The notes below the pieces were generated by a model. That model was not told the DNA's origin. It saw only the letters and a list, made by a program, of their open reading frames with translations, and searched no databases. The position numbers were made by a program, and so were the translations under genes. This document shows, piece after piece, positions 1-64,000 of a stretch of 64,000 nucleotides of DNA (within the stretch, counting starts at the first letter, position 1; each line of letters begins with the position of its first letter). This DNA is from Candidatus Rokuibacteriota bacterium. GTDB lineage: Bacteria > Methylomirabilota > Methylomirabilia > Rokubacteriales > CSP1-6. The DNA is taken from positions 32,568 through 96,567 of the forward strand of contig QHSI01000104.1 of the NCBI GenBank assembly GCA_003221515.1, in the 5' to 3' direction.

Positions 1-500
1 GGCTGGCGCGCACCTTTCAGATCGTCCGGCCGTTTCCGCGCATGACCGTGCTCGAGAACGTGCGGGTCGGCGCGCTCGCCCGCCATCCGCGCGCCGCGGA
101 GGCTCTGGAGCGCGCCCGCGGCGTCGTCGAGCGCGTGGGACTCGGCGCCCGCGAGCGCGTTCCCGCGTCGGCCCTGACGCTGCCCGAGCGCAAACGCCTC
201 GAGCTGGCGCGCGCGCTCGCCACCGAGCCGGCGCTGCTCCTGCTCGACGAGGTGATGGCCGGCCTCAATCCGACGGAGATCGAGACGCTGATCCAGCTGA
301 TCCGGGCCATCCACGCTTCTGGCGTCTCGATTCTCCTGATCGAGCACAACATGCGGGCGGTCATGGCGCTCTCCCAGCGGATCGTGGTGCTGAGCTTCGG
401 CGAGAAGATCGCCGAGGGGACGCCGGCCCACATCGCGCACCACCCGAAGGTGATCGAGGCGTATCTGGGCGACGAGTATGTCGACGCTGCTCCGGCTTGA
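1..500 (+). CDS. Branched-chain amino acid ABC transporter ATP-binding protein (LivG-type), 5' partial, runs in from upstream of the window
   Basis: Translation shows ABC signature region (LSGGMKQ-like 'LPERKRLELARALATEPALLLLDEVMAGLNP', Walker B, 'ILLIEHNM' H-loop, C-terminal 'IEAYLGDE'); no start in window; overlaps next ATPase by ATGA-type coupling. Confidence 0.8.
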   Translation, partial: LARTFQIVRPFPRMTVLENVRVGALARHPRAAEALERARGVVERVGLGARERVPASALTLPERKRLELARALATEPALLLLDEVMAGLNPTEIETLIQLIRAIHASGVSILLIEHNMRAVMALSQRIVVLSFGEKIAEGTPAHIAHHPKVIEAYLGDEYVDAAPA

Positions 501-1188
501 CGGGCTCGACGCCGGCTACGGCGACCTGACGGCAGTGTCCGGCGTCTCGCTCGAGGTGCGGCAGGGCGAGGCGGTGGCGTTGATCGGGTCCAACGGCGCC
601 GGCAAGACCACGACACTCCGGGCGATCACCGGACTGCTGCCGTGCCGCGGCGGGCGCGTCGAGTTCGCGGGCGCGCGGATCGACGGGCTCGGATCGGCGC
701 AGATCGTGGCGCGCGGCATCGCCCACGTGCCCGAGGGGCGCCAGCTGTTCCCGACGCTGACCGTGCGCGACAACCTCGAGCTCGGCAGCCGTGGCGGCGA
801 CAGGCGGCGGCGCGACGAAACGCTCGAGTCCGTCTTCACGCTGTTTCCCCGCCTGCGCGAGCGCCAGCGCCAGCTCGCCGGCACCCTCTCGGGCGGCGAG
901 CAGCAGATGTGCGCGATCGGCCGTGGCCTCATGGCGCGGCCGCGGCTCCTCCTGCTCGACGAGCCGAGCCTCGGCCTGGCGCCGGTGGCGGTGAAGCTCA
1001 TCTTCGAGACGCTCCGTCGCGTGAACGACGCGGGCACCACGCTCCTCCTCGTCGAGCAGAACGTGCCGCGCGCGCTCCAGCTCTCGCACCGGGGCTACGT
1101 GCTCGAGAACGGGCGCATCGCGCTCGCCGGCACCCGGGCCGACCTGCTCGCGAACCCCCACGTCAAGCAAGCGTACCTGGGCCTCTGA
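478..1188 (+). CDS. Branched-chain amino acid ABC transporter ATP-binding protein (LivF-type)
   Basis: Walker A 'GSNGAGKTTTL', signature 'LSGGEQQM', Walker B 'LLLLDEPSLGLAP', C-terminal 'NPHVKQAYLG'; 236 aa. Confidence 0.85.
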   Translation: MSTLLRLDGLDAGYGDLTAVSGVSLEVRQGEAVALIGSNGAGKTTTLRAITGLLPCRGGRVEFAGARIDGLGSAQIVARGIAHVPEGRQLFPTLTVRDNLELGSRGGDRRRRDETLESVFTLFPRLRERQRQLAGTLSGGEQQMCAIGRGLMARPRLLLLDEPSLGLAPVAVKLIFETLRRVNDAGTTLLLVEQNVPRALQLSHRGYVLENGRIALAGTRADLLANPHVKQAYLGL

Positions 1189-1390
1189 GCCTCGCGCCGG
1201 CGCCTCGCCCCGAGAACGGCGTGAGGCTCGACATCAACCCGCCGTAGCCGTCGTGGCCGCGGGCCCTTTGCCTGGGCGCAAGTGCGGTACTCTTGGCTCA
1301 GCCGCGTGGCGGTGCGCGCCCCAGGCCGTCGCGGGGCTGGGGCCCCGCCGGCCGAGGCGCGCGTCGAAATAGAGGAAAGGGGACGTCGGC

Positions 1391-2476
1391 ATGACGAGTC
1401 CGATCATCACCGAAGCCGTCCGGGTTCTCATCGACCGGCGCGACCTCACGCGCATCGAAGCCGCCGCGGCGATGGAAGCGATCATGTCGGGCACCGCGAC
1501 CGACGCGCAAATCGCCGCGTTCCTGACCGCGCTCCGGATGAAGGGCGAGACCGTCGAGGAGCTGATCGGCTTCGCGCAGGTGATGCGGCTCAAGGTGGCG
1601 CGCGTCCACGCGCGCGCCGAGGAGACGGCGGCGCTCAGCGGCACGGACCGCGAGATGCTGATCGACACGTGCGGCACCGGCGGCGACGCGTCCGGGACCT
1701 TCAACGTCTCGACCGCCACCGCGTTCGTCGTCGCCGGCGCCGGGCTCAATGTCGCCAAGCACGGCAATCGCTCGATGTCCGGGCTCAGCGGAGCCTCGCT
1801 CTGCGGCTCCGCCGACGTCGTCGAGACCCTCGGGGTGAACCTCCAGCTCACGCCCGAGCAGGTGGGGCGCTGCGTCGTCGAGGTCGGCATCGGCTTTCTC
1901 TACGCGCCGCTGCTGCACACGGCGATGAAGCATGTGATGACCGCCCGGCGGGAGGTCGGCATCCGGACGGTGTTCAACCTGCTCGGCCCGCTCACCAACC
2001 CCGCGGGCGCCAACGCCCAGATCATCGGCGTCGCCGCCGCCGCGCTGACCGAGCCCATCGCCCGGGTCCTGGCCGAGCTCGGCACGTATCGCGCCTTCGT
2101 GGTCCACGGCGCCGACGGCCTCGACGAGATCTCGAACACCGGCGAGAGCCGCATCTCCGAGGTGCGGGAAGGCACGGTGCGGACCTTCACCGTCCGGCCG
2201 GAAGACTTCGGCCTGGCCCGCGCCTCGATCCGCGATCTGCGGGGCGGCGACCGCGAGCAGAACGCCGAGATCATCCGGACCATCCTCGGCGGTGAGCCCG
2301 GCCCGCGCCGTGACATCGTGCTGATGAACGCCGCGGCCGCGCTCGTGGTCGGCGCCAAGGCGCGCGATCTGAAGGAAGGGGTCGAGCTCGCGGCGCGGTC
2401 GATCGACGGGGGCGCGGCCCGGGCCAAGCTCGAGCGCCTGGTGACCCTTACGCAGAAGCTTGCGCAGCGCGGGTAG
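1391..2476 (+). CDS. trpD: Anthranilate phosphoribosyltransferase
   Basis: 361 aa; glycosyltransferase family 3 motifs 'DTCGTGGDASGTFNVSTATAFVVAGAG' and 'VAKHGNRS'; RBS GAGGAAAGGGGA upstream of ATG. Confidence 0.9.
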   Translation: MTSPIITEAVRVLIDRRDLTRIEAAAAMEAIMSGTATDAQIAAFLTALRMKGETVEELIGFAQVMRLKVARVHARAEETAALSGTDREMLIDTCGTGGDASGTFNVSTATAFVVAGAGLNVAKHGNRSMSGLSGASLCGSADVVETLGVNLQLTPEQVGRCVVEVGIGFLYAPLLHTAMKHVMTARREVGIRTVFNLLGPLTNPAGANAQIIGVAAAALTEPIARVLAELGTYRAFVVHGADGLDEISNTGESRISEVREGTVRTFTVRPEDFGLARASIRDLRGGDREQNAEIIRTILGGEPGPRRDIVLMNAAAALVVGAKARDLKEGVELAARSIDGGAARAKLERLVTLTQKLAQRG

Positions 2477-2576
2477 GTTGGCCTAAGATAGATCCGCGCG
2501 GCAGGCCCAAGTTCCCTTCGGCGTTGCCGTTCCTCTTCCGACCTCGATGCCTCGAGGCCGAGCTTTCCGGAAGAGA

Positions 2577-2586
2577 GTTCTAGAAC
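2577..2586. promoter_or_regulatory. Perfect 10-bp palindrome GTTCTAGAAC (GT-N6-AC, GntR-family operator-like) 12 nt upstream of the gntR-family gene start; putative autoregulatory operator
   Basis: Seen directly in sequence; matches the GT..AC inverted-repeat architecture typical of GntR-family operators; located between RBS-proximal region and ATG 2598. Confidence 0.35.
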
Positions 2587-2597
2587 ACTGAGGTTCT

Positions 2598-3356
2598 ATG
2601 AACGGCGTCAGGATGGACGGCAAGCTCGGCGCTCGCGTTCCGCGCTACCACCGCATCGCGGAGGCGCTGCGCGAACGGATCGGTAGCGGCCAGCTCGCGG
2701 CAGGCGCCAGACTCGACAATCAGCGAAAGCTCGCGCGGAGTTTCGGCGTTACGCTCATGACGTTGCGGCAGGCGCTCGAGCTGCTCGAGCGCGATCACCT
2801 GATCACGCGGCGGCACGGGCTCGGCACGTTCGTCGCCGCGCCGTCGATCGACTACGACATCCTCCAGCTCCGGCGCTTCGCCGGCGACCTCTCGGGCAAG
2901 GGCGAGCATGTCGCGACGCGGCTCCTGGGGACGCGGTTCGCGACGGCCGACCGGCGCGTCGCCGTGGCGCTGCGGCTCTCCCCGAACGCGCGAGTGCTCG
3001 GCCTCGAGCGGTTGCGGCTGGTCGACGGCCACCCGATGAGCCTGCAGCGGTCGTTCCTGCCGTCGCCGATCGGCGACGAGGTCGTGCGCGCCGACCTGGC
3101 GCTGACGCCGCTCCATCAGGTGCTCGAGTTCAAGCTCGGCGTCGTCATCACGCACGCGCGCGAGACCGTCTCGGCGGTGCGGCTCGGCCGGCGCGAAGCG
3201 CGCGACCTCGGCTGCCGCGCCGGGGAGCCGGCGTTCGAGTCCGAGCGCGTCTCGTTCAACGCCACCGGCGCGCCAATCGTCTTCGACCGCGTCTTCATTC
3301 CGGGCGACCGCTTCCGGATCACCAGGGAACTCCACTACGAAGGAGCGTCGGCATGA
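2598..3356 (+). CDS. GntR/HutC-family transcriptional regulator (N-terminal wHTH + UTRA-like effector domain)
   Basis: 252 aa; N-terminal 'YHRIAEALRERIGSGQLAAGARLDNQRKLARSFGVTLMTLRQALELLERDHLITRRHGLGTFV' is the classic GntR HTH; stop overlaps etfB start (ATGA). Confidence 0.8.
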   Translation: MNGVRMDGKLGARVPRYHRIAEALRERIGSGQLAAGARLDNQRKLARSFGVTLMTLRQALELLERDHLITRRHGLGTFVAAPSIDYDILQLRRFAGDLSGKGEHVATRLLGTRFATADRRVAVALRLSPNARVLGLERLRLVDGHPMSLQRSFLPSPIGDEVVRADLALTPLHQVLEFKLGVVITHARETVSAVRLGRREARDLGCRAGEPAFESERVSFNATGAPIVFDRVFIPGDRFRITRELHYEGASA

Positions 3357-4132
3357 AGATTCTCGTGACCATCAAGCAGGTGCCCGACACGGCGACCCAG
3401 GTGAAGATCGCCGCCGACGGCAAGACGATCGACCCCACCGGCATCACGTGGATCGTCTCGCCGTACGACGAGTTCGCCGTCGAGGAGGCCTTGCGGATCA
3501 AGGAGAAGCGCGGCCAGGGCGAGGTCGTGGCGGTGTCGCTCGGCCCCGATCGCGTGAAGGAGGCGCTGCGCTCCTGCCTTGCGATGGGGTGCGATCGCGC
3601 GATCCATCTGAACGACCCGGCGTGGGCGGCCGCCGACACGCTGGTGACGGCGCGGGCGCTGGCCAAGGTGATCGAGCAGGAAAGCGCGCAGCTCGTGCTG
3701 TGCGGTCGGCAGGCGATCGACGACGACATGGGCGCGGTGACGGCGCAGCTCGCCGAGCTGCTCGGCTGGCCGTGCGCGTACTGGATCATGGAGGAAACGA
3801 TCGACGCCGACGCCAAGTCGGTGCGCGCGGCCCGTCAGGTCGAGGGCGGGCTCGAGGTCTTCGACCTCCCGCTGCCGGCTGTGCTGGCCGCCCAGAAGGG
3901 GCTCAACGAGCCGCGGTATCCGACGCTGAAGGGGATCATGGGCGCGAAGAAGAAGGAGATCAAAGACCTGAAGGCGTCCGACCTCGGGGGGGCGGTCGAG
4001 CCGCCTCAGCTTTCCGTGGTCGGGCTCCAGGCGCTGCCGCCCCGACCGCCCGGGCGCATCATCCAGGGTGACGTTCCCACTGCCGTGAAGGAGCTCGTGC
4101 GCAGCCTGCGTGAAGACGCCAAGGCGATCTAG
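3353..4132 (+). CDS. etfB: Electron transfer flavoprotein beta subunit
   Basis: 259 aa; 'MKILVTIKQVPDT...KIAADGKTIDP...SPYDEFAVEEALRIKE' typical EtfB N-terminus. Confidence 0.9.
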   Translation: MKILVTIKQVPDTATQVKIAADGKTIDPTGITWIVSPYDEFAVEEALRIKEKRGQGEVVAVSLGPDRVKEALRSCLAMGCDRAIHLNDPAWAAADTLVTARALAKVIEQESAQLVLCGRQAIDDDMGAVTAQLAELLGWPCAYWIMEETIDADAKSVRAARQVEGGLEVFDLPLPAVLAAQKGLNEPRYPTLKGIMGAKKKEIKDLKASDLGGAVEPPQLSVVGLQALPPRPPGRIIQGDVPTAVKELVRSLREDAKAI

Positions 4133-4144
4133 GGGGATCGGGAC

Positions 4145-5125
4145 ATGCCCGGAGCATTCTGGTGCATCGTTGAAGACGATCGAAACGGCTCGCCGAAGAA
4201 AGTCATGGCCGAGGTCATCGGCGAAGCCGCGCGCCTGGCGCCGGGCCGCGTCGAAGCCGTGTGGCTCACCGACAAGGCGAGCGAGGCCGGGCTGAAGCAG
4301 CTCGGCGAGTGGGGCGCCGCGCGGGTGCTGCTGCTCGAGAACGCGGCGTTCGCTCCGTACCGGAGCGAGGTGTGGGTGGCCTCGGCCGCCGAGCTCGCCG
4401 GCAAGGAAAGTCCGCAGGCGATCCTCGCGCCGGTCACCAGCCGCCAGCGGGAGTTCGTGGCCAGGCTGGCCGCGCGGCTCGGCGTTGGGCTCGCCGCCGA
4501 CTCCGTCGGCTTCGCGCTCGAGGGCGACAAGCTCGTCGCGACCCGTCCGGTGTATGCCGGCAAGCTCCTCTCGAAGGTGACGTGGGCGAAGGCGCCGTGG
4601 GTCGCGACGCTGCGGCCCAACGTGTTCCGTCCCGCCGCGTCGCAGCCGGGCAAGACCGCGTCGGTCGAGCGCCCGACGGTGACCGCGGCCGGCGCGCTGA
4701 TGAAGTTCGTCGAGCGACGCGAAGAGGTCTCCACCGGGTTGCCGGAGCTGACCGAGGCCGAGACGGTCATCTCGGGTGGGCGCGGGATGAAGGGGCCCGA
4801 GAACTACGTGATCCTCGAGGACCTGGGCCGCGTCATCGGCGCCGCGGTGGGCGCCTCGCGCGCGGCGGTCGACGCTGGCTGGCGGCCGCACCGGTTCCAG
4901 ATCGGCCAGACCGGACGGACCATCTCGCCCAAGCTCTACCTGGGGTTCGGCGTCTCGGGCGCGATCCAGCACCTGGCCGGCATGCGGACCTCCAAGGTCA
5001 TCGTCGCGATCAACAAGGACCCGGAGGCGCCGATCTTCAAGATCGCCGACTACGGGATCGTCGCGGATCTGTTCGAGGTCGTCCCGGAGCTCACGAAGGA
5101 ATTCAAGAAGCTCCTGGAGAAGTAG
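4145..5125 (+). CDS. etfA: Electron transfer flavoprotein alpha subunit
   Basis: 326 aa; C-terminal FAD-binding region '[13 protein letters not shown]...[13 protein letters not shown]...[29 protein letters not shown]'. Confidence 0.9.
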
Positions 5126-5142
5126 GGCGTCGCCCAAGAGTC

Positions 5143-6285
5143 ATGAAGCTTGAGCTGAGCGCGGAGCAGCAGATGATCCAGGCGATGGCGCGGGAGTTCG
5201 CCGACTCGGCGATCAAGCCCATCGCCGCCGAGATCGACCGCGACGCGCGGTTCCCGCACGAGACCGTCAAGCGCATGGGCGAGCTCGGCCTCATGGGGAT
5301 CGCGGTTCCGGAGCGATGGGGAGGCAGCGGCGCCGACGCGGTGTCCTACGTGGTGGCGCTCGAGGAAATCGCCCGGGCGTGCGCGAGCCACGCCGTGGTG
5401 ATGTCGGTCAACAACTCGCTCTACGGTGACCCGCTGTTGCGCTACGGCACCGACGTGCAGCGCGAGCGCTTTCTGAAGCCCGTGGCCTCCGGCCACACCC
5501 ACGGGTGCTTCGCGCTCACCGAGCCCCAGGCCGGGTCGGACGCGACGAACCAGGCGACGCTGGCGGTCCGCGACGGCGCTGACTACATCGTGAACGGTCG
5601 CAAGCGCTTCATCACCACGGGTCGCGAGTCGTCGTTCGCGCTGGTCTTCTGCCAGACTGACCGCGCCGAGGGGCATCGCGGCATCTCCGCGTTCGTGGTC
5701 GAGAAGGGCGCGCCCGGCTTCACGGTCGGCAAGACGGAGGACAAGCTCGGCATTCGCGCCTCCGACACCGCCGAGCTGATCTTCGAGGATTGCCGCGTGC
5801 CGGCGGCGAATCGGCTCGGCGACGAAGGCCAGGGATTCAAGATCGCGATGACGGCGATCGACGGCGGACGGATCGGGATCGCCGCCCAGGCGGTCGGGAT
5901 CGCGGCCGGCGCGTACGAGCGCTCGGTCGCCTATGCCCGCGAGCGGAAGGCGTTCGGTGTTCTCATCGGCCAGCACCAGATGGTCCAGTGGATGCTGGCC
6001 GACATGGCGACGGCCATCGACGGCGCCCGGCTCCTGACCCTGCGCGCCGCCACGCTCAAGGACGGCGGCCGGCCCTACCGGACCGCCGCGGCGATGGCCA
6101 AGCTCTTTGCTTCCGAGACGGCGATGAAGGTCGCGACGGACGCGATCCAGGTCCACGGCGGCTACGGCTTCATCAGGGAGTACGAGGTCGAGCGCGCGTT
6201 CCGCGACGCGAAGGTCACGCAACTCTATGAAGGCACGTCGCAGATCCAGAAGCTCGTCATCGCGCGCGACCTCCTGGGAGACCAC

Positions 6286-6300
<15 letters not shown>
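5143..6300 (+). CDS. Acyl-CoA dehydrogenase (short/branched-chain type; likely butyryl/isobutyryl-CoA dehydrogenase)
   Basis: 386 aa; ACAD N-, middle- and C-domain motifs ('[13 protein letters not shown]', '[13 protein letters not shown]', '[15 protein letters not shown]'); ATG at 5143 after etfA. Confidence 0.9.
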
Positions 6301-7900
<1,600 letters not shown>

Positions 7901-7972
7901 GAAATCAGCTGAAGGGTTGCCGCCCGACCGCCGGGCGCGGATGCGCCCCGGCGGCGAACAAGAGGACAGAAC

Positions 7973-9040
7973 ATGAGTGAGCCGATCAGGATCAGTCGCG
8001 CGAGCGTGAAGAAGCCGAAGCCGAAGGACCGCGAGCTGTCGTTCGGGACGGTCTTCACCGACCACATGTTCGTCATGGACTTCCAGGAGGAGAAGGGCTG
8101 GTACGATCCGCGGATCGAGCCCTACGGGCCCCTCTCCCTGGACCCGGCGGCGGCGGTACTCCACTATGCGCAGGCCGTGTTCGACGGGCTCAAGGCCTTC
8201 CGCGGAAACGACGGCAAGGTCCGGCTGTTCAGACCCCAGAAGCACCTGGATCGCATCAATATCTCGGCCAAGCGGCTCTGCATCCCGCCGCTCGACCCCG
8301 AGCTGGCGCTCAAGGCGCTGGTGACGCTCGTCGGCATCGAGAAGGACTGGGTGCCGTCGACGGTGGGGACGTCCCTCTACGTCCGGCCGACGATCATCGC
8401 GAACGAAGCGTTCCTGGGTGTGCGCCCGGCGAAGTCCTACCTCTACTACGTCATCCTGTCGCCGGTGGGCGCGTACTACCCCGAGGGGATGAACCCGGTG
8501 AAGATCCTCGTCGTCGACCAGTTCGTGCGCGCGGTCGAGGGCGGCGTGGGCGGCGTCAAGACGGGCGCCAACTACGCGGCGAGCCTCTACGCGTCCGAGG
8601 ACGCCAAGCACGAGGGCTTCACGCAGGTGCTGTGGCTGGACGGCCGCGAGCGCAAGTACATCGACGAAGTCGGCACGATGAACATCATGCTGAAGATCGA
8701 CGGCGAGGTCATCACGCCTCCGGCCGGCGGCACGATCTTGGCCGGCGTCACCCGCGATTCGGCGCTCGCGCTGATGCGCGAGTGGGGCCTGCGGGTCAGC
8801 GAGCGGCAGATCGCGATCGACGAGGTCGCCGCGGCGGCTCGCCGGGGAACGCTCGAGGAAGTCTGGGGCACCGGGACCGCCGCGGTCATCTCCCCGGTGG
8901 GCGAGCTCGCGTACAAGGGCGAGCGCATCGTGGTCAACGGCGGCAAGATCGGTGCGCTCACCAAGAAGCTCTACGACGCGATCGTCGGCATCCAGTACGG
9001 CACCGCGCCGGACACCCACGGTTGGACGGTCGTGGTCTAG
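7973..9040 (+). CDS. ilvE: Branched-chain amino acid aminotransferase (class IV PLP enzyme)
   Basis: 355 aa; 'FTDHMF...[33 protein letters not shown]' and '[14 protein letters not shown]' typical BCAT. Confidence 0.9.
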
Positions 9041-9049
9041 GAGATTCCG

Positions 9050-9472
9050 ATGGCCGACTGCGTGTTCTGCAAGATCCGCGACGGGCAGATCCCCTCGACC
9101 AAGATCTACGAGGACGAGCGGACGCTCTGCATCATGGACATCAATCCGCTCAACGCCGGCCACTGCCTGGTGCTCACCAAGACGCACGCGGCGACGATCT
9201 TCGAGGCCGAGCTCGTCGATCTGCAGGCCGCGATCACGACGGCCCAGCGCGTGGCCACGGCCCAGCGGCGCGCGCTCAAGCCGGACGGCCTGAACATGCT
9301 GCAGGCCAACGGCCCCGCCGCCTTCCAGTCCGTGCCCCACTTCCACCTGCACCTGATCCCGCGCTGGACCAACGACGGCAAGGGATTCGACTGGAAGCTG
9401 GTGCCCGGCGACCGCGACCGGATCGCCAAGGTCGGCGAGCAACTGCGCGCCGAGCTCGGAGGTGGCCGTTGA
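9050..9472 (+). CDS. HIT-family (histidine triad) nucleotide hydrolase
   Basis: 140 aa; '[12 protein letters not shown]' N-terminus and 'HFHLHLIPR' histidine triad. Confidence 0.8.
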
Positions 9473-9876
9473 TGGCCGAGCGCTCGATCCGGGTCGTCGT
9501 CGCCAAGCCGGGCCTCGACGGGCACGACCGCGGCGCCAAGATCGTGGCGCGGGCGCTGCGCGACGCCGGGTTCGAGGTCATCTACACGGGGCTCCACCAG
9601 ACGCCGGAGCAGATCGTGGCCACGGCGGTCCAGGAAGACGCCGACGCCATCGGGCTCTCCGTGCTCTCCGGCGCCCACAACTACCTCTTCAAGCGCGTGC
9701 TCGATCTGCTCGCGGAGCAGGGCGCCGGGGACATCGCGGTCTTCGGCGGCGGGATCATCCCGCCCGAGGACATCGCCGCCCTGAAGGCGATGGGCGTGAA
9801 GGAGCTGTTCACGCCCGGCACCTCGACCCAGGACATCGTCCGCTTCGTCCGCGAGCACATCCGCGCCGCGGTCTGA
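9472..9876 (+). CDS. icmB: B12-binding small subunit of the split acyl-CoA mutase (IcmB-type)
   Basis: 135 aa; '[33 protein letters not shown]' contains the DxHxxG cobalamin-binding motif; ATG overlaps HIT stop (TGATG). Confidence 0.8.
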
Positions 9877-9877
9877 C

Positions 9878-11023
9878 GTGGACTTCGAGCTGACGCCCGA
9901 GCAGCGGCAGGTGCGCGCCGTCGCGCGCGAGTTCGCCCAGGCCGAGCTCGGCGACAAGATCGCCCCGTACGACGAGCGCCACGAGTTTCCCCACGAGATC
10001 GTGCAGAAGCTCGGCCCGCTCGGCTTCCTCGGCGTGCTGGTGCCGGAGGAGTACGGCGGCGCCGCGCTCGACTACGTGTCCTACGCGTTGATCGTGGAAG
10101 AGCTGTGCCGCGGCGACGCCTCGGTCGGCATCACGATGTGGGCCCACAACTCGCTGTGCACGAACCACATCGCCAGCTTCGCGTCGCCCGAACAGAAGGC
10201 GAAGTATCTGCCCGCGCTCGCGACCGGCCGCGGGTTGGGCGCGTGGGGTCTCACCGAGCCGGGCTCGGGCTCCGACGCCGCGGCGTTGCGTACGCGCGCG
10301 GAGCTGAAGCAAGGCGAGTGGATCCTGAACGGCAGCAAGGCGTTCATCACGAACGCGTCGGTCGCGTCCACGACGGTGGTCATGGCCCGGACCGAGTCCG
10401 ATCCGAAAGCCAAGGGCGTCTCGGCCTTCATCCTCGACAAGGGCGTGCCCGGCTTCACCGTCGGCAAGCCCTATCGCAAGCTCGGGCTCCACGCGTCGAA
10501 CACCGCCGAGCTGATCTTCGAGGACGCGCGCGTTCCCCAGACGGCCTTGATGGGCGCGCGCGGCGCCGGCTTCGCGCAGTCCATGAAAGTCCTCGAGGGC
10601 GGACGCATCGCGATGGCGGCGATGGGCGTGGGCATCGCGCAGGCGGCGATCGACCAAGCCGTGAAGTACATGAAGCAGCGGTCCGCGTTCGGACGGACCC
10701 TGGCCGAGTTCAACGGGCTCCAGGGGATGGTCGCGGACCTGGCGACCGAGGTCGAGGTGGCGCGTCTCCTCACGCTGCGCGCCGCCACCCTGAAGGATGC
10801 CGGGCAGCCCGCCTCGCACGCGGCGGCGATGGCGAAAGTGTTCGCGTCGGAGACCGCGATGAAGGCGGCGACCAAGGCCGTGCAGATCCACGGCGGCGCC
10901 GGCTACATCACGGAGTTCCCGGTCGAGCGCATCTTCCGCGACGCGAAGCTGACCGAGATCGGCGAGGGCACGTCCGAGATCCAGCGCATGGTCATCGCTC
11001 GGGAAATCCTCCGGCTCTCGTGA
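9878..11023 (+). CDS. Acyl-CoA dehydrogenase
   Basis: 381 aa; ACAD motifs ('[14 protein letters not shown]', '[13 protein letters not shown]', '[18 protein letters not shown]'); GTG start directly after icmB stop. Confidence 0.9.
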
Positions 11024-11808
11024 CCGCCGCGGGCGGCGCGCTCATCGCCATCGAGTCCGTCGCCAAGCGCTACGTCACGAGCTCGGGTCCAGTCGACGCG
11101 CTCGACGACATCTCGCTCTCGGTCGCCGAGGGCGAGTTCTGCACGCTGATCGGCCCCTCCGGTTGCGGCAAGTCGACGCTCCTCGGCATGCTCGGCGGCC
11201 TCGTGATGCCGGACCGCGGGCGGCTGCTGGTCGCGGGCGCGCCGGTGACGGGCCCGGATCCGCGCCGGGTCGCCACCGTGTTCCAGGACGCCGGCCTCTT
11301 CCCGTGGCGCACGGCGCTCGAGAACGTCGAGTTCGGGCTCGAGCTGCAGGGCGTCTCGGCCGAGCGCCGGCGCCGGACGGCCAGCGAGCTCCTCGGCCCG
11401 CTCGGGTTGCGCGGCTTCGCCGAGCGCTACCCGCGCGAGCTCTCGGGCGGAATGAAGCAGCGGGTCGCCATCGGGCGCGCGCTGGCCATCGACACGAAGA
11501 TCCTCTTGATGGACGAGCCGTTCGGCGCCCTCGACGAGCAGACGCGCGTGCTCATGGGCGAGTGGCTCCTCGACATCTGGCGGCGCACGCGAAAGACCGT
11601 CATCTTCGTGACCCACAGCCTGCACGAGGCGCTGTTCCTGTCGACGCGCGTCGCGGTCATGACGGCGCGGCCGGGACGGATCAAGTCGGTGCTCGAGCTG
11701 ACGATGGAGTACCCGCGATCGATGGAGTCGCCCGAGATGGTCGCGCTGCGGGCCAAGCTCTGGAGCGAGATTCGCGAGGAGTCGCTGCGGGCGATGCAAT
11801 CGACGTGA
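11020..11808 (+). CDS. ABC transporter ATP-binding protein, NitT/TauT (nitrate/sulfonate/bicarbonate) family
   Basis: Walker A 'GPSGCGKST', signature '[15 protein letters not shown]', '[11 protein letters not shown]'; GTG start overlapping ACAD stop. Confidence 0.8.
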
Positions 11809-12551
11809 AGGTCACCGTCCTTCGACTGGCGCTGCTGGCGGCGCTCCTGGCGGCGTGGGAGCTGGCCGGCCGCGCGGCCAACCCGCTGCTCGCCGTCCCG
11901 CCCTCGGCGGTCTTGCCGGCGCTACGCGATCTCCTGCTGCTTCGCTCGTACCCTCGGTTGCCGGCGAGCCTCTGCCTGACCGTGCGCGAGATCGGCGTGG
12001 CGTACGCGCTGGCGGTCGCGGCCGGCCTGGGCTGCGGCTTTGCGCTCGGGATGAACCGGCTGCTCGGCCGCGCCTGGGGGCCGATGATCGCGGCGCTCTA
12101 CGCGGTGCCCGCGGTGGTCTGGTACCCGTCGCTCATGCTCTTCTTCGGCCTCGACGCGGCGTCGAAAATCGCCTTCGGCTTCCTGCTCGGATTCTTCCCG
12201 ATCACGCTCGCGGTGCTCGCCGGCGTGCGCCAGGTGAACCCGCAGCTGGTCCTCGTCGCGCGGGCGTACGGCGCGGGCGTGGTGACGGTGTTCTTCCGCG
12301 TCATGCTGCCTTCGATGCTCTTCACGCTCGTCGGTGGGCTCCGGACCGGGCTCGCGCTGAGCGTGATCGGGGTCGTCGTCGGCGAGATCCTCGGCGCGAA
12401 GGACGGGATGGGCGCCCTCATCAACCACGCCTACGGCCTGCTGCGAACGGGAGACTACGTCGCGCTCGTGCTCGTCACGCTGGCCATCGTTGTCGGCTCC
12501 GACGTGCTGGCGAGCCTCCTCGAGCGCCGCGCAAAGGCGTGGACGGAGTGA
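11805..12551 (+). CDS. ABC transporter permease (NitT/TauT family) 1
   Basis: ~248 aa, six predicted TM helices; GTG overlapping ATPase stop. Confidence 0.8.
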   Translation: MKVTVLRLALLAALLAAWELAGRAANPLLAVPPSAVLPALRDLLLLRSYPRLPASLCLTVREIGVAYALAVAAGLGCGFALGMNRLLGRAWGPMIAALYAVPAVVWYPSLMLFFGLDAASKIAFGFLLGFFPITLAVLAGVRQVNPQLVLVARAYGAGVVTVFFRVMLPSMLFTLVGGLRTGLALSVIGVVVGEILGAKDGMGALINHAYGLLRTGDYVALVLVTLAIVVGSDVLASLLERRAKAWTE

Positions 12552-12555
12552 AACG

Positions 12556-12625
12556 GAGCCGGCTCGCGCCTACCTCAGGCCACCCTCGATCCGAGCCGGC
12601 CTCACGGGCCCCGCTACAATAATCA
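12556..12625 (+). repeat. Copy A of dispersed ~65-bp repeat core (GGAGCCGGCTCGC..CTCAGGCCACCCTCG..CCGGCCTCACGG..CCCCGCTACAA) immediately 5' of permease-2 start
   Basis: Near-identical core also at 19905-19975, 25115-25190, 55651-55720 (reverse) and, partly duplicated, inside uvrA at 58385-58485. Confidence 0.6.
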
Positions 12626-12627
12626 GG

Positions 12628-13353
12628 TTGCTCCAGCTCGCGACCGTGCTGGCCGGGCTCGCGGCTTGGGAGCTCGCCGCGAGATCTGCCTGGGTCGACC
12701 CGCTGTTCATCCCGGCGCCGAGCGCCGTCGCCCGCGCCCTGGCCGCGATCTCGGGTCCCGCGCTGGCGGGCCTCGCCGACACGCTGGCCAAGACGGCCGC
12801 CGCCTACGTGCTGTCGGTCGTGCTGGGCGTCAGCGCCGGGGTCGCCGTCGGCTCGGTCAGGCTGCTGCGAGACGTGCTCTCCCCGTATGTGATCGCGCTC
12901 TACGGGATGCCGAAGATTCTGGTGCTGCCCTGGATCGTTCTTCTGCTCGGCTACGGCACGGCGCCGGCGGTCTTCTACGGCACCCTCCACGGTCTCTTCC
13001 CGATCCTGGTCCTGGTCACGGGGGCGGTCCGCGACGTCGATCGCACCCTCGTGACGGTGGCCCGATCCCTCGGCGCCACGCCCTGGCAGCTCTATTGGAA
13101 GGTGCTGCTCCCGGCCATCGTCCCCTCGGTGCTGGCCGGGATGCGGCTGGGCATCGTGTTCTGCCTCCTGGGGGTCCTGGTCGTGGAGATGTTCGCCGGG
13201 GTTCGGGGCATGGGGTACGTGATGGGCTCGCTGGCCAACGGATTTCAGGCGCCCGAGCTCTTCGCCGCGACCGCGCTGGTGTCGGCGACGTCGATCGCGA
13301 TCGTTCTGGGCCTCGATCAACTGAACGAAAGGCTCTCGCGCTGGCGCGGCTGA
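12628..13353 (+). CDS. ABC transporter permease (NitT/TauT family) 2
   Basis: Paralogous to permease 1 ('LAAWELAARSA..' vs 'LAAWELAGRAA..'); proposed TTG start at 12628 (GTG 12646 alternative); the upstream in-frame ORF extension is repeat-element sequence. Confidence 0.75.
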   Translation: MLQLATVLAGLAAWELAARSAWVDPLFIPAPSAVARALAAISGPALAGLADTLAKTAAAYVLSVVLGVSAGVAVGSVRLLRDVLSPYVIALYGMPKILVLPWIVLLLGYGTAPAVFYGTLHGLFPILVLVTGAVRDVDRTLVTVARSLGATPWQLYWKVLLPAIVPSVLAGMRLGIVFCLLGVLVVEMFAGVRGMGYVMGSLANGFQAPELFAATALVSATSIAIVLGLDQLNERLSRWRG

Positions 13354-13460
13354 TCCGAGCCGGTACAGCGCTTCCCACCTAGACCGCCCAGTTCCTGAAC
13401 ACCCCCGGCCCGCGTCGAGCGCGCAATCTTATATATCGTGCGGTTACAACGCGGCCATTC

Positions 13461-13477
13461 CTGGAACGCCGTTTGCT
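13461..13477 (+). promoter_or_regulatory. sigma54-type (-24/-12) promoter-like motif cTGGaacgccgtTTGCt
   Basis: GG and GC dinucleotides separated by exactly the consensus spacing (TGGCAC-N5-TTGC); lies ~30 nt upstream of RBS AGGAGGG / ATG 13506 in a locally AT-richer intergenic stretch. Confidence 0.35.
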
Positions 13478-13505
13478 GTTTCTTCGGTGCAGGAGGGCAA
13501 CGTCA

Positions 13506-13709
13506 ATGAGCGCCTCGGTCGAAGCGGAAGTCGTGACGGTGTATCTCGCTCTCGATGGCGGGATTCATCACGCTCGCTGCAGCCAGCGCCTCACGCTGCA
13601 CGGGCAGCGCGGGGGCCTGGAGCTGGACTTCTATTGCCTGGCCTGCGCCGAGACGGTGACGATTCCGTTCTGCGTCCTGTCCCGCATTCCCGTCGCTGAC
13701 GGGGTGTAG
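13506..13709 (+). CDS. Small hypothetical Cys/His-containing protein (67 aa; HHxRC...CxxC...C)
   Basis: Strong RBS GGAGGG 8 nt upstream of ATG; genome-typical codon usage; no recognisable family. Confidence 0.35.
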   Translation: MSASVEAEVVTVYLALDGGIHHARCSQRLTLHGQRGGLELDFYCLACAETVTIPFCVLSRIPVADGV

Positions 13710-13713
13710 AGAG

Positions 13714-14622
13714 CTACTCGCCCCGTAGGGTGGGGTCGAGCAGGTCGCGGAGCCAGTCGCCCGTACGGCTCACGACGATCGACGTCACCATCAGCACGAT
13801 GCCCGGCGCGGTCGAGATCCACCACGCCGTGTCGAGGTACTCCCGCCCCTCGTGAACCATCCCGCCCCAGGACGGCGTCGGCGGCTGGATGCCCAGCCCC
13901 AGGAACGAAAGCGTCGCCTCCAGCACGATCGCCCGCGCCAGCTCGAGCGTCGCGATCACGACCAGTGACGAGAGCACGTTCGGCAGGATGTGGCGGCTCA
14001 CCATGCGCGTCACCGACCCGCCCAGGGCCCGGATGGCGTCCACGAACTCCCGCGAGCGGAGGACCAGCACCTGCGACCGGAGGATCCGCGCGTAGTTGAC
14101 CCATCCGGAGAGGCCGATGACCACGATCAGGGTGGGAAAGCTCGGCCCGAGCACGGCGATGATGCCGATCGCCAGCAGGATGAAGGGAAACGCGAGCTGC
14201 GCGTCGGCGATGGTCATGATCGTGCTGTCCGTCCAGCCGCCGCGAAATCCGGCGACGATGCCGAGCGTGGCCCCGATCAGGCCGCCCACCACCACCGCCG
14301 CGAAGCCCACCAGCAGCGAGACGCGCGCCCCATAGACCATGCGCGAGAGGACGTCGCGCCCGAGGTGATCCGTCCCCAGCACGTGCGCCTTGCCGTCGGC
14401 GGCGGAGAGCGTGGGCGCCGCCAGCCGTGCCCGCAGTGACTGTCGAATGGGATCGTGCGGCGCGATCGCCGGCGCCGCCAGCGCCGCCACGACCAGCAGC
14501 AGGACGAAGGCGCCGCCGGCGAGCGCGAGCACCCGCGTGCGCCGCGAGCGGCCGACGGACGTCGCCGTCGCCGCGGGCGACGCCAGCTCAGCCCGAGCGG
14601 ACGCGGGGATCGAGGACGCCAT
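13714..14622 (-). CDS. Peptide/nickel-type ABC transporter permease (OppC/DppC-like)
   Basis: 302 aa; conserved permease EAA-loop region; N-terminal extension typical of OppC. Confidence 0.85.
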   Translation of the reverse strand: MASSIPASARAELASPAATATSVGRSRRTRVLALAGGAFVLLLVVAALAAPAIAPHDPIRQSLRARLAAPTLSAADGKAHVLGTDHLGRDVLSRMVYGARVSLLVGFAAVVVGGLIGATLGIVAGFRGGWTDSTIMTIADAQLAFPFILLAIGIIAVLGPSFPTLIVVIGLSGWVNYARILRSQVLVLRSREFVDAIRALGGSVTRMVSRHILPNVLSSLVVIATLELARAIVLEATLSFLGLGIQPPTPSWGGMVHEGREYLDTAWWISTAPGIVLMVTSIVVSRTGDWLRDLLDPTLRGE

Positions 14623-15514
14623 AGAGCAGGTCGATGCAGAAGTTGATCACGATGAAGAGCACGGCCGAGAGAAACACCGTGCACTGCACCACCGGATAGT
14701 CGCGGTTGTAGATCGACTGGATGGCGAGCCGCCCGATGCCCGGCCACGCGAACACGGTCTCGGTCACGACGGCGCCGCCCAGCAGCGTGCCGAACTGCAG
14801 CCCGGTGATCGTCACGATCGGGACGGCGGCGTTCTTGAGCGTGTGCTTGGCGACCACCAACCCCTCCGACAGGCCCTTCGCGCGCGCCGTGCGCACGTAG
14901 TCGGCACGCAAGACCTCGAGCACCGACGAGCGGGTGAGCCGGGCGATCGAGGCCATAGCGAAGGCGCCGAGCGTGAGCGCGGGCAGGACGAGATGACGCC
15001 AGCCCTCGCGGCCCGAGGTCGGCAGCAGGCCCAGGTTCAGCGAGACGATCAGGATCAGGAGAATGCCGATGAAGAAGGTCGGCGCCGACTGTCCGACCAG
15101 CGCCAGCCCCATCGCCGTCTGGTCGACGGCGGAGTTGCGCCGCACCGCGGAGATCACGCCGATCGGGAGCGCGACCACGATCGCCAGCGCGAAGGCTGTG
15201 AGGCCGAGCTCGAGCGTCGCCGGCAGGTAGCCGACGACCACGCGGAACGCGGGCTGGCGGAAGTGGATCGACCGGCCGAAATCGCCGCGGAGCGCGTTGC
15301 CGAGGAAGACCGCGTACTGCACCGGCAGCGGGCGATCCAGGCCGAGCTCGGCGCGCACGCGGAAGATCTCGCTGCGCGGCGCGTCCGGCGGCAGCAGCAG
15401 CGGCACCGGATCGCCCGACAGGCGCATGACGACGAAGACCACGGTGGAGACGAGCCACAGCGCGACGGCGGCGCGGACGAGGCGGGAGGCGAGGAACGGG
15501 AGCAGACTGCGCAT
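14588..15514 (-). CDS. Peptide/nickel-type ABC transporter permease (OppB/DppB-like)
   Basis: 308 aa; 'MRSLLPFLASRLVRAAVALWLVSTVVF' N-terminal TM and binding-protein-dependent transport signature. Confidence 0.85.
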   Translation of the reverse strand: MRSLLPFLASRLVRAAVALWLVSTVVFVVMRLSGDPVPLLLPPDAPRSEIFRVRAELGLDRPLPVQYAVFLGNALRGDFGRSIHFRQPAFRVVVGYLPATLELGLTAFALAIVVALPIGVISAVRRNSAVDQTAMGLALVGQSAPTFFIGILLILIVSLNLGLLPTSGREGWRHLVLPALTLGAFAMASIARLTRSSVLEVLRADYVRTARAKGLSEGLVVAKHTLKNAAVPIVTITGLQFGTLLGGAVVTETVFAWPGIGRLAIQSIYNRDYPVVQCTVFLSAVLFIVINFCIDLLYGVLDPRVRSG

Positions 15515-15559
15515 GCGCGACGGGGCGGAGCCGGACGGCGCCGCCCCGGGAACGCGGGT

Positions 15560-17110
15560 CTACGCGCGACGGAACTTGAAGTTGAACTTCCGGATCTCGA
15601 GCTGCTGGAGCGGATCCGGCGTCCACTCGACGTACTTCTGCAGGCCGTAGTCCTCGTACGGCTGGATCACCGGGATCCAGGGCAAGTGCTCGAGGAAGAT
15701 CTTCGTCATCCTCTTGTAGGCGTCACCGCGGAACTTCTCGTCGACCGAGAAACGGGCGGCGTTGCCGAGCTCGTCGAACTCCGCATGCCGCCAGTAGTCC
15801 TGCGGCCCGCCCGGGCCCAGGAGCCGCCACATCATGCCGTCCGGATCGCGCAGCGTGGACGTCGGGTCCGACCACCACAGGCCCTTGAAGGTCTTGTCGC
15901 GGTTCTTCTGGGCACGGACCGAATACTCGAAGATCTCGACCTTGGCATTGACGCCGACGTCCCGCCACATGGCCTGGATGGCCTCGCTCATGGGCTTGTC
16001 GCCGGCCATGTAGCCCGAAGTGGTCTCGATGACGATCTCCTCGCCCTTGTAGCCGGACTTCTTGAGGCGGTCCTTCGCCTCGGCCGGCTTGAACGCGAGC
16101 GGGGGCAGCGAGGCCTCGAAGTGGTTGTCGCCCTGGGCGACCATCGAGTTCGGGACCACGCCGCGGCCGCGCCACAGCTCCTTCACGATCGCCTCGCGGT
16201 CGATGGCCAGGGACAGCGCCTGCTTCAGCAGCGGATTGTCGAGCGGGGGCCGCTGCGAGTTCACCGCGAGCACGTAGAGGCCGCCGTAGAGCGCACCGGC
16301 CACCGCGGTCGAGGCGTTGGCCTTGATCCGCTCGCCCTGATCCGGGGGCACCTGGGTGATCAGGTCGACCTCGCCCTTGAGCAGCGCGGCGACCCGGGGC
16401 GCCATCTCGGGAAGCGCCCGAACGACGAGCCGGTCGAAGTCCACGCGGCCGCCCCAGTAGCTCGGGTTCGCCTCGAGCACGATCCGATCGTCTTTCGTCC
16501 ACGACACGAAGCGCACCGGCCCGGTCCCGATCGGCTTCTGGTTGAAGGTGTCGGGGCCGACTTGTTCCACGTACTTCTTGGGGATCATCTGTCCGCCGTA
16601 GAAGCCCAAGCGCGCCGGCAGCAGCGGATCGGGCTTCTTCGTGTGAACGACCACGGTGCTCGGGTCCGGCGCCTCGACGCGATCGACCGTCGTCAGGACG
16701 GTGCTCACGCGGTTGCCCTTCAACGTCTTGTCGAGCGAGCGGTCGATGCTGAACTTGACGTCGGCCGACGAGAACGACTCGCCGTCGTGCCACTTGACGC
16801 CCGAGCGGAGCTTGAACACCCACGTCGTCTGGCCCTGCAGCTTCCACTCCGTCGCGAGACCGGGGGCGAGCTTGCCGTCGGGCCGGCGACTGGTGAGGTT
16901 GTCGAAGATGTTGAACGAGATGCGGATGTCGTTCGACGACGTGCTCTGGTGCGGATCGAACGCCGCGACGTCACCGCCCTGGGCGACGACCAGCTCCTTC
17001 TTCTGCGTCGTTTGCGCGGCCGCCGGGCGCGGAAGACCGGCCGGGAGCGCGGCCATCGCGCCCGCCGCGGCGGCGGTCTTGAGCACGTCACGTCGGGTGA
17101 TCTCTGCCAT
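15560..17110 (-). CDS. ABC transporter substrate-binding protein, family 5 (peptide/nickel), Tat signal
   Basis: Start taken at MAEITRRDVLKTAAAAGAMAALP (twin-arginine motif) rather than upstream ORF-track Met; ~516 aa. Confidence 0.85.
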   Translation of the reverse strand: MAEITRRDVLKTAAAAGAMAALPAGLPRPAAAQTTQKKELVVAQGGDVAAFDPHQSTSSNDIRISFNIFDNLTSRRPDGKLAPGLATEWKLQGQTTWVFKLRSGVKWHDGESFSSADVKFSIDRSLDKTLKGNRVSTVLTTVDRVEAPDPSTVVVHTKKPDPLLPARLGFYGGQMIPKKYVEQVGPDTFNQKPIGTGPVRFVSWTKDDRIVLEANPSYWGGRVDFDRLVVRALPEMAPRVAALLKGEVDLITQVPPDQGERIKANASTAVAGALYGGLYVLAVNSQRPPLDNPLLKQALSLAIDREAIVKELWRGRGVVPNSMVAQGDNHFEASLPPLAFKPAEAKDRLKKSGYKGEEIVIETTSGYMAGDKPMSEAIQAMWRDVGVNAKVEIFEYSVRAQKNRDKTFKGLWWSDPTSTLRDPDGMMWRLLGPGGPQDYWRHAEFDELGNAARFSVDEKFRGDAYKRMTKIFLEHLPWIPVIQPYEDYGLQKYVEWTPDPLQQLEIRKFNFKFRRA

Positions 17111-17185
17111 ACACGCCTCCTGGAAAATCGATCGGTGGGGGTCTATATGGGGGCGCTTCGCGGCTCCTGTCAAGGCCCCGGCGGT

Positions 17186-18511
17186 CTAGCTCGGCTCCGG
17201 CTGCACGAGGTACGAGCGGCGCACGCGGGCCTGCACGTCGACGACGACGTCGCGCTCCAGCGTGATCTCGACCTCGTGCTGCTCGGCGGACCAGCGGCTC
17301 ACCGTCGCGAGCCAGCCGAGGCTCCGCCCGGCCTGCGGCGCGATGCGGCGCCCGCGATAGACCAGCGTCCGTCGCTCGGGCGCGTTGAGCTCCTCGCGCT
17401 CCTCGGTGTTGGGTCCGCAGAGCCGCAGCACCTCCTGGGACGTCGTCGACCCGGGCGTGACCCGGGCGAGGGTGTCGCGCGAGAGGACCACGCCGGTCTG
17501 CCGCACGGCGCCCGGGCCGAGCCGGACGCGGCCGGCGAGCCTCGCGCCGAAGCGCCGCACCAGCGCCATGACCAGCGGGGTCGCCAGGTTGCCGAGCGCG
17601 AAGAAGACGATCGGGATCAGGACGGGCATCCACGCGCGCCAGCCGTGGAAGTACGCGAACCGTACCGTGAGCACCTGCGGGCTGAGGCCCTCGGACGGGT
17701 CGATGAAGAGCGAGACCTCCTCCGTGGTGTCGAGCGTCTCGCTGAGCCGGCGGCGGGCCGAGCTGGGAAACACCTCGTGGATTTTCAGGTGCTCGGAGTC
17801 GCGGAGATTCACGATCAGCTGCGACGGATCGGCGGCCAGACGGATGATCCGATCCCGCTTCTCGAAGTAGAGGGGGAACAGCGCGCGGGGTCGGACGTCG
17901 TTGAAGGTGAGCGACAGCGCGTGCGTCGGGCCCCAGAACGCGTCCTCGATCCAGGTCGCTTGCCGCCGGCGGAGGAGGTTCGGCTGCTCGATGCGGAGAT
18001 CCATCAGGAACGTGCGATTGGCGAGCATGGGGGTCCACGGGATCCGCACGTAGGTCGCCGGCGACGTCAGGCCGAGCGGCCCGCCCTCCTGGATGAACGT
18101 CACGAACGGGGCGCCACCCGCGGTGGGCTGCGGGGGGACGTCGTCGCCGGCGCGGTAGAGACTCTCGGCGAAGAGCGGCAGCCGCCCCTCGGCGATCGGC
18201 ACGAAGCCGCGCGCCTTGATGGAGGCGACCAGCGCCGCGTCAGGTGCCGCGCCCGTCAGCGCGCCGCCGACCGGGCCGGGCCAGAGGAGGTAGAGGTCCT
18301 GCTCGATGGCGGCCCCGCTCTTCGCCGGCGGAATCACGAGACTCCACAGGACGTCGACCGTGACCGCGTGCAGCTCCGGCGTCACGTTCGCGCGGACGAA
18401 GAGCGGGCCGATCGTGAACTCGGGGCTCGGCCGCGACGCGAGGAAGATCTGGCCCTCCGCGACGGTGGGCGCCGCGGCCAGGACCAACACCGCGAGCCAG
18501 GCGCGGCGCAT
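17186..18511 (-). CDS. Hypothetical membrane-anchored protein (signal peptide, ~300-aa extracytoplasmic domain, one TM, ~120-aa C-terminal domain); paralog of 18524-19867
   Basis: 441 aa; cleavable signal 'MRRAWLAVLVLAAAPTVAEGQIF'; TM 'WMPVLIPIVFFALGNLATPLVMAL'; no known family recognised. Confidence 0.6.
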   Translation of the reverse strand: MRRAWLAVLVLAAAPTVAEGQIFLASRPSPEFTIGPLFVRANVTPELHAVTVDVLWSLVIPPAKSGAAIEQDLYLLWPGPVGGALTGAAPDAALVASIKARGFVPIAEGRLPLFAESLYRAGDDVPPQPTAGGAPFVTFIQEGGPLGLTSPATYVRIPWTPMLANRTFLMDLRIEQPNLLRRRQATWIEDAFWGPTHALSLTFNDVRPRALFPLYFEKRDRIIRLAADPSQLIVNLRDSEHLKIHEVFPSSARRRLSETLDTTEEVSLFIDPSEGLSPQVLTVRFAYFHGWRAWMPVLIPIVFFALGNLATPLVMALVRRFGARLAGRVRLGPGAVRQTGVVLSRDTLARVTPGSTTSQEVLRLCGPNTEEREELNAPERRTLVYRGRRIAPQAGRSLGWLATVSRWSAEQHEVEITLERDVVVDVQARVRRSYLVQPEPS

Positions 18512-18523
18512 CCGCGGCGCGCC

Positions 18524-19867
18524 TCAGGCCGGGTTGGGCTGGGTCAGGCGGGTGCGGTGCACCTGGGCCTGAACGTCGCGCACGCGATCGCCGTCGAGCT
18601 CGATCTCCAGCTCGTGGTGCTCGACGTCCCAGCTCTGCACCGTCGCCAGCCATCCGAACTGCCGGCGCCGGTGGGGGACCGTGCGGCGCCCGCGATAGAC
18701 CAGCGTTCGCCGACCGGGCGCGTTGAGCCGCTCGCGCTCCTCCGGATCGGGTCCACAGATCTTCAAGATCTCGTCGTACGTCGTCTCGCCCGGGGCGATC
18801 CGGGTCAGCGTCTCGCGCGGGACGATCGTGCCGACATGCTGCTCGGCGCCGGCGCCGCTGCGCGGCCCGAAGCGGATGCGTCCCTGGAGCCGCGCGCCGA
18901 GCCGCCTGGCGAGGGTGGCGACGAGGGGGCCAGCGACGTTGCCGAGGACGAAGAACAACGTCGCGAAGAGCACCGGCGCCCACGACTGCCAGCCGGAGAA
19001 GTAGCCGTACTGCACGGTCAACACTTGAGGGCGGAGACCCTCCGACGGATCGATGTAGGTCGAGACGATCTCGGTCCCCCGGCGCGACTCGCTCGTGCGC
19101 CGTTGGCTCGAGCCCGGAAAGACTTCGTGGATCTTGAGGTGGTCGGAGTCCGCGAACGTGATGGTGAGTGTCGATGGATCGTCGGAGAGGTGGACCACCC
19201 GATCGCGATACGCGAGGTACATGGGGAACGTGGCGCGCGTGCGCACGTCGTTGAAGCTCAGCGTGACCAGGTGACGCTCGCCCCAGAGGAAGTTCTCCAG
19301 CCAGGTGGCCTGCTTCGGCCGCCTGAGCCCGGTGAGACGCATCCTGAGGTCGATCAAGAACGAGCGGTCGACGAGCCGCGGCGTCCACGGGATCCGGATC
19401 CAGGTGGCCGGCGTGGGCAGGCCGAGCGGCCCCGCCTCTCGAGTGTAGGTGACGAACGGCGCGCCGCCAGGGAGCGGCTCCGGCTTCGCGCGCTGAGGGC
19501 CGGAATACACGGCGCGGGCGGACAGCGGCAGGCGGCCCTCGCGGGCGACCTGGAACCCACGTTCCTCCACGGTCCGGCGCAGTGCCGGGTCCGGTTCTCC
19601 CGCGACCATCTCGCCGTCCACCGCGCCCGGCCACAGGAGATAGAGATCTTGCTCGAGCGCAGCGGCGCCGACGTTCGGCGGCACCACGAGACTCCAGAGC
19701 AGGCTGACTTCGACCGGACCACCGGCCGGCACCACGTTCGCGCGGATCGACAGCGGACCGATCGTGAACTCCGGCTTCGGCTTGGACGCGAGAAAGATCT
19801 GAGCGTGCGCCGGCGCCGCGACCAGCGCCAGCAGCACGGCGACGAGCAAGACGAGCAAACGGCGGGT
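18524..19867 (-). CDS. Hypothetical membrane-anchored protein, tandem paralog of 17186-18511; start uncertain (no in-frame ATG before the signal peptide; CTG 19867 or TTG 19849 candidates)
   Basis: Highly similar along its length to the neighbour ('QIFLASKPKPEFTIGPLSIRANV'); the 5' end of the ORF reads through a 21-bp tandem repeat and repeat core B. Confidence 0.55.
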   Translation of the reverse strand, partial: TRRLLVLLVAVLLALVAAPAHAQIFLASKPKPEFTIGPLSIRANVVPAGGPVEVSLLWSLVVPPNVGAAALEQDLYLLWPGAVDGEMVAGEPDPALRRTVEERGFQVAREGRLPLSARAVYSGPQRAKPEPLPGGAPFVTYTREAGPLGLPTPATWIRIPWTPRLVDRSFLIDLRMRLTGLRRPKQATWLENFLWGERHLVTLSFNDVRTRATFPMYLAYRDRVVHLSDDPSTLTITFADSDHLKIHEVFPGSSQRRTSESRRGTEIVSTYIDPSEGLRPQVLTVQYGYFSGWQSWAPVLFATLFFVLGNVAGPLVATLARRLGARLQGRIRFGPRSGAGAEQHVGTIVPRETLTRIAPGETTYDEILKICGPDPEERERLNAPGRRTLVYRGRRTVPHRRRQFGWLATVQSWDVEHHELEIELDGDRVRDVQAQVHRTRLTQPNPA

Positions 19868-19902
19868 TGTCCGCAGACCGGCGCGGGTTGTCCGCAGACC
19901 GG
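19862..19902 (+). repeat. 2 x ~21-bp tandem repeat (GCGGGTTGTCCGCAGACCGG) abutting repeat core B
   Basis: Direct tandem duplication seen in sequence. Confidence 0.7.
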
Positions 19903-19904
19903 TG

Positions 19905-19975
19905 CCCCGAGCATCTATCTCAGGCCACCCTCGGTTCAAACCGGCCTCACGGTCCCCGTTACAACATTCCCGCGA
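19905..19975 (+). repeat. Copy B of dispersed ~65-bp repeat core
   Basis: CCCCGAGCATCTATCTCAGGCCACCCTCGGTTCAAACCGGCCTCACGGTCCCCGTTACAACA; between the SBP stop (19982) and the paralog gene 5' end. Confidence 0.6.
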
Positions 19976-19981
19976 CAATAA

Positions 19982-20959
19982 CTACAGCTTCACCGGGGTG
20001 AAGTCACGCGTGTAGTGCTCGTCGAGCGCGAGCTTTTTCTTGATGAGCCCGTGCTCGATGAGCGCGTCCTGCATCGCGGCGAGCGCGTCCACGTTGATGC
20101 GCCCGTCGACGGGCAGCAGCGGGCCGGAGATCTTGTGGGCGCCGAGCACCGCCTCGGCGCTCCAGCCGAGCTTCTTGCCGACCACCTCGGCGATCTCGCC
20201 CGGCTTGTCGCGCATGATCTTGATCGCGCGGAACAGCGCGCGCTGGCTCTTCTGGATCGTGTCGGCCTGCTTCTTGATGGCGTCCTCGGACGCGTACTGG
20301 ATCTGGCTGATCCACTTGGGCGTCACGGCGTCCAGGCGCAAGAGCACTTTGGACTTACCCTGGAGCTCGGTGACCGCGCCGCCGTCGCCCCAGACGTAGG
20401 CGGCGATCTCCTTGCGAGCCATGGCGGCGAGCTGAGCGTCGAGGCCGCCGAGCCCCACGACCTGCACGTCCTTGTCGGGATCCCACCCTTCCTTCTTCGC
20501 GAGCATGCGGGCGAAGACCCACGTCGTGGCGCCGGCCCGGGTGACGCCGATCGCCTTGCCCTTGAGGTCGGCGATCTTCTGCACGTCGGCCGCGACGTTG
20601 AGCGTGAAGTGGTTCCCCTCGGTGTGGGTGGCGATCATCTTCATCGGCGAGCCGGCCTCGCGGAAGACGAGGATGTCGGTGCTGCCGGTGATCCCAACGA
20701 GGCACTCGCCCGCCATCACCGCCTTGAGCAGATCGGGACCGCCGCGGAACGGCACGAACTCGGCGGCGAGCCCCTCGCTCTTGAAGAAGCCGCGCTCGAG
20801 CGCGACGATCACCGGCCCGGCCATCGAATAGTCGCCCAGCACCGCGGTGCCGATCTTGACCGACGTCTGCGCACGGGCGGCGCGCGCGAGTGCGGGCACG
20901 GTGCCCGCCGCGGCGGCGGCGGCCAGGAATCGACGCCGTGAGATCACGAGCATGAACAC
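19982..20959 (-). CDS. ABC transporter substrate-binding protein, NMT1/SsuA/TauA-like (NitT/TauT family), Tat signal
   Basis: 325 aa; 'SRRRFLAAAAAAGTVPALARA' twin-arginine signal; likely the missing SBP partner of the 11020-13353 transporter. Confidence 0.75.
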   Translation of the reverse strand: MFMLVISRRRFLAAAAAAGTVPALARAARAQTSVKIGTAVLGDYSMAGPVIVALERGFFKSEGLAAEFVPFRGGPDLLKAVMAGECLVGITGSTDILVFREAGSPMKMIATHTEGNHFTLNVAADVQKIADLKGKAIGVTRAGATTWVFARMLAKKEGWDPDKDVQVVGLGGLDAQLAAMARKEIAAYVWGDGGAVTELQGKSKVLLRLDAVTPKWISQIQYASEDAIKKQADTIQKSQRALFRAIKIMRDKPGEIAEVVGKKLGWSAEAVLGAHKISGPLLPVDGRINVDALAAMQDALIEHGLIKKKLALDEHYTRDFTPVKL

Positions 20960-21020
20960 GCCTCCTTACGAGACCGGGCGGCCTTGACTTTCCTCTGACA
21001 CCCGGTGATCGTACAACTTC

Positions 21021-21827
21021 GTGAGCGTCGTCGACAACGTTAGCGGCGCCGCGCCGGTCACCTACGAGGCGAAGGACGGCGTCGGCTGGATCACGCTGAA
21101 CCGTCCTGAGGTTCTCAACGCGCTCTCCACCGAGCTGGCCGCCGCGCTCGCCGACTGCGCCGCGACGGCGGCCGCCGACGCCTCCGCCAGCCAGGTCGTC
21201 GTCCGTGGCGCCGGACGCGCGTTCTGCTCGGGCATGGACCGCACGGCGATGTCCGCCGGGTCGATCGGTGACGCGTTCTACCGCCACTGGAACCGGGCGC
21301 TCGACGGCCTGGAGGACATGTCGAAGATCACGCTCGCGGTGCTGCACGGCTACTCGATCGGCGGCGGCCTGCAGCTGGCGCTGGCATGCGATCTCCGCCT
21401 CGCCACCGACGACGCCGTCCTCGGTCTGGGCGCGACGCGCCACGGCCTCGTCCCCGACGGCGCGGTGCTGCGGCTGGCGCGGGTGGTCGGCGTCGGCCGC
21501 GCCAAGGAGCTCGCGCTGCTCAACGACACCCTGAGCCCCGCCGAGGCGCGGGCCATCGGTCTCGTCAACTGGGTGTGCGCGCCGGCCGACCTCGACGCGA
21601 CGCTGGCCGCCGTCGTCGCCAAGGCCCGCGCCGCCTCGCCGACCGCCACCGGCCACACCAAGCGCCTCCTGCACGAGTCGTTTCACCGCGACCCGCGCAC
21701 GCTGCTGGAGGACGTGCTGGCGGCGCAGGACGAGTGCATGTCGTCGTGGGAGATCGACGAGGCCAACCGGGCGTGGCAGGAGAAGCGGGAGGCGCGCTTC
21801 TACCCGCCGCCGCCGGCCCGTCCTTAG
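21021..21827 (+). CDS. Enoyl-CoA hydratase/isomerase (crotonase) family protein
   Basis: 268 aa; 'GAGRAFCSGMD' and 'LHGYSIGGGLQLALACD' crotonase oxyanion-hole motifs; GTG start. Confidence 0.85.
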   Translation: MSVVDNVSGAAPVTYEAKDGVGWITLNRPEVLNALSTELAAALADCAATAAADASASQVVVRGAGRAFCSGMDRTAMSAGSIGDAFYRHWNRALDGLEDMSKITLAVLHGYSIGGGLQLALACDLRLATDDAVLGLGATRHGLVPDGAVLRLARVVGVGRAKELALLNDTLSPAEARAIGLVNWVCAPADLDATLAAVVAKARAASPTATGHTKRLLHESFHRDPRTLLEDVLAAQDECMSSWEIDEANRAWQEKREARFYPPPPARP

Positions 21828-21829
21828 AA

Positions 21830-22577
21830 ATGGCCGACGACGTCATCCTCGAGACGGAGGCGCTGACCAAGGAGTTTCGCGGGTTCGTGGCGGTGAAGGA
21901 CGTGAAGCTCCGTGTCCGCCGCGGCACCATCCACGCGCTGATCGGTCCCAACGGCGCCGGCAAGACGACCTGCTTCAATCTGCTGACGCACTTCCTCACG
22001 CCGACGCGCGGCCGAATCCGGTTCAACGGGCGCGACATCACCGGATCGCGGCCGGCCGACATCGCGCGGCTCGGGCTCGTCCGCTCGTTCCAGATCTCGG
22101 CGGTGTTCCCCCATCTCTCGGTGCTCGAGAACGTGCGCATCGCGCTCCAGCGCGAGCGCGGCGGCTCGTTCGATTTCTGGCGCTCGGCGCGCGCGCTCGA
22201 CCGCCTGAACGGCCGCGCGCTCGAGCTGATCGAGGCGGTCGGCCTCGCCGCGTTCGCGGCGACGCCGGCGGTCGAGCTGCCGTACGGGCGCAAGCGCGCG
22301 CTCGAGATCGCCACCACGCTCGCGCTCGCGCCGCAGATGATGCTGCTCGACGAGCCGACCGCCGGCATGGCCCACGACGACGTCGACCGCATCTCGGCGC
22401 TGATCAAGCGGGTGGCGGCGAACCGCACCGTCCTGATGGTCGAGCACAATCTGCGAGTGGTCGAGAACCTCTCGGACACCATCACGGTGCTGGCGCGCGG
22501 CGAGATTCTCGCCGAGGGCGACTACCGGAGCGTGTCGCGCAACGCGGACGTGATCCAGGCCTACATGGGGTCGGGCC

Positions 22578-22585
<8 letters not shown>
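21830..22585 (+). CDS. Branched-chain amino acid ABC transporter ATP-binding protein (LivG-type)
   Basis: 'GPNGAGKTT', 'LPYGRKRALEIATTLALAPQMMLLDEPTAGM'. Confidence 0.85.
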
Positions 22586-23282
<697 letters not shown>

Positions 23283-23340
23283 TGCCGCCGTACGCGGCCG
23301 CCCTCGAGCGCAGCCGGCGATCGCCAAAGGAGCAGAGCGC

Positions 23341-24555
23341 ATGACCATCGCTCGCATCGCCGCCGCATTCATCGTCGTCTTGAGCCTGGCCGTCGGCCCG
23401 GCGCACGCCCAGATCTCCGATGGCGTCGTCAAGATCGGCGTCCTCAACGATCAGTCGAGCCTCTACGCCGACCTGGCCGGCCAGGGCTCGGTGGTCGCGG
23501 CACGCATGGCCGTCGAGGATTTCGGCGCCGCCGCCAAAGGGCTGAAAGTCGAGATCGTGTTCGCCGACCATCAGAACAAGGCCGATGTCGGCTCGCAGAT
23601 CGCGCGCCAGTGGTACGACGCCGAGAAGGTCGATCTCATCCTCGACGTACCGAACTCGGGCGTGGCGCTGGCCGTCAATCAGATCACCCGCGACAAGGGC
23701 AAGGCGTTCATCGTTTCCTCCGCGGCGTCCTCGGATCTCACCGGCAAGGCGTGCTCGCCCAACACCGTCCACTGGACGTACGACACGTGGGCGCTCGCCA
23801 ACGGCACCGGTAACGCGGTCGTGAAGACCGGCGGCGACACGTGGTTCTTCATCACCGCCGACTACGCGTTCGGCCACGCCCTCGAGCGCGACGTCGAGGC
23901 GGTGGTGCTGAAGAACGGCGGCAAGGTGCTGGGCAAGGTGCGCCACCCGCTCAACACGCAGGACTTCTCGTCGTTCCTCCTCCAGGCCCAGGCTTCGAAG
24001 GCCAAGGTCATCGGGCTGGCCAACGCCGGCGGCGACACGACCAACGCGATCAAGCAGGGCGCCGAGTTCGGCATCGCGAAGGGCGGGCAGATCTTCGCGG
24101 GCCTGCTGGTGTTCCTCACCGACGTGCACGCGCTCGGCCTCGAGAAGGCCCAGGGGCTCACGTTCACCGAGACCTTCTACTGGGACATGAACGAGAAGAC
24201 GCGCGCGTTCGCCAAGCGGTTCGCCGAGCGCAACCGGCAGATCCATCCGACGATGATCCACGCGGGCGCCTACGCGGGCACGCTGCACTACCTGAAGGCC
24301 GTCGAGGCGCTCAAGAGCGACGACGGCGCCAAGGTCATCGCCAAGATGAAAGAGATGCCGACGGACGACCCGCTCTTCGGCAAGGGGACGATTCGTGTCG
24401 ACGGCCGCAAGATTCATCCGGCGTATCTCGTCGAGGTCAAGAAGCCCTCCGAGTCCAAGTACCCGTGGGACTACTACAAGATCCGCGCAACTATCCCCGC
24501 TGAGCAGGCGTTCCGGCCTCTGGATCAGGGGGGCTGTGAGCTCGTGAAGAAGTAG
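23341..24555 (+). CDS. Leu/Ile/Val-binding-protein-family ABC substrate-binding protein (type I periplasmic binding fold)
   Basis: 404 aa; signal 'MTIARIAAAFIVVLSLAVGPAHAQ'; 'VKIGVLNDQSSLYADLAG' LivK/LivJ-like; RBS AAAGGAG. Confidence 0.85.
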   Translation: MTIARIAAAFIVVLSLAVGPAHAQISDGVVKIGVLNDQSSLYADLAGQGSVVAARMAVEDFGAAAKGLKVEIVFADHQNKADVGSQIARQWYDAEKVDLILDVPNSGVALAVNQITRDKGKAFIVSSAASSDLTGKACSPNTVHWTYDTWALANGTGNAVVKTGGDTWFFITADYAFGHALERDVEAVVLKNGGKVLGKVRHPLNTQDFSSFLLQAQASKAKVIGLANAGGDTTNAIKQGAEFGIAKGGQIFAGLLVFLTDVHALGLEKAQGLTFTETFYWDMNEKTRAFAKRFAERNRQIHPTMIHAGAYAGTLHYLKAVEALKSDDGAKVIAKMKEMPTDDPLFGKGTIRVDGRKIHPAYLVEVKKPSESKYPWDYYKIRATIPAEQAFRPLDQGGCELVKK

Positions 24556-24565
24556 GCGCGTTGCG

Positions 24566-24725
24566 GCGGGCCCGGGGGCGGGGGTGCGAGAGGGGTGCGG
24601 CGACCACGAGGCACGCGAGCGCATTGCCCGGTGCGGCTGGGCTCCATCTGGGTGCGGCTCGCACGACGCTCGCTTGGAGGGAACGGGTCGGCGCACCCCT
24701 CTCCCACCCCCACCCCCGGGCCCTC
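24566..24725. mobile_element. MITE-like element family 1, copy 1 (~160 bp, ~29-bp terminal inverted repeats CCCGGGGGCGGGGGTGCGAGAGGGGTGCG / CGCACCCCTCTCCCACCCCCACCCCCGGG)
   Basis: Starts 11 nt after livK-like stop; internal ~90 bp conserved with copies at 45134-45295 and 45426-45594. Confidence 0.5.
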
Positions 24726-24920
24726 ACACAGCGACGCTTCGTCTACGTATTGCCGCACCTGATCCAACCCCGGCTCCGGCTGCATCGGCGCGTGAAATCA
24801 CTGCGCACCGTGCACGAGTCGTCGGACCTACGCGGCATTCGCATCCTTCGCAACGCACGTTTGGGCGCGTCGACGCCATGCCGCTCCCCGCACCGGGGAT
24901 GAACGGGCGGATCGGAGCCA

Positions 24921-25114
24921 CGGCGCGTCGAGCGCGCGGGTTGTGCGGGCGGGTCGGCGCCGGCGCGCGATCGCCGCGTGGGTTGGCCGGGCGGGTCGGC
25001 GCCGGCGCGCAATCGCCGCGTGGGATGGCCGGGCGGGTCGGCGCCGGCGCGCAATCGCCGCGTGGGATGGCCGGGCGGGTCGGCGCCGGCTGGCAATCGG
25101 CGCGCGGGTTGTAC
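24921..25114 (+). repeat. Minisatellite: ~4.6 tandem copies of a 42-bp unit (GGGCGGGTCGGCGCCGGCGCGCAATCGCCGCGTGGGATGGCC) fused to repeat core C
   Basis: Units at 24947, 24989, 25031, 25073 (42 nt each, few substitutions), partial unit before; contiguous, no unique spacers. Confidence 0.8.
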
Positions 25115-25190
25115 GGGCGTGTCGGAGCCGGCTCGCATCTACAGCAGGCCACCCTCGGCATGAGCCGTTCTCAAGCTCCTATACAATGAC
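25115..25190 (+). repeat. Copy C of dispersed ~65-bp repeat core, ending at/overlapping the livH start codon
   Basis: GGGCGTGTCGGAGCCGGCTCGCATCTACAGCAGGCCACCCTCGGCATGAGCCGTTCTCAAGCTCCTATACAATG. Confidence 0.6.
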
Positions 25191-26052
25191 GCAGGCGTTG
25201 TTCGGGCAGCTGCTGATCGGGCTGATCAACGGCTCGTTCTACGCGATGCTGAGCCTCGGGCTGTCGGTCATCTTCGGGTTGCTCAACATCATCAACTTCA
25301 CGCACGGCGCCCAGTACATGATGGGCGCGTTCGTCGCCTACTTCCTGTTGAACTGGGCCGGGCTCGGCTACTGGTGGGCGCTGCTCATCGCGCCGGTCGT
25401 GGTAGGGATCACCGGGGTCGTGCTCGAGCGCACGACGCTCAAGCGGCTCTACCAGCTCGATCACCTGTACGGCCTGCTGCTCACGTTCGGCTTCGCGCTG
25501 ATCATCCAGGGCCTGTTCCGGCACGAGTACGGCTCATCGGGCTTGCCCTACGCGATGCCCGCGCAGCTCGGCGGAGGCCGCAACCTCGGGTTCATGTTCC
25601 TGCCCAACTACCGGGCGTGGGTCATCGTATTCTCGCTCGCGGTGTGCCTGGCGACCTGGTACGTGATCGAGCGCACGCGCCTGGGCGCGTACCTGCGCGC
25701 CGCGACCGAGAATCCGTCGCTGGTGCAGGCGTTCGGGATCAACGTGCCCCGGATGATCACGCTGACCTACGGGTTCGGCGTCGGCCTCGCGGCCCTGGCC
25801 GGCGTGCTGGCGGCGCCGATCTACCAGGTGAACCCGCTCATGGGCGCCGATCTGATCATCGTCGTCTTCGCGGTGGTCGTCATCGGTGGGCTGGGCTCGA
25901 TCTTGGGCTCGATCGTCACGGGCTTCGCGCTCGGGGTGGTCGAGGGCTTCACCAAGGTCTTCTATCCGGAGGCGTCCAACACGGTGATCTTCGTCATCAT
26001 GGCGCTCGTGCTGCTGGTGCGGCCCGCCGGCCTCTTCGGGCGAGCCACGTGA
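25186..26052 (+). CDS. Branched-chain amino acid ABC transporter permease (LivH-type)
   Basis: 289 aa; 'MTQALFGQLLIGLINGSFYAMLSLGLSVIFG' canonical LivH N-terminus; no SD, start codon embedded in repeat core C. Confidence 0.85.
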   Translation: MTQALFGQLLIGLINGSFYAMLSLGLSVIFGLLNIINFTHGAQYMMGAFVAYFLLNWAGLGYWWALLIAPVVVGITGVVLERTTLKRLYQLDHLYGLLLTFGFALIIQGLFRHEYGSSGLPYAMPAQLGGGRNLGFMFLPNYRAWVIVFSLAVCLATWYVIERTRLGAYLRAATENPSLVQAFGINVPRMITLTYGFGVGLAALAGVLAAPIYQVNPLMGADLIIVVFAVVVIGGLGSILGSIVTGFALGVVEGFTKVFYPEASNTVIFVIMALVLLVRPAGLFGRAT

Positions 26053-27029
26053 CCACGGCTGCCGACGCCCCCGCCGCGGCCGTCGGCATCGGGGCGGTGA
26101 CACCCGTGCCCGCGCATCAGATCGTCGTCTTCGGCGTAATGGTGGCGGCGCTGGCGGCGGCGCCGTTCTTCGTGTACCCGGTGTTCCTCATGAAGGCGCT
26201 CTGCTTCGCGCTCTTCGCGTGCGCCTTCAACCTCCTGATCGGCTACGTCGGGCTCCTGTCCTTCGGTCACGCCGCTTTCCTGGGCGCGGCCGGCTATGGC
26301 GCGGCCCACTCGGCGAAGGCGTGGGGCTTCCCGCCGGAGCTCGCGATCCTCTTCGGCACGGCCGTCGCGACGGGCCTCGGGGTGGTCATCGGCGCCCTGG
26401 CGATCCGCAGCAAGGGCATCTACTTCGCGAACATCACGCTGGCCTTCGCCCAGATGGCGTACTTCTTCAGCCTGCAGGCCAAGTTCACGGGCGGTGAGGA
26501 CGGCATCCAGTCGGTGCCGCGCGGCACGTTCTTGAGCGTGCTCGATCTCCGGCAGACGCTGACCCTCTACTTCGTCGTGCTCGCGATCTTCCTGGGCGGC
26601 TTCCTCCTGATCTACCGGGCGATCCATTCGCCGTTCGGTCAGGTGTTGAAGGCGATCCGCGAGAACGAGCCGCGCGCGATCTCGCTCGGCTACCGCGCCG
26701 AGCGATACAAGCTCGTCGCATTCGTGCTCTCCGCGACGTTCTCGGGGCTGGCCGGCGCCACGAAGGCTCTCGTCTTCCAGCTGGCGTCCCTCACCGACGT
26801 CCACTGGACGATGTCCGGCGAGGTCGTGCTGATGACGCTGCTGGGCGGCCTCGGCACCGTGTTCGGTCCCGTGGTCGGCGCGGTCATCGTGGTGACGCTC
26901 GAGAACTATCTGGCGCAGCTGGGCGCGTGGGTCACGGTGGTGCAGGGCGCGATCTTCGTGATCTGCGTGCTGACGTTCCGCCGCGGCGTGATCGGCGAGC
27001 TCGGCCACCGCTTCAAGAAATCGCTCTAG
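26049..27029 (+). CDS. Branched-chain amino acid ABC transporter permease (LivM-type)
   Basis: 326 aa; GTG start overlapping livH stop; 'LLIGYVGLLSFGHAAFLGAAGY'. Confidence 0.85.
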   Translation: MTTAADAPAAAVGIGAVTPVPAHQIVVFGVMVAALAAAPFFVYPVFLMKALCFALFACAFNLLIGYVGLLSFGHAAFLGAAGYGAAHSAKAWGFPPELAILFGTAVATGLGVVIGALAIRSKGIYFANITLAFAQMAYFFSLQAKFTGGEDGIQSVPRGTFLSVLDLRQTLTLYFVVLAIFLGGFLLIYRAIHSPFGQVLKAIRENEPRAISLGYRAERYKLVAFVLSATFSGLAGATKALVFQLASLTDVHWTMSGEVVLMTLLGGLGTVFGPVVGAVIVVTLENYLAQLGAWVTVVQGAIFVICVLTFRRGVIGELGHRFKKSL

Positions 27030-27044
27030 CCGGTCGGAGGTCCC

Positions 27045-27827
27045 ATGGCCTACACGGACATCCTCTACGAGAAAAAGAACGGGGTCGCGTGGATCACGAT
27101 CAACCGTCCCGAGGTGCGCAACGCCTTCCGCACGATCACGGTGGCAGAGCTGACCGACGCGTTCCTGGACGCGCGCTGGGATCCCGCCGTCGGGGTGGCC
27201 GTGCTCACCGGCGCCGGTGACAAGGCCTTCTGTTCCGGCGGCGACCAGAAGGAGCGGGGCGAGGGGGGCTACGCGCCCGGCGCTCGTCCCATGGACGTCG
27301 AGGCGTTGCACAGCGCGATCCGCCACATCCCGAAGCCGGTCATCGCGATGGTCAACGGTTTCGCGATCGGGGGAGGCCACGTGCTGCACGTGCTCTGCGA
27401 CCTCTCGATCGCCTCCGAGAACGCGATCTTCGGCCAGACCGGCCCTCGTGTGGGCAGCGTCGACGCCGGCCACGGTACGGGGTTCCTGGCACGGGTCGTG
27501 GGCGAGAAGAAGGCGCGCGAGATCTGGTACCTCTGCCGGCAGTACTCGGCGGCGGACGCTCTCGCGATGGGGCTCGTGAACAAGGTCGTGCCGTTGAAGG
27601 ACCTGCGGGCGGAGGTCGAGAAGTGGTGCGCCGAGCTCCTCGAAAAGAGCCCGACGGCGCTCGCGCTCGCCAAGCAGTCGTTCAACATCGACTCCGAGCC
27701 GCGCGCCGGCGTGGCGCAGTTCGCTCACACGGCGCTCGGGCTCTACTACCAGACGGCGGAAGCGATGGAGGGCCGCAACGCGTTCGTGGAAAAACGGCCC
27801 GTCGACTTCAAGAGATTCCGGAAGTGA
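27045..27827 (+). CDS. MenB/BadI-subfamily crotonase (1,4-dihydroxy-2-naphthoyl-CoA synthase / 2-ketocyclohexanecarboxyl-CoA hydrolase-like)
   Basis: 260 aa; '[16 protein letters not shown]' and '[22 protein letters not shown]' match the MenB-type active-site segments. Confidence 0.75.
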
Positions 27828-27963
27828 CAAGCGGCCCCGCGATGACAAGCCGGCGTCGGCGAGGTGACCCCGGAGCCGGCCGCCGAAGACCGATTTCGCA
27901 GACCTTTCGTAGGCTTCACGGCCAGCGGATCCTGGCAGCGCCCTCGCCTATCACGAGTGGTAT

Positions 27964-28198
27964 GGCAACTCGTCTCGGCTCGCTCTTCGTCACGCTCACC
28001 CTCGGGCTGACCGTGGCCGGCGCTACCGGCCAAACGATCCTGATGCCCGCGGCGCCGGTGCTGGTGCCCGCCGTGCTCGGCGACGGTACCGGCGAGCTGA
28101 TCAGGGTGTTCGAGGAAGGCAAGGACGCCGCCGAGAAGGTGGATCCGCCGGAGATCAGCCTCGGCCCCGCCTTCGAGCCGCCACCAGAATACCGATAG
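27964..28198 (+). CDS. Small hypothetical secreted protein (78 aa, signal peptide MATRLGSLFVTLTLGLTVAGATG)
   Basis: Genome-typical codon usage; weak RBS; no family recognised. Confidence 0.3.
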
Positions 28199-28226
28199 CT
28201 CCTCGCTCGATGTAAACTGCGGCCCG

Positions 28227-28407
28227 GGCGTCACGACCTTCATGGTGATGGCCTACATCATCTTCGTGAACCCCGTGATCCTCGGGTTCACCGGCGTTCC
28301 CCTCGCGCTCGCGGCCGGCATGGGGCTCAACGCGGTCGTCGCCTTCGAGCCAACGCCGCCTTCGTCGTCTACTTCTGCCTGCCCCTGATCGAGACCGCAC
28401 TGAAGTA
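28227..28407 (+). pseudogene. Decayed remnant of an AzgA/PbuG-type (NCS2) purine permease gene
   Basis: Fragments translate to 'GVTTFMVMAYIIFVNPVILG...AAGMGLNAVVAFE' (hallmark N-terminal TM1/TM2 motifs of AzgA-family permeases) then frameshift to '...AFVVYFCLPLIETALK*'; about 400 codons missing. Confidence 0.4.
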
Positions 28408-28465
28408 ACCGCCGGCGGCCCGCTCCCCGGCGCTTCGTAAGTCCTTGTCATTCCGGTCTGATTTC

Positions 28466-28500
28466 TTGACAGTCCTGGAGGGCTTGGCTAGACTCGGGCC
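28466..28500 (+). promoter_or_regulatory. sigma70-like promoter TTGACA-17 bp-TAGACT upstream of the first acyl-CoA ligase / ABC cassette
   Basis: Perfect -35 hexamer with 17-bp spacer and 4/6 -10 in a 70% GC background; followed by GGAGG RBS (28544) and TTG 28553. Confidence 0.4.
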
Positions 28501-28552
28501 GCTCGACCCTGCCCTCCTCACGTGGCAGCACTCGGAGCATCGCGGAGGCGAT

Positions 28553-30526
28553 TTGAACGCACCGGCGCGGCGCAGCGACGCTCACGGGCTCGACGACGGG
28601 CTCGACACCTTTCCCAAGCTCGTCCGGCTCAACGCCCGCCGCCGTCCCGACAAGATCGCGATCCGAGAGAAGGACCTGGGGATCTGGCAGTCGTACACGT
28701 GGTCCGCGTACTTCGAGCAGGCCCGCCTCATCGCGCAGGGCCTCGCCTCGCTCGGGTTCGCGCGCGGCGACCGGGTCGCCATCATCGGCGACAACCGACC
28801 GCAGCTCTACTGGGCGGTCATGGCGACCCAGGCTCTGGGCGGCGTCCCGGTACCCATCTACCAGGACTCCATCGAGAAGGAGGTCGAGTTCGTCATCGAT
28901 CACGCCGAGGCCCGGTTCGCCGTCGTCGAGGACCAGGAGCAGGTCGACAAGCTCCTCAACGTGAAGGCGCGATGTCCGCGCCTTCAGCACGTCGTCTACG
29001 ACGATCCACGCGGGATGCGCCGCTACGGCGATCCGTGCCTGATGAGCCTCGCCGAGCTGCAGGAGCTCGGGAAGAAGTTCGAGGCCGGCCATCCGAATCA
29101 CTTCGACGACGAGATGGCCCGAGGCGGCGCGGACGACGTCGCCATCATCTGCTACACCTCGGGGACGACCGGCACGCCGAAGGGCGCGATGCTGTCCCAT
29201 CGGAACTTGATCGTGACCGCGCGCAACGCGGCGCGCTTCGAGGGTCTCGGAGCGGACGAGGAGATCCTCTCGTACCTGCCGATGGCCTGGGTCGGCGACC
29301 ACATCTTCTCGTACGCGCAGGCCATCATCACCGGGTTCGCCATCAACTGCCCGGAGAGCGCGGCGACCGTCCTGCACGACCTCAAGGAGATCGCCCCGAC
29401 CTATTTCTTCGGCCCGCCGCGCATCTGGGAGAGCATCCTCACCAGTGTCATGGTCCGCGTCGAGGACGCGCTATGGGTCAAGCGCGCGACGGTGCAGCTG
29501 TTCCTGCGCCTCGCGCAGGACATCGAGCGCCGGCGGCTCGGCCGGCAGCCGGTCGCGCTCTGGCAGCGTCTGCTCTATCCGCTGGGGAACCTCCTCGTGT
29601 ACGGCCCGCTCAAGGACAACCTCGGCCTTCGACGCGTGCGCCGGGCCTACACCGCCGGCGAGGCGATCGGCCCCGAGATCTTTCTCTTCTTCCGCGGGCT
29701 GGGGGTCAACGTCAAGCAGCTCTACGGCATGACCGAGGCCAGCGTGTTCGTCACGATCCAGCGCGACGGCGACGTCCGCCTCGACACCGTCGGGACCCCG
29801 ATCACCGACGTGGAGATCCGACTCTCGGAGCAGGGCGAGGTGCTCTTCAGGAGCCCGGGAGTCTTTCTCGGGTACGCCAAGAATCCCGAGGCCACGCGCG
29901 AGACCCTCGAGGACGGCTGGATCCATTCCGGGGACGCCGGCTTCCTCGGCCAGGACGGACACCTGAAGATCATCGACCGGGCCCGGGACGTGGGCCGCCT
30001 GGCCGACGGCACGCTGTTCGCGCCGAAGTTTCTCGAGAACAAGCTCAAGTTTTCCCCCTACGTCCGGGAGGCCGTGTGCGTCGGCCAGACGCGGCCCTGG
30101 GTGACCGCGCTCGTCAACATCGATCTGGCGGCGGTCGGGAACTGGGCGGAGCGCCGGAACATCGCCTACACGAGCTACACCGACCTGGCCCAGAAGCCGG
30201 AAGTCTACGAGCTGATCCAGCGTGAAGTGGAGCGGGTGAACCGGAGCCTCGCCGAGGACCAGGCGCTGCGAGGAGCCCAGGTCAGGCGCTTCCTGATCCT
30301 TCACAAGGAGCTGGATCCGGACGACGAGGAGATCACACGGACGCGGAAGATCCGGCGCGGGTACATCGGGCAAAAATACGCGCCGCTCATCGAAGCCCTC
30401 TACTCCGACCGGGACCACGTCCCGGTCGAGGCGAAGGTGACGTACGAGGACGGGCGCGCCGGCACGATGCGCGCGGACGTGAAGATCCGTGACGCGTCGG
30501 TCTTCGCCGTGCCGGAGGCGCGGTGA
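28553..30526 (+). CDS. AMP-dependent acyl-CoA synthetase/ligase (long-chain-fatty-acid--CoA ligase-like, transporter-associated type)
   Basis: ~657 aa from proposed TTG start (ORF track extends to 28445 without a credible start); AMP-binding motif 'ICYTSGTTGTPKGAML', 'YGMTE', 'GWIHSGDAGF'. Confidence 0.85.
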   Translation: MNAPARRSDAHGLDDGLDTFPKLVRLNARRRPDKIAIREKDLGIWQSYTWSAYFEQARLIAQGLASLGFARGDRVAIIGDNRPQLYWAVMATQALGGVPVPIYQDSIEKEVEFVIDHAEARFAVVEDQEQVDKLLNVKARCPRLQHVVYDDPRGMRRYGDPCLMSLAELQELGKKFEAGHPNHFDDEMARGGADDVAIICYTSGTTGTPKGAMLSHRNLIVTARNAARFEGLGADEEILSYLPMAWVGDHIFSYAQAIITGFAINCPESAATVLHDLKEIAPTYFFGPPRIWESILTSVMVRVEDALWVKRATVQLFLRLAQDIERRRLGRQPVALWQRLLYPLGNLLVYGPLKDNLGLRRVRRAYTAGEAIGPEIFLFFRGLGVNVKQLYGMTEASVFVTIQRDGDVRLDTVGTPITDVEIRLSEQGEVLFRSPGVFLGYAKNPEATRETLEDGWIHSGDAGFLGQDGHLKIIDRARDVGRLADGTLFAPKFLENKLKFSPYVREAVCVGQTRPWVTALVNIDLAAVGNWAERRNIAYTSYTDLAQKPEVYELIQREVERVNRSLAEDQALRGAQVRRFLILHKELDPDDEEITRTRKIRRGYIGQKYAPLIEALYSDRDHVPVEAKVTYEDGRAGTMRADVKIRDASVFAVPEAR

Positions 30527-31311
30527 GCCAGCCCGCGCCGGCGCGGCCGCTGCTCGAGGTCGACGGCGTCAGCGTGCGGTTCGGCGCCCTCGTCGCGGTC
30601 AACCGGGTGAGCCTGGCGATCGCTCCGGGGGAAATTCTGGCGATCATCGGGCCCAACGGCGCCGGCAAGACGACGCTGCTCAACGCCATCAGCGGGTTCT
30701 ACCATCCGTACGAGGGACGGATCGCGTTCGACTCCACCGACCGAACGATGCTGAGTCCCCCGGATGTCGCCGCGCTCGGCATCGCCCGGACCTTCCAGAA
30801 CGTCGCCCTCTTCAAGGGCATGACCGTGCTCGACAACATCATGACCGGTCGCCTGCTGAAGATGCGGGGGAACTTCCTGCTGGAAGCGCTCTACTGGGGC
30901 CCAGCCCGGCGCCAGGAGCTGGAGCATCGCGCCTTCGTGGAGCGCATCATCGACTTTCTCGAGATCCAGGCGATCCGCAAGACACCGGCGGGCCGGCTGC
31001 CGTACGGGCTGCAGAAACGGGTCGAGCTCGCCCGGGCGCTCGCCGCCGAGCCCAAGCTCCTGCTGCTCGACGAGCCGATGGCGGGGATGAACGTCGAGGA
31101 GAAGGAGGACATGTGCCGCTTCGTCCTCGACACCAACCAGGAGTTCGGCACGACCATCGCGCTGATCGAGCACGACATGGGCGTGGTCATGGACATCTCC
31201 GACCGGGTGGTGGTCCTCGACTACGGGCGCAAGATCGCTGACGGCGCGCCGGAGCACATCCGGAAGGACCAGGCGGTCCTCGACGCGTACCTGGGCGTGG
31301 CCCATGACTGA
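30523..31311 (+). CDS. LivG-type ABC ATP-binding protein (cassette 1)
   Basis: 'GPNGAGKTTLL', 'LPYGLQKRVELARALAAEPKLLLLDEPMAGM'. Confidence 0.85.
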   Translation: MSQPAPARPLLEVDGVSVRFGALVAVNRVSLAIAPGEILAIIGPNGAGKTTLLNAISGFYHPYEGRIAFDSTDRTMLSPPDVAALGIARTFQNVALFKGMTVLDNIMTGRLLKMRGNFLLEALYWGPARRQELEHRAFVERIIDFLEIQAIRKTPAGRLPYGLQKRVELARALAAEPKLLLLDEPMAGMNVEEKEDMCRFVLDTNQEFGTTIALIEHDMGVVMDISDRVVVLDYGRKIADGAPEHIRKDQAVLDAYLGVAHD

Positions 31312-32242
31312 CCTCCTCTACCTGGTGGCCGTCGCGCCCTTCACGGATATGGCCGGCTCGCCCGCCTTCCTGGTGGAGGTGCTGCTGGGCGGCGTCTTCG
31401 CCGGGTTGATGTACTCCCTGGTCGCGCTCGGCTTCGTGCTGATCTTCAAGGCCTCGGGCGTGTTCAACTTCGCCCAGGGCGTGATGGTGCTGTTCGCGGC
31501 CCTCACGCTCGTCGGGCTGCTCGAGCGGGGCGTGCCGGTGGTCGTGGCCCTCGCCCTGACCACCGCCGTCATGGTGGCGTTGGCGTTCGCGATCGAGCGG
31601 CTGGTGCTCCGGCCGCTCGTCAACCAGGAGCACATCATCCTGTTCATGGCGACGATCGGGTTGAACTTCTTCCTCGAGGGCTTCGGCGAGATGGTGTGGG
31701 GCGCCAACGTCAAGCGGCTCGACATCGGGATTCCGGACCGATCGTTCATCGTGCGGGGCGTCCAGATCAACCAGCTCGAGCTGACGGCGGCGCTGACGGC
31801 CGCCGTCCTCGTCACGGTGCTGGCGCTGTTCTTCCAGAAGACGCGGATCGGCCGAGCCTTACGCGCGGTGGCCGACGACCACGAGGCCGCGCTCTCCATC
31901 GGCATCCCGCTCAAGACGATCTGGGTGGTCGTGTGGTCGGTGGCGGGCGTCGTCGCGATCGTCGCCGGCGTGATGTGGGGCGCCAAGAGCGGCGTGCAGT
32001 TCAGCCTCTCGCTCATCGCGCTCAAGGCGCTGCCGGTGCTCATCCTCGGCGGGTTCGAGTCGGTGCCGGGCGCCATCGTCGGGGGCCTGATCATCGGCGT
32101 CGGCGAGAAGGTCGGCGAAGTCTACTGGGGCCCGCTCGTCGGCGGCGCCATCGAGAACTGGTTCGCGTACGTCCTCGCCCTGGCCTTCCTGCTGGCGAGG
32201 CCGCAAGGCCTCTTCGGCGAGAAGATCATCGAGCGCGTGTGA
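31304..32242 (+). CDS. LivH-type permease (cassette 1)
   Basis: 312 aa, multi-TM, 'MYSLVALGFVLIFKASGVFNFAQG'. Confidence 0.85.
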   Translation: MTDLLYLVAVAPFTDMAGSPAFLVEVLLGGVFAGLMYSLVALGFVLIFKASGVFNFAQGVMVLFAALTLVGLLERGVPVVVALALTTAVMVALAFAIERLVLRPLVNQEHIILFMATIGLNFFLEGFGEMVWGANVKRLDIGIPDRSFIVRGVQINQLELTAALTAAVLVTVLALFFQKTRIGRALRAVADDHEAALSIGIPLKTIWVVVWSVAGVVAIVAGVMWGAKSGVQFSLSLIALKALPVLILGGFESVPGAIVGGLIIGVGEKVGEVYWGPLVGGAIENWFAYVLALAFLLARPQGLFGEKIIERV

Positions 32243-32255
32243 CGGGCGTCGCACC

Positions 32256-33332
32256 GTGATCTATCGAGAGGCCGGTCAGTTCAAGACGAGCTACGCGAGC
32301 GACCAGGCCATCTTCCCGATCGCGCAAGATCGCGCCGTGGTGTTGCTGGCGCTCGCCGCGGCGTTCGTCGGGCCGCCGCTGCTGGCCAGCGAGTACTGGC
32401 TCCAGGCGATTCTCATTCCGCTCCTGATCTATTCGCTGGCCGCGATCGGCTTGAACCTCCTCACCGGCTACGCCGGGCAGCTCTCGCTCGGTACGGGCGG
32501 GTTCATGGCCGTCGGGGCCTACGCCGCGTTCAAGCTCACCACGGCGTTCCCTCAGGTCAGCATCGTTCTCGTCTTCCTGCTCTCGGGGCTCGTCGCGGCC
32601 GGCGTCGGGCTCGTCTTCGGCATCCCCTCGCTCCGTATCAAGGGCTTCTACCTCGCCGTGGCGACCCTCGCGTCGCAGTTCTTCCTCGTCTGGCTTTTCA
32701 ACAAGGTCGCGTGGTTCTCCAACTACGCCTCGTCCGGCACCATCACCGCCCCCGACCGCGCCGTGCTCGGCGTGACGGTCACCGGCCCCAGCGCCACCGC
32801 CTCCGCGCGCTACCTGACCGCGCTGGCGCTCGTCACCGTCTTCGCGCTGGTCGCGAAGAACCTGGTGCGCGGACGCGTCGGCCGGTCGTGGATGGCGATC
32901 CGCGACCGCGACATCGCCGCCGAGATCATCGGCGTGCGGCCGTTGCGGACGAAGCTGCTGGCCTTCGGGATCAGCTCGTTCTATTGCGGCGTGGCCGGCG
33001 CCGAGCTGGTGTTCCTCTACCTCGGCAGCGCCGAGACGCAGGCGTTCGACATCGGCCTCTCGTTCCTCATCCTGTTCATGGTGATCATCGGCGGGCGGGG
33101 CAGCATCCTGGGCTCCGTCCTCGGGGCGGTGTTCATCGTGCTGGTCCCGATCTTCCTGACGAACGCGCCGCACGCGCTCGGGCTGAGGCTGCCGGTCGCG
33201 CTCCAGAAGCAGATCGAGCTGATGGTCTTCGGCGGGCTCATCGTCTTCTTCCTGATCGTCGAGCCCCGCGGCCTCGCCCGGCTCTGGCAGATCACGAAGG
33301 AAAAGCTGCGACTCTGGCCCTTCCCCCACTAA
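32256..33332 (+). CDS. LivM-type permease (cassette 1)
   Basis: 358 aa; 'LTGYAGQLSLGTGGFMAVGAYAAF'. Confidence 0.85.
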   Translation: MIYREAGQFKTSYASDQAIFPIAQDRAVVLLALAAAFVGPPLLASEYWLQAILIPLLIYSLAAIGLNLLTGYAGQLSLGTGGFMAVGAYAAFKLTTAFPQVSIVLVFLLSGLVAAGVGLVFGIPSLRIKGFYLAVATLASQFFLVWLFNKVAWFSNYASSGTITAPDRAVLGVTVTGPSATASARYLTALALVTVFALVAKNLVRGRVGRSWMAIRDRDIAAEIIGVRPLRTKLLAFGISSFYCGVAGAELVFLYLGSAETQAFDIGLSFLILFMVIIGGRGSILGSVLGAVFIVLVPIFLTNAPHALGLRLPVALQKQIELMVFGGLIVFFLIVEPRGLARLWQITKEKLRLWPFPH

Positions 33333-33348
33333 CCCTGAGGAGACAACG

Positions 33349-34665
33349 ATGAACGCTCGGACCCTCTTGACCATGGCGCTGGCCGCCGCCGTCGCGGCCG
33401 GGCCCGCGGTGACGACCGCCCTGGCCGCGGGTGAAATGTTCGTGCCGCTCCTGGTCTATCGCACCGGACCGTACGCGCCGAACGGCATCCCGTTGGCCAA
33501 CGGCTTCAACGACTACTTCAACCTGATCAACGATCGGGACGGCGGCGTCAACGGCGTCCGGATCGCCTTCGAGGAGTGCGAGACCCAGTACGACACCAAG
33601 CAGGGCGTCGAGTGCTACGAGCGCCTCAAGGGGCGGAGCCCGGTGCTCGTCAATCCCTTCAGCACCGGCATCACCTATCAGCTGATTCCCAAGGCGCCGG
33701 GCGACAAGATCGTCGTTCACTCCTCGGGGTACGGCATGACGGCGTCCGCCGACGGGCGCTGGTTCCCCTGGGTCTTCAACTTCCCGATGACCTACTGGAG
33801 CCAGGCCTCGGCGTTCGTCAAGTACGTCGCCCAGCAGGAAGGCGGGACGGACAAGCTCAAGGGCAAGAAGATCGTCCACGTGTACCACAACAGCCCGTAC
33901 GGCAAGGAGGCGAACCCGACGCTCGAGACGCTGGCCCGCGATCTCGGGTTCGAGCTGACGCTGCTGGCGGTCGACCACCCTGGTCAGGAGCAGAAGGCGA
34001 CGTGGCTGCAGGTGCGCCGGCTCAATCCGGCGTGGATCTACGTGTCCGGCTGGGGCGTGATGAACCAGGTGGCGGTGAAGGAGGCAGCCGCGATCGGCTT
34101 CCCCATGGACCACGTGGTCGGCAACTGGTGGACGGGGACCGAGGCGGACGTGGTTCCGGCCGGCGAGGGCGCCAAGGGCTACAAGTCGATGACCTTCCAC
34201 GCCCCCGGCCACGGGTTCAAGGTGCATCAGGACATCTTCAAGCACGTCTACGACAAGGGGAAGGGCGCCGCGAAGCGGGAGGACGTCGGCGAGGTCCTCT
34301 ACAACCGCTCGATCATCAACGCGATGCTCGACACCGAGGCGATGCGCCTCGCGATGACGAGGTTCGGCAACAAACCGCTGACGGGTGAGCAGCTCCGCTG
34401 GGGCATGGAGAACCTCAACGTCACCGAGAAGCGCCTGGAGGAGCTGGGCATGAAGGGCATGCTGCGCCCCCTCCGGATGACCTGCGAGAACCACGAGGGC
34501 AACGGCACGGCGGCGGTGCAGCAGTGGGACGGCAAGAAGTGGACGATCATCTCGGACTGGATCGAGCCCATGCGCGACGTCGTCCGCCCGAAGCTCGAGG
34601 CCGCCGCGGTCGAGGAGGCCAAGAAGCTCGGCTACGTGATGCGCGACTGCGCCAAGGAGAAGTAG
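33349..34665 (+). CDS. ABC substrate-binding protein (type I fold, Liv-like family) of cassette 1
   Basis: 438 aa; signal 'MNARTLLTMALAAAVAAGPAVTTALAAG'. Confidence 0.85.
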   Translation: MNARTLLTMALAAAVAAGPAVTTALAAGEMFVPLLVYRTGPYAPNGIPLANGFNDYFNLINDRDGGVNGVRIAFEECETQYDTKQGVECYERLKGRSPVLVNPFSTGITYQLIPKAPGDKIVVHSSGYGMTASADGRWFPWVFNFPMTYWSQASAFVKYVAQQEGGTDKLKGKKIVHVYHNSPYGKEANPTLETLARDLGFELTLLAVDHPGQEQKATWLQVRRLNPAWIYVSGWGVMNQVAVKEAAAIGFPMDHVVGNWWTGTEADVVPAGEGAKGYKSMTFHAPGHGFKVHQDIFKHVYDKGKGAAKREDVGEVLYNRSIINAMLDTEAMRLAMTRFGNKPLTGEQLRWGMENLNVTEKRLEELGMKGMLRPLRMTCENHEGNGTAAVQQWDGKKWTIISDWIEPMRDVVRPKLEAAAVEEAKKLGYVMRDCAKEK

Positions 34666-34673
34666 CGCGCGCC

Positions 34674-35492
34674 GTGGCGAGCGACGCGACCCGGCCGCTT
34701 CTGTCGGTCAAGAACGTCGAGGTGATCTACGACCACGTGATCCTCGTGTTGAAGGGCGTGTCGCTCTCGGTCCCGGAGGGGGGCATCGTCGCCCTCCTCG
34801 GGGCCAACGGCGCGGGCAAGTCGACGACGCTGAAGGCCATCTCCGGCCTCCTGCGGACCGAGCGCGGCGAGGTGACGAAGGGGGTCATCGAGTTCCGGGG
34901 CGATCCGACGCTGCGCCGGGATCCGTCCGAGGTGGTGCGGCGCGGCATCGTCCAGGTGATGGAGGGGCGGCACGTCTTCGAGCACCTGACCGTCGAGGAA
35001 AATCTCCTCACCGGCGCCTACACCCGCCGGGATGGCCACGCCGCCCAGCGGGACCTCGATCTCGTCTACCGCTATTTTCCCCGGCTGGCCGAGCGCCGCG
35101 GCTTCGCGGCGGGCTACGTCTCCGGGGGCGAGCAGCAGATGGTCGCGATCGGCCGCGCGCTGATGGCCCGGCCCACCCTCATGCTCCTCGACGAGCCCTC
35201 CATGGGCCTGGCGCCAATGCTCGTGAAGGAGATCTTCGATATCGTCGCCCGCCTGAACCGGGAGGAGGGGCTCGCGGTGCTGCTCGCCGAGCAAAACGCG
35301 ACCATGGCATTGCGGGTTGCCCAATACGGCTATGTCATGGAAAATGGCCGGATCGTGCTCGACGGCGACGCCAGGACGATCAGCGAGAACGAGGACATCA
35401 AGGAGTTTTATCTGGGCCTGACCGGGGTTGGCCAGCGGAAGAGCTATCGGGACGTCAAGCACTATCGCCGGCGGAAGCGGTGGCTGTCGTGA
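34674..35492 (+). CDS. LivF-type ABC ATP-binding protein (cassette 1)
   Basis: GTG start; 'GANGAGKSTTL', 'VSGGEQQMVAIGRAL', C-terminal 'KSYRDVKHYRRRKRWLS' shared with cassette-2 LivF. Confidence 0.85.
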   Translation: MASDATRPLLSVKNVEVIYDHVILVLKGVSLSVPEGGIVALLGANGAGKSTTLKAISGLLRTERGEVTKGVIEFRGDPTLRRDPSEVVRRGIVQVMEGRHVFEHLTVEENLLTGAYTRRDGHAAQRDLDLVYRYFPRLAERRGFAAGYVSGGEQQMVAIGRALMARPTLMLLDEPSMGLAPMLVKEIFDIVARLNREEGLAVLLAEQNATMALRVAQYGYVMENGRIVLDGDARTISENEDIKEFYLGLTGVGQRKSYRDVKHYRRRKRWLS

Positions 35493-36286
35493 GCGGCCTC
35501 CTCGAGATCCGCGACGCGTCGAAGTCCTTCGGCGGCGTGCAGGCCGTGACCAGGGTGTCTCTCGAAGCCCAGAAGGGCGAGATCCTCTCGGTCATCGGTC
35601 CGAACGGTGCCGGCAAGACGACCGTGCTCAACATGATCAGCGGCTTCTATCACCCTGACAGCGGCCGGATCTCGCTCGAAGGACGCGACGTCACCGAGCT
35701 GGCGCCGAGCCGCATCGCCGAGCTCGGCGTTGCGCGCACCTTCCAGAACATCGCGCTGTTCAGGGGCATGACCGTCCTCGACAACTTGATGCTGGGGCGC
35801 CACGTGCACATGAAGACCGGCGTCTTGAGCGCCTGCGCCTACTGGGGCCTGGCGCAGAAGGAAGAGGTGGTCCACCGCCGACGGGTCGAGGACATCATCG
35901 ACTTCCTGCGCATCCAGGATCTGCGCCGCCGGCCGACGGGCTCGCTCCCCTACGGCCTGCAGAAGCGCGTCGAGCTGGGACGGGCGCTGGCGCTGGACCC
36001 GAAGGTGCTCCTCCTCGACGAGCCGATGGGCGGCTGCAACCACGAAGAGAAGGAAGACATGGCGCGCTTCATCCTCGACGTCAACGAGGAGTGGGGCGTC
36101 ACCGTGATCCTGATCGAGCACGACATGGGCGTGGTCATGGACATCTCGGACCGCGTGGCCGTGCTCGACATGGGGCAGAAGATCGCCGAGGGCACCCCCG
36201 ACGAGGTCCGCGCGAACCCGCGCGTGATCAAGGCCTACCTGGGCGAGACCAAGGCGGTGCCGAGCACTGGAGGGTCGCGTGTCTGA
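35480..36286 (+). CDS. LivG-type ABC ATP-binding protein (cassette 2)
   Basis: 'GPNGAGKTTVL', 'LPYGLQKRVELGRALALDPKVLLLDEPMGG'; alt start 35489. Confidence 0.85.
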   Translation: MAVVSGLLEIRDASKSFGGVQAVTRVSLEAQKGEILSVIGPNGAGKTTVLNMISGFYHPDSGRISLEGRDVTELAPSRIAELGVARTFQNIALFRGMTVLDNLMLGRHVHMKTGVLSACAYWGLAQKEEVVHRRRVEDIIDFLRIQDLRRRPTGSLPYGLQKRVELGRALALDPKVLLLDEPMGGCNHEEKEDMARFILDVNEEWGVTVILIEHDMGVVMDISDRVAVLDMGQKIAEGTPDEVRANPRVIKAYLGETKAVPSTGGSRV

Positions 36287-38198
36287 GGCGACGACGCTCG
36301 CGAGAATGCTGCGGCGGAACGCCCGCGATCTTCGTGACCGGCCGGCCATCCGGGAGAAGGACCGCGGCATCTGGCAGACCTGGACGTGGGGACAGTACTA
36401 CGAGCAGGTCCGCGATTTCGCGCTCGGGCTCGTCGCCCTCGGCTTCAAGCGGGGCGAGCGGCTGTCGGTGATCGGCGACAACCGCCCGCGGCTCTACTGG
36501 GCCCAGGTCGCCGCGCAGTGTCTCGGCGGGGTGCCCGTGCCCGTCTACCAGGACTCGATCGCCAAGGAGCTGGCGTTCGTCTGGAACCACGCGGAGTGCT
36601 CGGTGATCGTCGCCGAGGACCAGGAGCAGGTCGACAAGGTGCTGGGTCTCCGGGACCAGCTCCCGGCCTTACGTCTCGTCGTCTACGACGACCCCCGTGG
36701 TCTCGTGCACTACAAGCACGAGTGGTTGCGCTCCTACCAGGAGGTCCAGGAGCTCGGGCGCGCGTTCGCCGCCCGGCACCCCCACGACTTCGAGGCGGAG
36801 ATCGAGAAGGGGAAGCCGGAGGACGTCGCCATCATCTGTTACACCTCCGGCACCACCGGCAACCCGAAGGGCGTCATGCTGACCAACGCCAACGCGATCG
36901 GCATCGCCGACGCGTTCCGCAGGGCGGAAGACGTCCGCGCGGATGACGACGCCCTCGCGTACCTGCCGATGGCGTGGGCCGGAGACGCCGCCTACACGCT
37001 GTTCCTCAGCCTGGTCGTGGGCTTCTGCTCGAACTGCCCGGAGAGCCCGGAGACCGTCCAGCGCGACCTGCGCGAGCTGGGGCCGACGACGGTGCTGGCG
37101 CCACCGCGCATCTGGGAGAACATGCTGACCGGCGTGCAGGTGAAGGCCGCCGACGCCCCCGCCCTCAAGCGCTGGGTCTTCGAGCGCTTCCGCGCCGCCG
37201 CCGAGCGTGCGGAAATCCGACGTTCTGACGGCAAGCCGATCCCACTGGGGCTGCGTCTGGCGTGCATGCTGGGCAACGTCCTGGTCTACACGCCGATCCG
37301 CGATCAGCTCGGGCTGCGCCGCGCGCGGTGGGCGCTCACTGGCGGCGCCCCCCTCGGGCCGGACACCTTCCGCTTCTTCCGGTCGATCGGCGTCAACCTC
37401 AAGCAGGTCTACGGGTCGACCGAGACGACCGGCCTGGTGTCGCTGCAGCCGAGCGCCGAGGCCAACCCGACGACCGCCGGGCGCCCGTGCCCGGGCATCG
37501 AGGTGAAGATCGCCGACCGGGGCGAGGTGCTGGTCCGCGGTCCCGTCATCTTCAAGGGCTATCTCAAGAACGAGGAGGCGACGCGCGAGGTCATCGACCC
37601 CGAGGGCTGGTTCCGCACCGGCGACGCCGGCTTCATGGATCCGCGCGGCCACCTGGTCATCATCGATCGCGCGAAGGACGTGGGCGCCCTGCGGGACGGC
37701 ACGCCGTTCGCGCCGCAGTTCATCGAGAACAAGCTGAAGTTCAGTCCGTTCATCCGCGAGGCGGTCGCCTTCGGCAACGAGTACCCGTTCGTCAGCGCGA
37801 TGGTCGCCATCGACCTGAACACGGTCGGGAACTGGGCCGAGCGCCGGGGGATTCCCTATACGAGCTACATGGACCTGAGCCAGAAGCCGGAGGTGTGCGA
37901 CCTGATCCGCGAGGAAATCCGGAAAGGCAACGAGACCTTGCCGGCGTCCACGCGCATCCGCCGCTTCTTGCTCCTCACCAAGGACCTGGAGGCCGACGAC
38001 GCCGAGATGACGCGCACCCGCAAGGTGCGGCGGAAATTCGTTGCCGAGAAGTACGCTTCGGTGATCGATGCGTTCTACGCGGGCGGCCACGCGGTGGAGC
38101 TGGAAGCGAGCATCACCTACGAGGACGGCCGCACGGCCATCATGAAGTCGCACGTGCGCGTCGAGGACGTCGAGGCGGAGACCACGGCCCGTGTCTGA
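36279..38198 (+). CDS. AMP-dependent acyl-CoA synthetase/ligase (cassette 2 paralog)
   Basis: 639 aa; 'ICYTSGTTGNPKGVML', 'YGSTE', 'GWFRTGDAGF'; collinear with the 28553 ligase. Confidence 0.85.
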   Translation: MSEATTLARMLRRNARDLRDRPAIREKDRGIWQTWTWGQYYEQVRDFALGLVALGFKRGERLSVIGDNRPRLYWAQVAAQCLGGVPVPVYQDSIAKELAFVWNHAECSVIVAEDQEQVDKVLGLRDQLPALRLVVYDDPRGLVHYKHEWLRSYQEVQELGRAFAARHPHDFEAEIEKGKPEDVAIICYTSGTTGNPKGVMLTNANAIGIADAFRRAEDVRADDDALAYLPMAWAGDAAYTLFLSLVVGFCSNCPESPETVQRDLRELGPTTVLAPPRIWENMLTGVQVKAADAPALKRWVFERFRAAAERAEIRRSDGKPIPLGLRLACMLGNVLVYTPIRDQLGLRRARWALTGGAPLGPDTFRFFRSIGVNLKQVYGSTETTGLVSLQPSAEANPTTAGRPCPGIEVKIADRGEVLVRGPVIFKGYLKNEEATREVIDPEGWFRTGDAGFMDPRGHLVIIDRAKDVGALRDGTPFAPQFIENKLKFSPFIREAVAFGNEYPFVSAMVAIDLNTVGNWAERRGIPYTSYMDLSQKPEVCDLIREEIRKGNETLPASTRIRRFLLLTKDLEADDAEMTRTRKVRRKFVAEKYASVIDAFYAGGHAVELEASITYEDGRTAIMKSHVRVEDVEAETTARV

Positions 38199-39087
38199 CG
38201 ACCTGAGCTTCTTCTTCCTCCTGATGTCGAACGGCCTCCTGATCGGCCTGATGTACTCGCTGATCGCGCTGGGGTTCGTGCTGGTCTACAAGGCGACCGA
38301 CGCCATCAACTTCGCCCAGGGCGAGTTCGTGATGATCGCGGGCTTCGTGACGGCGGGGGCCCTCATGGTGTGGGGGGCGCCGCTCTGGGTCGCCGTCGCG
38401 CTGGCGCTGGTGAGCCTGGTCGCCTTCGGCTTCGTCCTCGAGCGCGTGATGCTGCGACGACTCATCGGGCGACCCGTGATCGCCGTGGTCATGGCGACCA
38501 TCGGGCTGGCGGCGATCCTGCGCGGCGTCGGGCCGTTCGTCATCTTCTCCGGGACCAAGCCGCTGCCGCTGCCCATTCGCGACGAGCCGTTCATGCTGGG
38601 GCCGATCTTCATCCCGCCCATCCAGCTGCTCGGGGCCGGGGTGAGCCTGGCCTTCCTGGCCGGCTTCGGCTGGTTCTTCCTGAAGTCTCGCAAGGGCATC
38701 GCCATGCGGGCGGTGGCCGACAACCAGCAAGTCGCCATGGCGATGGGCATCGACGTCGAGCGCTACTTCGGCGTGGCGTGGGCGATGACCGGCGTCGTGT
38801 CGGCCCTGGGCGGGATCCTGTGGGGTAACCTGCTCGGCGTCGACGTGAACCTGGCCCTCGTCGGCTTCAAGGTGTTTCCCGTCGTGATCCTGGGCGGGCT
38901 GGACTCGATTCCGGGCGCGATCATCGGCGGCCTCATCGTCGGCGTCGTCGAGAACATCGCGGCCGGCTACGTCGATCCCTACGTCGGCGGCGGCACCAAA
39001 GACTTCGCCCCCTACGTCCTGATGATTCTCGCCCTCATGATTCGCCCATATGGAATCTTCGGGAAGCGAATCATTGAGCGGGTCTAG
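38191..39087 (+). CDS. LivH-type permease (cassette 2)
   Basis: 298 aa. Confidence 0.85.
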   Translation: MSDDLSFFFLLMSNGLLIGLMYSLIALGFVLVYKATDAINFAQGEFVMIAGFVTAGALMVWGAPLWVAVALALVSLVAFGFVLERVMLRRLIGRPVIAVVMATIGLAAILRGVGPFVIFSGTKPLPLPIRDEPFMLGPIFIPPIQLLGAGVSLAFLAGFGWFFLKSRKGIAMRAVADNQQVAMAMGIDVERYFGVAWAMTGVVSALGGILWGNLLGVDVNLALVGFKVFPVVILGGLDSIPGAIIGGLIVGVVENIAAGYVDPYVGGGTKDFAPYVLMILALMIRPYGIFGKRIIERV

Positions 39088-39234
39088 GGCGACGATAACG
39101 GCGCATCTGCTTCGTTGCCTCGTCGCTGCCTCCCTGCGGCGTATGCGGCATACGCCTCAGTCGTCAGCTCCTCGGCGCCTCGCATCTGCACCGTTCTCGT
39201 CGCCCTGCCCGGCGCTCTTCAGAAAGGGGGCGCG

Positions 39235-40302
39235 TTGATTCATCGGGAATGCGGCGTTCTCAAGACGACGTACGAGGCGGATATGGGACTCTATCCGCTT
39301 CCGATTGCCAAGTGGACGGTGGCGGCGTTGGGCGTGCTGTTCGTCGTGGTGATCCCGCTCTCGCTGCACGAATATTACCTGTCGGTGGCGAATCTCGTCT
39401 GGATCGCCGTCATCGGCGCGCTCGGGCTCAACATCCTGGTGGGCTACACCGGGCAGGTGTCCATCGGTCACGGCGCCTTCATGTCGGTGGGCGCCTACAC
39501 CGCGGCGAATCTCGCGAACCGCCTGGGCTCGCCCTGGCCGGTCAATTTGTTGGCCGGCGGACTGATGGCGGCGCTCATCGGCGCGATCGTCGGGATCCCG
39601 TCGCTTCGCATCAAGGGGCTCTACCTGGCCATCGCCACGCTGGCCGGCCAGCTCATCATCGAGTGGACCATCAACCACGTGACGTTCATCAGCGGTGGCG
39701 TGCAAGCCTCGATCGAGGTCGCGCGCCCGCGTCTGGGCCCGATGGTCCTCAGCAGCCAGCGGGACATGTACTACTTCCTGCTGGTGTTCGTCGTCCTGGG
39801 CATCGCGGGCACCATGAATCTCATGCGGACCCGAGTCGGGCGCGCCTTCATCGCCATCCGCGACCATGACATCGCCGCCGAGATCATCGGCATCAACATC
39901 TTCCGCTACAAGCTGCTGGCGTTCGCGATCTCGTCGTTCTACGCCGGGGTCACCGGCGTGCTGTACACGTACTTCCTCGGCATCGCCAACTACGAGCAGT
40001 TCCAGATCGGGGTGTCGATCGACTACCTGGCCATGATCATCATCGGCGGCCTCGGCTCGGTGCTGGGCTCGATCTTCGGCGCCATCTTCGTCACCCTGCT
40101 GCCCATCGTCATCCGCTACGCCATGGAGGCCTTCGGCGGGATCTTCTTCGCGCCGCAAACCGTGCTCAACCTGATTCCCAATCTCCGCCTCATGCTGTTC
40201 GGCGCCCTCATCATCTTTTTCCTGATCGTCGAGCCCGAGGGACTGAACCGGCTCTGGCGGAACATCCGCAGCTACTTTCGGGTCTGGCCATTCGCGTACT
40301 GA
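39235..40302 (+). CDS. LivM-type permease (cassette 2)
   Basis: Proposed TTG start with RBS AAAGGGGG (ORF-track Met at 39115 lies in a non-conserved leader); 'LVGYTGQVSIGHGAFMSVGAYTAANLA'. Confidence 0.8.
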   Translation: MIHRECGVLKTTYEADMGLYPLPIAKWTVAALGVLFVVVIPLSLHEYYLSVANLVWIAVIGALGLNILVGYTGQVSIGHGAFMSVGAYTAANLANRLGSPWPVNLLAGGLMAALIGAIVGIPSLRIKGLYLAIATLAGQLIIEWTINHVTFISGGVQASIEVARPRLGPMVLSSQRDMYYFLLVFVVLGIAGTMNLMRTRVGRAFIAIRDHDIAAEIIGINIFRYKLLAFAISSFYAGVTGVLYTYFLGIANYEQFQIGVSIDYLAMIIIGGLGSVLGSIFGAIFVTLLPIVIRYAMEAFGGIFFAPQTVLNLIPNLRLMLFGALIIFFLIVEPEGLNRLWRNIRSYFRVWPFAY

Positions 40303-40327
40303 CGTACGCGAGGGAAGGAGAGCATTC

Positions 40328-41581
40328 ATGAAACAGTTCCTGGCGATCGCAACGGCGCTGGTGCTGGCAGCAGGCAGCCTGCTGACGGCCGCGCCGTCTC
40401 ACGCGCAAGCAAAGGGCGACGTCGTCATCGGCCTGCAGTGCGACCGCACCGGCCCCACGCAGATCGTGGGCACGGTCCTCTGCCCCGGCTTCCACGACTA
40501 CATCGCCCTCATCAATTCCAAGGGCGGCGTCGAGGGCCGCCAGATCAAGGCCCTCGAGATCGACCATGAGTACAAGGTGCCGCCGGGCATCGAAGCCTAC
40601 GAGCGCCACAAGAAGGAAGGCGCGGTCACGATGGCGGTGTACGGCACGCCGCACATCTACGCGATGGCCGCGAAGCTGACGGAAGACCGGATCCCCGGGA
40701 CCTCGCCGGGCTTCGGCAGCGCCGCCGCCGCCGATGGCATCCGGTACCCGTACATCTTCCCGATCGCCGCCACGTACTGGTCGCAGGGCGCCGCGGCGGT
40801 GGACTTCGTCAAGAAGCAGCTCGGCGGCAGCCTGAAGGGCAAGAAGATCGCGTTCATCTTCTACGACAACCCGGCCGGCCGGGAGCCGATCGAGGTGCTC
40901 GAGGATCTCTCGGCTCTGGAAGGCTTCCAGCTCAAGACCTTCGCGGTGCCGCCGCCCGGCGTCGAGATGGGCGCCCAGGTGCTCGACATCGCTCAGCGCT
41001 ATCGCGCGGACTTCGTGATCGGGCACCTGTTCGGCGGCGCGCCGTCGGTGTCGATCAAGGAGTTCAAGCGGGTCGGCTATCCGCTGCGCAAGTTCGTCTC
41101 GTTCGTGTGGGGCGCCGGGGAGGCCAACATCGAGGGCGCCGGCGGCTTCGCGGTGGCCGAAGGGTACTACGTGATGCAGTTCGCCGGCGTGGGTACCGAC
41201 TACCCGGTGCTCAACGAGATCCGCGAGATGTACAAGAAGCAGGGCAAGCCGGCGCCGAAGGAAATGGCGTCGACCGTGTTCTACAACCGAGGCGTGCTGA
41301 TCGCCGCGCTGCACGTCGAGGCGATCCGCAACGCCTTGAAGGCCAAGCCCGACGGCAAGATCACGGGCGAGGACACCAAGAAGGGTTTTGAGAAGATCTC
41401 GAACTTCACGCTCGGCGGGCTGGTGCCGCCGCTCAAGGTGACGCCGACCGACCACGAGGGTGGTGGGCTCGTTCAGATCTGGCAGGTCAAGGGCGGGAAG
41501 TTCGAGAAGGTCACCGACTGGTTCGCGGCGTACCAGGACGTCGTCGCCAAGCACATCAAGGAGGCTGGCGCTAAGAAGTAA
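40328..41581 (+). CDS. ABC substrate-binding protein (type I fold, Liv-like) of cassette 2
   Basis: 417 aa; signal 'MKQFLAIATALVLAAGSLLTAAPSHAQA'. Confidence 0.85.
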   Translation: MKQFLAIATALVLAAGSLLTAAPSHAQAKGDVVIGLQCDRTGPTQIVGTVLCPGFHDYIALINSKGGVEGRQIKALEIDHEYKVPPGIEAYERHKKEGAVTMAVYGTPHIYAMAAKLTEDRIPGTSPGFGSAAAADGIRYPYIFPIAATYWSQGAAAVDFVKKQLGGSLKGKKIAFIFYDNPAGREPIEVLEDLSALEGFQLKTFAVPPPGVEMGAQVLDIAQRYRADFVIGHLFGGAPSVSIKEFKRVGYPLRKFVSFVWGAGEANIEGAGGFAVAEGYYVMQFAGVGTDYPVLNEIREMYKKQGKPAPKEMASTVFYNRGVLIAALHVEAIRNALKAKPDGKITGEDTKKGFEKISNFTLGGLVPPLKVTPTDHEGGGLVQIWQVKGGKFEKVTDWFAAYQDVVAKHIKEAGAKK

Positions 41582-41604
41582 CCCGCGCGGGGCCGGCGCC
41601 CGCT

Positions 41605-41749
41605 GACGGGGCCGGCGCCGTGGGGGTGGGACGGACCTGGAAATCCGCGAGCCGCTGTGCTCGACGACATTGTCGATCGCGGCAGCCTTCGGCAACGGTG
41701 CCTACACGGATTTCCAGGACCGTCCCACCCCCACGGCGCCGGCCCCGTC
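41605..41749. mobile_element. 145-bp element with 43-bp near-perfect inverted-repeat arms (GACGGGGCCGGCGCCGTGGGGGTGGGACGGACCTGGAAATCCG ... CGGATTTCCAGGACCGTCCCACCCCCACGGCGCCGGCCCCGTC) around a 59-nt loop; MITE-like or large RNA hairpin between SBP and livF of cassette 2
   Basis: Arms 41605-41647 and 41707-41749 are reverse complements with a single mismatch. Confidence 0.5.
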
Positions 41750-41863
41750 CGTGGGAGGTCGGCGAGCCCGGCGGTTGCTCCTCGCAAGACCGTTACTGCT
41801 GGTCGTCGAAACGGGCGGCTCGTCGAACCGATGCAAGCGCTTCTCGAAGAGGTGGCGTAGGCA

Positions 41864-42658
41864 ATGCTGGGTTTGAATAATGTCGAGGTGATTTATGACG
41901 GGGTGATCCTCGTGCTCAAGGGCGTGTCGTTGAACGTCCGTGACGGTGGGATCACCACGCTGCTCGGGGCCAACGGGGCGGGGAAGACGACGACGCTCAA
42001 GGCGGTGTCGGGGCTGCTGCGCTCCGAGCGCGGCGACGTCACGAAAGGTTCGATCGAGTTCAGCGGGGAGCGGATCGATCGTTTGCCGCCGCACGCGGTC
42101 GTCCGGCGCGGCATCGTGCAGGTGTTCGAGGGCCGACGCGTCTTCGAGCACCTGACCACCGAGGAGAATCTGATCGCCGGCGCGCACATCCAGAAGGACC
42201 GGCAGCGCGTGGCCGGAGGAATCGAGCGCGTCTACGAATACTTCCCGCGGCTCAAGGAGCGGCGCTCCGTGCAGTCCGGGTACCTGTCGGGCGGGGAGCA
42301 GCAGATGCTCGTGATCGGGCGAGCGCTGATGGCGAACCCGCACGTCATGCTCCTCGACGAGCCCTCGCTCGGCCTGGCGCCGATGCTGGTCGAGGAGATC
42401 TTCGGCATCGTCCAGCAGCTGAACCGGCAGGAGAAGCTGACCGTCCTGCTGGTCGAGCAGAACGCCGCGCTGGCGTTGACCATCGCCGAGCACGGCTACG
42501 TGATGGAGAACGGACGGATCGTGCTCGACGGCAGCGCGGATGCGCTCCGGGAGAACCCCGACATCAAGGAGTTCTATCTCGGGCTGACCGAGGTCGGCGC
42601 CCGCCGATCGTACCGGGACGTCAAGCACTACAAGCGCCGGAAACGCTGGCTCTCCTAG
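41864..42658 (+). CDS. LivF-type ABC ATP-binding protein (cassette 2)
   Basis: 264 aa; 'GANGAGKTTTL', 'LSGGEQQMLVIGRAL'. Confidence 0.85.
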   Translation: MLGLNNVEVIYDGVILVLKGVSLNVRDGGITTLLGANGAGKTTTLKAVSGLLRSERGDVTKGSIEFSGERIDRLPPHAVVRRGIVQVFEGRRVFEHLTTEENLIAGAHIQKDRQRVAGGIERVYEYFPRLKERRSVQSGYLSGGEQQMLVIGRALMANPHVMLLDEPSLGLAPMLVEEIFGIVQQLNRQEKLTVLLVEQNAALALTIAEHGYVMENGRIVLDGSADALRENPDIKEFYLGLTEVGARRSYRDVKHYKRRKRWLS

Positions 42659-42673
42659 CAAGGAGCGCGTGCC

Positions 42674-43126
42674 ATGGGACGCACTCGTGCGATCGGACTG
42701 GGACTCGTGCTGCTCATCGGGGCGTTGAACCTCGTCGCGTGCGCGACGACGGCGGATCAGGGGCCGTCGCTCTACAAGCGCCTGAACGGGCGCGAGGGCA
42801 TCGCGCTCGTCGTCGGCGACTTCGTCGCCAACATGGCCGGCGACGCCCGCGTCAACGAGCGCTTCAAGGCCATGAAGCCGGCGGATATCGAGAAGCTCAA
42901 GTCGTATCTGTCCGACCAGATCTGTGACGCGACCGGCGGGCCCTGTTCGTACGTGGGCCGCGACATGAAGACCACGCACAAGGGCATGCAGATCAGCGAC
43001 GCCGAGTGGAACGCGACCGTCGAGAACCTGGTCAAGGCCCTGGACAAGAACAAGGTCGCCGCCAAGGAGAAGAGCGAGCTGCTGGGCGTGCTCGGACCGA
43101 TGAAGGCGGACATCGTCGGTCAGTGA
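42674..43126 (+). CDS. Truncated (2/2) haemoglobin, group I-like, lipoprotein (lipobox LVAC)
   Basis: 150 aa; 'SLYKRLNGREGIALVVGDFVANM..D.RVNERF' and 'THKGMQISDAEWNATVENLVKAL' match trHb helices B-E and G-H; signal ends 'LNLVAC'. Confidence 0.7.
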   Translation: MGRTRAIGLGLVLLIGALNLVACATTADQGPSLYKRLNGREGIALVVGDFVANMAGDARVNERFKAMKPADIEKLKSYLSDQICDATGGPCSYVGRDMKTTHKGMQISDAEWNATVENLVKALDKNKVAAKEKSELLGVLGPMKADIVGQ

Positions 43127-44280
43127 CGGACTCGTCGACGTTCGCCGAGCACCACCACATGTTTCGCGCGGCGGTGCGGGCGTTCGTCGACCGTGAGGTG
43201 GCGCCGCAGGTCGAGGCGTGGGAGGCGGCCGGCCGCATCCCGAAGACGATCTGGCCGCGCATGGGCGAGCTCGGCTTCCTGGGCGTCGAGTACGAGGAGA
43301 AATACGGGGGCGCCGGCGCCGACCTCTTCACCACGGTGGTCCTGCACGAGGAGTGCGCGCGCTCCCGCAGCGGCTCGTTCGCGATGGCGGTCGGCGTCCA
43401 CACCGACATGGCCTCGCCGCATCTCTACTGGACCGGCAGCGAAGCGCTGAAGGAGAAGTACCTGCCGGCGATCTGCCGCGGCGAGAAGCTGTGCGCGATC
43501 GCCGTCACCGAGCCGGGCGGCGGCAGCGACGTCGCGGCGATCCGCACCCGCGCGGTCCGCGACGGCGATCACTATGTCCTGAACGGCTCGAAGATGTTCA
43601 TCACCAACGGCGCGCTGGCGGACCTCTACTTCGTGGCGGCGCGCGTCGAGGCCGGAGACGAAACCCGGCGTCACCGGGGCATCTCGATGTTCCTGGTCGA
43701 GCGCGAGACGCCGGGCTTCGCCGTCAGCCGGACGCTCGACAAGATGGGGATGCGCGCCTCCGACACGGCGGCGCTGTCGTTCCAGGACGTGCGCGTACCG
43801 GCCGGAAATCTCCTCGGCCGCGAGGGCGTCGGCTTCTACGAGGTCATGCGCGTGTTCCAGCGCGAGCGCCTGGTGGCCGGCGTGCATGCCGTCGCCATGG
43901 CCGAGCGCGCGCTCGAGGACACGATCGCGTACGTGCGCGAACGCCAGGCCTTCGGCGGCCCGCTGTCCGAGAAGCAGGTGGTGCGCCACAAGCTCGCCGA
44001 CCTCGCCACGCTGATCGAAGCCGGCAAGCGGCTCACCTACGCCGCCTGGCAGAAGCACGCGGCCGGTGAGGACGCGGTGCGCGAGGCGTCCATGGTGAAG
44101 CTGTTCACCGCCGAGATGGCCAACCGGGTCGCCTACGATTGCGTCCAGCTCCACGGCGGCTACGGCTACATGCGCGAGTACGCCATCGAGCGCTTCGCCC
44201 GCGACGTCCGGCTGTTCACGATCGGCGGCGGCACGAGCGAGATCATGAAAGAGATCATCGCCAAGGAGCTCCGGCTCTGA
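43123..44280 (+). CDS. Acyl-CoA dehydrogenase
   Basis: 385 aa; GTG start overlapping trHb stop; 'AVTEPGGGSDVAAI', 'YVLNGSKMFITNG', 'IGGGTSEIMKEIIAKEL'. Confidence 0.85.
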   Translation: MTDSSTFAEHHHMFRAAVRAFVDREVAPQVEAWEAAGRIPKTIWPRMGELGFLGVEYEEKYGGAGADLFTTVVLHEECARSRSGSFAMAVGVHTDMASPHLYWTGSEALKEKYLPAICRGEKLCAIAVTEPGGGSDVAAIRTRAVRDGDHYVLNGSKMFITNGALADLYFVAARVEAGDETRRHRGISMFLVERETPGFAVSRTLDKMGMRASDTAALSFQDVRVPAGNLLGREGVGFYEVMRVFQRERLVAGVHAVAMAERALEDTIAYVRERQAFGGPLSEKQVVRHKLADLATLIEAGKRLTYAAWQKHAAGEDAVREASMVKLFTAEMANRVAYDCVQLHGGYGYMREYAIERFARDVRLFTIGGGTSEIMKEIIAKELRL

Positions 44281-44287
44281 TCCGGGC

Positions 44288-45154
44288 GTGAGCGCGCCTG
44301 ACTTCGTCGCCATCGGGCACGTCACCCTCGACCGCATCGGCGACGCCACGCGCCCGGGCGGCGCCGCGCTGTTCGCCGCCATCACCGCGTACCGGCTCGG
44401 GCTTTCGGTCGGGCTCCTCACGAGCTACGGCGACGACTTCCCGCTCGACCTGATCCCGTCGCAGATCGAGGTCGTCAGCGTCCCGGCCGCGGACACGACG
44501 CGCTTCGAGCACCGGCAGGATCCCCAGGGGCGCGTGTCGCACGTCCGTGCCGCAGCCGGTCCGCTCGCGAAGGCCGACGTGCCGGACGACTGGCGCGGAG
44601 CCGCGCTGACGCTGCTGGCCCCGGTCCTCGACGAGGTCGAGCCTATGATCGCGACCCTCTTCACCGACGGCGCGGTCGGCGCCGCGGCGCAGGGATGGCT
44701 ACGGACCACGGCGCCCGACGGGCTCGTCGTCGGTCGGCCCTGGCAGACGCCGGAGCCCCTGTTGCATTCGGTGCAGGCCCTGTTCCTGAGCCGCGAGGAC
44801 ATCCGCGGGCAGGAGGCCGCCGTCGTCCAGTGGTTCCAGCGCATCCCGGTCGGCGTCCTGACCGCCGACCGCGACGGCGCGCTCCTGTTCGTCAACGGCG
44901 AGCGCTACGACGTTCGGCCCCGCCCGGCGCGCGAGATCGATCCGACCGGCGCCGGCGACGTCTTCGCGGCGACCTTCATGGTCCAATACCAGCGCGACGG
45001 CGACCCCTGGCTGGCCGCCGCCGCCGCCGCCTGCGCCGGCTCCCTCGCCGTCGAAGGCATAGGCTGGTCCTCGCTCGCCGACCGTCCCACCCTCGACGCC
45101 TTGCTCGCTTCCTACCAGCGCCACGAGGAAGCGCCCGGGGGTGGTGCGGGGTAG
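44288..45154 (+). CDS. PfkB/ribokinase-family carbohydrate kinase; last 7 codons and stop lie inside the MITE terminal repeat
   Basis: 288 aa; 'DPTGAGDVFAATFMV' PfkB signature 2. Confidence 0.7.
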   Translation: MSAPDFVAIGHVTLDRIGDATRPGGAALFAAITAYRLGLSVGLLTSYGDDFPLDLIPSQIEVVSVPAADTTRFEHRQDPQGRVSHVRAAAGPLAKADVPDDWRGAALTLLAPVLDEVEPMIATLFTDGAVGAAAQGWLRTTAPDGLVVGRPWQTPEPLLHSVQALFLSREDIRGQEAAVVQWFQRIPVGVLTADRDGALLFVNGERYDVRPRPAREIDPTGAGDVFAATFMVQYQRDGDPWLAAAAAACAGSLAVEGIGWSSLADRPTLDALLASYQRHEEAPGGGAG

Positions 45155-45295
45155 TGGGGGCGGGGTCGCGCGACCACGAGGCGCGCGTGCGCTGCCCCGG
45201 GCGGCTGGGCTCCATCCAGGTGCTCCACCTCCGACGCCGCGTGGAGGGAACGGGTCTCGTCGACCCCGCCCCCACTACCCCGCACCACCCCCGGG
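45134..45295. mobile_element. MITE-like element family 1, copy 2 (162 bp; perfect 35-bp terminal inverted repeats CCCGGGGGTGGTGCGGGGTAGTGGGGGCGGGGTCG)
   Basis: Arms 45134-45168 and 45261-45295 are exact reverse complements; interior matches copies 1 and 3. Confidence 0.55.
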
Positions 45296-45425
45296 CGCCG
45301 TTGCGGTGATTCAAGCGCGCGCGCATGACGACGGCCGCAGGCGCGCGCGTGACGGCGGTGCACGTGGGTGACTTGAGTGCTTTCATGCTCGCGCGTGACG
45401 GAGTGTCAACCGCGCGGGTGAACTG

Positions 45426-45594
45426 GTGGTGGGCGGGGACGGCGCGGGTGCGGTGGGGCTCGAAGGAACCCGTTCCCTCCATGCGGCGACGGGAGTGGAG
45501 TGCCCGGATGGAGCCCAGCCGCCTCGGAGCAGCGGACGCGTGCCGCGTGGTTCTCTCGAGCCCCACCGCACCCGCGCCGGCCTCGCCCACCGCC
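45426..45594. mobile_element. MITE-like element family 1, copy 3 (inverted orientation relative to copy 2; ~40-bp imperfect terminal inverted repeats)
   Basis: Interior is the reverse complement of copy-2 interior (GGCTGGGCTCCATCC..TGGAGGGAACGGGT) with ~85% identity. Confidence 0.5.
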
Positions 45595-45646
45595 AGCCTC
45601 GAGCGCGTTCTTGACACACCTCGGAAGCACGGCCTAGGCTGGCCTT

Positions 45647-45903
45647 GTGAGTCAGACGATCGTGATCACGGCCGGGAACGTCGCGGCGTCGGCGCGGCTC
45701 AACGACTCGTCGACGGCGCGCGCGATCTGGGACGCGCTCCCGATCGAGGCGAAGGGCGAGACGTGGGGCGACGAGATCTACTTCGACATCGGCCTCACGG
45801 CAGAGCCCGAGGCCGCGATGTCGTGGGCAAGGTCTTCGGCGATGCGACAATCTTCAAGCAGGTGCGCGCGGGCACACGCGTTTCCCTGAGGAGGGCGGAA
45901 TGA
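45647..45903 (+). pseudogene. Disrupted DUF3830/cyclophilin-like-family gene: N-terminal ~57 codons in one frame, C-terminal ~27 codons in another, middle missing
   Basis: 'MSQTIVITAGNVAASARLNDSSTARAIWDALPIEAKGETWGDEIYFDI' then frame switch to 'VVGKVFGDATIFKQVRAGTRVSLRRAE*' whose stop overlaps tal ATG (ATGA); family assignment from memory, unverified. Confidence 0.35.
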
Positions 45904-46550
45904 AGATCTTCCTGGACACGGCCAACGTCAGCGAGATCAAAGAGGGCGTGGCGATCGGCGTCGTCGACGGGGTGACCACCAACCCCTCGCTGATCGCGAA
46001 GGAGAAGCGCCCGTTTCGTCCACTCATCGAGGAGATCTGCTCGATCGTCCCCGGCGACGTGAGCCTCGAGGTGATCGCGACCAACTTCGAGGGGATGGTG
46101 AAAGAGGGCGAGGAGCTGGCCCAGGTCGCGCCCAACGCGGTCGTGAAGTGCCCGCTGACCAAGGACGGCCTCAAGGCCGTGAAGTATCTCTCGAGCAAAG
46201 GGATCCGCGTCAACCAGACCCTGTGCTTCTCGGCGACCCAGGCGCTCCTGTCCGCGAAGGCGGGCGCCTTCTATATCAGCCCGTTCCTCGGCCGCCTCGA
46301 CGACATCGCCCACGTCGGCATGGACCTGATCCGCGACATCTGCGAGATCTACCGGGTCCAGGGATATCGGACCCAGGTGCTGGCGGCGTCGATCCGCAAC
46401 CCGCTCCACGTCGTGGACGCGGCGAAGGCCGGCGCGCACGTCGCCACGATGCCGTTCAACGTGCTCGAGCAGCTCATGAAGCATCCGCTCACCGACATCG
46501 GGCTCAAGAAGTTCCTCGACGACTGGGCGAAGCTCGGCGAGAAGATCTAG
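45900..46550 (+). CDS. tal: Transaldolase (short, Fsa/TalC-type)
   Basis: 216 aa; 'MKIFLDTANVSEIKEG..GVTTNPSLI' and 'KCPLTKDGLKA..GIRVNQTLCFS' canonical. Confidence 0.9.
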   Translation: MKIFLDTANVSEIKEGVAIGVVDGVTTNPSLIAKEKRPFRPLIEEICSIVPGDVSLEVIATNFEGMVKEGEELAQVAPNAVVKCPLTKDGLKAVKYLSSKGIRVNQTLCFSATQALLSAKAGAFYISPFLGRLDDIAHVGMDLIRDICEIYRVQGYRTQVLAASIRNPLHVVDAAKAGAHVATMPFNVLEQLMKHPLTDIGLKKFLDDWAKLGEKI

Positions 46551-46580
46551 CCCCGACGCGGCCCTCGATCGCCGTCGACC

Positions 46581-47588
46581 ATGAAGGCGATGGTGATTCG
46601 CGAGTGCGGCCCGCCGGAGGTGATGCGGCTCGAGGAGATCTCGACGCCGACGCCCGGCCCGGGTGAGGTGCTGATCCGCGTTCACGCGGTCTCGGTGAAT
46701 CGCACGCTCGACCTCGCGGTCCGCGCCGGCACCTACGCGGTGCGACCCACGCTCCCGCACATCCTCGGGGTCGATCCGTCCGGCGTGGTCGCCACCGTCG
46801 GTGCCGGCGTGGTCGGACGCCGCGTCGGCGACCGCGTCGTCACCCGTCAAATAGTTCGCCCGGCCACCGCGTCCCAGGGGCCGGGGATCCTCGGCGTCCA
46901 CGCGTGGGGCGGCTATGCCGAATACGTGAAGGTGCACGCCGACGCCACGCACCCGATGCCCGACGGCCTCGATTTCGTCACGGCGACGGTCGTCGCGCGG
47001 CACGGGCCCACGGCGCTCAGCATGCTCCGGGACGTCGCCAGGCTTGCGGCCGACGAGTGGGTCCTGGTGATGGGCGCCTCGGGCGGGCTGGGCATCGCCG
47101 GCATCCAGGTGGCGAAGTCACTCGGAGCCCGGGTGATCGCGGCGGCGGGCGCCGACGCGCGCGTGCGCGCGGCACTCGACTTCGGCGCCGACGTGGGCGT
47201 GAACTATCGCGCGCGCGACCTGACGGACGAGGCGCGCCGGATCACGAACGGCCTCGGCGTCGACGTCGTGTTCGAGAACATCGCCGACGTCGACCTCTTT
47301 CCCAAGGCCTTCGCGAGCCTGGCGCGCAACGGCCGGCTCGTCACCGCCGGCGCCCATGGGGGCGGCACGGTGCCGCTCGACGTCAAGCACCTCTACCTGA
47401 ACGGGATCTCGGTGATCGGCTCGGTGGGGCGCATCACCGCCGAGGACCTCAAGCTCACGCTCGCGTGGGCGGCCGAGGGCCGCTATCGGGTGCTGGTGGA
47501 CCGAGTGCTCCCGCTGGCCGAGGCGGCCCACGCTCATCGCATCGTCGAGGATCGATCCGGCATCGGCAAGGTGATGCTCCAGCCCTAA
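46581..47588 (+). CDS. Zn-independent MDR-family NAD(P)H:quinone oxidoreductase / alcohol dehydrogenase-like
   Basis: 335 aa; 'VLVMGASGGLGIAGIQVAKSLGARVIAAAG' Rossmann motif. Confidence 0.8.
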   Translation: MKAMVIRECGPPEVMRLEEISTPTPGPGEVLIRVHAVSVNRTLDLAVRAGTYAVRPTLPHILGVDPSGVVATVGAGVVGRRVGDRVVTRQIVRPATASQGPGILGVHAWGGYAEYVKVHADATHPMPDGLDFVTATVVARHGPTALSMLRDVARLAADEWVLVMGASGGLGIAGIQVAKSLGARVIAAAGADARVRAALDFGADVGVNYRARDLTDEARRITNGLGVDVVFENIADVDLFPKAFASLARNGRLVTAGAHGGGTVPLDVKHLYLNGISVIGSVGRITAEDLKLTLAWAAEGRYRVLVDRVLPLAEAAHAHRIVEDRSGIGKVMLQP

Positions 47589-47796
47589 GGGATTTCCCCG
47601 GTGTCAATCCACTCGGTTTTCGACACGGAGACTTACACCTTGTAGAAGAAATACGCGTGGTGCTCCGACCCTGGCGCCCGCAACGTCCTGAGTTTGCGCG
47701 CGTCGCTCACGTGGCAGGCCCCTTGCTCTCGCACACCTTGGCGCTCAGTCCGTCGGGCCGAGTTGGTAGTACGGCGACAAAGCGAGGAGACTGGCA

Positions 47797-48714
47797 ATGC
47801 AGCTGTCGCGCCGGGACTTTCTGCGTAGCTCACCACCGACCCCGGCCATGAGCGCTCCAATGGCCACCAGGCTCGCCGACCTCGCCCGCGATCATCCGGA
47901 GTGGCGGCCGTGGCTGGCGCTCCTTTCCGTCGCGCAAGGAACGTTCGGCGATCCGCTCTGGCTTCGAGCCGTTCCGGATGGCCCGGCCACCGTGGAGCCG
48001 GAGCCGTTGCCGGCGCCGCTCCTGGAGGGCGCCGTGCTCATGATCGACCCTGACGGTGCGGACCGCTTCGTTCGCCAGATCTTCGACGTCGCCAAGAGCA
48101 ACGGCGGATCCGCGGCGCCGCTCGAAGCCGCGGCGGGCGACGCGCGCCTGGACGCGCTCGCGATCCTGGAAGCGGCGATTCGTCAGGACGGGCGTGGCTT
48201 GAACCGGTGGGCGACCTCGCTGGCCGTCGAACCCTCGGCGCTTCGCGTCGTCTCGGCCGTCGTGGCCACGCCGCTGCTCCACGCTTGCCGCGGCGCCTGG
48301 CACGACCGGCTGCCGCATGGATGGACGCAGGGCTACTGCCCCGTGTGCGGCGCCTGGCCGACGCTCGCCGAGGCCCGCGGCGTGGAACAGAGCCGTCATC
48401 TTCGCTGCGGCCGCTGCGGCGGCGACTGGCGCGGGGACGGGCTGGGTTGCCCCTTCTGCGCCAACGCGGACCACGCGATGCTGGGCTCGCTGGTCGGCGA
48501 CGAGCCGCGGGAGAGCCGAAAGATCGAGACGTGTGGCGCGTGTGGCGGCTATCTGAAGTCGATCGCCACGCTCGGGGCCACGCCAGCCGACGCGCTCACG
48601 CTCGTCGACCTGGACACGGTCGAGCTCGACATCGCCGCGCTCGAGCACGGATACGTGCGGCCCGAGGAGCCGGGCTATCGCGTGAGGGCGCGGGTGGTCG
48701 GCGCGTCCCAGTGA
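47797..48714 (+). CDS. fdhE: FdhE-like protein (formate dehydrogenase accessory protein family; four CxxC motifs)
   Basis: CPVCG, CGRCG, CPFC, CGACGGY arranged as in FdhE; true start may be the internal Met at ~47848; curious Tat-like 'SRRDFLR' in the upstream in-frame extension. Confidence 0.55.
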   Translation: MQLSRRDFLRSSPPTPAMSAPMATRLADLARDHPEWRPWLALLSVAQGTFGDPLWLRAVPDGPATVEPEPLPAPLLEGAVLMIDPDGADRFVRQIFDVAKSNGGSAAPLEAAAGDARLDALAILEAAIRQDGRGLNRWATSLAVEPSALRVVSAVVATPLLHACRGAWHDRLPHGWTQGYCPVCGAWPTLAEARGVEQSRHLRCGRCGGDWRGDGLGCPFCANADHAMLGSLVGDEPRESRKIETCGACGGYLKSIATLGATPADALTLVDLDTVELDIAALEHGYVRPEEPGYRVRARVVGASQ

Positions 48715-48786
48715 GGCGTGGAGCCAGGAGCGACCCGGCTCCGCACGCCCGTTTTCGTCGGTGAGGTCTGCGAGCCCGGCACCTGG

Positions 48787-50421
48787 CTAGTCCCCATACA
48801 CGATGCGCTCGCCGAGCTCGCCCTCCTGGATCATCTGCGCCAGCCGCGAGTGCTGGATCTTGCCGCTCGACGTCTTGGGGATCGTGCTCGATCGGACGAG
48901 GATGACCCGGGCCGGCCGGTGGCCGCGCGCCTTGTGGACGCGGCTGGTGATCTCGCGCACGAGTCCGTGGTAGTCGTCGGGCGACGCGTTCTCGCTGCGC
49001 ACCTCCGCGACGACGTGGAGCCGCTGGGTGCCGGTCCGCTCGCTGTCGATGCCGACGGCGGCCGAGTAGCGCACGCCCTCGATGTGGTCGACGACCTCCT
49101 CGATGTCGGCCGGCAGCACGTTGACGCCGCCGAGGATGATGAGGTCCTTGAGGCGCCCGGTGATGTAGAGGAAGCCTTCGGCGTCGACGAAGCCGAGGTC
49201 GCCCGTGCGGAGCCAGCCGCCCGGCATCAGGACCTTCGCCGTCGCCACCGGGTTGTTGTAGTAGCCCTTCATGACGCCGGGGCTCTTGACGCAGATCTCG
49301 CCTTCCTCGCCCATCGGACGCTCGGCGTTCGGCGCCTCGTCCTGCGGCGCCAGGATGCGGACGGAGACGCCGCGGCACGGCCGCCCGACCGAGAGGAAGC
49401 GCCGGTTCGCGTCGAGCCGGAGCGGCGCTCCACGCGGCACGATGGCCACCGCCAGCGTCGCCTCGGCCAGGCCGTAGCAAGGCCGGACGATTCGCTCCAG
49501 GCCGAAGTGCGACTCGAACGCCGCGATCGTCGACGTGCGCACGGGCTCGGCCCCGGAGAGCGCCGCCTTGAGGCTGCTGAGATCGATCCCGGTCGTGTCG
49601 CGGACGTTGCGCACGCAGTTCCGATATCCGAAATCGGGCGAGACGGTGAACGTCGCACGCACTTCCGTGCACAGCGTGAGCCACTGGCGCGGGTTGCGAA
49701 GGTCAGGCGGCAAGAGCCAGAGCGGCGTGGCGGTGAGCGGCGGCGTGAAGGAGCAGCCGATCAGGCCCATGTCGTGGTAGAGCGGCAGCCACGACACGAC
49801 GCGGTCGTCGGCGGTGAGCCCGGCGGCCTCGGCCATGAAGTGGATGGTCGACACCACGTTGGCGTGCGTCAGCATCACGCCGCGTGGCTGGCCCGTGCTC
49901 CCCGACGTGTACTGCAGGAACGCCAGGTCCTCGGCCTTCACCTCCACGAACGGCGACGAGGACGTGTCGACGTCGAGGTCGGACGGCTCCAGGACCATGC
50001 GGACGTTGGACGCCAGCGCGCGGCTCTCGTCCACGCCGGTGCGGAACCAGCCGATGGTCGCGACCGCGATCGCCTGGGAGTCGCGAAAGATGTTGGCCGT
50101 CATCTCCACGCCGAGCGTGGGATAGAGCGGGACCGGGATCGCACCGAGCCGTAGCGCGCCGAAGAACGTGTAGAAGAACTCGGCGCAGGTCGGATAGATG
50201 AGGCAGACCTTGTCGCCGACGCCCACGCCGGCGCGCGCAAGCCCGGCGGCGTACCGCGCGCTCTGCGCCCAGAGCTTGCCGTACGTCACCGTCTCGTCGA
50301 ATAGATGGAAGTACTGCTGGTCGGGTGAGCGATCGGCGCGCCGCCGCATCATCTCGGTGAGCGTGGTGGCGGCTCTCACGTCGGCATCGGCCAAGCGGGA
50401 CTCTTCCTGGCGGCCTTCCAC
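48787..50421 (-). CDS. AMP-dependent synthetase/ligase, fatty-acyl-AMP ligase (FAAL/FadD-like)
   Basis: 544 aa; 'LQYTSGSTGQPRGVMLTHANV', 'YGLAEA', 'GWLRTGDLGFV'. Confidence 0.8.
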   Translation of the reverse strand: MEGRQEESRLADADVRAATTLTEMMRRRADRSPDQQYFHLFDETVTYGKLWAQSARYAAGLARAGVGVGDKVCLIYPTCAEFFYTFFGALRLGAIPVPLYPTLGVEMTANIFRDSQAIAVATIGWFRTGVDESRALASNVRMVLEPSDLDVDTSSSPFVEVKAEDLAFLQYTSGSTGQPRGVMLTHANVVSTIHFMAEAAGLTADDRVVSWLPLYHDMGLIGCSFTPPLTATPLWLLPPDLRNPRQWLTLCTEVRATFTVSPDFGYRNCVRNVRDTTGIDLSSLKAALSGAEPVRTSTIAAFESHFGLERIVRPCYGLAEATLAVAIVPRGAPLRLDANRRFLSVGRPCRGVSVRILAPQDEAPNAERPMGEEGEICVKSPGVMKGYYNNPVATAKVLMPGGWLRTGDLGFVDAEGFLYITGRLKDLIILGGVNVLPADIEEVVDHIEGVRYSAAVGIDSERTGTQRLHVVAEVRSENASPDDYHGLVREITSRVHKARGHRPARVILVRSSTIPKTSSGKIQHSRLAQMIQEGELGERIVYGD

Positions 50422-50429
50422 GGGCTCAG

Positions 50430-52178
50430 CTAGTCCGCGCGCGCGCCGAGCGTCGCCGTCGTGGCGTGTGCTTCGCCGTCCCTGAGATAGAGCACCGAGA
50501 CGACGTCGCCGGGCCGCCGGTCGCGGAGCAGCGTTCTCACGTCCTCGAGCCCGTCGATCAGCGTCCCGGCGATGCGGACGATCACGTCGCCTTCGCGCAA
50601 TCCCGCCTGCGCGGCCGCTGTTCCCGCGACCACACTGGCCAGCCGCAGACCGTCGCTGCCGCTAGGCGGCGCGGCGATGCCGAGGAACGCGCCGCCCGGT
50701 GCGGTGGCGGCGGGCGCCCGGCGCCCAGCCGGTCGAGGGACCTGGGCGTAGACGGGCCGCGCGCCGTCGCTCGCGAGCTGCTCGATCATCCGTACCGCGA
50801 CGGCGGCCAGGCGCGCCATGCCCCCTGCGTTGATCTTGTCCGCCGTGTCCGTCGGGCGATGGTAGTCGCCGTGACCGCCGGTGTAGAAGAACAGCACCGG
50901 AACCCCCGCCTCGTAGAAGCGGCCGTGATCAGACGGCCCGTGGGGATTGCCGAGGAGCTCGGCCGTCACGCCTTCGTGCTGGGCCGCGTCGCCCGCCATC
51001 GCGCGGAGGCCGCTGCCGCTGTCGCCGCCGGCGATGGTGACGCGCGTCCCTTGCATCCGCCCGACCATGTCGAAGTTGAGCATCGCGACGGTCCTCGTGA
51101 GCGGGATCGGCGGATGGCTCACGTAGTGGCGCGAGCCCAGCAGCCCGAGCTCCTCGCCGCCGAACAGCACGAAGACCAGCGTTCGCTGGGCGCCGCCCGC
51201 CGCCCCGAACGCGCGCGCCAGGCCGAGGACGACGGCGCTGCCTGATGCATTGTCGTCGGCGCCGGGGTGCACGACGCCGTCGACGCGACCGAGATGATCG
51301 TAGTGGGCGCCGATCACGATGGCCTCGCCCGCGCGCGCCGGATCGGTGCCGGGGAGGATTCCCACGACGTTCGCCGCCCGGATCTCGTCCGCGGCCATCT
51401 CGACTCGAATCTTGACGCGCGCGCCCGTCGTGAACGACGCCGGCGCCCGCGCCGCGACCAGATCCTTCACGGCCGCGGCCGTGGTTTGGCCGGCCGGCGC
51501 CAGCAGGACGTCGGCCGTCTGGCGCGTGAGCGCAGCCGACACGAGGCCTACCCGGGCCGCGGTCGCCGGGGACGTCGGCACGCCGTCGCCGGCGATCAGC
51601 AGCGCGGCCGCGCCGTGCCGCTTCGCGGCGATCAGCTTGTCGAGCCGGCTCACGCGTGTTCCGCCGAGGTGCGGCGGCGCCCCTTCCAGCGCGAGCGCGA
51701 TCTTTCCGCCGACGTCGACGGACGCGTAGTCGTCGTACCCGGCGTCCGGAAGGTCCGCGCTGTAGCCGACGAAGACGACATCGCCGCCGGCCTCGCCGGC
51801 CAGCGACCCACCGTGCGGGGCCCACTCGCGGCCGGACTCGAAGCGCCGCGACGACGGCGCGGCGAGCTCCAGGCTGCTCGATGCCGCCGGGCGCGTCGTG
51901 GTCTCGAGGACGAACGTCTGGAGATACGATCCCGCGTCGCCGCCGGGCCGAAGGCCCGCGGCCGCGAGCCAGTCGGCGATCTGACGCGCGGCGCGATCGC
52001 CGCCGGCGGTGCCCGAGCGGCGGCCCTCCATTTCCGGAGCCGCCAGCGTCTCCACGTCGGCGCCGAGCCGCGCAGCGTCGGGCGGGACGACGGCGGCGCG
52101 CGCGAAAGCGCCCACGGCGGCGACCAGCAGAGACGCGAGCAGCAGGAAGGGGACAACCAGGCGGCGAGTCACACTCAC
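50430..52178 (-). CDS. Secreted M28-family aminopeptidase with PA and C-terminal PDZ domains
   Basis: 582 aa; signal peptide; 'HYDHLG...DDNASGSAVVLGLARAF' and 'FGGEELGLLGSRHY' M28 metal-binding motifs; C-terminal 'GLREGDVIVRIAG' PDZ. Confidence 0.8.
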   Translation of the reverse strand: MSVTRRLVVPFLLLASLLVAAVGAFARAAVVPPDAARLGADVETLAAPEMEGRRSGTAGGDRAARQIADWLAAAGLRPGGDAGSYLQTFVLETTTRPAASSSLELAAPSSRRFESGREWAPHGGSLAGEAGGDVVFVGYSADLPDAGYDDYASVDVGGKIALALEGAPPHLGGTRVSRLDKLIAAKRHGAAALLIAGDGVPTSPATAARVGLVSAALTRQTADVLLAPAGQTTAAAVKDLVAARAPASFTTGARVKIRVEMAADEIRAANVVGILPGTDPARAGEAIVIGAHYDHLGRVDGVVHPGADDNASGSAVVLGLARAFGAAGGAQRTLVFVLFGGEELGLLGSRHYVSHPPIPLTRTVAMLNFDMVGRMQGTRVTIAGGDSGSGLRAMAGDAAQHEGVTAELLGNPHGPSDHGRFYEAGVPVLFFYTGGHGDYHRPTDTADKINAGGMARLAAVAVRMIEQLASDGARPVYAQVPRPAGRRAPAATAPGGAFLGIAAPPSGSDGLRLASVVAGTAAAQAGLREGDVIVRIAGTLIDGLEDVRTLLRDRRPGDVVSVLYLRDGEAHATTATLGARAD

Positions 52179-52231
52179 ATTTTACTCCAGCGGTGGTGCG
52201 GCGTACCCTCTCCAGCACGGGAGGAGTCGTA

Positions 52232-53650
52232 ATGAAAATGTACGTGGCCGGCCAGTGGATCGACAAGGACCAGAAGATCGAGGTGCGCAACTCCTACGAC
52301 AACAGCGTCATCGACACCGTGCCGCGCGCCGATCGGAGCGACATCGAGCGCGCGCTCCAGTCGGCCGAGCGTGGCGCCCGGGCGATGGCGAAGCTGACGA
52401 GCTACGAGCGCTGGAAGATCCTCCATCGCGCGGCCGAGCTGCTGGCCGCGCGCGTCGAGGAGCTCGGCACGCTGATCTCGAAGGAGGAAGGAAAGATCCT
52501 CGCCGAGGGACGCAGCGAGGCGCTGCGGGCCGTCGACACGATCATGGAGTCGGCCGAGGAGGCCAAGCGGGTCCACGGCGAGACGGTCGCGCTCGACGCG
52601 GCGTCCCACGGCAAGGGGAAGTTCGGCGTGACGATCCGCGTGCCGTGCGGCGTCGTGGTCGCCATCAGCCCCTTCAACTTTCCGCTGAACCTCGTGTGTC
52701 ACAAGGTCGGCCCCGCGATCGCGGGCGGCAACGCCGTGATCGTGAAGCCGGCGACCGACACGCCGCTGTCGGCGATCCGGCTGACCGAGATCCTGCTCGA
52801 GGCCGGTCTGCCCCCCGAGGGCATCAACACGCTCACCGGGTCGGGTGGGGACATCGGCGACGCGCTGGTGGCCGATCGCCGCGTGCGCAAGATCACCTTC
52901 ACCGGGAGTCGCGACGTCGGCGAGCACATCTGCAAGACGGCCGGCATCAAGCGCGTGACGATGGAGCTCGGCTCGAACGCGCCGGTGATCGTGATGCCCG
53001 ACGCCGACCTGGACAGGGTCGCCGCCGCGGTCGCGTCGACCGGTTACGCGAACGCGGGGCAGGTCTGCATCTCCACCCAGCGCGTGCTGACCGCGTCGCG
53101 CGTCTACGACGACTTCCTCTCCGCGCTTCGGCCCAAGGTCAGCGGGCTCAAGGTCGGCAACCAGCTCGACGCCAGCGTCCAGATCGGCCCGATGATCCGC
53201 GAGAAGGAGGCGGTCCGGGTGGACGAGTGGGTGCGCGAGGCGGTGGCGAGCGGCGCGCGGGTCGTCACCGGCGGCACGCGCCAGGGCGCCATGTACGCGC
53301 CGACCATCGTGGCGGACGTCAAGCCGGACATGCGCATCTCGTGCGACGAGCTGTTCGGTCCGGCCGTCGCCGTCTCGCCGTTCACCGACATCGACGAGGC
53401 GATCGCGCTCGCCAACGACACGAACTACGGGCTCGCCGCCGGGATCTTCACCGAGAACCTCGAGTGGGCGTGGAAATTCGCGCGCGAGGTGCAGTCGGGG
53501 AACCTGCACGTGAACTGGGGCCCGCAGTGGCGCGCCGATCGCATGCCGTACGGCGGCCTCAAGGAGTCGGGCTTCGGAAAGGAGGGGCCGGCCTACGCGA
53601 TCGAGGAGATGACCGAGCTGAAGATGGTCATCTTCCACCTCCAGTCCTGA
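52232..53650 (+). CDS. NAD(P)+-dependent aldehyde dehydrogenase
   Basis: 472 aa; 'MELGSNAP' (catalytic Glu region) and 'GQVCISTQRV' (catalytic Cys); RBS GGGAGGAG. Confidence 0.9.
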   Translation: MKMYVAGQWIDKDQKIEVRNSYDNSVIDTVPRADRSDIERALQSAERGARAMAKLTSYERWKILHRAAELLAARVEELGTLISKEEGKILAEGRSEALRAVDTIMESAEEAKRVHGETVALDAASHGKGKFGVTIRVPCGVVVAISPFNFPLNLVCHKVGPAIAGGNAVIVKPATDTPLSAIRLTEILLEAGLPPEGINTLTGSGGDIGDALVADRRVRKITFTGSRDVGEHICKTAGIKRVTMELGSNAPVIVMPDADLDRVAAAVASTGYANAGQVCISTQRVLTASRVYDDFLSALRPKVSGLKVGNQLDASVQIGPMIREKEAVRVDEWVREAVASGARVVTGGTRQGAMYAPTIVADVKPDMRISCDELFGPAVAVSPFTDIDEAIALANDTNYGLAAGIFTENLEWAWKFAREVQSGNLHVNWGPQWRADRMPYGGLKESGFGKEGPAYAIEEMTELKMVIFHLQS

Positions 53651-54116
53651 CGGGCGCGACGCGGCCGCCAGTCATCCGCACGAGGTCGTCGGGCGTGAGC
53701 TTGAAGACCGTGTTCGGGTGACCGGCCGCCGCCCAGATCTCCGGCCACTGCATCAGGTCTTCGTCGATCAGGATCGTGAGCGGCTCGGTGTGGGCGATCG
53801 GCGGGACGCCGCCGATCGCGTAGCCCGTCTTGGCGCGCACGAAGTCGGCGTCCGCGCGCGCGATGGGCTCGGCGAGGAGCCCGGCGACCTTCAGCTCGTC
53901 GACGCGATTGGCGCCGCTCGCGACGACCAGCACGGCGCGCTGGCTCTGGGCGCCGCGGAACACGAGCGACTTCGCGATCTGCTCGACGCGGCAGCCGACC
54001 GCGCGCGCCGCCTCGGCCGCCGTCCGCGCCGGCTGCTGCAGCGCGACCACGGAGTGGCCGCCGCCGACCGCGGCCAGCGCGTCCTGCACTCGCTGAACGC
54101 TGGCATTTGGGATCAT
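53628..54116 (-). CDS. YbaK/ProX-type aminoacyl-tRNA deacylase domain protein
   Basis: 163 aa from 'MIPNASVQRVQDALAA'; 'VKSLVFRGAQSQRAVLVVASGANRVDELKV'; ORF-track N-terminal extension is the 50-bp tandem duplication. Confidence 0.65.
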   Translation of the reverse strand: MIPNASVQRVQDALAAVGGGHSVVALQQPARTAAEAARAVGCRVEQIAKSLVFRGAQSQRAVLVVASGANRVDELKVAGLLAEPIARADADFVRAKTGYAIGGVPPIAHTEPLTILIDEDLMQWPEIWAAAGHPNTVFKLTPDDLVRMTGGRVAPVRTGGGR

Positions 54117-54212
54117 TGATAGACTCGCCTCGTCGGAGGCACCGTCTCGGCTCGTACGACCATCATTGATAGACTCGCCTCGTCGGAGCACCGTCTCGGC
54201 TCGTACGACCAT
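54114..54212. repeat. 2.2 x tandem ~49/50-bp direct repeat filling the redoxin-ybaK intergenic region
   Basis: CATTGATAGACTCGCCTCGTCGGAG(G)CACCGTCTCGGCTCGTACGACCAT twice, copies differ by one base; begins with the last codons/stop of the upstream gene. Confidence 0.7.
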
Positions 54213-54949
54213 CACTTGATCGCGCGCACCGCGCGGGCGACGTCGGTCGGGTCGGGTCGCACCTGGTAGTTGTCGGCCACCGTGAGCCAGCGGACGATCC
54301 CGTCGCGGTCGAGGACGATGGTCGCCGGCGCCGGCACGTCCTGGCCCTTGTCGCCACCGCGAGCGTGGAGGAGGCCGTACCGCTGCGTCACCGCGAGGTC
54401 GCGGTCGGCGAGAAAGCGGTAGCGGGCCTTCAGCCGCTCGGCGAGCCCCTGGCTCCGCTCGTTCGTATCGGGGCTGATCGCCAGGATCTGCACGCCCTCG
54501 TCACCCAGCTCTGTGAGCACCGCTCCAAGCCCTTGGAGCTCCGACACGCAGAAGGGTCACCAGTAGCCGCGGTAGAAGACCACCACGACCGGCGTGCGGC
54601 CGCGGAACGACGCGAGCGCGACGGGCGTTCCCTTGGCGTCCGGCAGCGTGAAGTCCGGCGCGGGCTGGCCGACGCGCAGTATGGGCGGACCCAGCGGGAT
54701 CCTCGCCATGACGAAATTGAAGTAGCCGCCGAGCCCCAGGAGCGTCACCGAGAGCGCGAGCGCAATCAGATTGGGCCAGCGGGGCGCTCGCACCGTGGCA
54801 ACGGCCGCGATCGCCGCCGCGAGCGCGAACGCGGCGACGTAGAGCGCCGGGTGGTTGCGAATGACGGGCACGCGCAGGAAGGAGAAGTAGCCGACGATGG
54901 CCCCGATCGAGAGCGCCACGCTGAACAGCGCCGGGCCGTACTTGCTCAT
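54212..54949 (-). CDS. Membrane-anchored thioredoxin-fold thiol:disulfide oxidoreductase/peroxiredoxin-like ('redoxin') with in-frame TGA at the first position of the W-[TGA]-P-F-C active-site motif: candidate selenoprotein (UxxC) or, alternatively, a nonsense pseudogene
   Basis: Two ORF-track pieces (54557-55075 and 54212-54547) are the same frame separated only by TGA at 54557-54559; combined 245 codons: 3 TM helices, then 'GQPAPDFTLPDAKGTPVALASFRGRTPVVVVFYRGYW*PFCVSELQGLG...'; 7-bp hairpin GCTCCAA-GGGC-TTGGAGC begins ~17 nt after TGA. Confidence 0.5.
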
Positions 54950-55644
54950 CGCCCGAGAACGATCCGGTCGAAGGTCTCCGCGAACGCGTAGCCCTTCGGC
55001 TTGCCGAGCTCGGCCGAGCGTTCGCGCACGCGCTTCTCGACCCCCTCGAAGTCCTTGAACTGGCTCGCGTGGCACGCCAGCGCCTTGATCTTCAGATCGA
55101 TGACGTCGGTGATGTCAACCACGAGGTTCGGGGTCTCCCACTGCATCAGGTAGACCTCGAGCACCTTGTGCGGCTCGTAGTCGGGCATGAGCTCCGGGAA
55201 CGACATGTGGTCGCGGGCCAGCGGATAGACGCAGTCGAGGGCGACGCCGGCGGTGACGCGATGATCGCGGTGCGAGCCGCCGAGGTTGTACGTGCGATTC
55301 GGGTTCATCGCGATCAGAAGGTCCGGACGCCACTTGCGGATCTGTCGCGTCACGTCGCGGCGCAAGTCGCGGGTGTCCTCGACCTCACAGTCGGGATAGC
55401 CGAGGAACTCGATGCGCGACACCCCGAGCGTGCGGGCGGCGTTGCGCTGCTCCTCCGCGCGAATCAGCGCCAGGCGCTCGGGCGTCATCGTACGGTCGCT
55501 CGAGCCCTTGTTGCCGTTCGTCACGATCACGTACGTGACCTCGCAGCCGTCCTTGACCAGCTTGGCGATGGTTCCACCGGCGCCGAACTCGGAATCGTCG
55601 GGGTGCGCCGTGACGACCATAGCGCGTTGGATCTTCTCGGACAC
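54946..55644 (-). CDS. LmbE/PIG-L-family N-acetylglucosaminyl deacetylase (MshB/BshB-like)
   Basis: 232 aa; 'AMVVTAHPDDSEFGAGGTIAK' and 'GGSHRDHR' zinc-binding motifs; GTG start with AGGAGG RBS. Confidence 0.8.
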   Translation of the reverse strand: MSEKIQRAMVVTAHPDDSEFGAGGTIAKLVKDGCEVTYVIVTNGNKGSSDRTMTPERLALIRAEEQRNAARTLGVSRIEFLGYPDCEVEDTRDLRRDVTRQIRKWRPDLLIAMNPNRTYNLGGSHRDHRVTAGVALDCVYPLARDHMSFPELMPDYEPHKVLEVYLMQWETPNLVVDITDVIDLKIKALACHASQFKDFEGVEKRVRERSAELGKPKGYAFAETFDRIVLGR

Positions 55645-55650
55645 TTTCGC

Positions 55651-55720
55651 CGCCTCCTGTTGTAGCGGGGTCCGTGAGGCCGGCTTGCACCGAGGGTGGC
55701 CTGAGATAGATGCGACCCGG
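55651..55720 (-). repeat. Copy D of dispersed ~65-bp repeat core (reverse orientation), immediately 5' of the LmbE-like gene
   Basis: Reverse complement reads CCGGGTCGCATCTATCTCAGGCCACCCTCGGTGCAAGCCGGCCTCACGGACCCCGCTACAACAGGAGG. Confidence 0.6.
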
Positions 55721-55924
55721 CTCCGCTCGCCCGGTCAACCCTTTGATGCGACCCGGCTCCGCTTGCCCGGTCAACCGTTCGATGCGATTCCGGCTCCGCT
55801 TGCCTGGTCAACCCTTTGGTGCGACCCGGCTCCGCTCGCCCGGTCAACCGTTCGATGCGATTCCGGCTCCGCACGCCCGCTCATCCCTTCGATGCTGGTC
55901 GAACCCGCTTAGATGCGTGGGTCC
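55711..55924 (-). repeat. Minisatellite: ~5.8 tandem copies of a 36/37-bp unit (TGCGACCCGGCTCCGCTCGCCCGGTCAACCCTTTGA) attached to repeat core D
   Basis: Units start 55711, 55747, 55783, 55820, 55856, partial 55893; same position relative to the core as the 42-bp array at copy C. Confidence 0.8.
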
Positions 55925-55958
55925 AGGATACTGATTCTGGGGGTGGGGTGGGAACGGC

Positions 55959-55964
55959 TATAAT
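55959..55964 (+). promoter_or_regulatory. TATAAT -10 box 6 nt upstream of ATG 55971 (possible leaderless transcript)
   Basis: Perfect hexamer in 70% GC DNA; no convincing -35. Confidence 0.25.
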
Positions 55965-55970
55965 CGCGCG

Positions 55971-57654
55971 ATGCCGACGGCCGCTCGGCGCCGGGCGGGA
56001 GTCGTGGCCCTGCTCGGTCTCCTCGCCGGCGCGCTCCTTCTGATGCCGGCGCCGGGCAACCCGGGAGCACTCAGGCTCGCCGGGATCAGCCTGCTCTGGT
56101 GGTACGCCGCTCTCGTCGCTCCGCTCGCCGCCGTGCTCGTGGTGGTCGCCGTCGAGCGGGGGGCCGCGGCCGAGGGCGCGGCGCCCGCCGGCTCCGCCGC
56201 GGTCAGCGTCGCGGCGTGGGCGTCACCCATCGTCCTCGCGGTCGTCGCGGCCTCCGTCTTCACCGGCGCCGTCGAAGCGCCGGCCGCGATTCTCGCGATC
56301 ACGGTGGCGCCGCTGATCGCGCTGCTCGTCCCGTCCACGCGCGAGACGATACGCGAGAATCCCGTCGCGCCCGTGGCGACGGGCCTGAGCATCGGGCTGA
56401 TCCTCTGGGCGAACCTCTCGCTGCTGGGTGACGTCGCGGGCGCACTGGGCTATCCACGGCGCACGTCGAGCCTGCTGGCCGCGGCGCTCGCCCTGGTGGC
56501 CGTCCGCTTGCGCGCCGACTTCGTCGCCGGCGGTAAGGGGCTCGTCCTGCTCTACGCCGGCGTTCTCGGCTTCGTCGTCCCGGTGGCGTTCGTCGCGCCG
56601 ACGGTGGCGGTTGCTCCTTGGAACGCGTGGCGCGACGTGGCGTCGAGGCCGGCACTCACGTTCGGCGAGCGCCATGCGTGGGTGACCGAGGGTCGGACCC
56701 TCGTGATGCCGGTCGCCCTCGACTTCACGGAGGCGCATCGCGTCACCGCGCTCGCGCCGGCGACGTTTCGAGTCTTCGAGCTCGACCGGCTCCGCGAATG
56801 GCAGCTGCGCGCGGGCGACTCGCTCTCGCTGCGCCCCGGCGACCGGCTGGTGCTGGACGCCGGGGCGCGCTTGAAGTTCGAATCGGGCAAGCGTGTCCCG
56901 GGGGCGGCGGCCTCGGGTATCACGTGGGCCGATCCGCCGGAGCGGGGAACCGCGTCGACGGCGGCGCGGGCGCTCGGGGCGGTGTTCTCGCTGGTCGGAG
57001 GCGCGCTCGCGCTGTTCCGGTCGCGCCGGGCCGCGTCCGGTGAGGGCCTGCCGACCGGCGCGGGACTCATGCTCTCGCTGGTGCTCGTGGCCGCCTGCCT
57101 CGGTATCTACGCCGCCTATGCCGCGCCAGGGCTTTCCATCGGGGTACCGCCGCTCGCCGCGGTGTTCGGCTTGCCGGCGGCGGTGGTTCCGGGCGCTGCC
57201 GGCCGGACCCTCGCCCTGGTGGGCGCCGCCGGGCTCCTCGTCCTCTTCCTCGCCACCGCGACCGCGTTGAGCGACATCCTCGACGCGACGCTCGCGGGTT
57301 CGGGCCGACGGAAGTCGGGCTTCTCCATCGGGTCGCCCCTGGTGCGAACGTTGCTCTCCGATCCACCGACCGTGATCCTGGTCCTGTCGGCCGGCGCCGC
57401 GGTCGTGTCGCCGGACGACGCTTCGCGCATCCTGTTCGCCGGGCTCGGGCTGACGGCGTCGACGATCGTGGCGCCCCGTCTCGCGGGCGACGGCCGCTGG
57501 GCGCGGCTGGTCGGCTCGCTCGTCGGCATGATCGCGTTCGCCGCGGTCGCCTTGTACGGTAGGCACCTGCCGGGGTGGGCCGGCGCGGTGTGGACCTACC
57601 CGGCGCTCGCCGCCGCCCCCTTGGCGTGGACCGCGAGCCGTATAATAGAGCGCC

Positions 57655-57665
<11 letters not shown>
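55971..57665 (+). CDS. Hypothetical polytopic integral membrane protein (Ala/Leu-rich, ~12 predicted TM segments)
   Basis: 564 aa; GC3-consistent; no family recognised; overlaps uvrA start by 11 nt. Confidence 0.55.
57641..57646 (+). promoter_or_regulatory. TATAAT -10 box 8 nt upstream of uvrA ATG, inside the 3' end of the preceding gene
   Basis: Perfect hexamer; same geometry as 55959. Confidence 0.25.
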
Positions 57666-60537
<2,872 letters not shown>

Positions 60538-60540
60538 CGC

Positions 60541-61974
60541 ATGCGCCGGACCAAGATCGTTTGCACGATCGGTCCCGCCAGCAGCAGCACCGCCGAGCTC
60601 GACCGGCTGGTCGCGGCCGGTCTGGACGTCGCGCGCCTCAACTTCTCGCACGGCACGCACGAGGAGCACGCCGAGGTCATCCGTAGAATTCGCGAGGGCG
60701 AGGCGCGGTGGGGCCGGCCGGTCGCGATCTTGCAGGATTTGCAGGGGCCCAAGATCCGGCTGGGCACGTTCGGGCCCGGCGGCGGCGCGCGCGTCGACCT
60801 CGAGCCGGACGGCGTGTTCGCGCTCAGCATGCGATCGGTCGTCGGCACCGCCGAGCGCGCGTCGATCACCCATCCCGAGTTCTTGAAGGACTTGCGGCCG
60901 GGCGATCAGCTCTGGATGGACGACGGGATGATCCAGCTTCGCGTCGAGGCCGTGCTGGCGGACGAGGTCCGCTGCCGGGTGGTCGTCGGCGGGCGCATCA
61001 GCGACCACAAGGGGCTCTCGCTGCCGCACGTGTCGCTGCCGATGTCCTGCCTGACCGACAAGGACCGCGAAGATCTGAAATTCGGCCTCCGGCAGCGCGT
61101 CGACTTCGTCGCGGTCTCGTTCGTGCGCTCGGCCGGCGACATCGAGGAAGTGCGGAGCTTCCTGCGGGCCGAGGGCGCCGACGACGTGCCGCTGGTCGCC
61201 AAGCTCGAGCGGCACGAGGTCCTCGCCAACTTGCCCGGCATCCTGAACGTCGTCGACGCGGTCATGGTCGCCCGCGGCGACCTCGGCGTGGACGTGCCGC
61301 TGGAGGACGTGCCGCACATCCAGAAGGAGATCATCCGCCAGGCGCGCGGCGCCAAGGCCGCCGTGATCGTCGCCACCCAGATGCTCGAGTCGATGGTGAC
61401 GCATCTGCGCCCGACCCGCGCCGAGGTCTCGGACGTCGCGACGGCGATCTTCGACGGCGCCGACGCGGTCATGCTGTCGGCCGAGACGGCCACCGGACGG
61501 TATCCGGCCGAGGCCGTCGCGGTCATGGCGCGGATTGCCGAGCGCGCGGACGGCGCCGTGCTGACCATCGACCGGGAGCGGCGACGGCGTCCGAGCGCGA
61601 GCTTTCCGGAGGCGATCTCGGACGCGGCGGCGACCGCGGCGCAGGCGCTCGACGCGCGCGCGATCGTGGCGTTCACCGAATCGGGCTTCTCGGCTCGCCT
61701 CATCTCCCAGGCGCGCCCGAGCGTGCCGATCATCGCGCTCACGCCGTTCGTCGAGGTCCAGCGACGGCTGGCCCTCTCGTGGGGAGTCGCCTCGCGTCTC
61801 ATCCGGAAGGTCGAGACGACCGACGAGATGATCGAGGAGGTCGAGGCGACCCTGCTCGGCGACGGCGCGGTGCGCGCCAACGACGTGATCGTCATCATCT
61901 CGGGCTCGCCGATGTGGGTCCGGGGCACGACGAATCTGCTCAAGCTCCATCGGGTGGGCGAGCGCCGCACGTGA
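60541..61974 (+). CDS. pyk: Pyruvate kinase
   Basis: 477 aa; 'MRRTKIVCTIGPAS', 'NFSHG', 'MVARGDLGVDVP' canonical. Confidence 0.9.
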   Translation: MRRTKIVCTIGPASSSTAELDRLVAAGLDVARLNFSHGTHEEHAEVIRRIREGEARWGRPVAILQDLQGPKIRLGTFGPGGGARVDLEPDGVFALSMRSVVGTAERASITHPEFLKDLRPGDQLWMDDGMIQLRVEAVLADEVRCRVVVGGRISDHKGLSLPHVSLPMSCLTDKDREDLKFGLRQRVDFVAVSFVRSAGDIEEVRSFLRAEGADDVPLVAKLERHEVLANLPGILNVVDAVMVARGDLGVDVPLEDVPHIQKEIIRQARGAKAAVIVATQMLESMVTHLRPTRAEVSDVATAIFDGADAVMLSAETATGRYPAEAVAVMARIAERADGAVLTIDRERRRRPSASFPEAISDAAATAAQALDARAIVAFTESGFSARLISQARPSVPIIALTPFVEVQRRLALSWGVASRLIRKVETTDEMIEEVEATLLGDGAVRANDVIVIISGSPMWVRGTTNLLKLHRVGERRT

Positions 61975-64000
61975 GGCTCGCGCTCGGACACCGATCCGTG
62001 CGCGGCCTGATCCTCCTTCTCGTCGGTCTCCTCACGCTCTGGTCCGTCGCCGGCTTCCTGCTGTCGCGCCAGCTCGCGTCGCGCCAGGCGACCACCGTCG
62101 GCGCCGCGCTCGCGTCTGTCCAGGCCATCGTGGCGACCGCGTTCGAGGACGTGCGCCGCGAGGCGTGGCTTCTGTCCCAGGACCCGGCGGTCGTCGAGGG
62201 CACGAACCGAAGCGACTGGGCCACGCTCGCACGCGGCGCGGGGCCGCGGATGCAGGCGTTGACGCGAGAGCGCTTCGCCGACCTGCTGCTCATCGTCGAC
62301 GCGACCGGCACCCCGCTGGTCCAGGTGCCGGTGGCGCGGCCCGTCCTCGTGCCGGCGATGGCCCGGCCGCGGGAGACCGTCGCGCGCCTCGCCGTCGTCG
62401 ACGAGCGGCTCTACGTCCTCGGCATCGCGCCGCTGCCCTCCGGCATGGTGGTCGTCGGCCGGCGCTTCGAGGCGCTCGAAGCCTCGCTGGCGCGCTTGCC
62501 GGCGCGTGCCGCGCTCGTGGTGGTCTCGGGCGACCGGGCTCTCGGCTCCACGCTGGCCGGCGCGCCGACGCAGGGCTGGGAGGCCGTCGTCCGGGCCGGG
62601 CAGATGAGCATCAAGGGCGAGTCGTGGACCTTACGTCCGGTCGCCGAAGCCGGCGGCGGCCTCTGGGTGCTGGTGTCCGAGCGCGAGCATCACGGTGAGA
62701 GTCGGCGGCTCTGGTTCTGGTGGGCGGTCTCGCTCTGCGGCGCGGTGGCCGCCGCGGTCGGCGTGGTCGTCGTCGGCATGGTCGGGGGGCGGTCGAGCGC
62801 CCCGACCGACGGCGAAGCGCGCAAGGGCTCGCCGCGCGAGGCGCCGTCGCGAGAGCTGCGCGGGCCTGAGGGACGCGAGGCGCCGGCCGCGCGGCGCAGC
62901 CGCGAGCTGGAGGCGCTGCACGCCATCGCGGTGGCGACCGGCAGCGGCGACGACCTCGGCGTCACCGCCGAGCGCACACTCGAAGTGGCGTGCGCGCTGG
63001 CGCGGACGCCCGCCGGGGGCGTGCTCCGCTACGACCGCGCGGCGGAGACGCTCGTCCTGGTCGGCCATCGCGGTCTTCCGCCCGCCGACGTGGAGCGGCT
63101 CCGCGTCCGCCCGCTCGAGGGGAGCCACGTCGGCGAGGTGATCCGCACCGGCCGTCCCGTCGTCGCGGACCTCGCGGCGTCGCACGTGCTGACGCCCGAG
63201 CTCGCCGAACGAGTCACGGCCGAAGGCTACCGGACCCAGCTCGCGCTGCCGATCCCGGTGAGCGGCCGGACGTGGGGCGTGATGGCGTTGATCTCACGGG
63301 ACGTGCTCGCCTTCGACGCCGACGAGCTGAATTTGTTCCAGGCGGTCGCGCATCAGGTGGGGCAGGGGGTCGCCCGCGCCACCCTCCTGGCCGAGAGTCG
63401 CGAGAAGAGCCGCCGGCTCGAGACGCTCGCGCGCCTGGCCCACACGCTGACCGCCACGCTGTCGCTCGACGAGGTGTTCCAGCGCGTGGTCGACGCCGCG
63501 GTCGAGCTGTTCGGCTCGAGCGCCGCGCAGCTGTGGATCGTGGACGACGACGAGCGTCACGTCTCGCTCCGGACCGAGGCGGGGACGACCGGTCGAGCGA
63601 ATCTGGTCGCGCGTCTGCCGGTGGGCGACGGGCTGGTCGGGAGCGTCGTCGCCACGGGCGAGCCGCTCGAGGTCCTGGACGTGCTCAACGACCCACGCTC
63701 CCGTTTCGTCGAGCGTGTCCGCGCCGAAGGCGTGGTCAGCGTCGTCATCGTGCCGCTGGAGGTCGGAGTCCGAGCCCTCGGCGCGCTCGCCCTCGGCGCC
63801 CGCGTCCGGCACGCCCACACCCTCGAAGAGATCCAGCTCCTGGGCTCCCTGGCCTCGCACGCCGCGAACGCGATCAACAACGCCAAGGCGTTCGCCGACG
63901 AGCGCGCCCGGCGCGCGTACCTGGCGGCGCTGCTCGAGATCAACAAGAAGATCGGCGGGGTGACGCCGACCGCCGGGCTGCTCTCCTCGATCGCCGAGGA
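61971..64000 (+). CDS. Membrane-bound sensor protein with periplasmic domain between two TM helices and tandem GAF domains (probable sensor kinase/signal-transduction protein), 3' partial - continues beyond window
   Basis: Open frame verified codon by codon from GTG 61971 (GTGA overlap with pyk) to window end; not in ORF track because no stop in window; GAF-like 'RTWGVMALISRDV.AFDADELNLFQAVAHQVGQGVA' and 'VVSVVIVPLEVGVRALGALALGAR'. Confidence 0.7.
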   Translation, partial: MRLALGHRSVRGLILLLVGLLTLWSVAGFLLSRQLASRQATTVGAALASVQAIVATAFEDVRREAWLLSQDPAVVEGTNRSDWATLARGAGPRMQALTRERFADLLLIVDATGTPLVQVPVARPVLVPAMARPRETVARLAVVDERLYVLGIAPLPSGMVVVGRRFEALEASLARLPARAALVVVSGDRALGSTLAGAPTQGWEAVVRAGQMSIKGESWTLRPVAEAGGGLWVLVSEREHHGESRRLWFWWAVSLCGAVAAAVGVVVVGMVGGRSSAPTDGEARKGSPREAPSRELRGPEGREAPAARRSRELEALHAIAVATGSGDDLGVTAERTLEVACALARTPAGGVLRYDRAAETLVLVGHRGLPPADVERLRVRPLEGSHVGEVIRTGRPVVADLAASHVLTPELAERVTAEGYRTQLALPIPVSGRTWGVMALISRDVLAFDADELNLFQAVAHQVGQGVARATLLAESREKSRRLETLARLAHTLTATLSLDEVFQRVVDAAVELFGSSAAQLWIVDDDERHVSLRTEAGTTGRANLVARLPVGDGLVGSVVATGEPLEVLDVLNDPRSRFVERVRAEGVVSVVIVPLEVGVRALGALALGARVRHAHTLEEIQLLGSLASHAANAINNAKAFADERARRAYLAALLEINKKIGGVTPTAGLLSSIAE

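Follow-up and report, generated by a model that had tools for sequence, protein, structure and literature searches.

A 66-nt interspersed repeat at gene junctions in Rokubacteria, an undescribed family of a MIRU-like kind

Five copies of a repeat in a 64-kb window

The window (the whole stretch of DNA analysed, 64,000 nt of a Candidatus Rokuibacteriota contig, 69% G+C) carries five copies of a short repeat, next to genes for ABC transporter permeases, a binding protein and an LmbE/PIG-L protein, and within uvrA. A sequence-only reading had described four copies, all as intergenic. Sequence and alignment place all four where that reading put them, and their ~70-nt alignment contains long invariant blocks; copy 3, diverged in its 3' half, is still recovered by a profile of the family (E = 2e-13). 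A fifth copy lies inside uvrA at 58380-58444 (+), so the window copies are not all intergenic. No tRNA or tmRNA was found in the window. The repeat copies and the features attached to them are listed below.

12548..12622, + strand: small ORF bridging copy 1, 24 codons plus stop (read from the sequence)
12554..12619, + strand: copy 1, one 66-nt unit, CGGAGCC...GCTACAA (profile search, 66.8 bits); its neighbours are two NitT/TauT-type ABC permease genes, both with Pfam BPD_transp_1
19862..19902, + strand: 21-nt x 2 'head' tandem repeat adjoining copy 2 (TRF)
about 19899..19964, + strand: copy 2, 5' part diverged (profile search, 56.2 bits)
19965..19981, + strand: partial 'tail' repeat 3' of copy 2, TCCCGCGACAATAAC, like CCCCGYTACAAYA (from the sequence)
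24584..25189, + strand: ORF bridging copy 3, 201 codons (ORF list; no Pfam match)
24933..25137, + strand: 42-nt x 4.9 'head' tandem repeat 5' of copy 3 (TRF)
25123..25186, + strand: copy 3, 64 nt, 3' half diverged (profile, 49.6 bits, E = 2e-13)
55660..55725, - strand: copy 4, one 66-nt unit (profile, 71.9 bits)
55709..55895, - strand: 36-nt x 5.1 'head' tandem repeat at copy 4, whose unit takes in the core's first 16 nt (TRF)
58378..58494, + strand: whole UvrA insertion, residues 242-280, made of copy 5 and a 33-nt partial duplication
58380..58444, + strand: copy 5, within uvrA and read in the gene's frame (nhmmer match 58378-58445, 40.5 bits, E = 1.5e-10)

The unit is 66 nt long, CGGAGCC…CCCCGCTACAA (CGGAGCC...CTACAA), a length set by head-to-tail arrays with a 66-nt period at six collected loci (L020, L024, L033, L084, L093 and L029). 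In a stack of 124 anchored copies the consensus reads CGGAGCCGGGTCGCGCCTnTCTCAGGCCACCCTCGGTCCAAGCCGGCCTCACGGaCCCCGCTACAA, with a weaker signal, CCGGGCGTG(T), on its 5' side; next to the window copies there is a weaker extension at the 5' end, CGGGCGTGTC. The 24-nt motif at the 3' end, CCGGCCTCACGGNCCCCGYTACAA, occurs three times in the window vs. 0 times in 100 shuffles. Parts of the unit are repeated too, as 5' 'heads' of 21-54 nt and 3' 'tails' of 15 nt (CCCCGCTACAAYAR), with tandem repeats of 21, 42 and 36 nt next to copies 2, 3 and 4, respectively (TRF), and 15-nt tails at other loci. In L095 (1-236) and L097 the tandem period is a composite of 102 nt, consisting of a full unit and a partial head (AAAGCCGGCTCGCGCCCAGGGAAGACCGGGCGTGT); higher-order units can thus amplify as a block.

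Copies 1 and 3 each lie within a small reading frame that joins two genes. The ORF bridging copy 1 starts at a GTG overlapping the stop of the upstream permease gene (GTGA, 12548-12551), and its TAA (12620-12622) overlaps an ATA that occupies the downstream start position, at 12619; the first canonical downstream start codon is the TTG at 12628. An orthologous locus (L111) has the same architecture with a 23-codon ORF (ATG...CAGTGA), and the copy 1 bridge has no Pfam match. At copy 3, the last A of the repeat is the A of the ATG (25186) of a livH-type permease gene (Pfam BPD_transp_2; ortholog in L082). The binding-protein gene stops at 24555, and the 201-codon ORF occupies the 630-nt gap that follows, head repeats included; the TGA of this ORF (25187-25189) overlaps the livH-type ATG as ATGA.

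The remaining copies are placed differently. Copy 4 is followed by AGGAGG (55658-55653) and then by the GTG start (55644) of the LmbE/PIG-L gene, a layout that is identical in four orthologs (L012, L034, L059 and L106). Copy 2, which had been reported as running opposite to a neighbouring gene, is indeed antisense, and to both flanking minus-strand genes, one for an NMT1-like binding protein (19982-20959) and the other at 18524-19867; a minus-strand ORF with a TTG start (18524-19978) is open through it. The UvrA insertion comprises 39 residues vs. 3 in solved structures (alignment to 9gxk_A), begins at the first base of the profile match, and is common to L047, L053 and L059; an in-frame uvrA copy is present in four or more species.

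Two other features of the window lie near these copies. A 50-nt tandem repeat (x2.2, 96% identical, ATCATTGATAGACTCGCCTCGTCGGAGGCACCGTCTCGGCTCGTACGACC) at 54112-54220, at the junction of a minus-strand tRNA_edit (YbaK-like) gene and an AhpC/TSA gene, is unrelated to the 66-nt family. Between the LmbE-type gene and uvrA, ~1.9 kb (55735-57648) contain no ORF with gene-like codon-position GC, and the long ORFs there, 55971-57665 (+) and 56223-57710 (-), have no Pfam match.

Distribution, turnover and divergence of the family

When one genome per species was scanned for the exact pattern CAGGCCACCCTCG-N7-CCGNNCTCA, at least 109 stretches matched. Among the matches listed, nearly all were in MAGs of Candidatus Rokubacteria/Rokuibacteriota/Methylomirabilota, about 20 species; two (L067 and L094) were chance pattern matches within actinobacterial coding DNA. 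An nhmmer profile recovered 160 copies in 847 kb of collected stretches from about 20 genomes. The copies are therefore not confined to one locus, and the proposal that they belong to an undescribed dispersed family is borne out; in the literature searched, no earlier account of it turned up for Rokubacteria or Methylomirabilota. At least 27 loci among the matches listed came from one MAG, which together with the five copies in 64 kb suggests, as a rough estimate, hundreds of copies per Rokubacterial genome. Copy numbers are lower bounds, and all sequences are from MAGs.

MAGs labelled Candidatus Binatia (DASPZZ: L030, L031, L042, L047, L048 etc.) also carry many copies, as does L021, labelled Acidobacteriota, and a few carriers are labelled 'uncultured bacterium'. 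The genes flanking the repeat in these MAGs are orthologous to Rokubacterial ones. The taxonomic labels or the binning of the Binatia- and Acidobacteriota-labelled carriers are probably wrong, and the repeat may serve as a lineage marker.

Orthologous sites occur both with and without the repeat. Of the permease pairs orthologous to that around copy 1, L110 (ATGA overlap) and L113 (GTGA overlap) are empty and L111, like the window, is filled; the junction in L112 reads TGA-GC-GTG. A kinase/response regulator junction is empty in L050 (GTGA overlap), filled in L074 and reduced to a 20-nt remnant in L104, and a further site is empty in L030 (TGATG) and filled in L032, with 66 nt between TGA and TG. 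With respect to a possible target duplication, NTGA-like 4-mers flank several filled sites, and the L030/L032 comparison shows none and looks like a clean 66-nt insertion. Upstream of a gene encoding MIPHSRPT..., L003 has a direct copy (~4090-4160), L108 an inverted copy with a tail remnant, and L093 two inverted copies in tandem; the finding of direct, inverted and double copies at a single orthologous site points to repeated independent events there. These sequence comparisons suggest that the repeat is probably mobile.

Identity is 0.83 between orthologous copies, 0.74 between non-orthologous copies and 0.70 at third codon positions of the flanking genes. In three pairs of close relatives (L109/L037, L055/L054 and L014/L036) the flanking genes are 95-100% identical and the unit has 9-10 differences, which fall at positions that vary family-wide; the number of 45-nt head repeats differs within the same pairs. 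For two genomes with flanks of 98-100% identity, identity in the element falls to about 85%, and head-repeat numbers differ as well. Such faster divergence of the element than of its flanks suggests gene conversion and VNTR-type change, or alternatively assembly error in repeats. It contradicts strong site-by-site purifying selection, a candidate that we rejected, although assembly errors could contribute to the divergence between near-identical genomes. Many nucleotides are near-invariant across about 20 species, part of this being imposed by the search pattern. No genome-specific subfamilies or within-genome concerted evolution were seen (identity 0.786 within and 0.770 between genomes), nor was there a codon-position pattern of conservation, information being equal at all three positions in every frame.

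Orientation, phase and reading frame

Coding strand and frame of the flanking genes were called crudely, by codon-position GC. The proposed co-orientation with, and contact with, gene starts holds family-wide: 88 copies are co-oriented with the downstream gene and 13 opposite, and the same-strand copies fall almost entirely into one phase (81 in phase 0, 7 in phase 1, 0 in phase 2). Orthologous copies are not independent; when they are collapsed to 84 distinct loci, 45 are co-oriented vs. 6, with phase 0 in 42 of the 45, and de-duplicated counts retain every main effect. The upstream neighbour is co-oriented in 77 cases and divergent in 16, with none called for 41 copies. Base composition downstream has a 3-nt periodicity in register with the ATG at the element's end, and in about half of the copies the start codon takes its A from the end of TACAA. 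Native N-termini begin at this ATG in purD (MKVLLVGGGG), SDR, pheT, response regulator, LmbE-type and livH-type genes, and the repeat is kept upstream of orthologous purD, mutL, LmbE and livH genes in several species. In most ATG-type copies there is no Shine-Dalgarno sequence between the element and the start.

A stop codon overlaps the start at the same place. The triplet 3' of TACAA (n = 147) is TGA in 55 copies, TAA in 15, TAG in 4 and TGG in 4, giving an overlapping stop of the ATGA/ATAA type in 74 of 147. The base after ATG is A in 55 of 59 copies (background 0.21), and all 12 copies with ATA keep the stop; because of these two counts we regard the start-overlapping stop as kept at least as well as the ATG itself, and TAA plus TAG (19) outnumber TGG (4) in the same triplet.

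The frame ending at this stop, here termed frame A, is also the one that tends to stay open back to the upstream gene. Among all copies with an upstream co-oriented gene (n = 64), the gap is wholly open in frame A in 45, in B in 30 and in C in 26; among those with an overlapping stop (n = 41) the counts are 35, 23 and 19 (Fisher p = 0.007 and 0.0004), and for gaps >250 nt (n = 25) they are 11, 2 and 2. Of 50 bridging cases, 29 have a frame-A start codon that coincides with the upstream stop in an NTGA overlap, and the 4-mer at the upstream stop is ATGA in 42% vs. a background of 17.6% in all gene-like ORFs. Gap lengths are 1 mod 3 in 42 of 69 cases (p = 8e-6; 29 of 47 after de-duplication), and 46 of 55 tandem repeats near elements have a period divisible by 3 (p = 2e-14).

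In the commonest layout, then, the upstream gene ends in NTGA, whose NTG starts a short frame-A bridge ORF; the bridge crosses the spacer, the head repeats and the unit, and stops at T(G/A)(A/G) after TACAA, overlapping the downstream start. The sequence-only reading had noted neither this reading-frame logic, 3n sub-repeats included, nor the copy in uvrA. Other layouts that preserve reading frames are a C-terminal extension, in which the frame of the upstream gene continues across the unit and ends at the overlapping TGA (L090, L022, L083, L062, L041 and L052); an N-terminal extension from a 5' GTG in frame with the downstream gene (L108, L003 and L093); the in-frame loop insertion in uvrA; and placement of the unit just ahead of the gene's own Shine-Dalgarno sequence, as in copy 4 and its LmbE orthologs. 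Copies that have lost the terminal ATG more often carry an ATG at -15, the CTCATGG variant (15 of 88 vs. 2 of 59), which annotators take as the start (e.g., MGPATIIRLLQL).

In about 15 of the 81 phase-0 copies the codon at the position of the orthologs' Met1 is ATA, ATT or ATC, as in pheT of L063 (ATA), an SDR gene of L009 (ATT), a response regulator gene of L074 (ATA) and purD of L044 (ATC); the window has ATA at the start position as well (12619-12621). Going upstream in frame from this codon, a stop is reached before any ATG, GTG or TTG in L063, L009 and L074. Downstream, the next 90 nt of L063 and L009 lack such a codon as well, and L074 has its first, a GTG, at +48. The frame-A stop that overlaps the start (ATAA/ATAG) is retained in every ATA case. 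These starts may reflect re-initiation at near-cognate codons, or sequence errors in the MAGs.

Interpretation and rival explanations

The repeat is an undescribed family, specific to Rokubacteria, of an already known, MIRU-like kind, and is neither a promoter nor a structured RNA. The account that we favour, and judge reasonably probable from sequence comparison, is that a MIRU-like interspersed repeat spread to stop/start junctions and survived where reading frames were preserved. Copies could arise by transposition or recombination. Ribosomes leaving the upstream gene would translate the bridge and re-initiate at the downstream start, such that translational coupling would survive the insertion, and selection for coupling would in turn shape the orientation, the phase lock, the 1 mod 3 gaps and the 3n sub-repeats.

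Coupling is not the explanation for every copy, because 29 of 134 lack a frame-A start codon, 16 have divergent upstream neighbours and 41 have none called. Copy 4 and its orthologs also count against coupling, since the gene there has a Shine-Dalgarno sequence of its own. Near-invariance across species with neither subfamilies nor a codon pattern points to a sequence-level constraint outside the coupling model; perhaps this is recognition by a mobilising enzyme, which is a guess.

MIRUs provide the closest likeness. As described in PMC12548453 and PMC3184786 (citing Supply et al. 1997), they are units of 40-100 bp located between the genes of operons, alone or as direct tandem arrays whose copy number varies, and in the same orientation as the flanking genes, with an ORF that overlaps the upstream stop and the downstream start by 4 nt (ATGA). 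MIRUs have empty vs. filled sites with tetranucleotide repeats at the junctions, and are interpreted as mobile DNA whose insertion at start codons barely affects expression; PMC3184786 gives about 40-50 copies per mycobacterial genome, and the Delihas review mentions imperfect terminal and internal inverted repeats. The Rokubacterial unit, at 66 nt, falls within the same size range, is likewise scattered over many intergenic sites, as lone units or as direct tandem arrays that vary in copy number, and co-oriented with flanking genes; its bridge ORFs have stop/start overlaps (window copies 1 and 3), though not in every copy, and its orthologous sites are also empty or filled. It differs in its host (Rokubacteria/Methylomirabilota rather than Mycobacterium), so that we compare the architecture and claim no place in the mycobacterial sequence family, and in being probably far more numerous (5 in 64 kb). 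Unlike MIRUs, it has a modular head/core/tail make-up with sub-repeats 15-54 nt long, its bridge ORFs reach about 200 codons, about 15 of 81 phase-0 copies have ATA, ATT or ATC at the start position, and it has no conserved inverted repeats.

A bolder version, which we consider possible but unlikely, is a site-specific mobile element that recognises NTGA stop/start overlaps by undescribed enzymology, its bridge ORF feeding re-initiation at near-cognate AUA, AUU and AUC codons in AUAA-type overlaps. If this were true, even essential genes such as pheT (L063) would lack a canonical start codon, bridge ORFs made by the repeat would mediate the expression of hundreds of Rokubacterial genes, and the number of tandem repeats could tune expression.

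Another explanation makes the repeat a functional expression cassette common to many genes, either a promoter (possibly of leaderless mRNAs) or a translation-enhancing 5' UTR. Its co-orientation and direct contact with start codons fit such a role, as do its retention 5' of orthologous purD, mutL, LmbE and livH genes in several species, the many near-invariant positions over about 20 species in the absence of subfamilies, the want of a Shine-Dalgarno sequence before the start in most ATG-type copies, and the in-frame ATG at -15 that compensates for loss of the terminal ATG. The -10-like motif TACAA(T/C)A, from which promoter delivery had been proposed, does not survive inspection, however: the last A of TACAA, with the following TG, is the native start codon, at which native N-termini begin, and TACAAT, overlapped by the ATG, is unusable as the -10 box of that gene. 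A consensus scan of 12000-26000 and 54000-59000 found no sigma-70-type promoter at any window copy, and a consensus scan for terminators was likewise empty at these copies. A leaderless promoter is improbable as well, since a transcript beginning at the ATG would put GNCCCC at -10 and usable starts also occur at -15, +3 and +12, unlike one fixed site.

The 5'-UTR variant of the cassette fares no better on structure. RNAalifold on 138 copies gave -2.4 kcal/mol for the plus strand and -0.9 for the minus strand, with no conserved structure, and in four candidate helices, among them the weak AGGCC/GGCCT stem put forward earlier, pairing is no commoner than in column-shuffled alignments and does not covary. 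Rfam had no match in the window at the gathering score, and a permissive search (E <= 10, 55600-55900) returned nothing credible. A structured RNA, ribozyme or riboswitch was discarded on the combination of no Rfam match, no consensus structure and no covariation, and a tRNA-like origin on the lack of any tRNA or tmRNA in the window. Copies are also found in frame within uvrA, antisense (copy 2; 13 of 101), as remnants, or not at all at orthologous sites, close relatives differ more in the element than in its flanks, and the overlapping stop is kept better than the ATG (TAA plus TAG 19 vs. TGG 4), which a promoter or UTR model does not predict. We therefore hold the cassette to be decidedly improbable.

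The suggestion of a selfish REP/MITE-like repeat came closest to the truth in its selfish part; its structural part, a palindromic or inverted-repeat-ended non-autonomous transposon of REP/BIME or MITE type moved by a RAYT or DDE transposase, is very doubtful. REP/BIMEs and MITEs are defined by stem-loops or terminal inverted repeats and have no reading-frame logic (PMC3184786). The Rokubacterial repeat resembles them in being short, abundant, mostly intergenic and array-forming, and in its presence/absence and orientation polymorphism, but it has a reading-frame logic, and neither conserved terminal inverted repeats nor a conserved palindrome or stem-loop was found. A 9-nt inverted repeat exists only in copy 1, where it is internal; it is absent in 3 of the 4 window copies tested and pairs no better than shuffles across the family, and the RNAalifold energy is near zero on both strands. 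The reverse complement of the unit begins TTGTAGCGGGG and contains GTAG, which we take to be the REP head motif and which counts for this reading. Against it, the strong orientation and start-codon phase lock is not a REP or MITE trait, and units in the arrays follow one another head-to-tail rather than in alternating orientation. The elements known as RPEs (Rickettsia palindromic elements; Ogata et al. 2000, cited in PMC3184786) are 105-146 bp long, palindromic and not phase-locked to start codons; the Rokubacterial repeat is like them in occurring both between genes and in frame within a coding gene, to which it adds a peptide segment (UvrA residues 242-280), and unlike them in having no conserved palindrome and in lying mostly at stop/start junctions.

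A selected peptide module, a linker or tail shuffled among proteins, would fit the 3n lengths of the unit and its sub-repeats, the in-frame reading within UvrA, and the C-terminal extensions (L090 and L022) and annotated N-termini such as MGPATIIRLLQL, but is hardly credible given that conservation is at the nucleotide level and equal at the three codon positions in every frame, that copies are read in different frames and strands (copy 2), that Pfam has no match in any frame of the unit, and that the conserved N-termini of the flanking proteins exclude most copies.

If the MIRU-like account of a repeat bridging stop/start junctions is right, it bears on more than this family. MIRUs are the only other example we found of a repeat that lands on start codons with its own coupled ORF. 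That an unrelated, uncultured soil phylum has an independent family, probably with far more copies, suggests that the strategy is general, and the many copies of this family would offer enough independent sites to measure the reading-frame constraints of translational coupling. To our knowledge, MIRU biology has barely been studied beyond strain typing. Genes with ATA, ATT or ATC at Met1 would be test cases for near-cognate re-initiation. The family probably accounts for some of the long 'intergenic' tracts in Rokubacteria genomes, and of practical use would be the unit as a marker for Rokubacterial contigs and the head repeats as VNTR-like loci for strain resolution.

The repeat also misleads gene callers, producing fused ORFs and N-termini inside the repeat such as MGPATIIRLLQL. 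Among public gene calls distorted by it, P0016 (419 aa) is a fused ORF of two permeases, and N-termini reading MVPATI..., MGPATI... and MDPATI... (among P0001, P0004, P0012 and P0025) start at an ATG within the repeat.

Follow-up and report, generated by a model that had tools for sequence, protein, structure and literature searches.

A modular interspersed repeat with strain-variable tandem arrays at the start codons of Candidatus Rokuibacteriota genes

Overview

The tandem arrays described here, from a 64,000-nucleotide stretch of DNA of a Candidatus Rokuibacteriota bacterium (hereafter the window), are best read as variable-number tandem repeats (VNTRs) of the 5' module of a modular, MIRU/BOX-like element situated at start codons, with unit number changing by slippage under a constraint to keep the reading frame; we give this reading a probability of about 60%. 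The element belongs to a repeat family dispersed through Rokubacteria, for which our literature searches found no describing paper and which is apparently undescribed so far.

The repeat family and its modules

The core sequence, CAGGCCACCCTCGG, occurs exactly at positions 19921 (+), 25145 (+) and 55703 (-) of the window and with one mismatch at 12576 (+) and 58401 (+). These five matches compare with 1.3 expected, and none of the shuffled sequences reached five. With a profile made from related copies, nhmmer recovered five full copies in the window (elements A to E) with E-values from 1e-20 to 4e-11. When one genome per species was searched with the pattern CAGGCCACCCTCGNNNNNNNCCGNYCTCA (21 specified bases), at least 110 loci matched, and nearly all of the matches listed were metagenome-assembled genomes (MAGs) of Candidatus Rokuibacteriota/Methylomirabilota. 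Megabase contigs (up to 3.3 Mb) are among the carriers, including carriers of 66-bp tandem copies. In the 843 kb of fetched loci, nhmmer identified 151 near-full copies; as these loci were gathered by the exact core pattern, the estimates of conservation drawn from them are biased upward.

The anchored consensus reads ...GGGTTGAnCGGGCGnG(n)CGGAGCC(GGGTC/GGCTC/ACGCC)GCnCCTnTCT up to the right end of the 5' module and continues with CAGGCCACCCTCGGTCCAAGCCGGCCTCAcGGnCCCCGCTACAATGA, varying only at a few positions (13-17, 29, 32 and 44). The element consists of three modules, namely a 5' module (GGGTTGnnCGGGCGnGnCGGAGCC..CGC..CTnTCT), a core module (CAGGCCACCCTCGG..GCCGGCCTCA) and a 3' tail (CGGnCCCCGCTACAATGA), and spans about 66-110 bp overall, the core copy accounting for about 66 bp. 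According to TRF, 88 of the 151 copies carry an attached array, and the arrays are of three kinds: the 5' module repeated with a period of 15-73 bp, the whole unit repeated in tandem (typically 66 bp, up to four copies), and the 3' tail repeated at about 15 bp (CCCCGCTACAACAnn). Since the 5' module, the whole unit and the tail are each found arrayed, the element is modular and any of its modules can be multiplied.

Anatomy of the copies in the window

The initial annotation had described tandem arrays ahead of cores C, D and B and none ahead of core A. TRF located the arrays essentially where they had been claimed, with scores too high for chance, and the rest of this anatomy was likewise confirmed, with each array directly adjoining its core copy. 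At C, TRF reported a 42-bp unit in 4.9 copies (24933-25137, 90% match, score 305). Read in the 42-bp register, array C occupies 24896..25105 (+) and comprises five 42-bp units, the first of them diverged, each being a copy of the 5' module in the variant GGGTTGGCCGGGCGGGTCGGCGCCGGCGCGC... It is followed by a terminal 5' module (GGGTTGTACGGGCGTGTCGGAGCCGGCTCGCATCTACAG) that matches the family consensus and is fused to the core (25106..25144, +), and then by core C itself (25145..25189, +), which was delimited by core match, nhmmer and ORF reading and ends in ACAATGA. The element thus abuts livH with the sequence ACAATGACG: the livH ATG lies at 25186-25188, and the overlapping TGA at 25187-25189 closes an ORF (24584..25189) that crosses every unit of array C, with in-frame ATGs at 25025 and 25067.

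Array D, on the minus strand, was resolved by TRF either as a 36-bp unit in 5.1 copies or as a 73-bp double unit in 2.6 copies (55709-55895); read by units, it spans 55742..55908 (-) and contains four units of 37, 36, 37 and 36 bp plus one degenerate unit, all 5'-module variants of the form GGGTTGACCGGGCGAGCGGAGCCGGGTCGC... Element D (55659..55741, -), composed of a terminal 5' module (55704-55741) and the core (55659-55703), is followed by AGGAGG (55653-55658), eight further nucleotides and the GTG of a PIG-L gene (55642-55644).

Array B consists of a 21-bp unit (GCGGGTTGTCCGCAGACCGGC) in two exact copies, reported by TRF at 19862-19902 and delimited here as 19862..19903 (+); this unit represents the GGGTTGTCCGCAGACCGG subtype of the 5' module, which recurs in other MAGs. 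The remainder of the 5' module and the core make up element B (19904..19967, +; core match and nhmmer), which is antisense to both neighbouring minus-strand genes. Array B probably lies within the 5' end of a minus-strand gene, where its two units would each encode GLRTTR(A/R) in front of a signal peptide. For this gene, encoding a 471-aa secreted protein, the start chosen by the gene caller is a TTG inside the antisense core B (window 19862-19945, read on the minus strand).

Element A (12548..12622, +; profile match and sequence reading) is a short form without an array, its repeat copy being placed at 12555-12622. It holds a 24-codon ORF whose GTG overlaps the TGA of the upstream gene (GTGA, 12548-12551) and whose TAA lies at 12620-12622. 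The fifth copy, element E (58379..58480, +; nhmmer and UvrA Pfam domains), was missing from the initial annotation; it lies in frame inside uvrA and has a duplicated 3' sub-module, with nhmmer placing a core copy at 58384-58445 and a partial 3' module at 58448-58475. It is inserted between ...VETVDG and TFSEKLAC, a site that is also occupied in other MAGs (L039, L045 and L023).

That units from different sites are related, as had been noted from the window, follows from their all being variants of one family-wide 5' module, GGGTTGnnCGGGCGnGnCGGAGCC...CGC. No solo 5' modules beyond chance were found elsewhere in the window.

Array length differs between strains

The comparison of array length across strains, which had been proposed as a check, showed that unit number differs at C and D among contigs with identical flanking proteins and flanks. 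For array C, ten contigs from different samples that encode a LivH identical to that of the window were compared; counting the terminal unit, there are alleles of three units (L111), six units (the window) and ten units (L112 and L113), the last two differing in unit order. All of the length changes occur in 42-bp steps between identical flanks, and seven contigs with identical LivH end within the array. Among contigs with an identical PIG-L protein, array D has alleles of three units (five assemblies), five units (the window and L124, with identical unit order) and six units (L123), again counting the terminal unit, and three further contigs have N-gaps at the array. The 21-bp pair at B is invariant in the four strain-level contigs compared. 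At copy E, a 30/33-bp sub-repeat is present once or twice in strains with otherwise identical sequence; the reading frame is kept in every case, and the UvrA proteins have 950 versus 960/961 aa. Among species-level orthologues of the D locus, the core is at the same place and the 5' arrays are quite different.

As these are short-read assemblies, the copy numbers of arrays longer than a read may be imprecise, and one could ask whether the arrays and their length differences are products of mis-assembly of repeats in short-read metagenomes. Several contigs do end inside arrays or carry N-gaps, and arrays of 250-420 bp are longer than a read. Nevertheless, the three-unit D allele is present in five independent assemblies and the five-unit allele, with the same unit order, in two; the alleles differ by unit-specific single-nucleotide substitutions, which collapse alone does not produce; and megabase contigs of up to 3.3 Mb carry the family, 66-bp tandem copies included. 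Simple collapse therefore does not explain the alleles, and we regard an assembly artefact as very improbable indeed. The arrays at C and D are true VNTRs. The view that the 5' part of the element expands and contracts holds, the arrays being multiplied 5' modules in strain-variable number, and the anatomy of a core with an expandable 5' array is supported as well.

The element adjoins start codons

Across the family, a gene on the same strand, as judged by GC3 phase, lies downstream in 101 of 118 copies, and in 86 of these 101 it is in frame with element position +43. Where the flanking genes could be called with confidence, both run in the direction of the element in 60 of 71 cases. Conserved proteins have their true start at the ATG at +43..45, as in the orthologue sets beginning MSDLLVVGS, MKLLIIARP and MIRLPPFTY, and in about a third of the copies the start codon is supplied by the last bases of the element. 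Copies inside genes are a minority, and those found are in frame. The downstream genes are functionally unrelated, including transporters, a purD-like gene, epimerases and uvrA.

Where an ATG or GTG stands at +43, it is part of ATGA or GTGA in 51 of 54 copies, so that a reading frame crossing the element meets its stop at the start codon. The ATA variants of the junction all have A or G next and again form a stop. The A after the ATG may also simply belong to the element consensus, which has R at +46; in the ordinary genes of these contigs an A follows the start codon in about half. Those ordinary genes have AGGAGG-type Shine-Dalgarno sequences, whereas genes fused to the element have CCCCGCTACA at the corresponding place. 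In 30 of the 51 fused copies an in-frame start is present in the 5' module, usually at -25, which would open an ORF of about 23 codons; in 12 of the 51 there is no start in either frame within 60 nt. The stops of upstream genes are mostly scattered, from -25 to beyond -300, and an overlap between the start of the element ORF and the upstream stop is clear only in copy A.

Several loci (L031, L061, L009/L066/L090, L005 and L085/L105) have ATA, ATC or ACA at +43 where the orthologues have ATG; a purD-like gene fused to the element, for example, reads IKILIVGGGG against MKVLLVGGGG. These sequences hint at non-AUG initiation or reinitiation, or at starts further upstream in the element. At the arrays, gene callers predict spurious antisense ORFs or lengthen LivH through the repeats to 337-360 aa (L113 5138-5953, P0001/P0002/P0019).

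Unit lengths and the reading frame

After de-duplication, most arrays have periods that are multiples of three (3n): among 5'-module arrays this holds for 22 of 28 (binomial p=1e-6), among whole-unit arrays for 14 of 16 (p=1e-5) and among tail arrays for 8 of 11 (p=0.009). The bias depends on context: 16 of 19 arrays that are fused to a start codon or in frame have 3n periods, versus none of the three that precede a gene with its own Shine-Dalgarno sequence (Fisher p=0.013), whose periods are 37, 73 and 73, array D of the window being among them. Since slippage has no reason to prefer 3n, we infer selection on something that reads triplets.

The frame that would be translated cannot be read from the sequence, because internal stops are rare in all three frames of the element. 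Pseudo dN/dS values of 0.74, 0.96 and 1.30 showed no strong coding constraint in any frame. A conserved peptide had been considered, as the variation in the core looked 3-periodic in the QATLGPSRPHGPRYN frame, and was rejected on the values just given (0.74 versus 0.96 and 1.30). Long frame-1 ORFs through the element, seen at 36 loci, were also discounted: judged by GC3, they mostly do not follow the true coding frame of the upstream gene, leaving about six real read-throughs. A Shine-Dalgarno sequence built into the 5' module was discarded as well, the enrichment being slight (-4.0 versus -3.2 kcal/mol for random sequence, true genes reaching -6.3).

The 3n periods would also fit low-complexity coding minisatellites, in which the arrays lengthen the downstream proteins at the N terminus or the upstream ones at the C terminus. 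Open frames do run from the arrays into livH (ORF 24943..26052), upstream genes read through to the stop at +44 in about six loci, copy E is certainly translated inside uvrA, and the B repeat is probably within a signal-peptide n-region. On the other hand, LivH orthologues start at a conserved MT(T)IFGVP/MTQALF with no extension, orthologous sites that are empty of the element indicate that the proteins function without the segment, purifying selection is clear in no frame, and array D has non-3n units upstream of a gene with its own Shine-Dalgarno sequence. As a general account of the arrays, coding minisatellites are therefore quite unlikely.

Promoter, terminator and RNA structure

The initial annotation had suggested that the arrays, whose units contain TTGACC-like hexamers, could give phase-variable expression of the downstream genes. 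In such a scheme each unit would contribute a -35-like hexamer, and unit number would alter promoter strength or spacing. Copy number does vary between strains, GGTTGACC is present in every D unit, and in pneumococcus the number and orientation of boxB modules modulate expression (PMC3049150). The hexamers are thus real in array D, but they have no -10 element at a usable distance, and the C units read TTGGCC, ATGGCC or TTGTGC rather than TTGACC. No sigma-70-like promoter was found in or spanning the arrays (24500-25300 and 55550-56050), with the proviso that sigma-70 rules may not be those of the host. Furthermore, a TTCnCA-N18-TATsCT block upstream of array D is conserved in both filled and empty sites, so the array would lie downstream of this promoter-like block, in the 5' UTR. 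A promoter array would also leave the 3n bias without explanation; where the element is fused to a start codon, units of 3n length keep a frame rather than switch it. Promoter-based phase variation therefore finds no support in these sequences, and we consider it improbable.

A leaderless promoter using TACAAT within the element was rejected because the ATG overlaps the hexamer and the geometry is wrong. The divergent membrane-protein gene that starts at 55971 (+) is preceded by TATAAT-N6-ATG of the leaderless-mRNA type (window 55960-55985), suggesting that this organism uses canonical -10 boxes and leaderless starts.

Intrinsic terminators were absent from arrays C and D. A structured RNA or riboswitch was set aside for want of an Rfam match and a consensus fold: Rfam 15 gave no match in the window at the gathering score, scans by E-value gave a single chance-level match (E 4.3), and RNAalifold found no consensus structure (mean z -0.37). 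A hairpin in the 5' module suspected by eye did not hold up, arm pairing being 3.19 versus 3.00+-0.11 for shuffled partners. Nor is the element a MITE, as no terminal inverted repeat of 8 nt or more was present in four window copies.

A separate tandem repeat of 50 bp, unrelated in sequence to the core family, is located at 54112-54220 among minus-strand genes, between an AhpC/TSA-like gene and a YbaK/tRNA_edit gene. It spans a stop/start junction (AAGTGATGG...CAATGATGG...CAATGATCC) and is present in one or two copies in strain-level contigs.

Filled and empty sites

A tblastn search among the loci already collected yielded no clean empty sites; these were found instead through protein-based look-ups, in which LivH orthologues were sampled by protein and hence independently of the repeat. 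In four other species groups, with LivH 93-94% identical, the livK-livH spacer lacks the element and consists of a conserved 175-nt hairpin followed by the ATG. In the lineage of the window, L111 and L062, the spacer holds 300-440 extra bases, made up of other sequence and then the array and core, and this extra segment ends exactly at the start of livH: the filled site reads ...TACAATGACC up to the junction and ACGATTTTC after it, and the empty site ...GGCATG and then ACGATTTTG. The D site is filled in one and empty in four of five unbiased PIG-L orthologues, the empty sites showing a promoter-like block, a short leader, a Shine-Dalgarno sequence and the start. From the empty sites in related species it follows that individual lineages acquired the element at individual sites, and the comparison of filled with empty sites indicates insertion at translation-initiation sites. 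As orthologous sites are empty, the genes do not need the element.

The last point bears on the proposal that the core is a cis-regulatory site in the DNA or the mRNA leader, bound by a phylum-specific protein or small RNA and controlling hundreds of genes, to which 5'-module arrays would add or titrate binding sites. Conservation of the core is strongly position-specific without an RNA fold, its orientation and distance to start codons are fixed, and it is kept at the same site of the D locus in seven species. Yet that conservation is inflated by pattern-based sampling, the downstream genes have no function in common, copies also occur inside coding regions and in antisense orientation, and the relatives with empty sites manage without it. 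We therefore hold a cis-regulatory role to be unlikely.

No target-site duplication was identified at the junctions compared, the 3' junction lying exactly at the ATG or beside the Shine-Dalgarno sequence. At filled sites whose gene has its own Shine-Dalgarno sequence, (C/A)GGAG directly follows CTACAA and resembles the CGGAGCC in the 5' part of the element (filled sites L146, L023, L106, L045, L080 and window 55653-55665, compared with empty sites L153 and L148); in L153 the empty site has the sequence ACGGGCGAGAGGAGAC, which resembles a solitary 5' module. From these sequences, the (C/A)GGAG may represent a GGAG target duplication, microhomology or an excision scar.

The hairpin of the livK-livH spacer is itself of note. 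It is GC-rich, lies at 24556-24730 (+) directly after the livK stop (dG -129.5 kcal/mol, z -7.1), is conserved in species without the repeat element, and may stabilise the mRNA or act as an attenuator between the binding-protein and permease genes. Contigs L132 and L133, with identical LivH, differ by a 99-bp segment whose absence removes half of this conserved hairpin, so the spacer is unstable even without the element.

Comparison with known modular repeats

The combination of a core with an expandable array had been called unusual, but close precedents exist in the pneumococcal BOX elements (PMC3049150) and the mycobacterial MIRU-VNTRs (PMC3184786, PMC12548453). In organisation, the nearest analogue is MIRU (Supply et al. 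1997, as summarised in PMC3184786 and PMC12548453). According to these summaries, MIRU units of 40-100 bp lie in operon spacers in gene orientation, are often tandem and strain-variable, and have ORFs that overlap neighbouring genes (PMC3184786); they insert at start codons, with the internal ORF coupled to the gene at a -4 nt spacing (PMC12548453); and filled and empty sites are found between relatives and units are transcribed within operons (PMC3184786, PMC12548453). The Rokubacteria element is likewise dispersed between co-oriented genes in gene orientation (101/118; 60/71), its tandem copy number is strain-variable (at C, D and the uvrA sub-repeat; B is invariant, n=4), its ORF, as predicted from sequence, has a stop that overlaps the downstream start by 4 nt (ATGA), and there are filled and empty sites at C and D. 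Unlike MIRU, it belongs to a different phylum, so that the likeness is put forward as an analogy; each of its three modules can expand separately, its core is long and invariant, it has no established flanking tetranucleotide direct repeat, it also occurs in frame inside genes and upstream of normal Shine-Dalgarno sequences, and copy A alone shows clear coupling to an upstream stop.

BOX elements of Streptococcus pneumoniae have the structure boxA-boxBn-boxC with an internal expandable module, and length variation between strains is greater for longer arrays; they have terminal inverted repeats, target-site duplications and a predicted stem-loop RNA, and are not tied to start codons (PMC3049150). 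The Rokubacteria element resembles them in its composite, interspersed nature, with one module arrayed in tandem in variable number and a length that differs between strains, in the open frames that run through it and in its usefulness for strain typing. It differs in what expands, namely the 5' module, the whole unit or the 3' tail and no internal module, in the lack of terminal inverted repeats, a target-site duplication and a stem-loop, and in abutting start codons.

Rickettsia palindromic elements (RPE) are palindromic and mostly known from coding insertions (PMC3184786). Copy E, in frame in uvrA, adds a peptide segment as RPE can in essential genes; in Rokubacteria, however, copies inside genes make up a minority, and the element is not palindromic. 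The present element also shares some features with REP/BIME sequences, being an abundant GC-rich intergenic repeat inside operons that is sometimes clustered in mosaics. REP sequences of enterobacteria and pseudomonads are hairpins of about 35 bp that follow stop codons and are linked to RAYT transposases, whereas the Rokubacteria element has no conserved hairpin and abuts start codons. On the features compared, the element falls into none of these families.

A proposed history and its implications

In the reading that we prefer, the element would enter certain sites in sense orientation, directly ahead of a gene and mostly between co-directional genes. Slipped-strand mispairing or unequal recombination would presumably then amplify its modules, or the whole 66-bp unit, into tandem arrays. 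Ribosomes would traverse the element, either along a short leader ORF ending at the ATGA overlap or as an in-frame extension, and unit lengths would be held to 3n where the element is fused to the start and be free where the gene has its own Shine-Dalgarno sequence. Changes in array length would accordingly be a largely tolerated polymorphism, perhaps tuning translation, and not an on/off promoter switch.

A bolder version is that the element acts as a natural, mobile cassette of 'bicistronic design', whose portable leader cistron brings ribosomes to Shine-Dalgarno-less starts at hundreds of Rokubacteria genes. We put this forward as a tentative idea that is considerably more likely to be wrong than right. 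If true, it could explain why ATA, ATC or ACA is tolerated at conserved start positions; each in-frame unit would carry its own start, the number of ribosomes arriving would depend on the array, and array length would be a heritable, fast-mutating tuner of translation.

For genome analysis, the arrays account for broken contigs and N-gaps in assemblies of Rokubacteria, mislead gene callers into N-terminally extended or antisense ORFs, and offer ready VNTR markers for strain tracking in metagenomes. The family adds a phylum-wide repeat from a large uncultured soil phylum to the few modular interspersed repeats known to have variable arrays (MIRU and BOX). Together, the ATGA junction and the excess of 3n periods at fused starts suggest a MIRU-like pattern outside mycobacteria, in which the element survives at start codons by leaving translation intact, and translational coupling by mobile leader ORFs thereby becomes testable in a second, unrelated lineage.

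Follow-up and report, generated by a model that had tools for sequence, protein, structure and literature searches.

Two diverged cassettes of an AMP-forming ligase and a Liv-type ABC importer in a Candidatus Rokuibacteriota genome: a putative operon for import and CoA-trapping of organic acids

The coupling of fatty or organic acid uptake to immediate thioesterification, called vectorial acylation, is known for FadL/FadD of E. coli, for the mce1 locus of M. tuberculosis with fadD5 and for the peroxisomal ABCD transporters with acyl-CoA synthetases. The transporters of these systems are an outer-membrane channel, an Mce complex and ABCD half-transporters, and to our knowledge none of them uses a Liv-type binding-protein-dependent importer. 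In R. palustris, COG0683 binding proteins annotated as 'Liv' bind fatty, dicarboxylic and aromatic acids, not Leu/Ile/Val, and some of their genes adjoin CoA-ligase genes: transporter genes with the binding proteins RPA3723-3725 adjoin pimFABCDE, and the binding protein RPA1789 is encoded beside the p-coumarate-CoA ligase RPA1787 (PMC3223731). Family-4 ABC systems of Cupriavidus likewise adjoin aromatic catabolic genes (PMC2842291).

The locus described here lies in a 64-kb stretch (64,000 nucleotides, hereafter the window) of a Candidatus Rokuibacteriota soil MAG. It resembles the organic-acid systems of R. palustris by its 'Liv'-annotated COG0683 binding proteins with a CoA ligase encoded nearby, and the vectorial acylation systems by a ligase gene that lies within the transporter locus or next to it (as in mce1-fadD5) and by its predicted function, FadD5 being a remote match of our first ligase, lig1 (E 1e-24). 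Unlike those of the Rokuibacteriota cassettes, the nearby ligases of R. palustris belong to other ANL subfamilies and stand outside any fixed-order transporter operon; we know of no LivF in the R. palustris systems that bears the C-terminal tail described below. The six genes of our cassette 1 are found in identical order, with 53-78% identity, in operons such as those of Xanthobacter autotrophicus Py2 (Xaut_5039-5034) and Roseovarius sp. THAF8 (FIU85_RS21210-21180). Such unnamed operons, with a ligase followed by LivG-H-M-SBP-LivF, occur in Proteobacteria and other phyla and have the LivF tail and a ligase C-terminal extension in common with cassette 1, whereas the Rokuibacteriota locus adds a second, diverged and order-permuted copy. 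In the searchable literature we came upon no characterised operon of precisely this family. We propose, with a probability of roughly 70%, that positions 28466-42658 form one operon encoding two anciently diverged ligase and Liv-type importer systems, which would take up organic acids and retain these in the cell as CoA thioesters.

Layout of the locus

Twelve co-directional, mostly overlapping ORFs on the + strand (28553-42658) form two cassettes, each encoding an ACSL/FadD-like AMP-forming ligase (L), LivG, LivH, LivM, a Peripla_BP_6 binding protein (SBP, or S) and LivF. Their order is L-G-H-M-S-F in cassette 1 and G-L-H-M-S-F in cassette 2, with L and G swapped. This anatomy and both gene orders had been given in a preliminary description, and every ORF was recovered at the coordinates given there, with agreeing domains. 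The features are as follows.

28466..28494, + strand: sigma-70-like promoter TTGACA-N17-TAGACT, 5' of lig1 (consensus match)
28553..30526, + strand: lig1, ACSL/FadD-like AMP-forming ligase, 657 aa (AMP-binding 1.8e-71, AMP-binding_C_3)
30523..31311, + strand: livG1, ABC ATPase (ABC_tran and BCA_ABC_TP_C; top NCBIfam match LivG)
31304..32242, + strand: livH1, permease (BPD_transp_2 1.6e-30)
32256..33332, + strand: livM1, permease (BPD_transp_2 1.3e-36)
33349..34665, + strand: SBP1, periplasmic binding protein with signal peptide (Peripla_BP_6 8.5e-45; PDB 4RU0 E 1e-121)
34674..35492, + strand: livF1, ABC ATPase with basic C-terminal tail (top NCBIfam match LivF; 272-aa gene call)
35480..36286, + strand: livG2, ABC ATPase (top NCBIfam match LivG, 270.8 bits; 63% identity to G1)
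36279..38198, + strand: lig2, ACSL/FadD-like AMP-forming ligase, 639 aa (AMP-binding 7.6e-73; 52% identity to lig1)
38191..39087, + strand: livH2, permease (BPD_transp_2 1.3e-30; 42% identity to H1)
39235..40302, + strand: livM2, permease (BPD_transp_2 4.4e-43)
40328..41581, + strand: SBP2, periplasmic binding protein with signal peptide (Peripla_BP_6 4e-43; 33% identity to SBP1)
41599..41755, + strand: long hairpin in the SBP2-livF2 spacer (49-nt arms, 94% complementary)
41864..42658, + strand: livF2, ABC ATPase with basic C-terminal tail (top NCBIfam match LivF, 234 bits; 70% identity to F1)
42674..43126, + strand: globin-like lipoprotein (Bac_globin 2.4e-11; N-terminal lipobox ...LVAC)
43123..44280, + strand: acyl-CoA dehydrogenase (three Acyl-CoA_dh domains; 4-nt overlap with the globin gene)

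Consecutive genes overlap or are separated by at most 25 nt, except at two spacers. The overlaps, of 4 nt for livG1 and lig1, of 8 nt for livH1 and livG1, and of the livG2 start with the end of livF1, are as expected for translational coupling. The lig1 start codon is the TTG at 28553, with a GGAGG at 28544-28548 on its 5' side, and metagenome gene calls concur (657 aa). The start of livF1 was refined to 34674 and that of livM2 is probably the TTG at 39235, by homology to the M1 N-terminus, gene callers placing it at 39283. The signal peptides of both binding proteins were read off the sequence.

The promoter-like site, already put forward in the preliminary description, is the sole sigma-70-like match in 27800-43300, where 1.0 is expected by chance. 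Both hexamers are kept in five related Rokuibacteriota/Methylomirabilia loci (L007, L008, L009, L011 and L012) with a spacer that varies in sequence, and a conserved CGTAAGTCCnnGTCAT motif stands immediately 5' of the site, at about 28436-28452. The complete 282-nt spacer between SBP2 and livF2 has a folding energy of -191 kcal/mol (z -9.5); its hairpin is also present in near-identical strains and has no match in Rfam, and it may serve to stabilise or process the mRNA, or represent a small insertion with inverted repeats. Downstream of livF2, the gene of the globin-like lipoprotein starts after 15 nt and is followed by that of the acyl-CoA dehydrogenase, for which NCBIfam ranks the models of acryloyl-CoA reductase and cyclohexane-1-carbonyl-CoA dehydrogenase highest, none of them reaching its cut-off. 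The operon probably extends through both genes, to about 44280.

The ligases, the importers and their relatives across phyla

Both ligases carry the AMP-binding (PF00501, E 1.8e-71 and 7.6e-73) and AMP-binding_C_3 domains. The ANL motifs YTSGTTGxPKG, YGxTE, GDAG, IIDRxKD and TRTRKxRR are at least 80-95% conserved among 87 ligase relatives, and the adenylation motifs are intact together with the A10 lysine, which places the enzymes in the ACSL/FadD-like part of the ANL superfamily. Orthology to a characterised enzyme was not found, every NCBIfam equivalog (FadD11, FadD, AliA, PaaK and others) scoring below its cut-off; the top match, FadD11, reached 308 bits for lig1 and 357 bits for lig2 against a cut-off of 950. 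The PDB holds no close ligase structure (best E 2e-29). Beyond the A10 lysine motif, a C-terminal extension of about 45 aa that includes an EDGR motif is conserved in the 87 relatives. The acyl acceptor is presumed to be CoA.

The transporters have the components of the HAAT (Liv-type, TC 3.A.1.4) family, namely LivG- and LivF-type ATPases, two BPD_transp_2 permeases (E 1e-30 to 4e-43 for H1, M1, H2 and M2) and a secreted Peripla_BP_6/COG0683 binding protein. The ATPases match the NCBIfam models LivG with 256 and 271 bits and LivF with 217 and 234 bits, both G carrying ABC_tran together with BCA_ABC_TP_C and both F carrying ABC_tran; since these scores lie below the equivalog cut-offs, the proteins are considered family members, not LivG/F orthologues.

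The binding proteins stand further apart. No NCBIfam family was matched by SBP1 at E <= 0.001 or by SBP2 at E <= 1e-10, and in profile searches the ligase-linked binding proteins form a subfamily of their own. Against the PDB, the profile of this family retrieved 4RU0 (8e-169), 3LKB (3e-29) and 4N03 (4e-15), then the solved aromatic-acid binders 3SG0, 4EVQ and 4DQD (4e-8 to 7e-6), with LivK (2LBP and 1USG, 2e-5 and 9e-5) among the most remote matches. A close relationship to LivJ/K or to an amino-acid-binding equivalog, which according to the preliminary description would have spoken against organic acids, was thus found neither in NCBIfam nor with the PDB profile. The nearest solved structure, 4RU0 (SBP1 E 1e-121, SBP2 E 5e-51), is a putative branched-chain amino-acid ABC binding protein of the same fold family, for which the literature search returned no citing paper; it is nearer to the ligase-less Rhizobium type of sfn clusters (498 bits) than to SBP1 (410 bits). 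Beyond the family, the nearest binding-protein relatives (47% identity) belong to ligase-less transporters in the sfn sulfur-acquisition clusters on Rhizobium plasmids; no plasmid-borne homologue exceeds 35% identity to SBP2. With such relatives, and with 4RU0 nearer to their type than to SBP1, the fold in itself is no pointer to carboxylates.

The adjacency of ligase and importer, reported in the preliminary description, is no local accident, its order being kept across phyla with overlapping genes. A genome scan gave 596 stretches encoding a ligase relative, and the 74 best loci outside Rokuibacteriota were inspected for gene order: 50 show the full L-G-H-M-S-F order and 18 more are compatible with it, broken by a contig end. 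These loci belong to Alpha-, Beta- and Gammaproteobacteria, Myxococcota, SAR324, Tectimicrobiota and Acidobacteriota. With its identical order, cassette 1 is orthologous to this cross-phylum operon, and cassette 2 has the G/ligase swap; among the loci compared, the tandem pair was seen only in Rokuibacteriota/Methylomirabilia. A PaaK-like ligase is present in 47 other loci and a Crp/Fnr regulator in 24, both usual in Proteobacteria and not universal, whereas neither had a tblastn match in the 64-kb window. Because most of the orthologous proteobacterial operons add these two genes, the role of the large ligase may be more complicated than that of an activating enzyme.

The LivF tail and the role of the ligase

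In the system that we propose, a hydrophobic carboxylic acid would be caught in the periplasm by the binding protein and imported by the ABC core at the expense of ATP, after which the dedicated cytoplasmic ligase would adenylate it and convert it into a CoA thioester, trapping it in the cell. The thioester would then pass to acyl-CoA dehydrogenase and crotonase-type catabolism. The sequences show which genes are present and in what order, their paralogy, the cross-phylum linkage of ligase and importer, the intact motifs of the ligases and the remoteness of the binding proteins from LivJ/K; carboxylate import, CoA as the acceptor, the identity of the substrates and a physical contact between ligase and transporter are what we infer.

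A rival and less likely reading is that the ligase docks on the transporter or regulates it, beyond being co-expressed with it, with the LivF tail and the ligase extension touching each other, or the tail sensing acyl-CoA; import and thioesterification would then be coupled mechanically or allosterically, which would amount to vectorial acylation proper by an ABC importer. The LivF C-termini are QRKSYRDVKHYRRRKRWLS in F1 and ARRSYRDVKHYKRRKRWLS in F2, with the basic tails KSYRDVKHYRRRKRWLS and RRSYRDVKHYKRRKRWLS, so that the common C-terminus noticed earlier is indeed present in both copies. This polybasic tail ends in ..YRRRKRWL (consensus ..F/Y-R-D-x-K-H/F-Y-R/K-R-R-K-R-W-L) and is nearly invariant across phyla despite the variable loop before it. 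It was found in all LivF of ligase-linked cassettes that were examined (59/59) and is missing from every LivG, from the ligase-less Rhizobium homologue (SBP 47% identical) and from six LivF that belong to HAAT systems without a ligase, encoded in this window and in the loci compared; the tail-less set is small and phylogenetically further off. Its confinement to ligase-linked LivF hints at a physical or regulatory coupling, and the conserved ligase extension and the overlap of ligase and ATPase genes are in agreement with it. This support is nevertheless a correlation: the tail might mark a clade and have nothing to do with the ligase, and the long relatives checked include no ligase-ABC fusion. 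Slightly less likely still is that the ligase serves the importer as a genuine accessory subunit, or as a partner that senses the product, with the invariant polybasic tail recruiting it or reading it out.

Age of the two cassettes and nature of the substrate

All six components are paralogous, as the preliminary description stated, with identities between cassettes of 52% for the ligase, 63% for G, 42% for H, 44% for M, 33% for S and 70% for F (all E <= 1e-69). Its term 'tandemly duplicated' holds for the adjacency of paralogous copies, but the duplication in place that it implies is not in agreement with the trees. In neighbour-joining (NJ) bootstraps, a sister relation of cassette 2 to the Rokuibacteriota cassette 1 by itself was recovered in 0/40 replicates for each of L, G, H and M, 5/40 for S and 7/40 for F, the modal placement of cassette 2 being outside all cassette-1-type sequences, with the reservation that long-branch attraction to the outgroup is possible in such trees from Kimura distances. 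Proteobacterial orthologues are also nearer to cassette 1 (ligase 53-62%, H 53-78%, S mostly 44-60%) than cassette 2 is (52, 42 and 33%). A recent duplication in place, with rapid divergence afterwards and a local exchange of L and G, would account for two adjacent, co-oriented cassettes with all components in common and the LivF tail kept in both, for a tandem layout seen only in Rokuibacteriota/Methylomirabilia and for the failure to find a closer relative of lig2 or SBP2 elsewhere; we consider it unlikely, given these trees and the similar divergence rates of both cassettes within the phylum (L007 excepted). The outside position of cassette 2 and these rates indicate ancient paralogues.

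The divergence pattern, lowest in identity for S and highest for G and F with the ligase between (52%), fits a changed ligand specificity on a conserved motor. An expansion of the substrate range, in agreement with 33% identity for S, 42-44% for H and M and 63-70% for G and F, is from these sequences a reasonable inference, and the two cassettes probably serve different acids. The fatty, alicyclic or aromatic acids named in the preliminary description are candidate substrates.

Genes of acyl-CoA metabolism surround the operon: besides the acyl-CoA dehydrogenase directly downstream, the window encodes a MenB/BadI-like crotonase immediately upstream and, elsewhere, ETF, an acyl-CoA mutase, one more acyl-CoA dehydrogenase and another crotonase. 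The orthologous loci are surrounded by acyl-CoA mutases, HADH/ECH, acyl-CoA dehydrogenase, CoA-transferase and PaaK-like ligase genes. This setting, with its beta-oxidation genes, argues against an acyl-ACP synthetase or fatty-acid salvage enzyme feeding free fatty acids to membrane lipids instead of catabolism. The ligases do belong to the ACSL-like branch (NCBIfam FadD11 and long-chain ligases, AMP-binding_C_3 C-domain), where cyanobacterial Aas enzymes take ACP as their acceptor and function in the uptake and recycling of fatty acids; even so, we hold such a role to be quite improbable. Ordinary importers of branched-chain amino acids, or of other amino acids or amides, beside unrelated ligase genes are most improbable of all, for although E. 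coli Liv subunits are the top NCBIfam models for G, H, M and F and the permeases are annotated accordingly in public records, these matches are far under the equivalog cut-offs, the binding proteins have neither an NCBIfam match at the thresholds above nor closeness to LivK, and the ligase linkage is kept in order and coupling across phyla.

The find is a fairly ordinary one, a gene set widespread across phyla of which two old paralogous copies here stand in one operon. Rokuibacteriota are abundant uncultured soil bacteria, and the locus informs on which carbon sources they scavenge; identification of the substrate would also put right a mis-annotation that is widespread. Should the LivF tail indeed link transporter and ligase, it would be a new way to join ABC import with metabolic trapping. 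If the ligase is an accessory subunit or a product-sensing partner, this operon family would be the first in which vectorial acylation is built into a binding-protein-dependent ABC importer, and Rokuibacteriota would express two such machines, with different receptors, from one operon.

Gene organisation and transcription of the two cassettes

ORF listing and translation placed twelve same-strand genes within 28553-42658, in a window of about 70% G+C. Matches in Pfam and NCBIfam identified two ligases with AMP-binding and AMP-binding_C_3 domains (lig1, 657 aa; lig2, 639 aa), two LivG-like ATPases, each with the BCA_ABC_TP_C motif, two LivF-like ATPases and four BPD_transp_2 permeases, two of them LivH-like and two LivM-like. 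Two Peripla_BP_6 binding proteins (SBP), both with signal peptides, complete the set. With L, G, H, M, S and F standing for ligase, LivG, LivH, LivM, binding protein and LivF, the ORFs and the domain matches bear out the order claimed in the preliminary description, L-G-H-M-S-F (cassette 1, 28553-35492) followed by G-L-H-M-S-F (cassette 2, 35480-42658); the observation of the cassettes as a whole, namely twelve genes, order, domains and paralogy, is thus confirmed. The identity between the paralogues is 52% for the ligase, 63% for G, 42% for H, 44% for M, 33% for S and 70% for F. The G+C content is lowest in the window at 38001-42000, the distal half of cassette 2 (0.654-0.655, elsewhere mostly 0.67-0.73), which may reflect either membrane-protein composition or a separate history of this cassette. 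Identical proteins and contigs were found in soil metagenomes.

Between adjacent genes there is either an overlap of 4-13 nt or a gap of at most 25 nt, except for two spacers, H2-M2 (about 147 nt, assuming that M2 starts at TTG 39235) and S2-F2 (282 nt). The latter contains an inverted repeat at 41599-41755, with 49-nt arms that are 94% complementary and a 59-nt loop region; the predicted fold of the whole spacer reaches -191 kcal/mol (z -9.5). The repeat occurs once in the window and recurs in near-identical strains with 1-3 SNPs. As a hairpin 3' of the binding-protein gene it may stabilise the mRNA or serve in its processing, or it may be a small insertion of an inverted repeat. An Rfam search of 27800-43200, including this hairpin, gave no match, and terminator-like matches around the operon were not above chance. 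A globin-like gene starts 15 nt 3' of livF2 and is overlapped by 4 nt by an acyl-CoA dehydrogenase gene; since both are closely packed after livF2, the transcription unit probably runs on into them.

Upstream of lig1, the TTGACA-N17-TAGACT site proposed earlier as a promoter is present at 28466-28494, 5' of the GGAGG-TTG start. Although the count of sigma-70-like sites, 1 in 15.5 kb, equals the chance expectation, the -35 and -10 hexamers are kept in five related MAG loci in which the spacer sequence differs. The motif CGTAAGTCCnnGTCAT (28436-28452), located about 15-30 nt 5' of the -35 hexamer, is also kept in five related Rokuibacteriota/Methylomirabilia loci and may be an operator for some regulator. 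This pattern of conservation supports a real promoter with a possible operator. Short ORFs at 28233-28410, between the MenB/BadI-like crotonase gene and the promoter (MVMAYIIFVNPVILGF... / ...AFVVYFCLPLIETALK*), look to us like what is left of the two termini of a purine permease of NCS2/AzgA type; a Pfam search of these putative remnants gave no match.

Spread of the operon and age of cassette 2

In a genome scan using one genome per species and ligase-derived patterns, at least 596 stretches coding for a ligase relative were found, and the six protein types were mapped onto the best 80 loci. Among these best 80 of at least 596, the closest are Rokuibacteriota and Methylomirabilia MAGs. The other 74 loci, from Alpha-, Beta- and Gammaproteobacteria, Myxococcota, SAR324, Tectimicrobiota and Acidobacteriota, comprise 50 with a complete L-G-H-M-S-F order, 18 that fit it up to the point where a contig end truncates them and 6 variants. 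The recurrence of this order across phyla makes cassette 1 an orthologue of a very widespread operon. The tandem arrangement L-G-H-M-S-F-G-L-H-M was seen in only six loci among the same best 80, all from Rokuibacteriota/Methylomirabilia. In Proteobacteria a small, uncharacterised PaaK-like ligase is nearly always encoded next to the operon, in 47 loci (L018-L086, e.g., L022:12057-13451; L088:2326-3576; L089:11185-12405), directly 3' of it or, in Xanthobacter, before it; it scores about 162 bits against PaaK models whose cut-offs are 646-700. A divergent gene for a Crp/Fnr-family regulator is present in 24 loci, often 5' of the operon. Neither gene was found anywhere in the 64-kb window. The proteobacterial operon presents a puzzle of its own, with one transporter and two different adenylating enzymes.

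The preliminary interpretation was largely reasonable, though the substrate it gave is putative, and it erred where it implied a recent duplication. Cassette 1 is nearer to its proteobacterial orthologues (ligase 53-62%, H 53-78%, S mostly 44-60% identity) than to cassette 2 (52, 42 and 33%, respectively). In neighbour-joining bootstrap trees on subsampled taxa (40 replicates), rooted with other HAAT (Liv-type binding-protein-dependent ABC importer) and ligase paralogues of the same loci, no replicate for L, G, H or M paired cassette 2 as sister with just the Rokuibacteriota cassette 1 (0/40 each), whereas 5/40 did so for S and 7/40 for F. The modal position of cassette 2 was outside every cassette-1-type sequence, and several trees joined it to the second, divergent cassette of L007, a Rokuibacteriota/Methylomirabilia locus, which had been classed among the outgroups. 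The within-phylum divergence rates of both cassettes are similar, L007 excepted. The search for lig2 homologues returned near-identical Rokuibacteriota sequences only. No closer relatives of lig2 or SBP2 were found in a library of 50%-identity representatives (best full-length match about 49% identical) or among plasmids (at most 35% identity), and no free-standing G-L-H-M-S-F cassette appeared in the lig2 homologue and 50%-representative searches. Taken together, the identities, tree placements and similar rates lead us to conclude that the cassettes are old side-by-side paralogues rather than a recent duplication in place, the distance trees being open to long-branch error.

Putative substrate and acyl-CoA context

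In both ligases every core motif of the ANL superfamily is retained, among them the P-loop-like YTSGTTGxPKG and TRTRKxRR with the A10 lysine; beyond the latter, some 45 residues form a conserved extension in which EDGR is nearly invariant. They belong to the ACSL/FadD-like branch: their top matches, all far under cut-off, are FadD11 and long-chain ligases, and they have no close match among solved structures. A ligase-ABC gene fusion was considered for two unusually long relatives (P0174, P0240) and rejected, as both hold ligase domains alone.

Because a binding protein is present, the direction of transport should be inward. NCBIfam gave no match for S1 at E <= 0.001 and none for S2 at E <= 1e-10. 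A profile built from 31 members of the binding-protein family and searched against the PDB matched 4RU0 (8e-169), 3LKB (3e-29) and 4N03 (4e-15), then several organic-acid binders of R. palustris and Pseudomonas (about 1e-7), and LivK at just 2e-5 to 9e-5; judged by these profile scores, SBP1 and SBP2 are unlike LivJ/K. In thermal-shift work, many 'Liv' binding proteins of COG0683 had fatty, dicarboxylic or aromatic acids as their ligands instead of branched-chain amino acids (PMC3223731), and genes for such transporters adjoin CoA-ligase and beta-oxidation genes (PMC3223731; PMC2842291). Homologous G-H-M-S-F transporters without a ligase occur on Rhizobium plasmids (SBP 47% identical to SBP1), and about 188 plasmid records, mainly from Rhizobium and Agrobacterium, carry SBP homologues. 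One of them, on R. leguminosarum pRlvC (L087:4128-12437), lies between msuE/sfnG and an sfnB-family gene, a sulfur-acquisition context that suggests import of organosulfur compounds. Since 4RU0 also fits this ligase-less type better than SBP1 (498 vs 410 bits), similarity of the binding protein is by itself insufficient to assign a carboxylate ligand.

The genomic setting of the cassettes is acyl-CoA metabolism. The acyl-CoA dehydrogenase gene is immediately 3' of them and the MenB/BadI-like crotonase gene immediately 5', the latter closing a third complete HAAT-type system (21009-27827) that also precedes the cassettes in the related loci L007-L009. A class IV aminotransferase, ETF, an acyl-CoA mutase large subunit, a second acyl-CoA dehydrogenase (ACAD), a further crotonase and a further AMP-binding enzyme are encoded elsewhere in the window. 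Many acyl-CoA and transport genes were observed at 1-21000 and 44000-62000.

Genes surrounding the cassettes

Outer window
454-1188, LivF-like gene
4133-5125, ETF alpha
6128-7900, acyl-CoA mutase large subunit
7913-9040, class IV aminotransferase
9800-11023, ACAD
about 11080, LivG-like gene
12367-17185, Opp-type ABC system
48787-50661, minus strand, distant AMP-binding ligase
51530-53650, aldehyde dehydrogenase

Third HAAT block
21009-21827, crotonase
about 21845, LivG-like
about 22587-23282, LivF-like, without basic tail
23233-24555, Peripla_BP_6 binding protein (E 3e-108)
25186-27029, UrtB/LivH-like and LivM-like permeases
27045-27827, MenB/BadI-like crotonase (MenB 381.6 bits, cut-off 380; BadI 367, cut-off 468)

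3' of livF2
42674-43126, plus strand, globin-like lipoprotein (Bac_globin E 2.4e-11; lipoprotein-type signal ..LVAC)

Near the orthologous operons, HADH/ECH, ACAD, CaiB-type CoA-transferase and PaaK-like ligase genes were found; an acyl-CoA mutase with MeaB adjoins the operon in Xanthobacter Py2 and Roseovarius, and a fused IcmF-type acyl-CoA mutase lies around it in nine loci. The globin-like gene, situated between livF2 and the acyl-CoA dehydrogenase gene and translationally coupled to the latter, is an oddity, an exported truncated-globin-like lipoprotein within an acyl-CoA operon; in Xanthobacter Py2 a globin gene (Xaut_5029) also lies near the orthologous operon.

The binding protein, the ligase branch, the SBP relationships, the published precedents and the acyl-CoA context together make the best-supported prediction one in which carboxylic acids that are hydrophobic and may be branched or alicyclic would be imported and activated at once to CoA thioesters by the ligase of the operon. 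Because the receptor and permeases diverged most and the ATPases least, the two cassettes probably differ in ligand range.

The C-terminus of LivF

The distinctive LivF C-terminus pointed out earlier holds, and is not confined to this genome: the basic tail ..(K/R)(S/N)(F/Y)(R/K)(D/E/N)xK(H/F)Y(R/K)RRKRWL(A/S/T) ends 59/59 LivF proteins of ligase-linked cassettes. It was found in none of six LivF proteins of ligase-less HAAT systems from the same window and loci, in no LivG protein, and not in the LivF of the ligase-less Rhizobium homologue (L087); no occurrence of the peptide was found in the searchable literature. The co-occurrence of tail and ligase, a correlation whose negative set is small and phylogenetically skewed, suggests that the tail may serve in docking of the ligase or in sensing of its acyl-CoA product.

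No study of this ligase-linked operon family was found in published full text, and the family of cassette 1 is widespread and apparently uncharacterised. The locus is a doubled form of a type of system already known, a predicted HAAT organic-acid importer linked to a CoA ligase, and its chief point of interest is the association of the LivF tail with the ligase.

Follow-up and report, generated by a model that had tools for sequence, protein, structure and literature searches.

The 3′ ends of many genes in soil Rokubacteria carry long palindromes in which a conserved core is enclosed by two arms that are complementary to each other. Three such elements are present in the window, the whole 64,000-nucleotide stretch of a Candidatus Rokuibacteriota bacterium (GCA_003221515.1, QHSI01000104.1:32568-96567) that was analysed. 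They belong to an undescribed family that is lineage-specific in soil Rokubacteria and absent from Rfam and from the literature searched. The family may represent new REP/BIME-like interspersed extragenic palindromes that are organised inside-out, co-transcribed at gene 3′ ends, and equipped with arms that recombine with each other; the chances of this reading are put at about even.

Three palindromes in the window and the family they define

Copy 1 (24568-24723, plus strand) consists of arms at 24568-24605 and 24686-24723 around a core at approximately 24606-24685. Copy 2 (45131-45298, plus strand) has arms at 45131-45168 and 45261-45298 and a core at 45169-45260, and copy 3 (45423-45596, minus strand) has arms at 45423-45470 and 45549-45596 with its core on the minus strand. 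All positions, obtained by repeat search and a profile HMM of the core, lie within 3 nt of those given by an earlier sequence-only reading, and the three hairpin units it described are real. Arm length ranges from 38 to 48 nt, the 5′ side being G-rich and the 3′ side C-rich. In the repeat search, the arms of copy 1 are 38 nt long and 92% complementary, while those of copy 3 are 48 nt long and 90% complementary. The arms of copy 2, previously described as perfect over 35/35 positions, are indeed perfect but longer, at 38/38. The predicted fold of copy 2 reaches −144 kcal/mol (z = −10.2 relative to dinucleotide shuffles), in agreement with the very stable hairpin anticipated earlier.

Alignment of the three interiors bears out the conserved segment of approximately 90 nt, which reads GACCACGCGGCACGCG…GGCTGGGCTCCATC…GGGAACGGGTC and includes the invariant blocks GCGGCTGGGCTCCATC and TGGAGGGAACGGGT. 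The window contains each of these blocks exactly three times, where 0.46-2.8 occurrences would be expected with mismatches allowed, and the core HMM likewise recovers exactly three copies (E = 1e-23 to 1e-24).

Copies 2 and 3 form a convergent, tail-to-tail pair that is also found in the orthologous locus L074. They are separated by 124 nt (45299-45422, no strand assigned), slightly less than the 130 bp first estimated. This spacer is poorly conserved in L074, where it differs by a 26-nt indel, and no further copies of it were found. Copy 3 had been described as an inverted copy of copy 2, which holds for its opposite orientation and for the correspondence of the cores but not for the arms, whose sequences are unrelated.

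Copy 1 begins 13 nt past the stop codon of a Peripla_BP_6 substrate-binding-protein gene (23233-24555) and is followed by a LivH-type permease gene; its orthologs follow the same gene in 6 other genomes. Upstream of copy 2, a PfkB-family ORF (44288-45154) runs 22 nt, or 7 codons, into the 5′ arm. In L074, a TAA is found right before the arm, and this codon has become GAA in the window. An origin of the arms by copying from upstream coding sequence is unsupported, the ORF that ends in the arm being a lost stop according to the ortholog. In L081, an antisense copy abuts the pfkB stop at which the window has the sense copy 2. The other two long hairpins of the window, at 41599-41755 and 39086-39206, were considered as sister families and dropped, both being single-copy in 0.9 Mb. 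The latter (no strand assigned) is an unrelated hairpin with 25-nt arms that begins at a stop codon.

The sequence-only reading had proposed a search for further copies, and many were found. A first scan of genome contigs with the gapped exact pattern GGCTGGGCTCCAT-N15-40-GGAGGGAAC matched at least 112 stretches, and the matches listed are essentially all from Candidatus Rokubacteria/Methylomirabilota metagenome-assembled genomes (MAGs); one long-read MAG contains 19 copies. A few matches are labelled Binatia, and the contigs concerned share synteny with the window, their identity to it being 83-89%. A second scan, with a pattern drawn from different blocks and directed at soil metagenomes, matched at least 120 stretches. 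From the two scans, the core HMM recovered 134 and 126 copies, approximately 260 in all. Among the matches listed, the family is limited to Rokubacteria/Methylomirabilota MAGs and soil metagenomes, and no matches were obtained in the PLSDB plasmids and viral contigs searched. A search of the window against Rfam 15 gave no match at the gathering score, and extending it to E values of up to 10 returned only sub-threshold, generic miRNA-hairpin hits. The literature on Rokubacteria repeats yielded nothing relevant. The earlier description of a dispersed, multi-copy, non-coding family of about 170 bp is thereby upheld.

Elements are 148-258 bp long (median 170). The core follows the layout GACCACGCGGCACGCG – V1 (16-17 nt) – GGCTGGGCTCCATC – V2 (26-27 nt) – nnnGGGAACGGGTC, and because V1 and V2 vary by single-nucleotide indels, it is considered non-coding. 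In the metagenome sample, which is the less biased of the two, CTCCATC directly follows GGCTGGG in 89 of 111 copies, and GGGAACGGGTC is near-invariant while the GGA preceding it varies. Arm pairing extends over a median of 41 positions (bp) at approximately 94% complementarity, and in 13 copies the arms are perfect over 30 bp or more. G makes up 56% of the 5′ arm and C 57% of the 3′ arm, an asymmetry that survives reverse complementation. A canonical (G3+N1-7)x4 motif is present in roughly half of the arms. Only their innermost part, GGGGTCG…CGACCCC, is semi-conserved. Since copies were ascertained by exact patterns in MAGs and metagenomes, the apparent conservation of the core is inflated; partial control is provided by the second scan on different blocks and by leaving the pattern-forced segments out of identity comparisons.

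Position at gene ends, arm covariation, and core inversion

The family is closely associated with the 3′ ends of genes. Gene calls were made with a crude GC3-based heuristic and spot-checked by Pfam, which identified FtsZ, sigma-70, binding proteins, permeases, and dehydrogenases among the neighbours. The upstream genes are thus diverse and real, and they include the succession of a binding protein and a permease. The distance from the stop codon to the base of the hairpin has a median of 2.5 nt (IQR −5 to 11). Among 101 independent loci, the stop of a co-oriented gene abuts the 5′ base in 37, only the stop of an opposite-strand gene abuts, at the 3′ base, in 11, stops abut both ends in 8, and in the remaining 45 neither end abuts or the locus lies at a contig edge. 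The resulting sense bias (37 of 48 decidable loci, 77%) differs from 0.5 (p = 2e-4) and is not distinguishable from 70% (p = 0.18). A sense fraction of 70% would be expected if the elements took their orientation from replication and genes were co-oriented with it. Close pairs are convergent in 18 of 18 cases, from at least 6 independent loci, with none divergent, and their arm-to-arm spacers measure approximately 80-260 nt. Stop-codon abutment and the constant convergence of close pairs were both absent from the sequence-only reading, as were the arm covariation and in-place core inversion described below.

Neither U-tract terminators, canonical terminators, nor sigma-70 promoters were found in or beside the units. 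Beyond the 3′ arm there is no enrichment in T (T = 0.18), so the elements differ from intrinsic terminators in being GC-rich hairpins without a following U-tract. Alignment across loci revealed no conserved upstream flank that could represent a promoter. Judging from its position, the element would be co-transcribed with the upstream gene. Its stable stem-loop could then act as a 3′-end structure, either as a terminator that lacks a U-tract, as a barrier to 3′ exonucleases, or as both. Such a role would fit the copy located between the binding-protein and permease genes of an ABC-transporter operon.

The arms are unrelated between copies and hence do not constitute conserved terminal repeats. 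Within a MAG, paralogs have cores that are 0.82 identical, while their outer arms are 0.53 identical compared with 0.47 for shuffled arms. Complementarity within a copy is nevertheless retained as arm sequences diverge. Across 47 pairs of orthologous copies, defined by the same flanking genes in different species, 1357 paired positions are unchanged and 159 have changed on both sides and are still Watson-Crick; 31 positions have become wobbles, and there are 184 one-sided breaks, some of which stem from alignment slippage. In the seven copy 1 orthologs, which share a 45-pair stem, double changes have occurred at 22 of 45 pairs and a one-sided change at only 1. Here, 94% of cells are paired, compared with 45-49% when the partner is slid by 1-3 columns, and the observed values were reached by none of 500 shuffles. 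The same covariation is seen when copies 2 and 3 are compared between the window and L074.

An RNA helix under selection is expected to tolerate G·U but not A·C. In the stems, mismatches of the A·C/C·A type (95) are at least as frequent as G·T/T·G (75), such that wobble is not favoured. The commonest double change in the copy 1 orthologs is a G:C to C:G swap, and G·U is almost absent. The lack of a preference for G·U over A·C points to maintenance of complementarity at the level of DNA. The missing wobble bias also counts against the 3′-end role proposed above for the transcribed stem-loop, in that such a role should impose selection on the stem at the RNA level.

It is hypothesized that one arm is copied onto the other by intramolecular gene conversion or by template switching during replication. 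Arm-to-arm copying would correct all types of mutation equally, and the same process would occasionally invert the core. Three reports describe template switching between inverted-repeat arms as homogenising and expanding the arms and inverting the spacer (PMC8604942, PMC13100816, PMC8794818). Recombination or template switching between the arms would thus explain their perfection, their near-neutral drift, the absence of a wobble bias, and the occasional inversion of the core.

The core has been inverted in place at no fewer than two loci, as seen in comparisons between genomes. Alignment of L069 and L121 shows collinear flanks with approximately 95% identity to either side. The arms are the same in both, and between them the core is reverse-complemented; the flipped stretch comprises approximately 95 bp between GGGGTCG and CGACCCC. 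L076 and L072 provide a second aligned case. BLAST of the flanks gives the same inversion for L069/L015 versus L085/L121/L061, for L064/L076 versus L072/L196, and for L003 versus L115. Misassembly is an unlikely source of these differences, as the arms (31-48 bp) are shorter than the reads and than the k=141 of the contig labels. Orientation is otherwise constant in 7 of 7 copy 1 orthologs and in 7 of 7 orthologs of the L047-type pair. Together with the convergence of the close pairs, this suggests that flipping is rare or strongly biased.

These inversions raise the question of programmed invertons. Invertons are invertible promoters and other DNA switches that lie between inverted repeats and are turned around by site-specific recombinases. 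In this alternative, a genome-wide invertase would recombine the arms or the inner GGGGTCG/CGACCCC, the 90-bp core would carry a directional promoter or terminator signal, and flips would switch the neighbouring genes at a hundred or more loci. The anatomy is that of an inverton, with a repeat of approximately 40 bp, a short asymmetric segment of 90 bp, and a second, inverted repeat, and as in invertons both orientations occur at one locus in related genomes. The inversions between closely related genomes are clean, the arms are best conserved at GGGGTCG…CGACCCC, and the core is conserved, asymmetric, and biased in orientation relative to genes. However, the arms differ from locus to locus, hundreds of copies share one core, and orientation is mostly stable across species, including the orthologs and close pairs described above. 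No promoter-like or terminator-like motif was found in the core. Moreover, site-specific inversion does not need long, locus-specific arms, and perfect repeats of 40 bp can recombine without a dedicated enzyme. A programmed inverton family is accordingly considered unlikely. A broader version, which is similarly doubtful, proposes genome-wide DNA switches in which dedicated or general recombination would flip a conserved, directional 90-bp cassette found at the ends of a hundred or more genes in each genome, altering termination, read-through, or antisense transcription of neighbouring operons, and in which the same recombination would keep the arms perfect.

Constraint on the core, gain and loss of copies

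Between orthologs, the core without its pattern-forced segments is 0.82 identical. The outer arms reach 0.58-0.62 and the adjoining 60 nt on the downstream side 0.53, the baseline for unrelated sequence being 0.52. These identities indicate that the core is under constraint while neighbouring intergenic DNA is saturated. Concerted evolution between copies, instead of purifying selection, could be the cause of the likeness of the cores.

Copies have been gained and lost at orthologous intergenic sites. At one such site (32226-32263, no strand assigned), the TGA of one liv permease gene and the GTG of the next are 19 nt apart in the window (32244/5) and 4 nt apart in L013. At the equivalent position, L080 harbors a family member with a 35-nt tail, amounting to approximately 220 bp of extra sequence. 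A 7-nt repeat is present at L080, 9-15 nt outside the hairpin. The site occupied in the window by the single-copy hairpin at 39086-39206 holds a convergent pair of family members in seven other genomes. Further filled and empty pairs include L227/L211 with L090, L166 with L001, L124 with L173, and L169/L199 with L175. A copy that is once present can persist across species with its core constrained. Insertion of the core into pre-existing terminator hairpins was considered and rejected, the empty sites being devoid of a hairpin.

Gain and loss occur without target-site duplication, the hallmark for which the sequence-only reading had proposed to look: no direct repeats were found at the boundaries of more than 60 loci and none at filled/empty junctions. 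Neither terminus shows a conserved motif or information content in 64 loci. The insert often extends 35-45 nt past the 3′ arm, and this stretch lacks conservation across the family. The idea that the element includes a conserved 3′ tail was rejected, as just 7 of 191 tails contain the motif TTCGCGSATGGAAC. As for the cognate transposase that had also been suggested as a check, no longer, transposase-bearing relative with split core halves was recovered from approximately 1.8 Mb of loci. No segment of 0.5-3 kb bracketed by copies was present in the loci fetched, and neither a mobilising gene nor an insertion mechanism was found in the loci examined.

Insertion without target-site duplication and without conserved terminal repeats is compatible with a selfish element, non-autonomous and akin to REPIN/REP or IS200/IS605, whose hairpin would be moved in single-stranded DNA form by an HUH (Y1) transposase present as a single copy. 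The core would then be the recognition site and would have no function for the host. Hairpin complementarity kept at the DNA level, an extragenic location at gene 3′ ends, and doublets in inverted orientation are all consistent with such an element, as is long vertical inheritance of the kind reported for REPIN-RAYT systems (bioRxiv 10.1101/2021.07.10.451892, PMC3116915). Selfish copies, however, should decay at fixed sites, and here the cores hold 0.82 identity next to saturated DNA. Furthermore, the two terminal 16-mers of REPINs are invariant and the spacer between them is variable (PMC3116915), the reverse of the present arrangement, and no RAYT-like gene lies between copies in the loci fetched. 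The probability of a purely selfish HUH element is therefore judged to be low.

Taken on its own, the core does not behave as a folded RNA. Its minimum free energy is no lower than that of shuffles (z = +0.4 for sense and +0.8 for antisense), although in 56 of 70 copies the sense core folds more stably than its antisense counterpart, by approximately 3 kcal/mol. No compensatory change supports internal helices, whether by RNAalifold of 117 copies, by helix scan, or in the copy 1 orthologs. Mutual information, calculated by length class and over 234 HMM-aligned copies, reveals covariation only in the arms, apart from one isolated CG/GC pair at model columns 48-75. When duplexes from the same copy were compared with those from swapped copies, the inner arms gained −5.3 kcal/mol, and the end of V1 with V2 a marginal −0.27 kcal/mol. 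A CUCC/GGAG helix was rejected, as CUCC stays but GGAG is present in only approximately 30% of the copies ascertained without it. Resemblance to an HDV-like ribozyme, for which there is no P1 partner, and to sigma-54 and ECF promoters, whose spacings are off by at least 2 nt, was dismissed by eye.

These properties also bear on a cis-acting structured RNA or small RNA, in which RNA-folding selection would keep the stem and the apical domain would be an aptamer or a protein-binding site; a structured-RNA gene had been the second suggestion of the sequence-only reading. The fold is extremely stable, the stem covaries strongly, the apical sequence is conserved, and both the sense bias at gene 3′ ends and the greater stability of the sense core would suit a transcript. 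Nonetheless, the stems show no enrichment of G·U over A·C, and the copy 1 orthologs have a single one-sided change against 22 double changes. The core is no more stable than shuffles and lacks covarying internal helices, the candidate CUCC/GGAG pairing is not kept in the less biased sample, antisense copies make up approximately 23% of those placed, and inversion of the core occurs. In the absence of an Rfam match and of a conserved promoter in the upstream flank, this explanation is regarded as quite improbable. Least likely of all are classical MITEs, deletion derivatives of a DDE-transposase insertion sequence moved by cut-and-paste via terminal inverted repeats, a highly improbable and largely refuted reading. 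It would account for short units with inverted repeats that occur in many intergenic copies and are polymorphic for presence/absence, but not for arms unrelated between copies, the missing terminal motif and target-site duplication, or the lack of a longer relative with split core halves in the loci examined.

The core is probably a strand-specific signal, a putative recognition sequence for a protein whose substrate is RNA or single-stranded DNA. The bias in orientation, the exclusively convergent arrangement of pairs, and the conservation of the core at fixed sites suggest that, in one orientation, it is of importance either to the host or to the element itself. Such a signal could either mobilise the element or give it a function in the host.

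Relation to known repeats and implications

REP and BIME elements occur in enterobacteria and pseudomonads. REPINs are REP doublets that form hairpins and are mobilised by RAYT transposases, and the classic REP site lies after the binding-protein gene of ABC-transporter operons. The preferred reading of the Rokubacterial elements as REP/BIME-like palindromes draws on several likenesses to REPs, BIMEs, and REPINs. All are abundant, non-coding, extragenic palindromes found at gene 3′ ends and inside operons, and they share inverted doublets, hairpins kept by paired changes, long vertical persistence, and the lack of target-site duplication (PMC3116915). The organisation is inside-out in that a REPIN is bounded by two invariant 16-mers and varies in the middle (PMC3116915), whereas the Rokubacterial family has a conserved middle and variable ends; ends of the REP type were not found. 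The Rokubacterial units are also larger, at approximately 170 bp with 40-bp arms, and inversion of the core is observed.

Other families of palindromes offer more limited parallels. ERIC/IRU and Correia elements, MITE-like repeats of enterobacteria and neisseriae, are imperfect palindromes of 100-170 bp that are intergenic and co-transcribed and can form long RNA hairpins. The Rokubacterial elements resemble them as imperfect intergenic palindromes of similar size. In contrast, ERIC and Correia elements have conserved terminal inverted repeats, and the latter a TA duplication, neither of which is seen in the Rokubacterial family. Integron attC sites are variable, imperfect palindromes that lie right after the stop codon in a fixed orientation and act as folded single-stranded DNA. 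The variable sequence and the position right after the stop codon are shared with the Rokubacterial elements. However, attC sites are conserved at their outer R′′/R′ boxes and variable at the centre; GTTRRRY ends are absent from the Rokubacterial family, whose termini are not conserved in 64 loci, and its neighbours are ordinary housekeeping or operon genes rather than cassettes.

Rokubacteria are numerous in soil, have not been cultured, and possess large genomes, many of whose gene ends are occupied by the family. Its hundreds of independently evolving inverted repeats make DNA-level arm homogenisation, palindrome maintenance, and spacer inversion directly measurable. If the core is a protein-binding or switching signal, the family would represent a new kind of 3′-end control element or a new mobilisation system, and it would also provide a ready marker for strain typing of the phylum.

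Surroundings of the convergent pair, and a possible duplication of another pair

Copies 2 and 3 of the palindromic family form a convergent pair. A PfkB-family ORF extends seven codons into the G-rich arm of copy 2 (45131–45154), and the window has GAA where the ortholog has a TAA directly before the arm. Beyond the pair, immediately downstream of copy 3, the sequence TTGACA-N18-TAGGCT (45611–45640) precedes the GTG of a cyclophilin-like gene by 7 nt and is kept in L074, the orthologous locus carrying the same pair. This motif is likely the promoter of the cyclophilin-like gene, which would place the convergent pair between the end of one gene and the promoter of the next.

Two short contigs of a single MAG, JBBTPF (L033 and L035), have in common a near-identical element (arms 95%), the spacer, and the start of a convergent partner, both contigs terminating within the repeat. 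Their upstream flanks differ, and the comparison suggests a recent duplication of a whole pair in this MAG.

Composition and other repeats

The overall GC content of the window is 69%. These 64 kb contain nine canonical G-quadruplex motifs; the three family members account for five of them, all within their G-rich arms (24568–24595, 24703–24723 on the minus strand, 45137–45165, 45264–45292 on the minus strand, and 45431–45458). The long direct repeats of the window mostly reflect paralogy among liv-type ABC-transporter genes (clusters of ATPase, permease, and binding-protein genes) rather than mobile DNA. A tandem array of approximately 5–6 copies of a 42-bp GC-rich unit (24896–25137) lies between copy 1 and the permease gene that follows it; in its place, orthologs (e.g., L007) have only ~50 bp.

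A second interspersed repeat of ~55–70 nt (GCATCTATCTCAGGCCACCCTCGGTTCAAACCGGCCTCACGG…), unrelated to the palindromic family, occurs in both orientations at 12554–12619, 19911–19966, 25123–25173, 55658–55725, and 58401–58446, as well as at no fewer than eight further Rokubacteria loci (L093, L090, L019, L039, L012, L104, L024, and L086). The copy at 19911 is contained in ~115 bp that are extra in the window (19844–19983) and missing from the ortholog L022.

Other long hairpins

A long G-first hairpin at 41599–41755 (49-nt arms, 94% complementary, 59-nt loop) is carried by a ~280-bp segment (41583–41864) that is missing in several orthologous genomes (L017, L047, L049, L059, and L108); a search of 0.9 Mb of related DNA turned up no further copy. 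A single-copy hairpin at 39086–39206 (25-nt arms, 84% complementary, 71-nt loop) starts at a stop codon, and its site is occupied in other genomes by a pair of family members. The presence of two unrelated hairpins at one gene end hints that a 3′ hairpin as such is favored there.
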